Of a DNA stretch of 64,000 nt, positions 1 through 64,000 are shown in pieces. Numbering within the stretch: position 1 is the stretch's first letter; the number at the start of each line of letters is the position of its first letter. The DNA is from Eledone cirrhosa. Taxonomy: Eukaryota. A program made the translations under genes and the position numbers. The stretch lies in the NCBI GenBank assembly GCA_964016885.1, contig OZ024740.1, positions 84,692,001 through 84,756,000 on the forward strand, given 5' to 3'. The notes under the pieces were generated by a model, which saw only the letters and a list, made by a program, of their open reading frames with translations, ran no database searches and was not told where the DNA came from.

Positions 1-35
1 CAATTAGATTTTCGTTTTTTCACCATCTCTGTTGT

Positions 36-560
36 TTATTTTGTTTTCGTTCTCTTCATATATGTCACCTCAGCTTCTGTTTTGTATGTATTGGTTTCAT
101 TTGGAGACAGAAAAAATTGCTTCGTAGCTATTTGTTTTAATTCTTCATTACTCTTCAGTTGGTATTTTTGTAGTCCTACAATGAATATTTGAAAGTCTCT
201 ATCTCCATGGGTTCTTCGTATGTATAATATTTTTACATCTGGTTTCGGGTAGTGAAATCTAAATGCAGTCATTTCTTTATTCCTTTCTGTCTTGTCATGC
301 TCATTTGTTTAGAACATTTTGTCTTATGTGGTAATCTAAAGCGTCTGTAGTATTTCTTTCATTTGTGTATGTTGAACAATGTCAATTTTATTGTTTCTTA
401 AATATGTATATGTTTGTTTGATAGTACTCCATTTCATTTCCTCCGGAAAAGGGGTATTAACTTCTAAACATAAAATATAAGGTCAAAATGTAAACTGTTG
501 TTTTGTTTGTCATACTTTACTCTCGTTTTCATTCCTTTATTTCAAATATTCTTACTTTCC
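36..560 (-). pseudogene. Possible highly degraded retroelement RT fragment
   Basis: A-rich coding-like minus strand broken by stops; only weak resemblance to RT segments. Confidence 0.2.
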
Positions 561-869
561 CCAAACAAAGCTACCCACGTTACTGTATTTAATATTCTTT
601 AGAAAATCATTCCTTTACATGAGTAATTTAAATTTCAAAACAAAATATAATGGAAAAATTTTCTTTCACTGCTGTACTATAAATATTTTCGGTTCAAAGA
701 ATCTCTGTCTATAACAATGCATCAACGGCTTTTTTCGCCAAATACATCAGTCGCTTGTCTTGGCAGTAAATATTAGAGATGTGCTTTATAGCATAACAGA
801 ATGACAGTGAATTAATAATGACGTGACTCCTAACCACAAGCTACATTTCCGAAAACATCATCATCAACA

Positions 870-912
<43 letters not shown>

Positions 913-922
913 AATAATAATA

Positions 923-1041
923 ATAATTGTTTCTACTTTTGGCACAAGGCCAGCAATTACCCAGTCCATTACTGGTACTTTATTTTATCGACCCCGTAAG
1001 GATGAAAGGCAAAGTTAACCTCGGCGGGATTTGAACTCAGA
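923..1041 (-). mobile_element. tRNA-derived SINE, 5'-truncated
   Basis: Matches the 3' part of the SINE at 10771-10960 (B box GTTCAAATCC on minus); (ATT)n/(AGT)n tail at about 871-925. Confidence 0.9.
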
Positions 1042-1694
1042 TTTAGCACTGAGATCATAGTTATGGTCATTGCTGTTGTTGATTGGGGTGACATTGATAT
1101 GGTTGCAGCTGTAAGAGGTGTATGAGAATTTTCTCAACTGTTCTTGTGGTGTGAGTGGTGTTGGTGGCGGCGGCAGGGAGATTGATGCTGGGGGTGTGGT
1201 GCTGGGAGTGGTGCTGGGTAAGGTGACATTGTAGCTTATAGGGGTTGCTTTTCCGATGTTATTTTCTGTCTATTTTGAGTTTGAGGTGTAAATGGGGTGC
1301 TAGTATTCTTTTTTTTTCCCTTTGTTTTGTCCTTTATGTGGGCTCCATACACATACATAAATATACATTCACACGTGCATAGTTATACACACGTATGTAT
1401 ATATACACACATATATATATACCCACACATTAGACACTGAGAATTATTATTATTAGTATTATTATTATTGGACGCACATGTATGAAGACGTACAAGCCTG
1501 CGGGGGAAAAGGTTCGTAACTTTAAGCTGTTTTAAAGTATCATTTTTTGTATTTTCTTGTCGTTAACTAAACATAAGGTACTCACCTTGGTTTCAAGGAA
1601 GAGAGACCTCTCAATATTCGGGCTTTAAGCCCGAATATTCAAATTTATTTTTAAAAACTTCGAAAAAAATCGCTTCCCCACTAAAAAAAAAAAT

Positions 1695-2024
1695 ATGGAA
1701 ATTTTCGATCTTGAAACGGTAAACAACGTTCAGGTCAAAAGTTCAAAAGCAGCCACTGTAGATCTCACCACAACTACCTCTACTACAGACATGTCTGTCA
1801 ACCATTCCACTGAATGTGAAGGCAAAACTCAAAAGCTACCATCACAACCGCTCCCTTCTGTGTTAGGAGCAATATCATCTGAAAACGACATCACCACCAC
1901 CACCACCGCCGCCGCCACCACCACCACAACAACAACTCAGAACAACAACGACAATAACACCGACAGCTTCAATGTAAACACGGATGGCGGTGGCAACAGC
2001 AACAACAAACAAAACAACACCACC

Positions 2025-2084
<60 letters not shown>

Positions 2085-3735
2085 AACAACAACAATAACA
2101 ACAACAACAACAAGAAGAACGACAACACCAACAACAACAGCAACAGAGGCACCACCTTTGCTGCAGCAGCAGCAAAAACAAAGCGCTTATTGAATATTGA
2201 CATTAGCGATAAAGGCGAACAGTTGGCCCAGGCGTGGAGATTAATTAAACGGGAGAAGTCCTGGGAAAACCTGACCATCCCGGACGAGGCAATAGCGGCC
2301 ATGCAAAGGAGGACGGTGTACTTTCGATGCATTGCGGTGCAGACACGCAAAGTGGAACTTGCCAGCCAAGCAGAGGTCGGGGCTGTTTTGGCGTGCATCG
2401 GAAGTTACATAGAGTATAAAGCAAGGGCCAAACAGTTCGGTACCATTTCGGTACTGTTCAAAACCGAGGCCCTTGCTATTAAGCACTCGGTGACCCCCTG
2501 AAGAACGGAACGCATTATCATGCACCCGTTCTACATGGGTAAAAGGACAGTAAAGATCCGCATTCCCAGCATCCCACCAGGAATGAACATATGGTGGCTC
2601 CTGGGATGCGTAATCGAGGAAGGGATAGACACTACCCTCCTGGATATCAAAAGGACAGAGAGAGAAGACTGGTCCGGAATGGATTTGGAGATTCTTCTCC
2701 AAATGAAACCCGAGGACATGAACAACATCCCGGATTTTTCCCGCCTCCATGACGGGACAACAATCCAACTAATCACTGGGGGAAGAAGGCCGCACTGCTT
2801 CGTCTGCGGGGAAGCAACGCATCCACAAGCCTTCTGCCCTCAGCGCAAAAATGAAGGGGGTCGCAAACCTCCTTTGTTGCCAACGCGAGTGTCAGCACGG
2901 AAAGCTGCACCACCACCAGCACCAAAAACAACACCAACAAAGACACGGACACCAACATCAACAACAGCCGGACCACCACCAACACCGAAACCAATCCAAG
3001 GGGAAAACGAGGAAAGCTCTCCCCCACCCACCCACCCACCAATTATACACATAGACAAAACAATAAACGCACACACAGACACAGAGACACTCACAGCCAC
3101 AGACCCTTTGTCTTCCAGCAGTGAAGATGAAGGAAAACCCAAAAGTGCAAAAAAAAACAGAGAAAACTCACCAAAAAAAAGCCCCAACTAAAAACAAAAA
3201 ATACAGACACCACTAACGCAAACACTTCTCCAATAACATCAGCACCAACAGCAACATCGACACCACCCCCACAATCCCCGAAACGCAAACAACCTAAACA
3301 AACACAAGTACAAATAAACATACAAATACCTGAAATTGCAGACACCACACCTACAACAAACACAGACAACACCACCAAAACCATCACCACCACAGTCACC
3401 AAAAAAAAAAACAAATAAAATCACACCAACAAAATGTTAAGAACTTCGTGCTTGTCAGAAGGGCCAACGATAAACTGATGGCTCTCTTAGCATGAAGCGA
3501 GGACATTCAAACAGAAGGGGAGATCTTTGAAATGAGCACATTTTGCGTGCCAGAAGATTTGCTTCTGGTCAGAATGTCACTCGATTCCTTCAAAGAAATT
3601 CGGAAGAGCTTTCCTCAAGACGTGGGAACCTCGAATGTGAAACCCACATCGAGACTTTAAAAGGGGTTCCCAAAAGAAACCCCACCAACCATGGAGGTCG
3701 AACCACCCGGCCTTCACAAGACCCCGGGAGGTAGT
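1695..3735 (+). pseudogene. Tx1 family A ORF1 (gag-like, zinc knuckle), disrupted
   Basis: CFVCGEATHPQAFC knuckle; poly-Asn from (AAC)n; in-frame TGA at 2499-2501 and A-tract frameshifts; colinear with ORF1 at 50790-52755. Confidence 0.8.
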
Positions 3736-3766
3736 AAACCTTCCCTCTCTCTTTTAGCTTGCCAAC

Positions 3767-6700
3767 ATGGCCATATTAAGAGTAGGACGTTTAAATGTTC
3801 GCGGCCTGGTGTCACCCTGGAAGCAGTGTTGCCTGCTCAACGACCTCAGGTCGCTGGAAATGGGTGTGATTGCCGTCAGCGAAACCAGAATTTCCGACAC
3901 GCGCGCACTAGCCTCCATTTTCGACGACTATTAGATCTTCGCATCTGTTAGCAGGCCGGGAATAGGGTGTGGGGTGGCAGTGCTGTTTAGGAAAGGACTG
4001 GATCTCGAGTAAGGTCGATCTTCCGGGACCCGGACAGTAAGCTGGTGGTCTTGGATGTGAGCAGTAGCGAAGGTGGTGCCTTTAGACTGCTGGCCGTCTA
4101 CGCCCCTACAGGGGCCGGACGACCGGACTTCTTTAGGCGCCTAGAGACCTTTCTAGGCGCCTACAGGGGCCGGACGACTGGACTTCTTTAGGCGCCTAGA
4201 GACCTTTCTAGGTACGTCTCGCCCTTTACTGTTGGCGGGGGACTGGAACGGCATCTTAAACGCACGCTGGGATTGTGTGGGAGTAGCTGATAGGAGCGGG
4301 GGGTGAAAAAGCCTCAAGCACCTAATCAGCCAGTTCCAACTGTCTGACAGGTATCGACTAGATTTCCCCAATACGCCAGTATGGACATGGACCAACCGCA
4401 TGGGGTCATCTAGATCGTATATAGACAGGATCTTCATTAGGAAAATAGATAGAAATAGTGTAGGCTACCCACTTTTTAAAACGGTCGCCTATTCAGATCA
4501 CAAATTTGTGATCTGTATGGTCGACCTAAATAAAACGAGTAGGTTGGGACTGGGTTACTGGAAGCTGAACATGTCATTTCCGGCACGTAAGGCTTGCAGG
4601 GACCGAGTCAACAATTTAGTTAAGCAAAATGTTGACAGGGTGTGGGGTGATCATCAACAACAGATGGTGGGGGGCTCTCAAAAGAGAGATTAGAGTAACT
4701 TCGATAGAGTTCAGCAAAGAACTAGCGTTAGAGAAAAATAAAAAGGAGGGGGAGCTGGTAGATAAGTTAGACGAGGCTATTTGTAATGGCATTGAAACTG
4801 ACGTGCTAGCGGCGAGAATGGCAGTAGACCATTTCTTCAATGCGAAACACGAAGGTTGCATTGTCAGAGCTAAGGCGCGTGCGCTGAGAAACGAGGGAAC
4901 CAAAGCTGTTCGATGGGCCCGCGTGGCGGAGACGCAGCGTGGTAATAAAACCACAATTCGGTCTTTGGAGGACCGAGACGGACACGAGATAAGCGATTCC
5001 AAGCAGATGTGTGAAGCCTTTCGCCAGCATTTTGCTCGGTTGTTCGGAGAGAGTGGCGAGTCAGAGAGAGTAGCGGATTTCAGTCCCTACCTTGACGGCT
5101 TGCCGCACATCTCGACGGTCGACGCTGAGCGCTGCGAAAGGCCGATTACTTCAGCCGAAATTCAGGACGCCCTTGTCGGCTGCATGAGGCGCATGTCACC
5201 CGGTTTAGATGGCCTGCCCTACGAGCTCTACGTAAATATTCCAGATTTGTTCTCCGATCTCCTCGAAGCACTCTACTGAAACTGGCAGCAGAATGGGAGT
5301 ATTCCCAATTCTGTGAGCAGGGGAGTGGTGACGTTGGTAAGGAAAGACGAGAACAAGAGGGATACATTAGACAACTTCAGGCCCATAACTCTGCTCAACA
5401 CAGAGTTTAAGATTTTGGCCAAGGTGTTAGCAAAGAGATTGGCGCTTGTCGTTGAGGATTTGGTTGGGGAGGCGCAAACTTGCGCAATCCCAACCAGGTC
5501 CATACACGACAATCTCCACCTCATGCGATACATCGTAGAGAGGGTAGGGTGTAAACCTGGCTTCGATGGGGCACTAATCAATTTAGATCAATCGAAAGCA
5601 TTCGATAGGGTCGACCATCGGTATCTGGAGTTTGTCCTCAAAGAGGCTGGCTTCGACCCTGTCTTCAGAAGATGGATCGCTGCAATGCACGGCGACACAT
5701 GCTCGGTGGTCAAGGTTAATGGCCACCTCTCGAAACCATTTCGGCTCTCCCGATCGGTCAGTCAAGGGTGCTCTGTCTCTTCCCTTCTGTACGTATTGAC
5801 TCTCGAGCCTTTACTGCGGAAGCTGGAGCTGTTGCAGGGCATCCCGCTCGAACCAGGACGTGGAAAGGCGGTGTCGGCTTATGCGGACATCACTGTGATG
5901 GTGTCGGACACCTCAGAAATCGAGGTGGTCGACACCTTATTGAAGGAATATGAAAGGTTGACAAGAACCAAACTTAACCCGGAAAAGTCGGTGGGCTTTC
6001 AGGTCGGAACCTGGAGAGGCAAGCCTATGCCGTCCAACAGCGTTCAGGTGGAAAAACGACCTCCAGGTGGAAAAGAATTGGGACGAGGTAACGAGCAGCG
6101 TAGCCAATCTCACCCAAAAATGGGCTGGGAGGAAAGCTCGCGCCGAGGTGGCGAATGCGTACATCGCGTCCGTCATCTACTACCGCCTGACCATCGTGCC
6201 TTGCTCCCTTCCGCGCCTCGTCAAGTTGGAACGGCTCCTCTTCAAATTCTTGTGGAGGGGACAAGTTCCGTTGGTGAGGCGGTCCATCTGCTGCCAGCAC
6301 TCTCTACGCGGAGGGCTGGGCATGCCGTGGCTAATGATGCGCAGACATGCGTTGAGGCTGCGACATCTCCAGATATTCTGCCTAAACGGTGAACAGGTGT
6401 GGTCGCCGTTTATCAGACGGGCCTTTCCGCAGCTCATTTCTTTGACTGAGCTGCAGGCCTGGGTCAAGAAGAGACGGAAACTAGGTGACTGGCACCTGGA
6501 ATGTTGCCAGGCACTCACTGCCCTCTACCAAGCGGACAATGCGATCACTGGAACTTCCACTCTCGAGTTCTATAGAGGATTAGTGGTGGGCAAGTGTGAT
6601 GACGCACTCGGAGAAGCTTTGGGCCTCGACGAATTCGATCTGACAAGTCTGTACCGGAGGATTTTCGAGCCGGGACGATGGACAATTTCCAGAAATCCCT

Positions 6701-7021
6701 CGCTTGGCAGTGCTACCGGGGGGCACTGCCGGTTCGGGATAAATTCTACAGGCACGAAAGTGCTGTCAGACAGACCTGCCCAAGATGCGCACAGAACGAC
6801 GAAACCGTTCTGCACGCACTTGTCCAATGTCCGTGCATTACTGACTTGTGGAGTTATGTCGAACAGCTACTGTCACGTGTGGAACGAATCCGGCTATCGG
6901 CCGAGTCCATAGTGAAGATCGACCCGCCACCTTCCTTAGGTCAGGAAGAGCAGGAAATTTTCCTGTCTGGTGGCCGTTGCGAAAGAGGGTATATGGTGGA
7001 CCAGATTAAAAGGACTGAAGA
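3767..7021 (+). pseudogene. Tx1 family A ORF2 (APE endonuclease + reverse transcriptase), frameshifted
   Basis: MAILRVGRLNVRGL start; GDWN, SRSYIDRIF and YSDH APE motifs; FRPITLLNTEFKILAK, LDQSKAFDRVDH, SAYAD RT motifs; CPRC..ETVLHALVQC; tandem duplication at about 4101-4211. Confidence 0.9.
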
Positions 7022-10000
7022 CACCCCAAAAATTCACACCACCTCCTCACATACAAATCACTCGCATCACACAGAAAACTTACACGACAGTAAAACAAAA
7101 ATTCCCCAAGGATATCGGAGACTTCCGACAAGCACTCTCCAGGAGGATTTATAAGGACATCCTTCCGGAGGAGGCCACGAGCAGTGAGAAAGATGGAGAA
7201 ACCATCCTTCCTCTGCGAGAAGTAAGGTGAGTGGTCTTTCCCATCTTTTCCACTCCTTTTCAACACGGCCTCACTCAGAATAGGCAGCATAAATGCGCGT
7301 GGCTTGGGGTCGTCATTGAAGCAGGGCCACCTGCTCAACGACCTCAGGTCACTAAACATAGATGTGGTGGCCATCAGCGAGACCAGAATCTCCGAAGCAC
7401 AGGCCTTCGCACTGATCTTCGGCAGCTACGATTTGTACGCATCTCCCAGCCGTCCTGGATCGGGGGGTAGGAGTTGCTGTGCTTTTTCGGAGAGGTTTGA
7501 ATCTCGCCATACGGGCCATCTTCCTGGACCCAGAAGGTAAGTTGGTTGTGCTGGACGTGACCAGCGGAGACGGGCAAGCTTTCAGGCTAGTGGCCGCCTA
7601 TGCCCCGACAGGAGCAGGGCGGCCTGATTTCTTCCGGCGTCTGGAGACCTTTCTTGGAACGTCCCGCTCTTTAGTGTTAGTGGGCGACTGGAACGGGATC
7701 TTAGATGCACGCTGGGACTGTGTGGGATTAGCGGATAGGGGAGGAGGGTGAAAGAGCCTCTCTAACCTGCTCAGGCGTTTTGAACACTCTGACAGGTACC
7801 GATTGGATTTCCCGAATGTGCCAATGTGGACTTGGACAAATCGCATAGGGTCATCCAGATCATATCTAGATAGAGTATTTTGTGGGGAAATAGATAGGTC
7901 TAGCTTAGGCGGTCCACAATTCAAGATAGTCAGCTACATGGACCACAAATTCGTGATCTGTGTGGTTGACTTAGATAGGCTTCATAGACAAGGACCCGGC
8001 TACTGGAAGTTAAACGCATCCTTACCAGCGCGCAAGGCCTACAGGGTCCGGATTAGCGAACTAGTTAAGCGGGCGTTGACGGGGGCCATCGTCAACATCA
8101 AGTGGTGGTTTGCTCTGAAAAGAGCGATTAGAATAGAGTTCATTAGGTTTAGTAAGGCTTTAGCTTTAGAGAAAACTAGAGCAGAGGGCGAACTAGTTAG
8201 AAAATTAGACGAGGCGCTTAGCAAAGGCATCGCGACCGACCTACTTGCGGCGAAATTGACCCTTGACCAATTCTTCAATGCAAAGTACGAAGTGCTCTCA
8301 GACACGAGGGGACGAATGCCGTTCAATGGGCCCGAGTGGCGGAGGCGCGTCGTGGCCACAAAGCCACGATCCGGTCTTTGGTGGACCACGACGGACGCAT
8401 GCTACTCGATCCCGGGCAAATGTGTAAAGCTTTTCAGCGACACTTCGCTCAGCTGTTCGGGGACAGCGGCAGGCCGGATCGAGGGATGGACTTTAGTGTT
8501 TACCTCGACGGACTGCCGCGGCTCTCGTTGCGAAAAGCCGATAACAGCCGCTGAAGTATGGGAGGCAATGACTGGATGCACAGGGGTAAATCGCCTGGTT
8601 TGGATGGTCTGCTCTATGAACTTTACGTGAGCCAAGGAGCGGTGGCGCTGCTGAGAAAGGATCCGAACAAGGGGGATCACATAGATATTTTCAGGCCCAT
8701 AACTTTGCTAAACTCAGAGTTCAAGAATTTGGCCAAGGTGCTAGCAAAGAGGTTGGCGCTTATCGTTGGTGGTCTGGTGGGAGAGGCGCAGACGTGCGCC
8801 ATTCCCGACAGATCCATCCACGACAACCTCCACCTCATGCGATACATCGTAGAGAGGGTAGCTAGGGAACCTGGCATGGGTGGGTCCTTGATCAATTTAG
8901 ATCAGTCGAAAGCTTCTATGTGCTCTGTGGTGAGAGTGAACGGTCACCTTTCGGAACCGTTCAACATCATACGTTCGGTCCACCAACGATGTCCCCTCTC
9001 GTCCCTCTTGTACGTAATGACTCTCGAGCCATTACCGCACAAACTGGAGACGTTGAGGGGGGACTCGCGCGAACTAGAATGCGGAATATCCGTGACAGCA
9101 TATGCGTACGATGTCACTGTAGTGGTGTCGAACGCCAAACACATCGAGGCGATCGGCACTACACTAAGAGAATACGAAGCGGTGACAGGAGCAATGATCA
9201 ACCAGGAAAAGTCAGTGGGCCTGCAGCTCGGCACCTGGAGAGGCAGGTCCATGCCGTCCAACAGCGTCGTCGGGCGCTGGACGGACGGACCAGTTAAATT
9301 GCTAGGGGTCTGGTTCGGTCCGGACCTCCAGACGGACAAAAACTGGGACGAGGTGACGAGCAGGGTGGCTTCTCTCACCCAGAAATGGGTGGAGAGGAAG
9401 CTATCCCTGAAAGGTCGAGCGGAGGTGGCCAACGTGTACATCGCGTCCGTCATCTACTACCACCTGACCGTCGTACCTTGTCCTAAGCCCCGCCTGACTG
9501 CGCTGGAGCGTTTGCTCTTTCGCTTTTTGTGGAAGGGACGCGCTCCGTTGGTCAGGCGGTCCATCTGCTGTCAACACCCGCTACGTGGAGGGCTGGAATT
9601 GTTGTGGCTGATGATGCGCAGACACGCGCTCAGGCTACGAGATCTCCACCTCTTCCTCGACGGTGATCAGGTGTGGTCTCCGTATGCTAGACACGTCTTT
9701 CCCCAGCTCGTCTCCTTGACGGAGCTGCAGTCCTGGGTCAAGCGAAGACCGAGAGGGAGCGCTTGGAGACTGGAATGTCTTCAGGCGCTCACAGCCCTCG
9801 ACCAATCGGGCAATGTGGTCGGTGGAAACACCACCTTGGCGTTCTATAGAGGATTAGTGGAGGGGAAGAGCGACGACGTACTTGGAGAAACTCTAGGCGT
9901 CGACGAAAATCAACTAGCCAACCTCTTCGGAAGGACTTTCGGGCCGGGGCCTATGGACAACTTCCATAAATCCCTGGCCTGGCAGTGCTACCGAGGAGCC

Positions 10001-10711
10001 TTGCCAGTTCGGGATAATCTCTACAGGCATGGAGGTGCCGTCAGCCGGGTATGTCCGAGATGCGCGCAGGGCGACGAAACCGTCCTGCACGCACTCGTCC
10101 AGTGTCCGAGCATTTCTGACTTGTGGGTTTATGTCGAACACCTGCTTTCACGTGTAGGACGGATCCGGCTATCAGCTGAGTCCATCGTGAGGATTGCCCT
10201 TCCCTCTTACTCTAGCCGGGAAGGGCAGGAAGTTTTTATCTGTCTGGTGGCCATGGCGAAAGAGATAGTATGGTGGACACGTTTGAAAGGGCTGAAGACG
10301 AGCACTTACCTCTTCGGTGATGCCCTGATTAACTTTTTCAAATTTCATTTGAAAAGGAAAATCAGGGTAGAGAGGGAAGTGCTCTCTTCCCAGCATTTTG
10401 TTGAAAGATGGGTGAGAGAAGCAAGTATGGCCCGAGTGAATGGGCCTACTCTGAGTATGTGTCTGTAAATTAAAGGTGGAAAACTGGGAGAGGGCACTTG
10501 CCCTGGTGGTCAGGGTCACTGTGGTCTTTTAATGGGCTTACTCCACAAATGTTCCTCGGAAGTCTCCCCCCTATTGGGGAATTGTTCTTTGTTATTTTAT
10601 TACATCCTCTGTTTTTTTTTACACGCAGAAATGCCCATTTGTACCGTACTGTATTGTCCTGTACTGTCCTTAATGTCTACTTTATGTAAACCCTTGTGGT
10701 TAATAAAGAAA

Positions 10712-10712
<1 letters not shown>
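7022..10712 (+). mobile_element. L1/Tx1-clade LINE, family B, 5'-truncated within ORF1, with internal deletions
   Basis: Highly similar to the reverse complement of 47092-50995; ORF2 remnants to stop at 10468; 3' UTR with AATAAA followed by (ATT)n. Confidence 0.93.

Positions 10713-10765
<53 letters not shown>
10713..10765. repeat. (ATT)n microsatellite at Tx1 3' junction
   Basis: Direct observation. Confidence 0.95.
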
Positions 10766-10768
<3 letters not shown>

Positions 10769-10770
10769 TA

Positions 10771-10960
10771 GCGCGGTGAATTGGCAGTATCGGTAGAGGG
10801 TCAGACATGCTTTCCAGCATAGTTACGTCCCTTTACGATCTGAGTTCAAATCCCGCCGAGGTTAACTTTCCCTTTCATCCTTACGAGGTCGATAAAATAA
10901 AATACCAGTAATGCACTGGGTAATTGCTGGCCTTGTGCCTAAAGTAGAAACAATTATTAT
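10771..10960 (+). mobile_element. tRNA-derived SINE, full length
   Basis: A-box-like TGGCAGTATCGG, B box GTTCAAATCC, ATT tail; eight copies in window. Confidence 0.9.
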
Positions 10961-11326
10961 TCCATTTGATCCTATTCAAAAGCTTGATTTGTTTTGAAAA
11001 ATGTCGCTTGATTTCGGTGAAGCGATATATTCACTTAAACTTACAATATAGGAGTGTTACTTAGACAACATGAATTAAAGTTTGAAGAATTAGCTTAACC
11101 TTAATTCTGAATCAAATATGTATTCAGTTGATTTTCTGTTTACTGCCATTATTGGTCTCACCCACTTACATTCTTATATATTTTGTTTCGGGCACACACA
11201 TATAAATATATATATAAAGATATGCGTATTTATACATATATATATATATACATACATATAAACCACAAACCCTCCATTTCAATTTTATATATAAATGTAT
11301 GTATGCATGTATGAATGCATGTATGA

Positions 11327-11431
<105 letters not shown>

Positions 11432-11441
11432 ACTTTATGGC

Positions 11442-11478
<37 letters not shown>

Positions 11479-11481
<3 letters not shown>

Positions 11482-11686
11482 CGAGTAGGACCCCGACGGC
11501 TGAGCTCAAGCCGTTTCGACGGCTAATTCTGGACTAAATCAGATTTAGTCCAGAATTAGCCGTCGAAACTGCTTGAGCTCAGCTGTCGGGGTCCTACTCG
11601 CTCCTATTACCCACTCTACTACCCTAAGTATTGAGTACTTTGGTGCGTTATGGTCCACCTGGTTCCTTACCACATTTCCTTCGTTA
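11479..11686 (+). mobile_element. Fold-back PLE-like 3' fragment (family A) in (TA)n
   Basis: About 60-bp inverted arms centred near 11540; hammerhead 3' half (GAAAC-stem III-GTC); flanked by (TA)n; further copies at 24085, 33822, 37871. Confidence 0.75.
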
Positions 11687-11875
11687 TATATATATATATA
11701 TCTTTATGGCTATCATCGAAATATATATAGCAGTAAATAAAGGATTATGAGTTCATGCAATTGACTTATGTTTCGTCACTATATATCTTTATATATATAT
11801 ATGAATGTGTGTATGTATATTTATATATATATGTGTATGTATGCATACATGAATACATGTCTGTAAGTATGTGTA

Positions 11876-11910
<35 letters not shown>

Positions 11911-12503
11911 AGATTCTAAGGACTCCTTGCATTAATCTAAGCTTTTCTTTTCACACATTCGATGATATCCGATTACTAACAAGTCACAAAGTTCTTTTCT
12001 CCGATGTTCAACAATGCTAGATGTTTCAGTTTCTTTTTATGTATGTGTGAATATATGCATACATTGAGTGGTAATTATCTTCCTTGAGATAGAAACAAAA
12101 GTGAAGTAGTTGCCACATCTTCAATGTGTACAAAGTAGTTGCCACATCTTCAAATTGTAAATATTTTGGTGTAATGTTCTATGTTGTTCAACTACGAGGT
12201 TAAATATAAGACAGAAAGAAACGTTTCCGGGACTGTAATTCTTCTCACTTATTATACATCATCTTCAGCCTAGGCCTCTTTAGTTTACGCTTCCAATCGA
12301 TACTTGCTAACACAGCCTTTCATTAACTCACAAGTTTTTGTGATAATCGTTTTGTTAGATACCCTAGAGCATCAACTATTATGAGAAGTGATGGTAATGT
12401 ATACTTTAGAAAGAAAATATATCAGCTTAGGATGTAGTTTTGGATTAAACTTATATATTAGTTGTCTTTGCCAATATTCAAACGCAAACAGCTTATTATT
12501 TAC

Positions 12504-12587
<84 letters not shown>

Positions 12588-12723
12588 ATCAGCTCGGTTT
12601 AAATGAGGTTGGAAAAGGAACATAAATTACATTGAAGCATTTAAGGTAACTGCAACAATTGGTATGACATCATCAGATAGTTACAAGGAATAATTATGTA
12701 TGGAAATCCGTAACAGAAAATAA

Positions 12724-12904
12724 CTGTTTCTACTTTAGGCACAAGGCCAGCAATTACCCAGTGCATTACTGGTACTTTATTTTATCGACCCCGTAAGGAT
12801 GAAAGGCAAAGTCAACCTCGGCGGGATTTGAACTCAGATCATAAAGGGACGTAACTATGCTGGAAAGCATGGCGTCCAACCCTCTACCAATACTGCCAAT
12901 CCAC
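12724..12904 (-). mobile_element. tRNA-derived SINE
   Basis: Reverse complement of the 10771-10960 family. Confidence 0.9.
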
Positions 12905-13552
12905 GTTGTTGATATGCGTCTATCTATGATAAACTTTATAATTGTATGTAATATATGTATCTGTTATGTATTATAAGACGGTAAATAACAAATTGTATAG
13001 TTCAGAAAACTGAGTACGTTAAGCATTGCTATTTTTTCCTTGTTGGAATTGATGAAATGAGTACCAGTCAAGCATTGAGAATGTTTAAATCAGCTAGAGC
13101 AAAGGTTCTCAACGGGGGGTATATGCACCCCCAGGGGGCGTTTCGGAACTCCAGGGGCGTTTGGAGCTTTGGAATGTACTGGAAGGCTCTTTATTTTGAT
13201 AAGTTTTATAAGCCATATTTGTATGTCTTTGAGACAGCTAGTGTGAATGCATTTGAATGAGCATGCAGACAGTATAACTATGGTCTGACCGCAGCTGTGA
13301 GCAGGTGTGCAGGCGTGTTTAGACAATAACCGGCAATTGAGATCCTAACAATGGAAAAACCCACAGTCAACTGGGTCAAGGACACTTCAAGCGCAGCCAG
13401 TTAGAATATTTTCTTTCCTTCACCGATAACAATGTATTTCATGTCTCAAATTATTGACTCAACGTAACGAGTTAACACTATGTAGATCTATTTTATTTCC
13501 TATTGTATAAATAATATTACAAATAAAAAAAATTAAAAAAACACAGAAGCGG

Positions 13553-13856
13553 GTAGCACACACATCTAGGACCACATACAACATATAATCAGATAATACA
13601 CACATCTATGACCACATACAACACATAAGCAGGTAACACTCACATCTAGGACCACATGCAACACATAAGGAGGTAGCACACAGATCTAGGACCACATACA
13701 ACACACAGGCAAGTAATACATACATTTAGGACCACATACAACACATAATCAGGTAATACAAACATCTAGGACCACATGCAGGTAATACATACATCTAGGA
13801 CTACCTACAACACACAGGCAGGTAATACATACATCTAGGACCAAATACAACACACA
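13553..13856. repeat. About 40-bp minisatellite (about 8 units) inside the hAT element
   Basis: Unit approximately AGGTAATACACACATCTAGGACCACATACAACACATAAGC. Confidence 0.9.
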
Positions 13857-14824
13857 TTGTATCATGTGCTATGGACGACGCAAGAGCAATGGTCGGCCAA
13901 CATAAGGGTTTCGTCACTCTTCTGAAGAGAGAAAATCTATCTGTATTTGTTGTTCATTGTGTCATTCATCGACAACACCTGGCTGTGAAGAAACTCAGCA
14001 AACCACTGAGCAAGTCCTTGCAGGTGGCCCCTGATGTCATCAATTTTTTCAAACGGCATTCCCTCAATGAACGAATTTTCCGGCAACTGTGCCAAGATAA
14101 TGACGAAGAATTCGTCAAGTTACTCCTTCATAATGAAGTGAGGTGGCTTTCAAAGGGCAAGTGCCTTACTCACTTCTTTGAACTGTTCGACTCTATCATT
14201 GAGTTTCTGCGAGGACGCAACACAGAACTGTACAAGAAAACCCTCGATATGAGGCAAAACTGCGCCTACCTCACCGACATCGTCGACAAATGCAATAGCG
14301 TCATTTTGGCTTTGCAGGGGAAGAAGATCACCTTGCTTAAAGCAAGGGATGCTGTGAAAACATTCCTGGCCAAATTGAATGTCATCGAAAGGAATCTTTG
14401 TTGACGGGAATTCTATAATTTTCCTAGTGTCGCCAATGTTTAACACATTGTAAGCGATAACCAACTCCAAATTTATACCACTCACCTCCGTGCACTACAA
14501 GACAACATGAGAGAACGGTTTATCGACCTTTTGCGATGGACATCCCAATGTGGGTAGCAGATCCCTTCATAGCTAACGTCGATGATTTGGACGTTATATT
14601 TTAGGAAGAATTCATTGAACTTCAAGCAGATGACATAATCAAAATTAGATTTCCCAATATAGGTGAACCCCTTTTTTGGATGCAAGAGGAAATTCAGACT
14701 GCACAGTAAGGCTCGCAACCGCTACAATGTAATTACATGTGGAGATCTCCGGCTACATCTTACGAAAATCCAGCCTGATGTCAAAGAGTTAGCTAGACTC
14801 CATGAAGTTCAAGGGTCCCATTGA
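13857..14824 (+). pseudogene. hAT transposase remnant
   Basis: VHCVIHRQHLA (CxxH) and LLLHNEVRWLSKG motifs; C-terminal GDLRLHLTKIQPDV..Q.SH; stops and frameshifts. Confidence 0.88.
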
Positions 14825-15972
14825 AATGAGGTCAAAGTTAGTTGATTTATCCGAAAACTTAGTAGCTGCTATCGTCTGGTGGGAATATAACAAATTCAAC
14901 TGGTCCTTATTCATAAAAAAGAACATTTGTTCCTTTTTTTGAAATTTATATATTTCCTTTCAAGGAATGTATTTATACTCTCAGCTGCCTGCAATGGTAT
15001 CTTTGGAATATTGTTAATCAATTTTTTAGTAATTTACAGATATCAAAATCAGTAGTATATTGAAAAATGGAAAAATAGGGTAGGGGCGTTTCGTGATTTC
15101 GAGGGACAAAAGGGGGCGTTTGGCATAAATGGGTTGAGAACCTGTGAGCTAGAGTATCATTGTAGGAAAACCTTTATTAATAATTACTCTGTCAATAAAT
15201 TATCTGATATTGTAGATTCGGCAACAATTAATGACAATAAAATGAATAAAACATTATAAGAGCTTTTGAAACTAGAATGACGAGAAAAGAAATTGAAATT
15301 TGAGAGGAATCTTACACGGCATATTTCCATTTCTCAACTTTTATTGTCAATGTTATTGTTGTTTATAATGTTATTATTGTTGTTATTGTTTAATCAATCC
15401 TCGTCAAGTCATTCCTAACCAAGAGCTGAAGTCAAAGATTGTTCAGCTGCAACCACCATCTAACTGTGGTGTTTAGTTGTATGGAACACAACGTTGTGTA
15501 CTGAAGTGTTATTGTGACCGTCCTGAGGTATATGTGAATGTTGCTGCGGCTTGTTAGTTATGATGATATTGTGTCAACTCCTTTCATACCTATATTATTT
15601 TTGTACTTCGATGTCTATATTGAATTGTACGTATTGTGTATTACCTGGACCCGTGGAAATTCCAAGTATACTTTGATGTAAAGAGTTCGTTAATGGAAGG
15701 TGATGAAATATTTTTTTTTCGGTTTTGTTTTCGTTAATTTGTTCTTATTACATCATAGTTGTAGTAAATAGTGCACAATTAAGTGTTGACGTTCATTTAC
15801 AGCAGAGACACGTACAATTACTTAAAACCCGTTCACCATAATGTACACACACAGCCATACCCACCACCATCGTCATCTCCATTAAACAATATCCTTTCCA
15901 ATAACATCACTTTAACAGCTACTTTAGTTCTCATTATATCACGTGTGTGTGTGTGCGTTTCCATTTCAGTGC

Positions 15973-15974
<2 letters not shown>

Positions 15975-16048
<74 letters not shown>

Positions 16049-16052
16049 TCTC

Positions 16053-16123
<71 letters not shown>

Positions 16124-16168
16124 GTTACTACTTTCTCTCCAATAAACACTCCTCTATCTCTATCTCTT

Positions 16169-16217
<49 letters not shown>

Positions 16218-16545
16218 ATCTCATTGTAACTACTTTCTCTCCAATAAACACTCCTCTGTCTCTATCTCTTTCTCCCTCTCTCTCTCACTCTCTCTCTCCC
16301 TCTCTCTCTTTCTCTCTCTCTCTCATTGTAACTACTTCTCTCCAATAAACACTACTCTATCTCTATCTCTTTCTCCCCCCCCCCCTCTCTCTCATTGTAA
16401 CTACTTTCTCTCCAATAAACACTCCTCTATCTCTATCTCTTTCTCTTTCTCCCCCGCTCCTCTCTCTCTCTCTCTCTCATTGTAACTACTTTTTCTCCAA
16501 TAAACACTCCTCTATATCTCTTTCACCCTCTCTCACTCACTCACT

Positions 16546-16600
<55 letters not shown>
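15975..16600. repeat. (CT)n microsatellite with embedded repeat unit (about 6 copies)
   Basis: Repeated CATTGTAACTACTTTCTCTCCAATAAACACTCCTCT separated by CT runs. Confidence 0.9.
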
Positions 16601-16604
<4 letters not shown>

Positions 16605-17180
16605 CCGTCTCTCATCCGTGTAACATACATACATAAGCATAATAATATAGTGGGCGGTTTTCTGCTAGCAAATCTAGTGTATATACTGATATTGTTGAGA
16701 TTTGGATGAGAAATGTTTTCGGCACCACATGTTCACCGTCTCTCGGTGTGTCTTTTATGCATGTATAAATATATATGTTATCTATACGGTGAAATCTTTG
16801 AAATAAATATATGTTAAAACGAAAAAGTAGAAAAAGAGATTAGTGACGGAAATATAAACGTTATGATACATAAACGTTATGATATAACGATGGAAATATA
16901 TCTTCAAATGGTCCTTGGCATGGTGTCAAGTCAGAACCGCCTCGAACTGGTTACTTCTGGCTTGTGCAAGGTGTCTCTATAGCAACCAGCGATTCCCTCG
17001 GCCTCAGTGACCAAAGTCAGTGGAGAGGGGAAGGTAATGTTTCTATAGCGACAGTGTTTCTCTTGGTAGTACCAAAGTGGAGAAAGGAAGGGGAAGGTAA
17101 TATTTCTGTAGCACCTACATTTGAGTTTTAGGGAAGGACAGACAGACAGACAGACAAACAGAGAAATGCCCATATATTTC

Positions 17181-17239
<59 letters not shown>

Positions 17240-17250
17240 CACACACAGAA

Positions 17251-17324
<74 letters not shown>

Positions 17325-17640
17325 CACACACAGAAATGTATATATATTTCTGTGTGTATATATATATATATTACACACACAGAAATGTATATATATTTCT
17401 GTGTGTATATATATATATTTCTGTGTGTGTATATATATATATATTACACACACAGAAATGTATATATATTTCTGTGTGTATATATATATATTACACACAC
17501 AGAAATGTATATATATTTCTTAGAACAAAATTATTATTAATGTTTTGCTGTTCATAACAATTGGAATTGAAAAATTACTTTTGAAATTATTAGTTATTTT
17601 ACTAATGCTTAGATATGTAAAAATGAAGCAATGTTTCTAA

Positions 17641-17826
17641 TAATTGTTTCTACTTTTGGCACAAGGCCAGCAATTATCCCAGTGTATTACTGGTACTTTA
17701 TTTTATCGACCCCGTGAGGATGAAAGGCAAAGTTAACTTCGGCGGAATTTGAACTCAGAACTTAAAAGACCATAACTCTATGGTGCAAAGCATGGCGTCA
17801 GACCCTCTACCGATACTGCCAATCCA
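17641..17826 (-). mobile_element. tRNA-derived SINE (tandem copy 1)
   Basis: Family match. Confidence 0.88.
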
Positions 17827-17830
17827 GGTA

Positions 17831-18004
17831 ATAATTGTTTACTTTTGGCACAAGATCAGTAATTACTCAGTGCATTACTGGTACTTTATGTTATCGACAC
17901 CGTAAGGATGAAAGGCCAAGTTAACCTCGGCGGGATTTGAACTCAGACCATAAAGGGACGTAACTCTATGCTGTAAATCATGGCGTCCGACCCTCTACCG
18001 ATAC
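17831..18004 (-). mobile_element. tRNA-derived SINE (tandem copy 2)
   Basis: Family match, head-to-tail with the previous copy. Confidence 0.88.
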
Positions 18005-18549
18005 GGGGGTACTTCGGGTTATTGATATTGTGATTTACCCCCATCCCGCAGTTCTAAGATGTTTGGGTGGGATTTCAGAGAGATTTGGCTGGTATTTCTA
18101 GTAGGTGGAACGACAAAGTAAGGTATCCTCGAAAGCTTGTGGGGTTTGGTGGAGCTGGGGAATTATTGTAGATATGTTTCTTGTTGTGGGATTTGATGAT
18201 GATGATGATGTATGATGGTAGTGGTTGTTTATAGTAGATAGTTACAGCATTTTTAGAATATGATAGTAGTATGATAGAGGTGGCGGTCGTGGTTGTAGCC
18301 GTGGTACTGGTGTTTGTAGTGATAATGATCGAATAAGTGATAGTGGGGCTGGTGGCTATGGTATTGCTAGAGTGAGGTGGTCGTCTTTGTCGTCAATTGT
18401 TGGTCGTGGGGGTGTAGGTGTTACTGGTGGTGGTGTGGGTATTTGCTGGCCTGTGATGTTCGGATAATAAGATGGCGCTGTGAAATTGTTTATTTCTCTG
18501 AATTTGGAGGTTATCCAGGATAAAGGAATCAAACACGACCCGACATATA

Positions 18550-19211
<662 letters not shown>

Positions 19212-20095
19212 AGAAGAAAGAAGAATACTGCGCGGTTTGCACATGGGTTACATATGATAAAAATAGTCCTTCGTCAGTGATTTTCCAACCATCATTGGCA
19301 TTTCATCGCATTAAAAATCATATACCTCAGGTTGGTGCGAGCAATAGCTAAAAAAAGTTATTGGGACCAGTAATTCGCGTAAAGCGAGGGGGACAAGTAA
19401 ACAACATAGAAGGATAAAAGCAAACCGAAGATAGGAAAATAAACAAGCAACATGGTTGTCCGGTCAGCATAAGCTGGGTTGATTTCATGAGCGAGAGAGG
19501 TACAGAGAGGGGGCGAAAGAAGGTGAGAGAAACAGAGAGAGTCAATGGTGGATGGAAAATCACTGACGAAGGACTATTTTTATCATATGTAACCCATGTG
19601 CAAACCACGCAGTATTCTTCTTTCTTCTCATGTTTTTTATCTCACCTTCTTTCGCCCCTCTGTCAGTTACACTTTCTCTCGACTGACCTCTTCCTCACAC
19701 TTCCACTCACTCACTCTCTGTTTCTCCCCTTCTCACTTCCTCCCGTTTGGCTTGTGTGGGTCTCTTCTTGCTCACATCTCACACACATCAACACGGTCTG
19801 TACCTCTCTCGCTCATGAAATCCACCCAGTTTATGCTGACCGGACAACCATGCTGCTTGTTTATTTTCCTATCTTCGGTTTGCTTTTATCCTTCTATGTT
19901 GTTTACTTGTCCCCCTCGCTTTACGCGAATTACTGGTCCCAATAACTTTTTTTAGCTATTGCTCGCACCAACCTGAGGTATATGATTTTTAATGTGATGA
20001 AATGCCAATGATGGTTGGAAAATCACTGACGAAGGACTATTTTTATCATATGTAACCCATGTGCAAACCACGCAGTATTCTTCTTTCTTCTCATG

Positions 20096-20100
<5 letters not shown>
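19212..20100 (+). mobile_element. Fold-back element family B with direct and inverted terminal repeats, in (TA)n
   Basis: 19212-19505 is an inverted copy of about 19797-20090; 19554-19638 is a direct copy of 20017-20100; related to 36880-37773. Confidence 0.75.
19968..20018 (+). ncRNA. Predicted box C/D-type kink-turn hairpin
   Basis: CCAAC-CUGA-GGUAU ... AUGCC-AAU-GAU-GGUUGG: C-stem, 3-nt bulge, G.A/A.G, U.U, 6-bp NC stem; covaries with 37621-37673. Confidence 0.7.
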
Positions 20101-21580
<1,480 letters not shown>

Positions 21581-21582
21581 GC

Positions 21583-21802
21583 ACAGGCATTGCTTTATAT
21601 CTGGAGATCTCTCTGCACTTGTCGTTACATGGTACCATGGGCCCAGCACTATGTGTCAATAATTGTCACAAGTGTAGTGTTTGTACCAGGGTTTTTAAGT
21701 CGCTGGCTGGACTAAAATGTCACACTTGTTCAGCGCATCGGTAGGGGTTCTCCTACATGGATATAAAGTAGTGGCCGTACTCGAAAACGAGTTGGCAGCC
21801 AC
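21583..21802 (+). mobile_element. 5'-truncated copy of the RTE-type element at 20152-20759
   Basis: Near-identical to 20538-20759. Confidence 0.8.
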
Positions 21803-22780
<978 letters not shown>

Positions 22781-23307
22781 TTCTATTGTGTATGTACAAA
22801 GGAAAAATATACATACATGCATGCATTCATAGATTAGATACAAACATACATACATGTACAGATACAAACCTCTTACGCACATATATACATACATAGGGAG
22901 CTATCTTTCGACAAACGAGGCTCACTTTCCATTTTGTTTCTTGTTTTATTTTTGTTTCCTCGACCACGTTTTATGCCAATTTATTTCATTCCGTGTTCCG
23001 CTAAGTTATTTATCTTTTAGATGTCAGTTCTTCTACAGTTCTGTTCAAAACCAGAGTCTTTCCTACAGTAATGAGCTAACTTTAGTAGAATCAATATTAG
23101 AGATAAAGTTTGTTGCCTTTGTTTGGTATATTGTAAATAAACTTCGTGATGAATCGATTATTCGTCAGACGAAAATGCAACTAAGATGTCTGATACAATG
23201 ATAAACAAAATAAGTTTTCCTTTGGGGGAATCATTAAAGTGAGCAATTCGATTGAGAAAAAACTCCCCCTATCTATATAAATAAATGCATGTGTACATGT
23301 GAGTATG

Positions 23308-23420
<113 letters not shown>

Positions 23421-23905
23421 CGTAAAATAAGAAAATTTTTAAAAAATTTTTAAAAATTAACTTACTTACTAAAATTTTCACTCCAACTAATTAGTTTCTG
23501 CAATGGGATAAAGACAGTTACGTAATAAACTGTTGAGAATTTCATTGCGTCATCAGGGAGGTCTATTCTCAGCTAAGTCGCCAGGCAATGCGCGGACACT
23601 GGGGACTCATATAAAAATAACAATAATTCGGTAAATGGAACAGCTAGCGGGGGCTGGATTCCATGTACTGAAAATCTCGCTGTCACTGGTCAAAAGATAG
23701 ATTCTAAAGAATCAATCACGTGACACTGAGGCTAGTCGGTAGGAGTGGGATGGTAAGATGACAGAAGCCTACTAACACACCAAAAAATTTTTAGTAGTGG
23801 TTTTGGCAGGTTTGCTCGACAAAGTGATTTGGAGATAAATATAGAGAATTTAGTATATCTACTAACATATGCGTGCATCTGCACGCATATGTTAGTAGAT
23901 ATACT

Positions 23906-23948
<43 letters not shown>

Positions 23949-24050
23949 CGAAGGAAATGTGGTAAGGAACCAGGTGGACCATAACGTACATTTGCAATCA
24001 TACATCTGCATGCGTACATCTGCACGCATATGTTAGTAGATATACTAAAT

Positions 24051-24084
<34 letters not shown>

Positions 24085-24086
<2 letters not shown>

Positions 24087-24277
24087 ACGAAGGAAATGTG
24101 GTAAGGAACCAGGTGGACCATAACGTACCAAAGTACTCAATACTTAGGATAGTAGAGTGGGTAATAGGAACGAGTAGGACCCCGACGGCTGAGCTCAAGC
24201 CGTTTCGACGGCTAATTCTGGACTCAGAATTAGCCGTCGAAACGGCTTGAGCTCAGCCGTCGGGGTCCTACTCGTTC
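24085..24277 (-). mobile_element. Fold-back PLE-like 3' fragment (family A)
   Basis: Reverse complement of the 11479-11686 family; partial duplicate at 23947-23988. Confidence 0.75.
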
Positions 24278-24355
24278 ATATATATATATATACATATATC
24301 AAGTAAGTATGTTTTGAAACAGTGAGCAGGTTTGAAATTAGAAAATAGAATAGCT

Positions 24356-24536
24356 TTCACCGTATTTTTCGACTAAAGAAATTTTAGTCTGATAATGGGG
24401 TTTAGAACCCTCAGATAAATGGAAAAAGATGAATATTGATGAGTATTGTACGTCAATACTCATCTTTTTCCATTTATCTGAGGGTTCTAAACCTCATTAT
24501 GAGACTAAAATTTCTTTAGTCGAAAAATACGGTGAA

Positions 24537-24538
<2 letters not shown>
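24356..24538. mobile_element. Fold-back element adjacent to (TA)n
   Basis: About 80-bp inverted arms; GACTAAA/TTTAGTC hairpin followed by GAAA; related sequence at about 36250-36357 and 26121. Confidence 0.6.
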
Positions 24539-24585
<47 letters not shown>

Positions 24586-24831
24586 TGATATAAGTATGTA
24601 TACGTACATACATATATGTATACATCTGTACAGTAGTATCTATATATATATACATACATGCACACATATATATATGTACGTATGGATTCACCAAACATTT
24701 ATTATAATGCTCGGTGTGTTTGTAAACAAACATCCCGTATAAAGCCGCAGTGTCTAGCAACCACTGTTGCTCGTTTGTTCAACACTGACAAAGGAACGCT
24801 GTACTAGTTGTACTGAATGTATATATATTAT

Positions 24832-24866
<35 letters not shown>

Positions 24867-24930
24867 TATTATATATATATATATCATATATATATATATA
24901 TAATCATATATTATATATATAGATATCTAT

Positions 24931-25027
<97 letters not shown>

Positions 25028-25237
25028 TAGACAACTGAATGAATCTATAGATTTGAGCCAGCACAGCAGGTGTAATCTAATTAAAATTAGGCACTGTATT
25101 TAATTAATTTTAATTAGTTTTTCACACGAAGAGTAGTCTTTTAACTATAGGCTTATTATAATGTGTATCACATCAAAAATGGACGCCGCGATCGCATCAT
25201 TAAAATATATATATTTGTTTGTGTTTATATACTTAAA

Positions 25238-25424
25238 TAATTGTTTCTACTTTTGGCACAAGGCCAGCAATTATCCAGTACATTACTGGTACTTTATTTT
25301 ATCGACCCCATAAGGATGAAAGGCAAAGTTAACCTCGGCGGGATTTGAACTCAGAATGGCAAGGGCCGTAACTCTATGCGCCAAAGCATGGCGTCCAACC
25401 CTCTACCGATACTGCCAATTCACC
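25238..25424 (-). mobile_element. tRNA-derived SINE
   Basis: Family match. Confidence 0.9.
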
Positions 25425-26023
25425 AAATAATATAGTTCTGGAAGTGTCGATCAAAATATGCAAAATAATTTTTATAATTGAAAACCTTGACAAAAATGAA
25501 TAAATGAATTCGAGGCCAATGTTCATGGATTGCTTTAGTAAATATCTACAACAAAAAATAGGCCCGAAAGTATTATAAAATTAATGTATGATATAAGTAT
25601 TAAAAGAAACAGCTTTAAAAAATATTCCTGTTATAGTAACTGCCTCAATACAAATCTTGAGAAGCTAGGCTTCATAGGAACAGAAAGAACACAACTAGTT
25701 AGATGGAACAGTAAAAATATGTAAAACATTCCAAACATTTTGCATCTAATAACTGCATATACACATGTACAGATACAAAGCGTATACACATGTACACATA
25801 CAACTCAAAACATACACATCCACACATACAATAACATCCATACCTACACATGCATGCATGCAGACATGCAGACATATCTACCTAGTTGATGTTGTGTAAA
25901 TTCTAATGAGAGAGTCTTGTATCTATGTTAGAAACCGACTCTCTCTCTATTGGCAAAATTTTGTGAAATTATATACATATTTATATATATACATAAATAC
26001 ATATATTCATATCTATATATCTA

Positions 26024-26058
<35 letters not shown>

Positions 26059-26166
26059 TTGGTATATTAAACATTTGGTATATTACCAAATATACTATAC
26101 ATACATTCATATATATATATATCTGAGGGTTCTAAACTATCTGTATAGTTAACTATATATATAGTT

Positions 26167-26454
26167 AAGAAAGAAGAGTAACATGGTTGGCAGTACAATA
26201 AGGGCTTTATTTAAAGTATTTACAATTGTTTCGTTGATCAGGTGTGTCTAGAGTTCGCTAATCGCTTGAGGTTGCGTCAATCGATCTCAAAATCTACGTA
26301 CTCTGATGTGTTGACTAGTAAACAATGTATTGGAGATCGATTGACGCAACCTCAAGCGATTAGCGAACTCTAGACAAACCTGATCAACGAAACAATTGTC
26401 AGTACTTTAAATAAAGCCCTTGTTGTACAGCCAACCATGTTACTCTTCTTTCTT
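26167..26454 (+). mobile_element. Fold-back PLE-like fragment
   Basis: 26167-26288 inverted vs 26333-26454; contains hammerhead. Confidence 0.75.
26298..26405 (+). ncRNA. Type-I hammerhead ribozyme variant with long stem II insert
   Basis: Stem I GTACT/AGTAC; core CTGATGT (A9 variant); stem II GTTGA/TCAAC; GAAAC-AATT-GT-C. Confidence 0.7.
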
Positions 26455-26467
26455 TAACTATTATTTT

Positions 26468-26611
26468 GAAGCATAGAGTTACGTCCTTTGATCTGAGATC
26501 AAATCCCGCCGAGGTTAACTTTGCCTTTCATCCTTACGGGGTCGATAAAATAAAGTACCAGTAATGTACTGGGTAATTGCTGGCCTTGTGCCTAAAATAG
26601 AAACAATTATT
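26468..26611 (+). mobile_element. tRNA-derived SINE, 5'-truncated
   Basis: Family match. Confidence 0.88.
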
Positions 26612-26765
26612 ACTCCAAGTATAACCTGCATAGAAATTACCCGATCTCGCTGCATAACTATGGAAACATCTTGTTGAATCAAACAAAGCCGTACATTAAA
26701 ACTATCCACGACGCGGAGTACTCATAACCTCTAACTGGCTTACCTATAACGATAACTTTTATTCC

Positions 26766-26804
<39 letters not shown>

Positions 26805-27337
26805 ATTTGTGTTTTGGTTGACGTATGTCCGCGAACATGTGTATCTACATGTGGGTGTGTGTGCGCGCGCGTTATATACGTATTTATGTGTGTATATTTA
26901 TATACGTTTATTTAATTATGTATACACGCACACACACACATGTATATATATATATATATATATGTTTTAATATATATTTTTATGTGTATTTGGTGTATAC
27001 GTTCGTATGTGTGCGGTACAGGCGTTGCGTGGCTTTTGTATGTGCGTGTGTTTTTTTTTCTTTTTTTTGTGTAGGTGCTTGTATTTGCTTACCCATAGCA
27101 AGTGTCTGCGCGTATGCTTGTGTATGTATGTATATGGATGCGTGTATGTATATATTTAATTTCAATTACCTCTGTATTTTATTTACTTTATTCTTAACTC
27201 TGAAGCCGAAAATCATTCGGTTTCCTAAATAGAATTTGAATTTTAGTCTACGACTTCAGTTATACCATTGACGTGGTTTTGTCTTTGCGTGTAATTGTTC
27301 TCATTGCTCCACATAGCCCCGGCAGACAGTGAAAAAT

Positions 27338-27382
27338 GCTCCGAAGACTCCAAGCCTAGGTTTGGATGAAACAATTGTAAGT
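27338..27382 (+). ncRNA. Degenerate hammerhead ribozyme
   Basis: GCT-CCGAAGA (core mutated)-TCCAAGC/GTTTGGA-GAAAC-AATT-GTA-AGT, just upstream of (TA)n. Confidence 0.5.
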
Positions 27383-27417
27383 TAATAAATGCTTTGAACA
27401 TAGCTTTGATTCTTGTG

Positions 27418-27492
<75 letters not shown>

Positions 27493-28034
27493 TCTATGAA
27501 TCCAAATTCAACAATCTTACTTGCGCAATATGCAAGTTTGTGGTATTTGAAGACCGAAACGCGGACTCACGTTATCAACAGGTTTCCGTTCTGTGCCTCA
27601 AACCGGAGAGGAGTGTTGCAGTAGGCCGCTATTAGATACACACATATTTGTGTGTGTATGTGCGTGTACATACATATATGAGAGATATCCATTTGTGTTC
27701 AAATTTAATTCATATATGCTTGTGTGTGGGTGCCCGTATGGCTGAAGGTTTAAAATAATTACTTCACAATCATCAGGTCTCAAAACCGATCTTGTAACCT
27801 GGCATCATGGCCAACTCATATCGATCCAAGACAGCGTTTTAAATTGGGAAGATGAAAACTATTCCGAATCCCGTCAAATAGATGTAGGCATATCTAAATT
27901 TTATTAAGTATTGTATATGAATACATTTGTCAAGGGAGAATACACTTGTCTTCAGACGTTCGTCTGCAATTTACTAGGAAGATAAAAACAACATTGGTGT
28001 AACTGTCTACAAATCTATCAATGTATGTTAAGCG

Positions 28035-28250
28035 TCAGTCTGCCTCGAGGTTCCGGCGGGCATGATGGAGAAGATATTGCCTAGGAGGATGGTGAGAGAG
28101 ACGTGCTGCAATAGCCACTCCACCCTACAGGTTGCCAACTCCACTCCGAAAGCAGTGAATAGAGATGTGGTCCGGGGGAATAAGAACGTTGTAAGCCTCC
28201 ACTGCCGCAGGCTTGGCCACAAACCTATCAGAGAGCGGCTGTTACTTTGA
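28035..28250 (-). pseudogene. CRE-like (RLE-encoding) non-LTR C-terminal remnant
   Basis: EWLLQHVSLTILLGNIFSI resembles the RLE-clade terminal E..L.QRLS..IQRGN motif; similar to the 63.2-63.5 kb fragment. Confidence 0.4.
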
Positions 28251-29599
28251 CCAAATATGAAAGCTTTATCACGCTGATTCTTTAAAAGAATTCCATTGAG
28301 GGTACACTGTGTTATTCAGCCGTTTACTCATAATCCAATGAGTTGATGATTCAGTTGATTGAGCTACTGGAATATTCATCATTGAAACTGACGAAGGATT
28401 TTTTAATAGTGTACGAATTTGTCTGTGTGTGCGTGTATGCATGTGTGTGTGTGCATATGTATGTACAGATATTTGAGAGCGTGTGTGTGTGTGTTCGTTA
28501 CAAACAGTGTTTATTGAACCTCTTGTAGATTTGTTGGTATAAGCACTCAGAATGTTAACAAAGGCTGTATGATTTATTCACCAATAGATATTTCAACAAT
28601 GATTTCCATTTCATCTTATATTTAACATTCATACTAGTTTCATATTTATAGATATATAATAATCGATATAGGTACATTATTAGGACAATATATTTTAAAT
28701 TAACTCATTAATTTGTATTAAACTATAACAATTAATTATTTCTGTGTATTAATTCTAATTACAGAAATATTTGTAACTGAATTATACGATAAATTAAGCA
28801 ACAATATATAATTTTCATTAACAGGAACTTGCTGTACGATAAATAAAAAGATTGAAAGGTCTTCGTTGTTTTCAATTACCTTATTTTGGCCATAACGATT
28901 TTTTTTTTTTTTTTTAGTTTAGGCACAAGTTCATTTGTTGAAATTATAAAATTTCATAGTCATTGAATTGGCTGTTACTAATTTTAGTTTCCTCAGCAAA
29001 GTAAAGACGCCATGTTAAATGAGACGAAACTCCACATGAAAATATTACTTAAAGACTCAAATTCTTTGAATCCTCATAATTTGTTAAAGGAGAATCAGCT
29101 TCATATAGTCAATCCACATTCAATGCAAATTTCTACGGTTTCATATTACTCCACGTACAGTAGAAGTGGAAAGATGTAACTTAGCCGGGAATCTAATTTT
29201 CTTTGCACACACTTCCCATGCAACGGAGATGTTGGATCTCTTTTATTAATTAATCATAGATCAATCTAGTACGTCATAAAAGACTATGTGAATATCATCT
29301 CCAAGTACATACTTACAAATTACACACTATCAAAAGCTACAATGTAAACGCAGTCAGTATACTTGAATTCCAACTACATGAATATATAGGTCTAACTTTC
29401 CCGCTATAAACATAAAAATCCGTTCTATTATCTCTTTATGGAACAGAGTATTGCGCTTTCACAATTTCCCTGAGAAGGCGAGGTGATAAAAGAAGAGGAA
29501 AATGTAATTCATACGGTTGGGAAATGGTTAATTTCATCTCACTGATATCTCGCAGGAAAAGAAATCTTTTAAATTGATAATTATTGTAAGTAAAGAATG

Positions 29600-29626
29600 C
29601 TTTCTTTATTAACCACAAGAGTTGAT
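29600..29626 (-). mobile_element. 27-nt extreme 3' remnant of the Tx1 LINE with 16-bp TSD
   Basis: Reverse complement contains CTTGTGGTTAATAAAGAAA, the Tx1-B 3' end; direct repeats TTGTAAGTAAAGAATG at 29584-29599 and 29627-29642. Confidence 0.8.
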
Positions 29627-30200
29627 TTGTAAGTAAAGAATGATAACACCTGCTGACAATGTTGGCAACGCAATTAATTGCAATGTTTCTTATGTTAATA
29701 AGGCTCAGGTTTTAATTATCACTCACCTGAAACACAAACCACAAAGGTACATTTATATACCGAAGCCTCCAGCACAAGTGACTATCATTTATATTTATGT
29801 AATCGCGTGTAACAAGCGCATCGTATTCGTGTGCGTAGGGGATATGTGCATATGTTAATGCATGTGAATCTATATATCTATCAATATATATATATATATA
29901 TATTGATAGATATATAGATTCACATGCATTAACATATGCACATATCCTAAACAGACGGTAGTCCGTTTAGTAATATTGTCGTGGTCGTCTTTTCGTTGGC
30001 AATCATCTGTTTACGACAGTACAGCGCGGCTATACTTTAGTTAACTGAGATAAAACTTATATGAGCATGAACAGTAGATCATTACGCATCTTTTGGCTTA
30101 AAAATCTAGAAATTTGGTCCAGCGGGAAAAAGTTTATAATCAAAGTTTGCTGATAAATCTTGTGTTCAAGTGAGTGAGTAGTAAACGTGACGCTAGGGGA

Positions 30201-30323
30201 GGTAATCCAGAAATGACGAATTTTTTTCGGCGGAACTCTTGTGATTGTGATTACGTTAGTCAAATGTAGTCAAATCGCCGAATCCCCTCCTCCTAATTGA
30301 CTACGTCATTTCTGAACGGCCCT
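30201..30323. mobile_element. MITE-like element or subterminal inverted repeat
   Basis: CAGAAATGACG (30208-30218) inverted with CGTCATTTCTG (about 30305-30314), ending AACGGCCCTA. Confidence 0.45.
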
Positions 30324-30919
30324 ACTTGCGTCAATGTGAAACATTACTTCACTTTTCACTGCTAAAATGCTTTTTAAATACTTCGTTAAAAATTTATGTT
30401 TATTATCAAAGCTATTTTTTGTACCAATCTATCAATAGTTTGCGAAAATATAGGTAACATGTGAGTTAAATGTTTTTTAATCGCATCGATCGCATCGATC
30501 GCTTTGTCGCACCGACTGTGACACTGTCTGTCTGACTGACACCTTTGTCGGACCGACACCTTTGTTCAAGCGGACAACTTTGTGTCACTGACACCTTTGT
30601 TCGTGCCGGCATCTCTGCGAAACACCGATGACAACAACCAGACCAAAATTTCACTTCATTCTTCATTCTTCTTCAAGACCGATCGCCGACCGATCGTATC
30701 GGTTGCTCTTCATATACCAGGTATTCAACAGATAGTTTGCACTTCTAGTATTATTAACAGTCGTGCGATTTTTTGTACCGATAGGTGCGAATAGTGCGCT
30801 ATATTTTTGTACCGATAGGTGCGAATAGTGTACAATATTTTCTGAGATTTGCATCCACTAATTTCGCTTAATTAAAAATGATGTTTCGCAGCTTTTTGAT
30901 CGGCTTATTCATTTTTTCC

Positions 30920-31673
30920 ATGGCACGGAAATGGAGTATTTCCATTTCGAATCAAAACTTTTCACTAAAATCGGGCAATTGGACTGATCAAATTCACATT
31001 CATGCCAGTTTTTACAAATCCATAATTAGAAATGTGGCGAAATCGAATGACCAGAAGGTATAAAAATATTAATTCAAATGTATTTACTTATCATACCAAC
31101 AAAAATACTTACATATTTTGTATACCTGGGGCCCGTCAGGGCCAGGTAATGTTAATCGCCAACATTGTTATCTGTTGTCCTTTTGTGAAAGTATTGGTGG
31201 TTCATGTCGGCTCTAATGATCTGAATCCTCGTCGCACCGTTGGCACTACAAAGCTGTGCAAAGTAATACAATAATTTTTGCCCAAGTATTTTTTATTAAT
31301 CATTTATTTGTAAATTAAGGACAAAGTGCCCATTCGAGGCACAAAACCGGAAAAACAGGGGAAGAGTCTCTTTGCAAGGCTACAGAAAATAGCGGAAAAG
31401 CACCACTGTACACCCATTTTCTACAGTGGTGTCATTCCACGTCCACAAAGTGTAATTGAAAATAAAAATGACTTGGGCAAGAGAAATTCTCGTTTGGAAA
31501 AGTTTAATTACTGCATGAAAGAAATGATTCAAAAATTGAACTTGCCCAATCTTCACAACATTGAAAATTGGTCAAAATTTGACAAATCTGACTTCAAACC
31601 AGATATGATTCATTTGAACAATGTTGGAAATCTTAAATTGACACAAATTTTTGCAAATGTTTTTGCCACCTGA
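30920..31673 (+). CDS. Spliced SGNH/GDSL hydrolase-like gene, possibly pseudogenised at the 5' junction
   Basis: Block I-like YKSIIRNV, block II CIPGA, block III VVHVGSNDL, IFYSGVIPR, block V DMIHLN; a phase-0 GT..AG intron at 31263-31319 joins the two ORFs in frame; AATAAA at 31711. The block I to block II junction needs a frameshift or a mutated acceptor. Confidence 0.7.
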
Positions 31674-31853
31674 TCCTTGTTCTATGGCTGACTGACTAAT
31701 TTTGTGACTTAATAAAATGTCATCATACTAGTAATGCACAATGGTCATTTTTAAATTTAAGTTTTATTAAATAGTTGTTGCTTGCATTGCCTTAAAATAG
31801 TAACAAGAATGTACACATACTTTTTAAAAATACATCATTATCAGTCAAATCAG

Positions 31854-32214
31854 TCAAATGTCACTAAAAGCCAGGTGGTCGATAACAACTTCTATAAGAT
31901 TAGTTACATGCTCACACATTGGATCACCTCTCATCAATGGCATTGGGTGTCTGAGATAATTGTGGAGATAACTGATGAAGTCACAAATGAAGTGATGGTC
32001 TTCCAGTGTGAACAACTCCCTATATCCATTGATATATGTGATGGCTTCCGATTCATAGGTGCATTTTATGAGGAATTCCATGCATCCGATTTTCAGTGAT
32101 TCAATGGGCATTTTATCAGAGATGATAAGGTATTTGACCACGTTTTGCTTTGTAAGTAAATTGGAGAGAATCACTGCAGTCAAAGTCATTTCTTTGCATG
32201 GGTTTTTGTCCATT
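31854..32214 (-). CDS. BACK/BTB-C-terminal-like ORF, probable terminal exon
   Basis: LSNLLTKQNVVKYLIISDKMPIESLKIGCMEFL fits the BACK helical pattern; preceded by a TTTTTAG acceptor-like site. Confidence 0.4.
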
Positions 32215-32486
32215 CTAAAAAGTTAAAATGATAAAGTATTACTACTATATAACTTACATCTATTGTTGTAACACCATTGAAAAGCACAAGTTTCACCAAT
32301 TCACTATTATGCACTAATCATCTCAAATGCATTCATGATTTACTAGCTTTGTCATTAAGCCAGTTGCCTCAACTAGATTGCAATTATACTCAAAAGAACT
32401 TTAAAATGTCAATCACTTGTCAGTAATTCACTATGATCATTTAATTATTAGATAGTTGTTGCTTGAATTGCCTTAAAAAATAGTAG

Positions 32487-32718
32487 ACCAGATAGAAAAA
32501 TGCGTACAGCAAAAAAAAATAATATTGTTGGAATATAAACCTTTAAAAATACAGGACAAGAAACTAAAATAAAACTTTAAAAGAATAGGACAAGAAACTA
32601 AGATAAAACTTTAAAAGAATAGGACAAGAAACTAAGATAAAACTTTAAAGAATTGGACAAGAAATAAAAAATGTTACAATAATATTACTTTTTTTTTGCT
32701 GTACGCATTTTTCTATCT

Positions 32719-32721
<3 letters not shown>
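32487..32721. repeat. Inverted repeat enclosing about 33-bp tandem repeats, abutting (TA)n
   Basis: ACCAGATAGAAAAATGCGTACAGCAAAA inverted at about 32690-32721; internal GGACAAGAAACTAAGATAAAACTTTAAAAGAATA x4. Confidence 0.75.
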
Positions 32722-32806
<85 letters not shown>

Positions 32807-33125
32807 CGATATTAATTTGGGCATCCACTGATGAGTTTATAAGAGCCCGCTTGTGTATAAAACTACGGATTATATACAAGTTTCTACATAACCTAGAAAT
32901 TATTTATCTCAATTTGTAGAAATCTCATAACGAAACGGCCGTCTGGAAGGAAAGAGATATTTATTGAATAATGTCTCATATAAAATAATACAACCAATTT
33001 TCCACGAAATACTGATTAGTTAGCACCCCAAACACTAAATTGGGATAATACTTAAGTATATCCTAATGTTTGTTGAGTGAGATGGAATTGGTCGGAGTAT
33101 CGCTTAAGGCTTTCTCTGTTTATGT

Positions 33126-33187
<62 letters not shown>

Positions 33188-33193
<6 letters not shown>

Positions 33194-33693
33194 GAAGAAA
33201 CCAAAGAACGCTTACTTACTCAAACAGTTTTTATTTGCTTACAATGTTTCATCCATACCGTTTGGTAGGAATCCTCAGAGCTTAATAAACACAGTGCTGA
33301 GTATAAGCTCTACAGAGCCTAGTCATGCGAACAATCGGAATGCAAAAGAGGGTAAAGATAGGGAGATTATGTTTTAACCATTGCCTGTATCTTTTGCTTT
33401 TGCTTTTGTGTGTAATCAATTATATCTGCATCTTGTGGAATTCGCTTGTGCCCTGGCATCTAGCTGTGGTGCTTAACAACCCCAACACGAACCCCTCCTT
33501 GTTCGCCATCTCAGATCTCCCTATCTTTACCCTCTTTTGCATTCCGATTGTTCGCATGACTAGGCTCTGTAGAGCTTATACTCAGCACTGTGTTTATTAA
33601 GCTCTGAGGATTCCTACCAAACGGTATGGATGAAACATTGTAAGCAAATAAAAACTGTTCGAGTAAGTAAGCGTTCTTTGGTTTCTTCTAAAT
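33188..33693 (+). mobile_element. Fold-back PLE-like fragment
   Basis: 33188-33368 inverted vs 33515-33693; abuts (TA)n. Confidence 0.78.
33601..33645 (+). ncRNA. Minimal type-I hammerhead ribozyme
   Basis: GCT-CTGAGGA-TTCCTACC-aaac-GGTATGGA-T-GAAAC-ATT-GT-A-AGC. Confidence 0.75.
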
Positions 33694-33790
33694 ATAACGG
33701 CTCTGTTCTTGTACATTGAGCTAACACAATACTGTCATAATACAACACGGTACATGTGTTTATGCACATATGCTCCGTGCCATACGTAAA

Positions 33791-33821
<31 letters not shown>

Positions 33822-33826
<5 letters not shown>

Positions 33827-34016
33827 AACCAGTAAGACCCCGACAGCTGAGCTCAAGCCGTTTCGACGGCTAATTCTGGAGTCCAGAATTAGCGGTCGAA
33901 ACGGCTTGAGCTCAGCTGTCGGGGTCTTACTGGTTCCTATTACCCACTCTACTACCTCAAGTATTGAGTACTTTGGTGCGTTATGGTCCACCTGGTTCCT
34001 TACCACATTTCCTCCG

Positions 34017-34019
<3 letters not shown>
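33822..34019 (+). mobile_element. Fold-back PLE-like 3' fragment (family A)
   Basis: Family match; (TA)n on both sides. Confidence 0.78.
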
Positions 34020-34082
<63 letters not shown>

Positions 34083-34085
<3 letters not shown>

Positions 34086-35000
34086 CTATTCAATCCACAA
34101 CCACGAACCCGAACCACATTTTACAACAAGAAGGAATATACCAAACACAGGAGACCACTTAACATCAGCAGACAACCCCTCTACCCCAACCATTTTTTAG
34201 ACACAGCAAACAGATACAGGCAAACGAAATAACACAAGACAGGGAAAAGAAACCGAAAGTAATAAAAATTATCAATTTAACTAGTGCAGAACCAACTCCC
34301 AACCTTATCAACTTACTCTCCAAAGGTCTTAAATTCACACCGACCCCCCCCCCCCCTCCCCCCACGTCCAAACTACTATGAAATGAAGGAAGACATCACA
34401 GAATTCTGTAGAAAGTTACGACTCACTGAAGAACTATTCGACCAGTACAATCAGGATGAATTATTAGCCAGAAATAGAAGCAACTACATCCCATCAAAAG
34501 GTAGAAATAAAATCTGGACGAATTCTGTGAACACATCACAAACTTCCCTTACCAACACTTGCACAGACAAAAACACAAGCCAAACCTCAACAAGAAAGAA
34601 TGGGAAGAATTAAATAGATTAAAAACCGACAGAACTATTACAATTAAAGAGGCTGATAAAGGGAGTGCAGTAGTCCTAATGGAGACAGAATTCTATATCA
34701 ACTTAGCGCTCTCCACTTTGGAAAACGAAACATACTACGAAAAGGCTGAACACTACAATCAACAGAAAATTATGAGAAACCTAAAAACTCTGATCAACCA
34801 ATACAAAGAAGGACTCACAAACAAGGAATTCAGCTTCATCACAGACTTCACAAGTAAATCCAGCCTTTTCTACGGTATCCCTAAAGTACATAAAAGGCAT
34901 GCAAGGAAGCCACAGACTTAGTCATCAATGACCCCTCACCTAATAATCTCAAATTAAGACCTATAATAGCAGGCCCTACTTGCGAAACCCACCGCCTGGA
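34083..35000 (+). pseudogene. PLE 5' ORF fragment (N-terminus to start of RT)
   Basis: LLSKGLKFTPTP, TITIKEADKGSAVVLM (DKG motif), FYGIPKVHK, KLRPIIAG; frameshifted. Confidence 0.85.
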
Positions 35001-35275
35001 ATTTTTCACTTTTTCAATTATCGAAACTTATTTGGGTTTTGAAGTTTAAACTTATCTACGGAACAGGTTTGGATTTTGAAATTTAAATTTGTCCAGGTAC
35101 CACGGCTATTGCCAATATGGGTTTGTTTTTATTGATTTATTATTTTAAATCGAGACAGGCAAACTGTATTAATCTAATTAGTATTTTTCAATCTAGCTAA
35201 CTTGGTCATTTGCAATACAAACACTTATATGATTGTATTAGTGTTTATCATATATATTAATTTATATTAACTTGT

Positions 35276-35306
<31 letters not shown>

Positions 35307-35470
35307 AACACACCGCAAACGTAGCTATCGTGGGGCTAGTTTCTAGTTTTATTTGTATAACCTAAATACACGCTCGCGCGTGCACACGCACGCGCGAGTG
35401 CACTTTTCTCTCTCTCTATCTCTCACCCTCTCTCTTTCTCGTTCTCTCTCTCTCTCGCCGTATATATATA

Positions 35471-35658
35471 TAATTGTTTCTACTTTAGGCACAAGGCCAG
35501 CAATTACCCAGTGCATTACTGGTACTTTATTTTATCGACCCCGTAAGGATGAAAGGCAAAGTCAACCTCGGAGGGATTTGAACTCAGATCGTAAAGGGAC
35601 GTAACTATGCTGGAAAGCATGGCGTCCGACCCTCTACCGATACTGCCAATCCACCGCC
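35471..35658 (-). mobile_element. tRNA-derived SINE, full length
   Basis: Family match. Confidence 0.9.
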
Positions 35659-35670
35659 TTTATATATATA

Positions 35671-36074
35671 ATAACATTAAGAAAGATGCTGATGTTACAT
35701 TAATCGTTTATTCATAATAATTATTTCAACGGTTCTCCCATACAATCCAAGATTTAATTCATGCATTTGTTGTTATGAGAACGGTATCTTCAGATGAAAT
35801 TCGATTTTGTGATATACCGCCGGCAGCAAAAACACGTCCTTCTTCTGTTCGTGCACCCAGCAGACATATGAGTTCCTAAAGGGTTTTTCCCAGCCGTCGT
35901 GTTCTTTTAGGAACTCATGTGTCTGCCGGGTGCAAAAACAGAGAGACGGACTTTTTTCTGTCGGCGGCATATCACGAAATCGAATTTCATCTGAAGATAT
36001 CGTTCTCATAAACCGTTGAAATAATTATTATGAATAAATGATTTGTGTAACATCAGCATCTTTCTTAATGTTAT
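35671..36074 (+). mobile_element. Fold-back PLE-like fragment with three nested inverted repeats
   Basis: 35671-35734 vs 36011-36074; 35773-35825 vs 35958-36011; 35852-35880 vs 35907-35935. Confidence 0.72.
35986..36034 (+). ncRNA. Minimal hammerhead ribozyme
   Basis: TTCAT-CTGAAGA-(weak stem II)-GAAAT-AATT-AT-T-ATGAA. Confidence 0.65.
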
Positions 36075-36484
36075 TAATATACTGAATCTCCATCGTAACT
36101 ACGAACTACGAATGTTGAGAGTTTTCTCCTGCTTGCTCCAGTTTTACCAAAACAATCTCTTCTGAACATATATATAGAGAGAGAGAGAGAGAAAGAGAGA
36201 CACACACACAAAGCAGGCTTTGTTTACAAACTGGTAGCGAATTTGAAAATTAGGTAGTGACATGTGCTTACGCCGTATTTGGCTACATAGAATTAGTCTG
36301 TTAGTTGGGATTTTACAAAACCCTCTGAATGGAAAAAAGGATGAATATTGACGTACATGGGATACGAACCCACATATTTGGTTTGCCATTACACCAACAC
36401 GCAACAACATGCCCAATCTCACTAAAGACATTTTTTCCAATTCTATCCCACCTGTCCCTTCAATCTAGCCAATTCCTTATTCTT

Positions 36485-36520
36485 TCTTCTGATGAACGAC
36501 TAGCGTCCGAAACGTTAAGA
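36485..36520 (+). ncRNA. Minimal hammerhead ribozyme
   Basis: TCTT-CTGATGA-acGAC-tagc-GTC-c-GAAACGT-T-AAGA. Confidence 0.65.
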
Positions 36521-36806
36521 CCCTCTTCCTGCTATTTCAAGCGTTAACCTAATATATTCCTTTCATATACTGTACCGATTGTGTTGTTATTTCTGTTTAC
36601 CTTTTAAATACATGTATATATATTAATTAAAGGTTAATTAGTCTCTAATAATTAAACATTTCAATGAGAGAAATCTCTCAGAGAAGCAATATTATATATT
36701 AAAATTAATATATAATATTAATCTATTTATAAGCGAGGATAGAGAGAATACTTTGTTTTGTCTATCTTGTTTGTATTCCCAGAGACTTTTTGGTAATTTA
36801 ATTTTA

Positions 36807-36877
<71 letters not shown>

Positions 36878-36879
36878 CC

Positions 36880-37280
36880 TCTTCCTCACACTTTCACTCA
36901 CTCACTCTCTGCTACTCACCCTCTCTCTCTCACTTCCTCCATCGTTCCACATCGTGCCAAATTCTTTCCTCGCTTACTTTCGCACGGTTAAGATGTGTCT
37001 TTCGTCTTCTCCTCAATATTCGCAAGTTCTTATGTTCAAATGAATCATTGACTTGATTTTCTCATTTTTTCCTCTCTTTACGTTGCCTCACCATTCGTGT
37101 TTGTTCATCTGTCTCTCTTTCTCCACCCAATTATTTGTATCCCAATAACTTATTTTAGTTATTGTTCGGGCTAGCCTGAGGTATCTGGACTTTAATGCGA
37201 AGAAATACCTATGATGGCTAGTAGACCACTGATGATAGATAGTCCTGGCTTCTATTTCTAATTCTTCATTTTAATTTGTA

Positions 37281-37320
<40 letters not shown>

Positions 37321-37773
37321 AATTAAAATGAAGAATTAGAAATATGAAGAATTAGAAATAGAAGCCAGGACTATCCATCATCAGTGGTCTACTAGCCATC
37401 ATAGGTATTTCTTCGCATTAAAGTCCAGATACCTCAGGCTAGCCCGAACAATTCATCTTCTCGTCAATATTCAGAAGTTCTTATGTTCAAATGAATCATT
37501 GATATAATTTTCTCATTTTTTCCTCTCTTTACGTTGCCTCACCATTCGTGTTTGTTTACCTATCTCTCTTTGTCCACCTAATTCTTTTTATCCCAATAAC
37601 TTATTTTAGTTATTGTTCGGGCTAGCCTGAGGTATCTGGTCTTTAATGCGAAGAAATACCTATGATGGCTAGTAGACCACTGATGATGGATAGTCCTGGC
37701 TTCTATTTCTAATTCTTCATTTTAATTTGTATATCACATTTGCAACAACACAGCACACCATTTTTCATTCATT
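36880..37773 (+). mobile_element. Element family B' (relative of 19212-20100): direct, inverted and direct copies around (TA)n
   Basis: About 37010-37280 and 37460-37732 are direct copies; 37316-37451 is an inverted copy; shares hairpin, K-turn and CTGATGA with family B. Confidence 0.72.
37621..37673 (+). ncRNA. Predicted box C/D-type kink-turn hairpin (second copy at 37170-37222)
   Basis: GCUAGC-CUGA-GGUAU ... AUACC-UAU-GAU-GGCUAGU. Confidence 0.7.
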
Positions 37774-37804
<31 letters not shown>

Positions 37805-37870
37805 TAAGATCAAAAGATGGTTAAAGGAGTTCCATGTATTTTATTATGCGCATATATATATATATATATA

Positions 37871-38069
37871 TAGGAACGAGTAGGACCCCTACGGCTGAGC
37901 TCAAGCCGTTTCGACGGCTAATTCTGGACTCATGTCCAGAATTAGCCGTCGAAACGGCTTGAGCTCACCCGTCGGGGTCCTACTCGTTCCTATTACCCAC
38001 TCTACTACCCTAAGTATTGAGTACTTTGGTGCGTTATGGTCCACTTGGTTCCTTACCACATTTCCTTCG

Positions 38070-38072
<3 letters not shown>
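37871..38072 (+). mobile_element. Fold-back PLE-like 3' fragment (family A)
   Basis: Family match; (TA)n on both sides. Confidence 0.78.
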
Positions 38073-38131
<59 letters not shown>

Positions 38132-39101
38132 AATAAACATACATATATATATATATATTGTTATGCTTTGGGAGGGTCATGTTGCCAATAAGAAACACAC
38201 GCACCAGTTATTTCACTCCAATTTATTATAAATTAAATTTATAAATTTAAGAATTTATAAATTTCCGGTTTTTTGGTTGGTTCCATAACCGGACGGTTGT
38301 TCATATATTGTCAAAGTTCTTTCGTCCACATTATGTGACCTCTTCAGTGACTGGGGATTCTTTTCTTTGTTTTGTGCCTCTCCTTTGTTCTGTCCTACGC
38401 CATCTTGTTTTTGTGTGTGCTGAGTGCTTAGTTTGCGCATGTGTTACATCCGGGTGTCTGTGTGTATTTTTATTTGTTTATTTATTTGTTTATTTACATG
38501 TTACTAGTTAGTTGTTTGTTCTATGTGTGTGTGTGTTTTCATTTTGTCCTTAATTGTAAGTTGTGATGTTGCTATTCCATTCATGTTTTCTATTTAATTT
38601 TGGTTGGAGTTCATTTATGTTTATTGCCTCTGTGATTTGTCTAAACATTGCGTCTTTTCTGTGTGTAGATTCTATTTTTATTTCTATGTTCTCTAATTTG
38701 CCCTTATGTTCTATTTTAGCATGTTGGTGGAGTGTGTTAGTGATGTGGGATTGCATGTGTTAGTGATGTGGGATTGCATTGCCTGGATGTAGTTTGACAG
38801 ACTGTCAACCGACATTCTGCCAGACTTGTCTGTTGGAAAGCATGCAATCTCTCCATTACGCGAGCGCTGCATGAGCTTACGCAAGCCATTTGCAGATTTG
38901 TCTCCCAGTTGCTGGGCCTCCATTCTATTTTGCTTCTTTCTATGCTGTTCTATAATATTTCTAAGTTTAGATCTAGCTATACTAAATTGTGCTTCTGTTT
39001 GTTCATCGACCTGCGACGGCAATTGAGGGCGTTTGTTAAAAGCTAAAGTCGTGGTGTGGACTCGTCGTAGGTCGAAGGACATATCGGAAGGATTATAAAA
39101 T

Positions 39102-41201
39102 GGCAGAATGTCGGTTGACAGTCTATCAAACTACATCCAGGCAATGCAACCCCACATCACTAACACAAGAGAAGTAACACCGCAAGAGCATGAGGATAGG
39201 GAGAAAACTCTCAATGCCCATATGATGATGTGGACAAACATAATGCAGCCCAATAAAAGGACTGCCAACAACTTCCAGGCATGGAACAATGACGTGCCAG
39301 CGTTGTATGGGCTTCGAAAAGATCATAAAACGAGCAGTGACCCTGTCACAGGACCACCAACACGGCCAGTCTGTGGAGCTAACATTGCTAGTAACTACAG
39401 ACTTTTCTACTTCCTCTCCCTGATCATACGCCCCATCATTGAAATGTCCCCAGATATATGTAACCGCACGGAGGACCTCCTCAGCAGAATCAGCGAAAGT
39501 AACCGATCTGGGGACCTAACGGACTGTATAATAGGTAGTATGGATGTTGTGTCCCTATATCCATCCATTGACGTGGATTTTGCTGTGGAGAAATGCGTAG
39601 AAATGATCAGTGAGAGCAATGTTGAATTCCGTGGGATTGATACCAGTGAGCTGGGACTCCTACTTAAACTTACCTATAGAAATGATTATCTAGATACACA
39701 TGACCTTAGCAACCTGTGCCCTACAAGACCAGCAAGAGGCAGACCACCTACCATTACCTCAATGGCCAAGAAAACCCACACAGAAAGATGGAACGGGTGG
39801 ACCAGAGCCATACGGACCCCCAAAAACCACGATGAACTAAAGAAAATGATTGCACATGCGGTGGGGACCAGTATAAAATTAACCCTTAAGGAACATATGT
39901 TCAAATTTAATGGAAAAACATATGCCTAAGAGGAGGGAGCAGCCATTGGTGTTACCATTGCAGGTGACATAGCTAACCTATTCATGGTATGGTGGGACAA
40001 TAAATTTAAACTTAAACTTAAAGAAGAATTAGAAGACAGCAACTCTTAACCCTGATTATGTACTCTCGCTACGTTGATGATATAATCATCGTAGTAAAAA
40101 CACCCCCACTAGAGAACAGTCAGGAATTAGAGAAAAACACCATGGAAAGCATCCAGCAAATAGCTAACTCCATCCACCAGAATATTAGAGTTACTATAGA
40201 CTACCCAATCAAACACCCCAACCATCGATTACCTGTACTAGACACAGAGCTCTGGTTAGAAACCATTAATAACAAAAAACAAATCCTCCATTCCCATTAT
40301 GCCAAACCCATGACTTCCAAATATCTGATCCACCGAAACTCAGCTGTTTCGGATCACACCAAAATCAACATACTGATTGCGGATTTGGTACGGGTGATGA
40401 GAAACGTGTCCCGCATGTGCAACCCCAAAGAACTAGAGAGACACATACAACACTTCATCCACCGTATGCAGTTCTCTGGTTACAATCAGAGAGATAAAAT
40501 CAGAGTATATAGAGGAGCCAGAACCAAATGGGAAAAAATGGTAAATAATGATACAAATGGGACCTGCCCCTTGTATAGGAGCAAATTTTGGAATAGAATA
40601 GAAAGAACTAGGAATAAGGTTAATAGAATAAACTCATGGTATGATAGCAATAAATACCAGAGTGTAATGTACATCAATACAACCCCTAGAGGTAAATTAG
40701 CTTACAAATTTAGAAGGGCCCTAGATAAACATAAACTTAATATTAAGATAGTAGAAAGACCAGGTACCTCCATAAAAAACACTTATTAGCAATACATACC
40801 CTTTTCAAAGACCTCCCTGTATAGATAAGAAATGCATAATCTGTAAACTAAGCCCCCATATTAACTGTAAAACTAGAAATGTAGTATATAGCTTAAGATG
40901 TACTGAAGGACAATGTAAAGATAAGAATATAGTGTACATAGGTGAGACAGCTCGTAGCATAGGAGAACGGTTAAATGAACACTGGCGAGAACTTCAAGAT
41001 AAAAAAGAATCATCAATACTCCACCAACATGCTAAAGTAAAACATAAGGGCAAATTAGAGAACATAGAAATAAAAATAGAATCTACACACAGAAAAGACG
41101 CAATGTTTAGACAAATCACAGAGGCAATAAACATAAATGAACTCCAACCAAAATTAAATAGAAAACATGAGTGGAACAGCAACATCACAACTTACAATTA
41201 A
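39102..41201 (+). pseudogene. PLE RT + GIY-YIG endonuclease ORF, disrupted
   Basis: YGLRKDHK, RPVCGA, GSMDVVSLYPSI, GAAIG, YSRYVDD; Cx4Cx2C linker; NVVY..C..YIGETARS..ERLNEH; stops at 39927 and 40787 plus a frameshift. Confidence 0.88.
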
Positions 41202-41399
41202 GGACAAAATGAAAACACACACACACATAGAACAAACAACCAACCAGTAATATGTAAATAAACAAATAAATAAACAAATATAAACACATACAGACACCCG
41301 GATGTAACACATGCGCAATCTAAGCACACAACACACACAAAAACAAGATGGCGTAGGACAGAACAAAGGAGAGGCACAAAACAAAGAAAAGAATCCCCA

Positions 41400-41442
41400 G
41401 TCATTGAAGAGGTCACAGAATGTGTGACGAAAGAACTTTGAC
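41400..41442 (+). ncRNA. Minimal hammerhead in PLE pLTR (intact core in inverted copy 38310-38352)
   Basis: GTCA-(C/T)TGAAGA-stem II-GAAAG-AA-CT-T-TGAC. Confidence 0.65.
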
Positions 41443-41768
41443 AATATATGAACAACTGTCCGGTTATGGAACCAACCAACCGGAAATTTATAAATTCTTA
41501 AATTTATAAATTTAATTTATAATGAATTGGAGTGAAACAACTGGTGCGTGTGTTTCTTATTGGCAACATGACCCTCCCAAAGTATAACAATATTGGTTTC
41601 AACACACGTTTTCAAATAAAGAATCTTGGTAAACAAATTCAGAAACGAAATATATATATATATATATATATTTATTAAAATGACAGATTAAAGTTTTAGC
41701 AAAGAATCGCTGCTTTTACCCTTATCGAACCGTCTTTGGGTTTTAGTCCTCAAATTTATTATTATTAC

Positions 41769-41801
<33 letters not shown>

Positions 41802-41804
41802 AAA

Positions 41805-41840
<36 letters not shown>

Positions 41841-43213
41841 GTATAGGATTATCCAAGATGCAGTGATGGTTAATTACTACACTGGATATGGTTGACGTAC
41901 GGTAAGAGGTTACTCTACGAGTTATGGAAGAATTGTTCAAGAAACTTAGTTCCTGATCCTTCAGTATTCCGGAGTGTATATAAAGAATGAATAATAACAG
42001 GTAGACATCATAAAAAGGTAGTTTATTCCATGTGCTTACAAGTGTTTCCACGGTGGTACTGCAGCCTAGTTCCGCTACGTGCAAATTCACAAGTATTTGC
42101 AGAACTCGAATATCCAATGCTGTGACCACTGTTTCCTCAGAGCAGAATGGTAAATATACAATGTAAAAACCCTTAAGTGGGGTTGTTGGGGAAGATAGAG
42201 TGGAACAGGAAGAGAGAAAAGTAGGGAAGATGGAGAGAGAAGGAAAGATATGCAGGGGTTGGAGAAGTAGGAGAGAGTGGCTTGTAGATATCATAATCAA
42301 AATGTTATGGTAGGGGTTTTATTAGTTACTTTTGGAGAGATGCGTAGATAGTTGAGGTCGGAATTATTTATTGCCCCAGAGGTCAGGTTCATAGATGTTG
42401 AGAGGGAGGTAGGTCAAAGGTGAGAGAGAGAGAGTGTAATGGATGTAGAGAGAGATATATAGGTAGAGAGGGGACAGATAAAGTATATGTGGTGAGTGAA
42501 CTTTTGGTTTCGTAGTAGTAATCTAGGAATTGTACTGAGTTACCATGTATAGTGATAAGCAGTGTATTGTCTTGTAGTGTGGGGGAGAAGAGAAGGTTGT
42601 TAGCTAGAAAGTGGTGTTGTAGTTACGGGTTCGAATGTTAAGTTATTTTATAGTGAGAGAATTTAGCTTTTAGTTTGTGGTTGCAGTATAATGATCGTTC
42701 AATTCTATCGTTAAGTAATTTGTTTTTGGATTTTAGTATGTAAAATAGCTCAAGGTTACAGAACCTGCAGTACTTCAAACCACTCCGATATGCATTTGCG
42801 CTGGAAAGTATATCCCATTTTAAGGTGAACTGTTGGTTGTGTTCGCGGAGTTGCCAGGTCTTGTTGGCGAGCGTGGTCACAAAACGGTGATTCTGATGTT
42901 TGATTGAGAATCGATGACGGTACCAGCGGAACTAGGCTGCAGTACCACCGTGGAAACACTTGTAAGCACACGGAATAAACTACCTTTTTATGATGTCTAC
43001 CTGTTATTATTCATTCTTTATATACACTCCGGAATACTGAAGGATCAGGAACTAAGTTTCTTGAACAATTCTTCCATAACTCGTAGAGTAACCTCTTACC
43101 GTACGTCAACCATATCCAGTGTAGTAATTAACCATCACTGCATCTTGGATAATCCTATACCTAATAATCGCCTCCTACATAGTTGAGCAACCACATCGAC
43201 ACACGGCATTAAT

Positions 43214-45541
43214 ATGGAAAGGCATCATATAGGTATGTCACTTAAAAACATACCTATACCTAACAAAAGGGAATATATTCTCAGTATGATTCAACGCAGT
43301 AACGACTTCATTCGGCGTGTACGATGGAAAGCTTTCCACTTCGATAAAGGACGTGCCAATCACTCGTCTGAATCATATGGTTTTAAATCATGTAAAAACC
43401 CACCTACAAACCCTCACCTCGAAGCTTTCGAACAGGACTTATTGAAAACTACCATGAACATTAAGTTCAACAGACATAGAAATAATGAGCTGCAGAACAA
43501 CATGAAAGCACTACTCCGAAGATTGCAAAATACCAATGGAATTGTTGTGAAAGCTGACAAGACTTCTAACGTCTATACCATGGATATCGATGCGTATAAT
43601 AACTTCATACGCAACGAACTACACAAAAAATATAGAAAAACAAATGAAACTACGCTAGCAAATATTAACAACGAGGCATACAAAGTGGTAAAGAATCTCA
43701 AGATAGACGATAGAACCGAGCCGATTATACCCGCTACCCCCATCTTCAACCTGAAGGACCATAAGGTAAATTTTGACTCTAACCCTAAGATTAGACTTAT
43801 ATGCCCTTCTAAATCAGACATAGGGAAAATTAGTAAACATATACTTGACAGAGTAATAACTCAAGTGAAAAAGAAAATTGAAATTAAATTATGGGGCAAC
43901 ACTAGCGAAGCAATTCGCTGGTTTAATAATGTTAAGAATAAGAATAAATCTAAGTTTATACAATTTGACATAGACGAATACTACTCTTCCATCTCACCAA
44001 GCACTTTACGTAAGGCCCTATCGTTTGCTAAGGCCAATTCCGACCTAACGGAGGAAGAAATTAATATTATTCTCGAGGCTAGAAAAACCATTATTAAGTT
44101 CGATAACTGCTACTGGGAACGTAAGGACAGACCCACAAATTTCGATATTACCATGGGTTCCAACGACTCGGCGGAGGTCACGGATCTCGTGGGAATTTAC
44201 ATAGCCCACATATTACATAGTAGATTTAGTAATCTACAGGGGGGGATATATAGAGATGACGGGCTCTTATTAGTTAATAACTTGAATAACCAAAATCTTG
44301 AAAGGCTACGGAAAAATATTAGAAAATCTTTTAGTGAACTGGGCCTAAAAATAACATACGAATACAATCTAAAGGTAGTAAACTTTCTGGACGTAACTCT
44401 TAATTTAAATACCGGACAGATACGACCCTTCCACAAGGTAAATGAGAACCTTACGTATATTGACTTTAACTCTAACCACCCACTCTCCATGATCAAATCA
44501 GTTCCCCGGAGTATTTCTCTTAGAATCTCTCGCCTATCGTCTAACTCTGATATTTTTAGCGAACATGCTGAATACTACAATAATGCATTAAGGAATGCTG
44601 ACCACCGGGATACAATAGAATACATCGATAGTAATTTCCACAACACACATAGCTCTACACGTAATCAAGGTATACGTAACCGGGGGACTAAAACACAAGC
44701 ACACACACACTATACTACCAGACATACTAATAATAGAAGTTCACCACCAAATAAATCACGTTGTAGAAAGTATATCTGGTATAATCCTATTTTTAATGCC
44801 TCGATTAGTACAAAACTATCTCTTTCATTCTTTAAATTAATCAATAAACACTTCCCTAGTTCCCATAAGTACAGCAAAATTCTGAACTCCAAAACTATTA
44901 GACTATCATACTCCACGGCACCAAACCTTGAAGCATACATAAAAAAACTTAACTTAAGGCAATTAAACAACTCTACAAAACAAAACATTTTAGTAACAGG
45001 TGGGCAGAACGCAATATCTGCCTCCCAACCACTAAATGGGAGACGGGTATTGCACAACCCACCTGTACCGCTATCACAACCTATCCATGGTATACCCGCT
45101 ACCCACAACAAAGCATGTAACTGCCATCTACCTGAATGATGTCCATTGCAGAATGAATGCCTAAAGTCCAACATTGTTTACCAATGCACGGTTGAATCGG
45201 ACGACCAGAAATGGTATTATATCGGATCTACCACCACATCGTTTAAATCTCGCTGGTACCGTCATCGATTCTCAATCAAACATCAGAATCACCGTTTTGT
45301 GACCACGCTCGCCAACAAGACCTGGCAACTCCGCGAACACAACCAACAGTTCACCTTAAAATGGGATATACTTTCCAGCGCAAATGCATATCGGAGTGGT
45401 TTGAAGTACTGCAGGTTATGTAACCTTGAGCTATTTTACATACTAAAATCCCAAAACAAATTACTTAACGATAGAATTGAACGATCATTATACTGCAACC
45501 ACAAACTAAAAGCTAAATTCTCTCACTATAAAATAACTTAA
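43214..45541 (+). CDS. PLE polyprotein RT + GIY-YIG, 775 codons with one in-frame TGA (45137-45139)
   Basis: KADKT, FIQFDIDEYYSSI, ITMGS, GGIYRDDGL, VVNFLDVTL, CNCHLPE*CPL (CxCx5C), NIVYQC..YYIGST..FKSRWYRH. Confidence 0.85.
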
Positions 45542-46034
45542 CATTCGAACCCGTAACTACAACACCACTTTCTAGCTAACAACCTTCTCTTCTCCCCCAC
45601 ACTACAAGACAATACACTGCTTATCACTATACATGGTAACTCAGTACAATTCCTAGATTACTACTACGAAACCAAAAGTTCACTCACCACATATACTTTA
45701 TCTGTCCCCTCTCTACCTATATATCTCTCTCTACATCCATTACACTCTCTCTCTCTCACCTTTGACCTACCTCCCTCTCAACATCTATGAACCTGACCTC
45801 TGGGGCAATAAATAATTCCGACCTCAACTATCTACGCATCTCTCCAAAAGTAACTAATAAAACCCCTACCATAACATTTTGATTATGATATCTACAAGCC
45901 ACTCTCTCCTACTTCTCCAACCCCTGCATATCTTTCCTTCTCTCTCCATCTTCCCTACTTTTCTCTCTTCCTGTTCCACTCTATCTTCCCCAACAACCCC
46001 ACTTAAGGGTTTTTACATTGTATATTTACCATTC

Positions 46035-46146
46035 TGCTCTGAGGAAACAGTGGTCACAGCATTGGATATTCGAGTTCTGCAAATACTTGTGAATTTGCAC
46101 GTAGCGGAACTAGGCTGCAGTACCACCGTGGAAACACTTGTAAGCA
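46035..46146 (+). ncRNA. Type-I hammerhead with extended stem II in PLE pLTR
   Basis: TGCT-CTGAGGA-ACAGTGGT...ACCACCGT-GAAAC-ACTT-GT-A-AGCA. Confidence 0.72.
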
Positions 46147-46193
46147 CACGGAATAAACTACCTTTTTATGATGTCTACCTGTTATTATTCATT

Positions 46194-46263
<70 letters not shown>

Positions 46264-46486
46264 CGTTTCTGAATTTGTTTAGCAAGATTCTTTATCTGGC
46301 AACATGACCCTCCCAAAGTATAACAATATATATATATATAATAGAAAAAACATACATATATATATATAATAGAAAAAAACGAGAAAGTTCCGTTTAAAAA
46401 AAAAAAGACATTTATTGTGTATCGACCTGTAACGCGCGTTTCCCAGAGGATTGGCTCAAGGTCACCCAACACCAGTAATTCACAGA

Positions 46487-46519
<33 letters not shown>

Positions 46520-46539
46520 GTTGTGTGATATGATATATC

Positions 46540-47010
46540 ATCTTTTAAACATCTCAAAACTCACTATCTCCAATTGGTATTCCTGCTAGCCCTTAACTAT
46601 GGCCATGAATCTTAGGTGATGACCGAAACAATACGATCGCCAATACGTGCGGCCGAAATGGGGTTCCTCCGAAGAGTCTTTGGTGTAACCTTACTCGATA
46701 GAGTGCATAGCTATAAGATTAGAGAGTCGCTCCAGGTAGAACCGCTACTTCCCCGAATTGAGAGATCGCAGCTCCGATATTATGGTCATGTGATTAGAAT
46801 GCCTCAGGAAAAAATCGCTGGACAGATTTTACAGACAAAACCAGCCGGCAGGAGACTCCGGGGGTAGACTCTGATCAAGATGGTTGGATAACATCCGTGC
46901 ACTTGGTTGATCTCGCCTGGGGATCTGGCCAGATCAGTTGGAGACGGTTGCTTTTGATAGGACCCGCTGGAAAGTGTGTTTAAGGACTCTGTCCCCACGA
47001 CTCTCTCAAC
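46540..47010 (+). mobile_element. RTE-clade LINE 3' fragment with (AAG)n tail
   Basis: IRAAEMGFLRRVFGVTLLDRV..IRESLQVEPL..LRYYGHVIRM; tail 47011-47088. Confidence 0.85.
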
Positions 47011-47334
47011 AAGAAGAAGAAGAAGAAGAAGAAGAAGAAGAAGAAGAAGAAGAAGAAGAAGAAGAAGAAGAAGAAGAAGAAGAAGAAGAATGTTTTCTTT
47101 ATTAACCACAAGGTTTCACATAAAGTAGACATTAAGGACAGTACAGGACAATACAGGACGGTACAAATGGGCATTTCTGCGTGTAAAAAAACAGAGGTTG
47201 AAATAAAATAACAAAGAAAAATTCCCCAATAGGGGGGAGACTTCCAAGGGACATTTGTGGAGAAAGCCCATTAAAAGACCACAGTGGCCCTGACCACCAG
47301 GGCAAGTGCCCTCTCCCAGTTTTCCACCTTTAAT

Positions 47335-50300
47335 TTACAGACACATACTCAGAGAAGGCCCATTCATTCGGGCCATACTTGCTTCTCTCACCCATCTTTC
47401 AACAAAATGCTGGGAAGAGAGCACTTCCCTCTCTACCCTGATTTTCCTTTTCAAATGAAATTTGAAAAAGTTAATCAGGGCATCACCGAAAAGGTAAGTG
47501 CTCGTCTTCAGCCCTTTCAAACGTGTCCACCATACTATCTCTTTCGCCATGGCCACCAGACAGATAAAAACTTCCTGCCCTTCCCGGCTAAAGTAAGAGG
47601 GAAGGGCAATCCTCACGATGGACTCAGCTGATAGCCGGATCCGTCCTACACGTGAAAGCAGGTGTTCGACATAAACCCACAAGTCAGAAATGCTCGGACA
47701 CTGGACGAGTGCGTGCAGGACGGATTCGTCGTCCTGCGCGCATCTCGGACATACCCGGCTGACGGCACCTCCATGCCTGTAGAGTTTATCCCGAACTGGC
47801 AAGGCTCCTCGGTAGCACTGCCAGGCCAGGGATTTATGGAAGTTGTCCATAGGCCCCGGCCCGAAAGTCCTTCCGAAGAGGTTGGCTAGTTGATTTTCGT
47901 CGACGCCTAGAGTTTCTCCAAGTACGTCGTCGCTCTTCCCCTCCACTAATCCTCTATAGAACGCCAAGGTGGTGTTTCCACCGACCACATTGCCCGATTG
48001 GTCGAGGGCTGTGAGCGCCTGAAGACATTCCAGTCTCCAAGCGCTCCCTCTCGGTCTTCGCTTGACCCAGGACTGCAGCTCCGTCAAGGAGACGAGCTGG
48101 GGAAAGACGTGTCTAGCATACGGAGACCACACCTGATCACCGTCGAGGAAGAGGTGGAGATCTCGTAGCCTGAGCGCGTGTCTGCGCATCATCAGCCACA
48201 ACAATTCCAGCCCTCCACGTAGCGGGTGTTGACAGCAGATGGACCGCCTGACCATCGGAGCGCGTCCCTTCCACAAGAAGCGAAAGAGCAAACGCTCCAG
48301 CGCAGTCAGGCGGGGCTTAGGACAAGGTACGACGGTCAGGCGGTAGTAGATGACGGATGCGATGTACGCATTCGCCACCTCCGCTCGACCTTTCAGGGAT
48401 AGCTTCCTCTCGGCCCATTTCTGGGTGAGAGAAGCCACCCTGCTCGTCACCTCGTCCCAGTTTTTGTCCGTCTGGAGGTCTGGACCGAACCAGACCCCTA
48501 GCAATTTAACCGGTCCGTCCGTCCAGCGCCCGACGACGCTGTTGGACGGCATGGACCTGCCTCTCCAGGTGCCGAGCTGCAGGCCCACTGACTTTTCCTG
48601 GTTGATCATTGCTCCTGTCACCGCTTCGTATTCTCTTAGTGTAGTGCCGATCGCCTCGATGTGTTTGGCGTTCGACACCACTACGGTGACATCGTCGGCA
48701 TATGCTGACACGGATCTTCCGCATCCTAGTTCGCGCGGGACCCCCCCTCAACGTCTCCAGTTTGTGCAGTAATGGCTCGAGAGTCAATACGTACAATAGG
48801 GATGAGAGGGGACATCCTTGGCGGACCGAGCGCATGATGTTGAACGGTTCCGAAAGGTGACCGTTCACTCTCACTACAGAGCAGATGTCGCTGTGCATGG
48901 CAGCGATCCAGCCTCTGAAGACGGGCCCAAAGCCAGCCGCCCTCAGGACTGCCGCTAGGTAACGATGGTCGACCCTGTCGAAAGCTTTCGACTGATCTAA
49001 ATTGAGCAAGGACCCACCCGAGCCAGGTTCCCTAGCTATCCTCTTCACGATGTATCGCATGAGGTGGAGGTTGTCGTGGATGGATCTGTCGGGAATGGCG
49101 CATGTCTGCGCCTCTCCCACCAGACCACCAACGACAAGCGCCAACCTCTTTGCTAGCACCTTGGCCAAAATCTTGAACTCTGTGTTTAGCAGAGTTATGG
49201 GCCTAAAATTATCTATGTTATCCCCCTTGTTCGGATCCTTTCTCAGCAGCGCCAGCGCTCCTCGGCTCACAGAGCTGGGAATTCTCCCGTTCTGTTGCCA
49301 GTTGCAGTAGACGTCCGCCAAGAGGCCTCCGAACAAGTTTGGCATTTGTACGTAAAGTTCATTGGGCAGACCATCCAAACCAGGCGATTTACCCCTTGTG
49401 CAACTAGTCATTGCATCCCGTACTTCAGCGGTTGTTATCGGCTTTTCGCAACACTCCGCCTCAGTGGCCGAAAGCCGCGGCAGTCCGTCGAGGTAGACAC
49501 TAAAGTCCATCCCTCGATCCGGCCCGCCACTGCCCCCGAACAGTTGAGCGAAGTGTCGCTGAAAAGCTTCACACATTTGCCCGGGATCGAGTAGCATGCG
49601 CCCGTCGTGGTCCACCAAAGACCGGATCGTGGCTTTGTTGCCACGACGCGCCTCCGCCACTCGGGCCCATTGAACGGCTTTCGTTCCCTCGTGTCTGAGA
49701 GCACGCACCCTAGCTCTGACAACGCAGCCTTCGTGCTTTGCATTGAAGAATTGGTCAAGGGCCAATTTCGCCGCAAGTACGTCGGTCGCGATGCCTTTGC
49801 TAAGCGCCTCATCTAATTTTCTAACTAATTCTCCCTCTGCTCTATTTTTCTCTATTGCTAAAGTCTTACTAAACCTAATGGACTCTATTCTAATTGCTCT
49901 TTTCAGAGCAAACCACCACTTGTTGTTGACGATGGCCCCCGTCAACGCCCGCTTAACTAGTTCGCTAATCCGGTCTCTGTAGGCCTTGCGCGCTGGTAAG
50001 GACGCGTTTAACTTCCAGTAGCCGGGTCCTCGTCTATGAAGCCTATCTAAGTCAAGCACACAGATCACGAATTTGTGGTCCGTGTAGCTGACTATCTTGA
50101 ATTGTGGACAGCCTATGCTAGACCTATCTATTTCCCTACAAAATACTCTATCTAGATATGATCTGGATGACCCTATGCGATTTGTCCAAGTCCATATTGG
50201 TACATTCGGGAAATCCATTCGGTACCTGTCAGACAGTTCAAAACGTCTGAGCAGGTTGGTGAGACTCTTGCACCCTCCTTCCCTATCCACTAATCCCACA

Positions 50301-50755
50301 CAATCCCAGCGTGCATCTAAGATCCCGTTCCAGTCGCCCACTAACACTAAAGAGCGGGACGTTCCAAGAAAGGTCTCCAGACGCCGGAAGAAATCAGGCC
50401 GCCCTGCTCCTGTCGGGGCATAGACGGCCACTAACCTGAAAGCTTGCCCGTCTCCGCTGGTCACGTCCAGCACCACCAACTTACCTTCTGGGTCCAGGAA
50501 GATGGCCCGTATGGCAAGATCCAAACCTCTCCGAAAAAGCACAGCAACTCCTCCCCCCGATCCCGGACGGCTGGGAGATGCGTACACATCGTAGCCGCCG
50601 AAGATCGGTGCGAAAGCCTCTGCTTCGGAGATTCTGGTCTCGCTGATGGCCACTACATCTATGTTTAGTGACCTGAGGTCGTTGAGCAGGTGGCCCTGCT
50701 TCCATGACGACCCCAAGGCACGCGCATTTATGCTGCCTATTCTGAGTGAGGTCAT
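47335..50755 (-). CDS. Tx1 ORF2 (APE-RT-Cys domain), single frameshift at a G-run near 48741-48748
   Basis: MTSLRIGSINARAL, SETRI, GDWN, YLDRVF, YTDH; RPITLLN, LDQSKAFDRV, QGCPLS, YADD; CPRC..HALVQC. Confidence 0.92.
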
Positions 50756-50789
50756 GTTGAAAAGGAGTGGAAAAGATGGGAAAGACCAC

Positions 50790-52755
50790 TTACCTTACTT
50801 CTCGTAGGGGAAGGACGGCTTTTCCATCCTTTTCACTGCTTGTGGCCTCCTCAGGAAGGATGTCCTTATAAATCCTCCTGGAGAGTGCTTGTCGGAAGTC
50901 TCCGATGTCTTTGGGGAATTTTTGTTTTAGTGTCATGTACGTTTTCTGTGTGATGCGAGTGATTTGTATGTGTGGAGGTGGTGTGAATTTTGGGGTTGTT
51001 GTGTAGTCTTTTTCTGTGATGCTGGTGTTGTGTTGGATGTAGTGTAATAATTGCTTGTTGTTCAAATTTAATGCTGTGTAGTGTGTATCGTTTTGGTTGT
51101 TTTGTTTTGTTTGCGTTTGTTGTGGGTTTGTTTCTGTTTCGCATTTTGGTGACTTTTGTGGTGTAGGTGATGGTGGTGCTGGGGATAATGATGGTGATGG
51201 CGTTTGGGTTGATGGGGTTGGTGATGCTGGTGTGGATGGTGGCATATCTGTCCTAACATTTTTGTTTCCCTCTGTATTTTGTTTTTGGAGGGGGAAGGAA
51301 GAGAATTTTTTCTTTTTTGGTTTCTTTTTTTTTTCCGGATATCGTTTCCCACTCCTCGTCGTCACAATCTGTCTCCAGTTGTGATAGGCCGGGGAGTGGA
51401 AAATCCTCCACAGCCGTTAGTTTTGGTTGTGGTGTGGTGGATGGTGTAGGCGCTGGTGCTAGTTCTGAAGCGTTGGGTGGTGGTGGTGTTGGTTTTGCTG
51501 GTGGTGGTAGTGGTGTTGGTTTTGCTACTGTTGCTGGGGTTGTTGCTGTTATAGTTGCTTCTGTTGTTGCTGCTACAGTTGTTGCTGCCATCTCTGCTAC
51601 TGGTGGTGTTGATGGTTGTGTCACTGGGGTGGGTAGGAGAGGTGGCCTCAACCTTTTAGCCTGAGGGCAGAAAGCCCTTAGGTGGCTTCCTTCACCACAA
51701 ACGACACACCTAGGTCTTCTGCCCTCGACAATTACCGTGAGGTGGCTGCCGTCAGTGAGGTCTATTACCTCTGGGATCTCCTCAATGCTTTTTTGGTCCG
51801 CTTGGATCAGGAGCTCCATCCCAGATCCGGACCAGTTTTCCTGCTTTTCTTTTGCTACTGCTATTATTTTCGTGTTGGCTTCGATGCCGGTGAGGACAGC
51901 CGCTATTAGCCAGGGAATTTCGATGGCCGGTGGAACGTGGGTCACCCTGATCTTTACGAGTCTCTGGCCACAATAGCTTGGGACGAGTGTGAGGTCTTCA
52001 CTTTTTAATGGGGCCATGGAGTGTTCTCTAGCCTCCTCTGGTGTTTCAAAGAACACATCCACGGTTCCATACTTTTGCCCACGTCTGATGTGGGTTTTTC
52101 TTGCCGACACATGTCCCAAAGCTTTTTGGATTTGGGACTCGGATGCCCGTTCCACTCGGCGCGATTTTACATTTATTGTTCTATACGACACGGTGCACAG
52201 GCGCCGATGCTCCATTTTATTAGGTGGGGGGGTGAGGCTGACCCTGTACCCATCTTTCTTTACCATTTGTTTGGCATTTTCTAAATCTTCTTGAGTTACC
52301 GTGAACGCTTCGAATTGTTTTGCTACGATGGCGAAACTGAGGGTCGGTTTTATAATGTCATTGTTGTTGTTGTTGCTATCGTTAATATTAATTTTATTTT
52401 CAGTTTTGGTGGTGGTGACGTCAGTCCTCTTTGGTGCGGAAGAGTCCATTTTGCTTGATTTCATTTCGACATCACGAGTTAATTTATTTTTTTCTTCTTT
52501 TGTTTCTGTTGTCGCGGTGGTGGTGGGGGTGGTGGTTGTCGCGGTGGTGGTGGTGGTGGTGGAGGCTTTAACACCTGCAGTCATTGGTAATGGCGGGAAA
52601 TGAATGTCTGCCTGAGACAAATTTAAAATATTGCTACTGCTTATATTTTTTTTAGTGTTGGCAAACGTAGTAACATTTACAATGGTGGTGTCGGTGTGAG
52701 GTGTTATTTTGTGACGAAGGCTTTCAGCTGCTTCGTGCAGAGGGGAATTAGCCAT
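50790..52755 (-). CDS. Tx1 ORF1 with CCHC knuckle, single frameshift at an A-run near 51325-51334
   Basis: CVVCGEGSHLRAFC; Pro/Thr-rich C-terminus; colinear with family A ORF1. Confidence 0.85.
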
Positions 52756-52964
52756 TTTTTTTCAAAGAAATTTTTGGATAATAATAAAAGTTAAAATTTT
52801 GGGCACAAGGCCCCAATGTTTTTGGGTGTCCTTTTCGGAAAACAATGTATGTGTGCTTATAAACAGTTAACAATAAAATTTTCCATAAATGGCAATTTTT
52901 AAACAAACGGAAATAACAAACCTTTGCGGAGCTCACGATAATACGATTTCCTACGTAGGTCGCC

Positions 52965-53021
<57 letters not shown>
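52965..53021. repeat. (AAT)n at Tx1 5' junction
   Basis: Direct observation. Confidence 0.95.
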
Positions 53022-53023
<2 letters not shown>

Positions 53024-53362
53024 AGTCATATTAGATGTGAAGGATTCAATAAATAAGAACTAAGCTGTTCCAATAAACGCTAATCGAAACCTAAATAGTT
53101 AAGTTAAATTGCATTTAAACTGCTGCGGTTTATCGCAGTAAATTTGTATTAGCTGCATTAAACTCTTTTGTATTAAATTACATGACATTAGATTATATTT
53201 TGTGAAAATATATTAACGTTAGTATGCTATTCAAATAAATAACATTTATCTCATATTAAATCAAAGTAACCAAAACTAAATGAATAAATTAAAAAGTAAT
53301 AGGTTAATAGTCTCATCGAATACCATAATAATAAGCCACGCATTTTTGCATATATTTATGCC

Positions 53363-53384
53363 TGTATGTGTGTGTGTGTGTGTC

Positions 53385-53434
<50 letters not shown>

Positions 53435-53818
53435 TGTGTCTATGTGTGTGTGTGTGTCTGTGTGTGTGGGTCTGTGTGTGTGTGTGTGTCTGTGTGTATG
53501 TGTGTATGTGTGTCTGTGTGTGTGTGTGAGTGTGTGTGTGTATGTGCGTGTGTGTGTGTGCACGCGTGTGGGTGGGTGTGTGGGTGTGGGTGTGTGCGTG
53601 TGTGGGTGTGTGTGTGTGTGTCTATGTGTGTGTGTGTCTGTGTGTGTGGGTGTGTGTGTGTGTGTGTCTCTGTGTGTGTGTGTCTGTGTGAGTGTGTGTG
53701 TGTGTGAGTGTGTGTGTGTATGTGCGTGTGTGTGTGTGCGCGCGTGTGGGTGTGGGTGTGGGTGTGTGGGTGGGTGGGTGGGTGTGGGTGTGTGAGGGGG
53801 GGGGGGGGGGGGGGGGGG
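53363..53818. repeat. Degenerate (TG)n satellite and G-run
   Basis: Direct observation. Confidence 0.95.
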
Positions 53819-53930
53819 CATATGTAACTCTTTAAAATTTACACTCACATAACCAGAAGACTTCCTATTCCAGTCATGATAAAAACAATAAAGCGAACGC
53901 AGACACACACACATATACACACACATAAAC

Positions 53931-53999
<69 letters not shown>

Positions 54000-54093
54000 A
54001 AATTAAAATTAAGGGTTGTCATGTCTGAGAGACATGCGCCATATCCACAGTTGAATAAGCTCAAAGATTCCAATGAATAGATCTGAGCATTAC

Positions 54094-54652
54094 ATATCAA
54101 CTAGAAATAGATTGACATATATATATATAAAATAAACATATGAAACAATCACAGGGAATAATTTATAAAGAATGTAAGCACACATAGCTAGGTAGGTAAC
54201 TAATTAACTACAACTTCAAATATAGATACCTTTTAAAATGATTAATCTACTTTGTATATATTTCTTTAAGTAAGAAATATATTTCACCAATTAATCCGTA
54301 AAATACAGTAGTCAATTCCTGGATGATCACCACTGTTCATGACTGGCTGTCGATGCTCCTATTCACGCCACTGGCATGACGTTGTGCAATGTGTGTATTT
54401 TGTTTTAAATGCAACACATGGTTCGAGTCATTCACAGATTTGCATTTGCTTTGTAAACGCAGATAGTTATCTTCTCCTTTGGTGAACATCCAGGAATTGA
54501 CTATATATATTTCTTACTTAAAGAAACATATACAAAGGAGATTAATCATTTTAAAAGGTATCTATATTTGAAGTTCTAGTTAATTAGTTACCTACCTACC
54601 TATGTGTGCTTACATTCTTTACAAATTATTCCCTGTGATTGTTTAATATGTT

Positions 54653-54727
<75 letters not shown>

Positions 54728-54743
54728 AATCTATTTCTAGTTG

Positions 54744-54747
<4 letters not shown>
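54094..54747. mobile_element. Fold-back structure with TA tracts inside both arms
   Basis: 54094-54331 inverted vs 54481-54747; no hammerhead core found. Confidence 0.65.
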
Positions 54748-54834
<87 letters not shown>

Positions 54835-54930
54835 GGAGCGTGAACCTAATAAACCTTTATTTGTCTACCTCTCTGTTTTGTTCCCGTCTAAATTTGCACT
54901 ATATATATATGTATATGTATATGTATATGT

Positions 54931-55270
54931 ACTAACAGAATGGCCCGGCGTTGCTCGGGATTCTAAACATAGATTGGCATGTTTATCCCTCCTTTCTGAA
55001 ACAGTTTCGTCGTATGTTCACCAATTGATGCAGAAGTCCTAATAAAAAGTGAAGTCGCCTTGGGTGAAACTGTTTCAGAAAGATTTTTCAAAAGCATGTA
55101 ATTGCGTTCCCTCTCTTTTTTGTTGTTGGTTTTGCTGCTGTTGGTGTGATAGCAGCCGTTGGTCGTACTACTAACACAGTCTCGTCCTTCTTCAGTCAAT
55201 CGTGTATATCCCCTTTTGCCTCGTCAGCAATGAGAACAATATTTGCTCTAGGGTTTTTATATCTTTGATA
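54931..55270 (+). mobile_element. Non-autonomous Helitron/Helentron-like element
   Basis: 5' ACTAACAG..GCCCGGCGTTGCTCGGG hairpin; 3' ..TTTTATATCTTTGAT; inserted in TA. Confidence 0.5.
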
Positions 55271-55827
55271 TATATTTATCCTTATCGAGTCTCGTGAAAT
55301 AAATACGTTTGTTTATATTTTGTTATTGTGAATGCAAAAATATCTGTACACGAATATATAATTATATATATATATACTAGCAGTGGTACCCGGCGTTGCA
55401 CGGGATAAGGTATTTTGGAACGCGGGCCGCCAACAGACCTAATCGTGGAAAAACTGCATGCCTGGACAATATGTAAAGAAAATAAACCGAATACTCTGAT
55501 GGCTGGATAATCTTTAAGATTTTCCTCGATGAAGCAGGAAAAATGCAGGTTTTCACCTAATGCGGGCCCTATGGGATCAAGAAAATGAATTTTTTTATGT
55601 GCATAATATGCCTTGAAATTTCGGGAAAATCGGCTAGACATAACGCCTCAAAAAAGCCCTAAAAAGCTGAAAAGCTTTTCACCTAATGCGGGCCCTAGAC
55701 CATAAAAAAAGTTGGATTTTCTTTGCTCACGGTATGAAGAAGATACTGACTAATACATAGTTACAATTTCAAGGAAATCGGTCTGACGTATCACTTCAAA
55801 AAACTCCTAAAAAGCTGAAAAAAGGAT

Positions 55828-57031
55828 AACAGTAGCCACCAACCTCTCTCGCGTAGATTTCTTAGATATTAATTTAGACCTTCGCACACACAGACTCTTC
55901 CATAAGCTAAACGAGAAACTCAATTACATTCACAAGAACTCATGCTACACTCCACTGATTTTAGAAACTTCGTTAAGAATATCAGTACTAGAATCTCAAA
56001 CCTCTCCTCTAATAAGGCTATATTTGACAGGGCGGCACCCTACTATAACACGGCGTTGGCTAACAGCGGCTTCTCACAACCTATCACTTACTCTCCCACT
56101 AGCAATAACACCATTAAGAAAAGTAAGCGCAACAATAGACAAACTATCTGGTTCTCTCCTCCCTTCTCACTCAACGTTAAAACCAATGTAGGAAAAAAAT
56201 GTCTAACCCTCTTAGATAGACACTTTCCCATAGGTCATAAATACCGCTCCATCTTTAACCGACACAAAGTTAAACTAGGATACTCCTGCGCTAAGAACAT
56301 GAAGGCCCACATCATCAGCAGCCCTAGGAGCAACACCCCATCAGGGTGCTCTTGCCGTAAGCCTGAAGCTTGCCCCCTTCAACAGCAATGCAACACACCA
56401 GCTGTAATTTATGAAGCTGTGGTCACTTCCAACCGACCAAACGAACCAAAGGAGGTCAAATCCTATGTGAGCATGGCGGAGGGCCGATTTAAGGAACATT
56501 TCCTGAACCACCAGTCTACCTTCAGGTACCCGGACAGACGTTCATCCACGAAACTCGCGAGCCACGTATGGTCCCTCAAGGACTCAAGTATAGACTACTC
56601 CATTCAATGGAAAGCCATCACTAAGTCCAAGCCATACGCAAGGGGAAATCCGACGTGTGGCTTATGTATTGACGAACAAATAACTATCCTAAAGAGATTA
56701 CGCAATAGTGATTTCCTACACACGAGAAATGAATTTTTTTCACACGTTGTCCACACGTCGCCAAACACCTATTGCATAGCTACAAGGCTCCAGACTGATT
56801 CTTTGTAATTTTATTTTCAACCTAAAAACTTTTCAGACTTTTGCAGTTATCTCCCTTACACCTCTCGCACGCAGTCTAGTATTGTCTGTGTAAAGTGACC
56901 GAGTTTCTGCGCATGCGCGTTCGTACGGTTGTCCTTCCTGTTCCTATAACCATGCCCATTCCGAGCTGAGGATCCGCTAAGGTGAAACAATTGTTCTCGG
57001 TATGGTGAACTAACTGTTGTGTAACCACTTC
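55828..57031 (+). mobile_element. 5'-truncated Naiad-like PLE (thumb + CxCx5C + GIY-YIG + pLTR)
   Basis: VDFLDINLDL, IWFSPPFS, CSCRKPEACPLQQQC, VIYEA..YVSMAEGRFKE; colinear with 43214-45541; TA tail. Confidence 0.85.
56961..57000 (+). ncRNA. Minimal type-I hammerhead ribozyme
   Basis: CCGAG-CTGAGGA-tCCgctaaGGt-GAAAC-AATT-GT-T-CTCGG. Confidence 0.8.
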
Positions 57032-57823
57032 TATATATATATATATACACTATATATACATATATACACACACACACACGCGCAGATAGTGTCATAATCT
57101 CGTAATGCAGACAGCCAGATATACAGACAAATATTATAAGGGTGCGACGTTCGGCGCCTAATGCGGTCCCTAGAGCATTGAAAATTTGAAATATCTTTTG
57201 CTCAAAACACTCACACGACCATAAGTATTACATGTGTAAAGTTTGAAAACAATCGTTTAGGTGGTTCTCGAGTTTAAGGGAGTCAGACAGACATTCTCTG
57301 TTTTAGATATATAGATATATCCGACACGCAAACTCTAAAAAAGTACATAGATATTAATCACAGCCATCTAAACGCCACTTACATCATAATATAATGAATG
57401 GAGAAGGGTATAAAAGAGATTGGAAAGGAAACAGAATAAAACAGTGTTCTAACGTATATGATTCAGTGCATGTATGTGTGTACGTGCGTGTTTCTATTTA
57501 TGTATATACATATATCTGTGTATGTGCATGTGTGTGTGTATGTGGTGTGTGTGTGTACATTACATATTTATATACACATATGTATATATACACATTTATA
57601 TGATGTGAGAAAAACCACAGACCCTCCATCTTAACTCTACTTTTGAAAAGCAGAAGAAGTGCGAAACCGGTAAAGGAACCAAATAAATATAAATATTTTT
57701 TTTTAAATAAGACTCAAGTTGCATTTTCGATTTCATCTTTTTTTCTTTATACTTTCACTCGTGTAGGACACCTCGGTTATTTTTCATTTTGTTAAAAACA
57801 ACTCACTTTCTAATACACATTTA

Positions 57824-57894
<71 letters not shown>

Positions 57895-57898
<4 letters not shown>

Positions 57899-58001
57899 GA
57901 TGAGATTCTATAAAACTAGAACTGTTTCATTCTTTAGAAATCATCAGGAATCTGATTTCTAAAGAATGAAACAGTTCTAGTCCTATAGAATCTCATCTAT
58001 A
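57895..58001. mobile_element. Short fold-back element with hammerhead remnants
   Basis: About 50-bp inverted arms; minus strand reads CTGATGA-TTTCT/AGAA-T-GAAACAGTT. Confidence 0.55.
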
Positions 58002-58078
58002 TTAAAACTTTTATACTCTGCAATGTATTGAATACCTTACTTACTGTGGTTACCTCTGATTCAACCCGGAATAACGTA

Positions 58079-58130
<52 letters not shown>

Positions 58131-58135
<5 letters not shown>

Positions 58136-58440
58136 CTTCAGAATATTAATAAATATAGACATTCATGTGATCAAATATATTTTATTATACATATTTCAGA
58201 GATACTGAGCTATTTCAACAGTACGTCCTCATCAGATAAAATAAGTTGATGCCTGACATACCTTGACTATGTTGATGGTTATAATTTAGTCATGGCAGAC
58301 ATAGTCAAGGTATGTCAGGCATCAACTTATTTTATCTGATGAGGACGTTCTATTGAAATAGCTCAGTATCTCTGAAATATGTATAATAAAATATATTTGA
58401 TCACATGAATGTCTATATTTATTAATATTTTGAAGTAATA
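58131..58440 (+). mobile_element. Fold-back PLE-like fragment
   Basis: 58131-58272 inverted vs 58299-58440; TTAT-CTGATGA...GAAAT..ATAA hammerhead-like motif at 58332-58386. Confidence 0.7.
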
Positions 58441-58534
58441 TTAATAACTCCAGAAAACCCGCTGTAGAGTGCTTATAATCTATTGTGAAACTTTATTCAT
58501 TGATGAATTCATTGAACCTTGTTAAACTTTTAAT

Positions 58535-58628
<94 letters not shown>

Positions 58629-58746
58629 CGAATGTTATTAATATTCGAAAAACTCAGATTACATTTATTGTATTCAGCCATGTAGAGTGAAAACTTTCTT
58701 GTATATATATATTAGAATTGGTGCTCTGAAATAGCGATGTACACGT

Positions 58747-59147
58747 GAATGTATGTATAGTATATTTGGTAATATATTGTATGTTTAATTAAAAACATTT
58801 TAAAGTAGTGACTATGTCACTTACTTCTTTTTTCGGCAAAGGAAGGGAGAGAAGCTGACAGATTCTGTTTCACACTGTTGGTGTTCCCGGCAATCGCTCT
58901 GTATAATCAGTTCCTGATTATTACTGGAATTCTATAAGAATCAAGCCTCTATAATTTTCGGCAGAGGTCGGGGAGTACGTTGCTCTGAGGAACACCAACA
59001 GTGTGAAACAGAATCTGTCAGCTTCTCTCCCTTCCTTTGCCGAAAAAAGAAGTAAGTGACATAGTCACTACTTTAAAATGATAGCGCAAAGTCTTCAAAA
59101 TGTTTTAAATTAAATATACGGTATATTACCAAATATACTATACATAC

Positions 59148-59150
<3 letters not shown>
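58747..59150 (+). mobile_element. Fold-back PLE-like fragment
   Basis: 58747-58887 inverted vs 58989-59150; abuts (TA)n. Confidence 0.75.
58982..59022 (+). ncRNA. Type-I hammerhead ribozyme
   Basis: GCT-CTGAGGA-ACAC-caaca-GTGT-GAA-ACAG-aat-CTGT-C-AGC (GUC triplet). Confidence 0.82.
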
Positions 59151-59214
<64 letters not shown>

Positions 59215-59221
<7 letters not shown>

Positions 59222-59525
59222 ATACTTGGGGAGGGTCATATTTGTGTAATAATATTGCCAGAATTAATAACAGAACACACTCACTGTTTGGTTGGTTTTC
59301 GCTTCTGTGTCTTTTATATCGGTTAATTTAATTTATTCGGTCCTCAATGTTGCCATTGACTGACCAACGGTCAAAAATACAGATACAATATAGACACAAA
59401 CACATATATATAGTCTATCAAAGTTCTTTCGTTGCACATCTGCAACATCGTCAGTGGCGCTATTATGTTTCCTCCCGTTGCATTGTATGCTTACGCCATC
59501 TTTGTGGCGTAAGCATACAATGCTT
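59215..59525 (-). mobile_element. pLTR fragment related to the 38157-41650 PLE, with hammerhead
   Basis: Shares ATGACCCTCCC..AGTATAACAATA end; minus strand CTGACGA-TGTTGCA/TGCAAC-GAAAGAACTT at about 59418-59458. Confidence 0.6.
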
Positions 59526-59526
59526 G

Positions 59527-60029
59527 TGACGTTGAGCGCGTCAGGCAGATGGTGCGTAGCGATCGTCGGCTGACTGTTCGACTGTTGGCAAATGAGCTGG
59601 GCATGAATCGGGACAGCGTCTGGAAGATTCTCACTGGAGATTTGGACATGCGGAAAGTCTGCGCGAAGATGGTGCCAAAACTGCTGAACGATGACCAGAA
59701 GGGTCGACGCATGCAAGTGTGCCAGGACATCCTCGAGCGTCTTGAAACCGAACCAGACTTGCTAGGGACTGTCATCACCGGTGATGAGTCGTGGATCTTC
59801 GAGTACGACCCGGAGGGGACCCGTTTTGAAAACGTAGACGACATCAAAAAGGCCGTGACGATGGAACTGCGGAGGATCACGGAAGAATTCAAGCTTGGCA
59901 GAAAAGGATGGAAAAGTGCATTAGACTCCAGGGGGATTACTTTGAAGGAGAAAACTCTTAGTGGGAAGTTTGGGTTTGAAATAAATATTTTGTGACATCA
60001 GTCCTGGAACTTTTCTGACCCACCTCGTA
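59527..60029 (+). mobile_element. Mariner (Tc1/mariner) remnant, internally deleted
   Basis: DRRLTVR..ELG..SVWKIL..L.MRKVCAKMVPKLL, VITGDESWIFEYDPE; TIR-like end ..CTTTTCTGACCCACCTCG-TA. Confidence 0.85.
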
Positions 60030-60071
60030 TATATACAGTTGTTTTTCCTTTTCTGTACAACCACACTCAGT

Positions 60072-60110
60072 CCGAGCTGAAGATCCGCAAGGTGAAACAT
60101 TTGTTCTCGG
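60072..60110 (+). ncRNA. Minimal hammerhead ribozyme (relative of 56961-57000)
   Basis: CCGAG-CTGAAGA-tCCgcaaGGt-GAAAC-ATTT-GT-T-CTCGG. Confidence 0.78.
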
Positions 60111-60308
60111 TAACTGTTGTGATACTAATTCTATCTATCTAGGGCGGGTTAAATTCTCAAGATGGTTCTTTTCAATGGCTGATACCTTACCGGCGCCACT
60201 CGAATGAGGTAATTATTTAACCCATAAATGGGGCCCTAACAGGTACACTATACACACACGTGTATGCGTGTGTGTATTGTGTACCTGTGTGTGTGCGTGT
60301 GTGTATAC

Positions 60309-60386
<78 letters not shown>

Positions 60387-60704
60387 GTAAAAGGTAAACA
60401 GAAACAACAAAAATAACAAAACGATACGTCTGTATGCATGTGTGCGCATGAAGGTGTGTTCGTATATTTGAAGGAGAAACCATGAACCGGAACAAACTGG
60501 CTGCTAGGAGAATGGGTATGCATCAATGAGCGTGCGCGCGTGAACTGACCGACGTAAGGGAGTGTATAACAATGTATATGAATTTCTACATATACGTACA
60601 TAAACACACACATAGCAGCAGGCGAGAGGGTTTGTGTAGAAAAGAGGTAGTGGAAATGGTAGTAGCCTGTATATTCCATTACTTGGTATGGTTGTAAAGA
60701 GAAG

Positions 60705-61320
60705 TTAAAGCAACTGCAGTGAGGAATCGAGTCCATACGGAAAAAAGGTTCCAAGACGGAAAATCAAGTTCTGCTCGGTCCTGGTGCAAGTGACTGTGCA
60801 TCCATGCTGTAAAAGAGGGCCTGAGACAGTGAGGTGTTTAGTAGAGTGGTTGGGTGAGCGGAAGTGACGAGCAACAGGAGTGTCTTTACCTAATTGTTTG
60901 TCCCTAAAGTGTCTGTCCGATGTAGATGAAGCCACAAAGGGAACACCAGAGGGCGTAGACGATGTTGGTGGAGGTCCAAGTGAAGGAGTGGCGAATACGA
61001 AGGAATGGTTCGGGCCTGTGAGAATGGTGTTGCTGGTTATGTAGGAGCAGGTGTTACAGCACAGGCGAGAACCAGAACGGGAGTCAGGGGCGTCCTAGGA
61101 GGGAGAGGAGGAACTATGCACAAGAAGGTCACGGAGTTTATGGACGCGCTTAAAAGCAGTGGGGGGGTAGGAAAAAAGCGAGAAGTGACGGGGTCAGAAA
61201 CGAGGGTTCGAAAACAATGAAGTGACGTTGTGGTGAGATAGACGGGTGGTAGGTGAGGAGGAAAGGAAGGCGGGTGTTGAGGGAGGTTAGTAAGTGGGAG
61301 AGCTGTGGTGCGGTCAGTAT
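60705..61320 (-). pseudogene. PLE GIY-YIG C-terminal remnant
   Basis: PVARHFRSPNHS..L.VSG..EQNLIFRLGT..P.GL. Confidence 0.7.
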
Positions 61321-61413
61321 CATGGGCTTGGTGCGGATATATGTATTTATGTATGTATATATATATATGCATGCATGCATGTATGCGTGTATGTATTTAT
61401 GCAGGCATGTATG

Positions 61414-61491
<78 letters not shown>

Positions 61492-62289
61492 CAAGGGAGT
61501 GTAAACACAGAAAATGTCTTAAAAAATATAAAAATATAAATTCCAAAACATTCACTGTACTTACTATATGTGCCCTTACTATATGTGCCCTATCCCAAAC
61601 CAATAGATAATCCAAGCGGATTACCATTGAGAAAAGATCATCGCTTTTCTCTCTCGGAGAATATAAAATTCCCGAGTTCAAATTACAAACTGGCGCCATA
61701 CAAAACTGCCCCAGAATGAGAGCAGATGAATGATGAAACAATTTTGTATAGTACCGTGTGCAAAGACAGAAAGCAAGGTGGACAGGTCAATCCCGTGCTG
61801 CTAAAAATAGCAGCCGTTCAAACGACCAAAGGTTTCTCTATCGTTGGGGAGAATAATATTAAAGGCATGTGTTCCTACATGTAATTAATAGGGACAATAG
61901 TATAGTCCGACCGTATGCCAGTGTGGTTCAATGGCACGTTAATAAATTATATATATATATAAAAGAGGGTGTGGTAAGATAACAGGTGGATCATAAACCA
62001 CCGACAGCTAGATCCGAACAAGATATGAGGTAGCGGTCGGTGCAGAGTTATATAGAAACCACATAATACGAAGGTTGCCGCCTGATGACGACCTGTAATT
62101 GCGTGGGTCAAGTTGTAGTTATGCTGAGAATATCTTTGGTGTGATTTTGAAGTGTGATTAGTTTTACTAGCAGAAAACCCGCCCTCTGGCGGTTTTCTGC
62201 TGGCATATGCAGTGTGCATATTGGTATTATACGCAAATATATATATATGTAAATTGAAAAGTAAATTGACAATATCTTCTTATTCGCCC

Positions 62290-62925
62290 ACTTATTTATT
62301 TCTGAGAGGGTCGTGGGGGCAGAGTCCTTCTCAAACACTCCTTCCAGCGAGTCTGTCAGAAGCAAAGATCTCTAACTGATCCAGCTGGATCCCAAAGCGT
62401 GACCAGCCCAGCTCATGGATGTTATCCAACTATCTTGCTCAGGGTCTACATCTGGGTCTCTTGACGGTTAATTTTGCCTGTAAAATGTGTCCAGCGATTC
62501 TTTACTGAGACATTCTAACCACATGCTCATAATATCGGAGTTGTGATCTCTCAATTCGGAGAAGTAGTGGCTCTACCAGGAGTGACTCTCTGGTCTCTGA
62601 GTTATGCACTTTATCGAGTAACGTTACTCCAAAGACCCTTCGGAGGAATCCCGTTTCTGCCGCTTTTATTTGCAATTGTATTCTTTTGGTCATTACTCAA
62701 GATCCTCAGTAACAGTTGGCAGGAATACCAGGAAGACAGCGAGTTTGACTTTTACACCTACCCCCTCCTTCTGATTGCCGAATGCTGAGGCTGGCCCATT
62801 ACTGCATCAGCTTTTGCAATTCTTGCACTTAATTCAGCCTCCTGCATTCCATCACCCATGAACACGGCTCCAAGATTCTTGAACTTCTCTAACTGCTTCA
62901 GTAGAACTCCATTCACATGCATATA
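62290..62925 (-). mobile_element. RTE-clade LINE 3' fragment
   Basis: LEKFKNLGAVF..ELSARIAKA; AAETGFLRRVFGVTLLDKV; same family as 46540-47010. Confidence 0.82.
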
Positions 62926-63119
62926 AATTTGAGGGACTTCTGTACACCCGTGTATGTGTGTTTGTGTGAATGTATGTATGTGTAAAAGGAAGGAAAGGGA
63001 TACACACATATATGTCTCTAACTTAAAAATAGTGACACACACATGTCTCTAATTTATGAACACTAACAAACTCGCGCGTACACATACTGTCCTATTACCA
63101 CTCAAGAACTTTGGCCCGG

Positions 63120-63788
63120 GCAAACATCCCCTCAATTTTGGAACCGTCTGGGTTGTCCAGAATTGATAGGAAAAGACTTGACGGTCTTACTCTGTGTTTT
63201 ACTCCTGGTCAAGAGGCAGATGCCTTACCTGGGACGTCACAGTTAGTGACTCTTTTGCTCCGTCCCACATCCTGGATGCAGCGGTAAGGGCGAGAGCTAC
63301 AGCATCCGCAGCTGAACGGAACAAAATCCTAAAATACCGTGTTCTGTCAGCTAACTACATTATCCAGCCTGTGGCGTTCGAGACGTTTGGAGGAGTCGGG
63401 CTACTGACAGCGAGGTTCTTATCTTCACAGGCGGCTCGCCAAACAGGGGTAACTGGTGATGCTCATGAGGGCACTTGGTTGTTCCAACACCTCGCCATTA
63501 CCCCCAAGTAACCCTGCGAACGTGCTGGCTTGCCTCAAAAATTATTAGAGAGGTTTCCCAGTGCTCCTCGCTACATTACTAATTTTTGCTCTGGTAGCGT
63601 CTCGTTTTTTTCCATTCTTTTACCTGCATATTGTTCTATGGGGTCTAAGATGTGTGTATTACGTGCTTGTGTATTTTTTCTCTTTCTTTTTTTCTTTTCC
63701 CTTTCCTTTGTATATATTATATTTGTTAGTCTTTTCGTTCTGTAATCATTATATTAAATTTTTATACAAATGAGTTTAAAAAAAAAAA
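63120..63788 (+). mobile_element. CRE-like non-LTR retrotransposon 3' fragment (restriction-like endonuclease) with A-tail
   Basis: KRLDGLTL..W..G..LTWDVTV..AERNK..KY..QPVAFETFG (PD-(D/E)xK RLE pattern); T-rich 3' UTR; poly(A) near 63778-63788. Confidence 0.75.
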
Positions 63789-64000
63789 GTTAAACTGTGT
63801 TGTTAATAAATAAATAAAAAGTTGTACTTTTACCCTCCCATTTCCAATTCACCGAACGCTATCATGACTGTATGTGTGTGTTTGTGTAAATGTGAATGTA
63901 AATGTGTGAATGTGTGTTTGTGTGAAAGTATTTGCTACCGTGTTCTGTTAGCTAACTACATTATCCAGCCTATGTGGTCTAAGATGTGTGCATTACGTGC

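Follow-up and report, generated by a model that had tools for sequence, protein, structure and literature searches.

A probable hammerhead ribozyme of S-G-C block order in non-coding tandem elements of Eledone cirrhosa, likely non-autonomous derivatives of Naiad retroelements

Introduction

What kind of RNA is conserved in two TA-targeted insertions in the genome of Eledone cirrhosa? Both insertions lie in a stretch of 64,000 nucleotides (assembly GCA_964016885.1, contig OZ024740.1, positions 84,692,001 to 84,756,000 of the forward strand), which was analysed as a whole and is called the window below. A sequence-only reading of this DNA had described a canonical kink-turn (K-turn) hairpin followed by CUGAYGA in a Penelope-like (PLE-type) element, and had proposed that the RNA recruits an L7Ae-type host protein, that it derives from a snoRNA, or that it is a new or permuted ribozyme. 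When the window was re-read, every feature named there was located in its place.

Naiad PLEs have been reported to be without canonical hammerheads, but some of them, including Naiad_Ovul, were flagged as 'HHR_core' or 'HHR_half_core' (PMC8557442). Characteristic of Naiads is insertion at (TA)n, in partial tandems and with a truncated copy in inverse orientation (PMC8557442). For hammerheads, an order of cleavage site (S), GAAA (G) and CUGAnGA (C) was named type SGC by Eckert et al. (2023; PMC10085705), who measured cleavage at 0.007-0.19 per minute and described, for the active ribozymes, a 3-nt linker and a helix between stems I and II. In this study, we asked whether the conserved RNA belongs with any of these.

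Results

Layout of the insertions in the window

The window contains five modules, two of family B (one inverted) and three of family B' (one inverted and 5'-cut), all within TA microsatellites; their parts are listed in Table 1. The family B insertion is arranged like a typical partial tandem of Penelope-like elements with inversion. As expected of a Naiad derivative, the insertions lack an ORF, lie at a (TA)n target and comprise partial tandems together with an inverted truncated copy; the layout of both agrees with the published description (PMC8557442), in keeping with the PLE-type assignment made earlier. The stems reported for family B', CUAGCC/GGCUAG and AUCC/GGAU, are present, and the suggested outer closing stem corresponds to P1 (19934-19939 with 20034-20039). 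In the window copy of family B, the C-stem consists of GGUAU (19977-19981) and AUGCC (20002-20006), and the P2 hairpin has one A.C mismatch; P2 is absent in family C and has another sequence in family D. The view of B and B' as two diverged families stands in that both are present, but they are homologous beyond the module (73-80%, in several blocks) and are therefore relatives, not separate inventions.

Table 1. Coordinates of the two insertions and of the predicted parts of the module (window positions).
Feature	Position	Strand	Remarks
Family B insertion, within TA microsatellite	19212..20100	.	inverted 5'-truncated copy, then partial 3' tail, then main unit
Main unit B	19640..20100	+	5'-truncated portion of ~529-nt non-coding monomer
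Partial upstream B copy	19543..19640	+	equals 20006-20103; starts 23 nt 3' of predicted cut
Inverted truncated B copy	19212..19506	-	complete second module (H17 19321, G12 19304, C3 19277)
P1, 5' strand	19934..19939	+	closes module by pairing with 20034-20039
P2 hairpin	19940..19961	+	on bridging strand
Displaced stem II strand	19963..19967	+	pseudoknot pairing with 19993-19997; covariation helix 1
Stem I-II interaction helix, 5' strand CCAACC	19968..19973	+	partner GGUUGG 20013-20018; K-turn non-canonical side; covariation helix 2
K-turn n-strand UGA	19974..19976	+	
Block S	19977..19982	+	stem III 5' strand, U16.1 19981, H17 19982; covariation helix 3
Stem I, 5' strand	19983..19989	+	pseudoknot pairing with 20019-20025; covariation helix 4
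UAA linker, 3 nt	19990..19992	+	joins stem I and stem II strands
Block G	19993..20006	+	stem II strand, N11.1, G12-A13-A14-A15.1 (19999-20002), stem III 3' strand
K-turn bulge AAU and b-strand GAU	20007..20012	+	
Block C	20019..20033	+	stem I 3' strand, CUGACGA (20026-20032), one base more
Family B' insertion	36877..37773	.	~575-nt monomer family, three modules
B' modules			+ copy H17 37185 (stem I, P1 mutated); inverted 5'-cut copy; + copy H17 37636
Best-preserved B' module	37585..37695	+	H17 37636, G12 37653, C3 37680

Families, copy number and carriers

In the whole genome, a pattern of the K-turn plus CUGA gave 2,379 exact matches and a pattern of the B-type 3' half gave 5,085, each against 0 in the reversed control; the module occurs far above chance. 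Patterns restricted to the 3' half revealed further families with other stems (64 matches, and in another search 774 versus 1 in the control). Unit lengths taken from tandem copies are 528-529 nt for B1 and B2, 575 nt for B', 634 nt for B3, 344 nt for C and 762 nt for D. Non-coding and arranged in tandem, the carrier units measure 344-762 nt and contain 66-74% pyrimidine; the longest ATG frames in doubled pyrimidine-rich units reach 33-182 aa. Copies of family B are 92-99% alike. Different module families are often neighbours within one TA run. At locus L241 (G000:C1:67918000-67923000) a further D-type tandem family lies directly 3' of a B trimer, and at L213 (G000:C1:110227659-110230692) a short palindromic insertion consists of two 3' halves of yet another module family.

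In the Rfam search that had been recommended, no family reached its gathering score; the best match in the element was snR66 with 24.7 bits at a cut-off of 65, and matches to miRNA families were rejected as microsatellite artefacts. Minimum free energy folding, a method that cannot form pseudoknots, was not significant (z of -1.3 to -1.5 for four sequences and +0.6 for a fifth).

A hammerhead core with displaced strands

The element had been characterised as lacking a normal hammerhead. Its strand order is indeed unusual, but the module carries all hammerhead elements, namely NUH (19980-19982), GAAA (19999-20002), CUGAnGA (20026-20032) and stems I and III, with the GAAA placed within the 'loop' of the K-turn hairpin. 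The idea of a permuted ribozyme thus held, but CUGAYGA had been placed opposite CAAU, and its partner is the true GAAA; a type II hammerhead with CAAU in place of GAAA was rejected for this reason. HDV-like and twister folds were rejected as their remaining strands are absent. An alignment of 102 distinct copies revealed two extra pairings that covary between B and B'. In the loop of the K-turn hairpin, the 5' part is paired with the bases immediately before CUGAYGA and the 3' part with the strand preceding the hairpin. The earlier fold is supported by covariation but had missed these two pseudoknot stems, which complete the hammerhead. The resulting block order is S-G-C, which is no circular permutation of types I-III, and the predicted cut lies between 19982 and 19983 in the window copy of family B.

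At the level of single positions, C3-U4-G5-A6-N7-G8-A9 stands immediately 3' of stem I (20026-20032 after 20019-20025), and G12-A13-A14 is followed by A15.1-U16.1 and stem III. As GAAA, UGAU and CUGAnGA formed part of the search patterns, the invariance of these motifs is built in. A generic S-G-C descriptor found three modules in the window as against 0-1 per shuffled window (4 matches in 20 shuffles). We then took 174 distinct copies chosen by 3'-half patterns alone. In 109 of them, an S block further upstream can pair with stem I as well as with stem III, the spacing mostly being 18 (67 copies) or 16 (27 copies); many of the other 65 are 5'-truncated. As controls, 116 metagenome matches to a similar pattern and 7,676 cross-family pairings were put to the same test, which 4 and 551 of them passed, respectively. 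Among the 109 copies, position H17, left unspecified in the search patterns, is occupied by A (56 copies), C (36), U (15) or G (2); a base other than G, as the hammerhead rule (NUH) demands, stands in 107 of 109 (p ~1e-7 against 18% G).

The covariation check that had been suggested was carried out on 14 rows from families B, B', C, D, E and G, which are related to one another and 11 of which were picked from copies pairing at >=21 of 24 positions (94 of 168 copies). In these rows, 90.7% of cells are paired, compared with 67.1% when shuffled and 33-46% when slid, and 20 of 24 pairs are altered on both sides as against 15.7 when shuffled. All four helices covary, i.e., the displaced stem II, the I-II interaction, stem III and stem I. 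Stem I is 93.9% paired and each of its 7 pairs covaries; in stem III 4 of 5 pairs covary and the U-A pair is present in 13 of 14 rows; the 5-bp helix before G12, whose partner strand lies upstream, is 85.7% paired. Between the base after A9 and N11.1 there is a standard pair in 68 of the 109 copies; the remaining 41 are mismatched, for the most part as A.C in family D. Stem II is unusual, and the geometry at G12 is a predicted one. The AA of the UAA linker, a position absent from the search patterns, is invariant in 14 of 14 rows. This linker (19990-19992) is near-invariant in all families and yet unpaired in the model, and a tertiary contact is possible.

With all core nucleotides at fixed spacing, the four helices and the NUH rule, the module is probably a self-cleaving hammerhead of S-G-C order, and its non-coding tandem carriers, which occur in TA microsatellites in thousands of copies, are likely non-autonomous Naiad derivatives.

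Insertion junctions and the proposed cycle

The 5' junctions of truncated copies joined to TA were compared with the predicted cut at 57 loci, 35 of which came from the D pattern and 22 from usable loci of family B, after a single complex one had been dropped. By hand tally among the matches listed, 48 of the 57 junctions lie at or 3' of the predicted cut (p ~1e-6), some of them exactly at it, and the other nine within 14-16 nt 5' of it. Against the family references, the junction step was 17 then 1 per 16 nt in D, 14 then 6 in C and 3 then 1 in B, and is thus weaker in C and B. Without offsets -6 to -10 the junctions number 20 versus 9 (p 0.006), and the six cut-adjacent bases alone give 6 versus 9 (p 0.28). 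Microhomology of the UAA linker with the target explains part of the pile-up, which as a sign of cutting is suggestive. The 3' ends of the insertions lie 111-121 nt past the predicted cut, with a TA run in range for 27 of 34 modules, which would fit copying from circular or multimeric RNA.

Potentially, transcription through tandem units would yield an RNA with one self-cleavage per unit, 3' of NUH. Unit-length RNA would be released and possibly circularised as described for retrozymes, and the reverse transcriptase/GIY-YIG endonuclease of a Naiad would copy it into (TA)n in trans. The metazoan non-LTR retrozymes (bioRxiv 10.64898/2026.07.22.740005) are similar, being non-coding tandem monomers from PLE terminal repeats with one hammerhead per unit. 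According to the available part of that preprint, however, their hammerheads are type I and circularly ordered, whereas the module is non-circular and points to Naiads.

It could be argued that the fold derives from a hammerhead but has lost catalysis, and serves as a 3' element for protein binding or recognition by a reverse transcriptase, its partner being e.g. the element's own enzyme or SNU13. The split stem II and the frequent mismatch beside G12 speak for such a relic, as does the end of the insertions well 3' of the predicted cut and not at it. However, a relic is not expected to keep a base other than G at H17 while A, C and U vary freely, nor to retain the whole core across families with unlike stem sequences. 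We regard a non-catalytic fold as unlikely and retain the reading as a ribozyme.

The kink-turn

The K-turn had been called canonical, and its geometry proved right: a three-nucleotide bulge, tandem G.A/A.G pairs and two helices, which define a standard K-turn, are present in the consensus of B, B', C, E and G. Families B and B' moreover resemble the box C/D K-turn (PMC5689011) in the NRU sequence of the three-base bulge, the U.U pair and the G:C pair at 4b:4n. They differ from it in that the K-turn of the module sits in a ribozyme arm and not in a guide RNA, that -1b:-1n is C:G in B and U:A in C, and that the motif is lost in D. The combination of U:U at 3b:3n with G:C at 4b:4n is that of box C/D and folds poorly without L7Ae (PMC5689011). 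As B and B' have these pairs, which impair unaided folding, gating by a protein is thinkable.

Both a 3' RNA that recruits an L7Ae-family protein through its K-turn and a retroposon derived from a box C/D snoRNA had been proposed, and the 3b:3n and 4b:4n pairs of B/B' would suit either. The NGA strand is likewise present in 52 of 74 copies outside family D (22 of 26 B-type, 30 of 48 C/E/G copies). In contrast, it is found in none of 35 copies of family D, where the G.A pairs are swapped for Watson-Crick pairs plus a bulge, and coral, cubozoan, hydrozoan, ctenophore and clam-shrimp Naiads, read by eye, have a plain bulge or loop at this position. Since family D and the non-cephalopod Naiads lack the G.A pairs, recruitment of L7Ae cannot be the core function, although a role for it is possible. 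The K-turn is a side part of a larger RNA. A snoRNA origin is not supported, with no upstream C box and no Rfam snoRNA match, and neither proposal explains the GAAA, the NUH and the two pseudoknots. We consider it very improbable that protein recruitment or a snoRNA ancestry accounts for the module, and the hammerhead reading is kept.

The mutation rate at the G/A positions, also put forward as a check, was at the background level in B' (0.046 per site and copy against 0.024-0.040), with 0 changes among 21 copies of B; these rates are uninformative because inserted copies decay neutrally. Origins from U3, U4 or a snoRNA were rejected from the sequence. By the usual criteria for such elements, a SECIS element was dismissed as well, as the K-turn strands occur in reversed order and no ORF is present.

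Naiad elements and the search for an autonomous partner

Published Naiad consensuses were read by eye at their 3' ends. Naiad_Obim and Naiad_Ovul show the same architecture with a K-turn, and their 27-nt spacing from G12 to C3 and their P2 loop are identical to those of B'. The bulge or loop version is found in the Naiads Bfor (with a stem I of just 2 bp), 3_Chem, Amil, Aacu, Anas, 2_Movir and EuTe, whose hosts include coral, jellyfish, ctenophore and clam-shrimp. In the nematode Naiads Nbra-1, -2, -3, Hcon, Hpol and Asuum the order is C-S-G. In total, 15 of ~53 Naiad ends seen, each as an excerpt of ~330 nt, were parsed in this manner, the others being unparsed or having the motif beyond the excerpt. 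Like Naiad PLEs (PMC8557442), the module carriers are targeted to (TA)n and form partial tandems with an inverted truncated copy, and by eye their RNA architecture is that of the 3' ends of Naiad_Obim and Naiad_Ovul; they differ in having no ORF and hence in being non-autonomous.

Searches for an intact Naiad in the genome by pattern and by protein found none. A strict Naiad reverse transcriptase (RT) pattern had 0 matches; a loose pattern had 17 as against 17 in the control, several being decayed Naiad remnants; the DKA pattern had 9; and a Naiad protein search of the genome gave 85 matches, mostly with stops. No relative was detected in the metagenome contigs searched. Among 54 loci with decayed RT remnants, none had a 3'-end module of its own; two hold B-type copies, one being a dimer inserted separately in a TA run (L184) and the other a partial match (L167). 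Because the genome searches yielded no intact Naiad and no remnant with a module of its own, the Naiad link rests on the published consensuses as read by eye.

Mobilisation of an active ribozyme by another PLE clade with a C-terminal endonuclease (Neptune, Nematis or Hydra) would account for the failure to find an intact Naiad in spite of the closely similar B copies, and PLE ORFs with a C-terminal endonuclease are present in the window (39099-41200, 43187-45139). However, the terminal repeat of the window element at 39-41 kb has an ordinary type I hammerhead (38347-38320, minus), the unit sequences match no other window element, and module architecture and P2 loop match the Octopus Naiad ends by eye. 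Such a mobiliser is quite unlikely in our opinion, and a Naiad partner is preferred.

Discussion

The module resembles the type-SGC hammerheads (HRIMA-1 motif and variants; PMC10085705) in its S-G-C order, its CUGAnGA, GAAA and UH core, its 3-nt linker (here UAA) between stem I and stem II, the helix joining stems I and II and the two core pseudoknots. In the published descriptor, however, the stem II strand lies directly 3' of CUGAnGA, whereas in the module this block is interrupted: the strand after CUGAnGA pairs with P1, and the strand before GAAA pairs with 19963-19967. With stem II completed from the 5' side and CUGAnGA followed by a strand of a separate closing helix, the module would escape the published descriptor. 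A further difference is that a K-turn or bulge links both strands of stem III to the I-II helix. The source differs as well, since the SGC data come from assembled metatranscriptomes (PMC10085705, supplement) and the module resides in chromosomal retroelements of animals. Compared with SGC, the last segment, comprising the strand of stem II and one side of the I-II helix, would have been shifted to the 5' side, with P1 holding the ends. As a result of this shift, both strands of stem III would continue into the I-II helix. Judged by its sequence, the module would work like an SGC ribozyme but represent a further permutation that departs from SGC in one defining feature.

A direct link between stem III and the I-II helix is hard to reconcile with the crystal structure (PMC10085705). 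As the K-turn is positioned exactly at this link, we infer that it may act as a hinge between stem III and the I-II helix, giving a sharp bend at the joint, for which a plain bulge would substitute in other families.

What appears to be new is the split-stem-II form of S-G-C, in elements where no ribozyme had been recognised; the hammerhead core and the SGC order are known. No PLE or retrotransposon paper describing a K-turn motif was found in a literature search that covered subscription papers thinly, and type SGC was found in Eckert et al. (2023) alone. In the available portions of the main text and supplement of that study, kink and Octopus do not occur, and Penelope is mentioned in the references alone. 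The search in the 2026 retrozyme preprint was, in its available part, confined to type I models, and the available part of PMC13725137 merely cites permutations.

It is tempting to speculate further that Naiads kept their ribozyme but reversed its block order, with split S-G-C in cephalopods, cnidarians, ctenophores and a crustacean and C-S-G in nematodes, that the cephalopod topology lies outside the six proposed permutations, and that its box C/D-type K-turn is a hinge through which bound host SNU13/15.5K turns self-cleavage on. Taken as a whole, this wider proposal is doubtful. If true, it would describe a natural protein-gated ribozyme with thousands of genomic copies. The more limited hammerhead reading is in itself a directly testable candidate answer to the puzzle of hammerhead-less Naiads, which are among the most abundant PLEs (PMC8557442): they would have been thought to be without hammerheads because the order of the core is scrambled. 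Non-circularly permuted ribozymes would be brought from metatranscriptome contigs into animal chromosomes of several phyla, in thousands of copies, and surveys with standard hammerhead descriptors would overlook such modules. The arrangement would also run counter to the view that the blocks of a hammerhead tolerate no interruption, and a K-turn at the joint of stem III and the I-II helix would be a natural solution to the geometry and a handle for crystallisation. The six nematode Naiads have apparently complete C-S-G hammerheads with an I-II helix; they would add six candidate C-S-G ribozymes to the two sequences given by Eckert et al. (2023; PMC10085705). The bivalve and hemichordate Naiads (PMC8557442), from oyster, pearl oyster, ark clam and acorn worm, have another conserved G+C-rich 3' motif, which by eye is not a hammerhead; another ribozyme is possible.

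Other repeats in the window

Other Penelope-like repeats of the window have CUGAnGA...GAAA cores in ordinary order, at 36489-36512, 38347-38320 (minus), 56966-56987, 59454-59427 (minus), 60077-60097 and 58213-58358. At 38155-41593 and 41977-46202 lie two Penelope-like elements whose ORFs are interrupted and whose terminal inverted copies are long; the first has a C-terminal GIY-YIG-like motif. Pfam returned nothing for four PLE ORFs of the window. Related non-LTR retrotransposons with endonuclease and reverse transcriptase are present on opposite strands at 1629-10764 and 47041-52761. Finally, a TA-targeted repeat of ~280 nt with a near-perfect internal palindrome of ~120 nt occurs in four copies (11448-11729, 24061-24299, 33804-34083 and 37852-38135).
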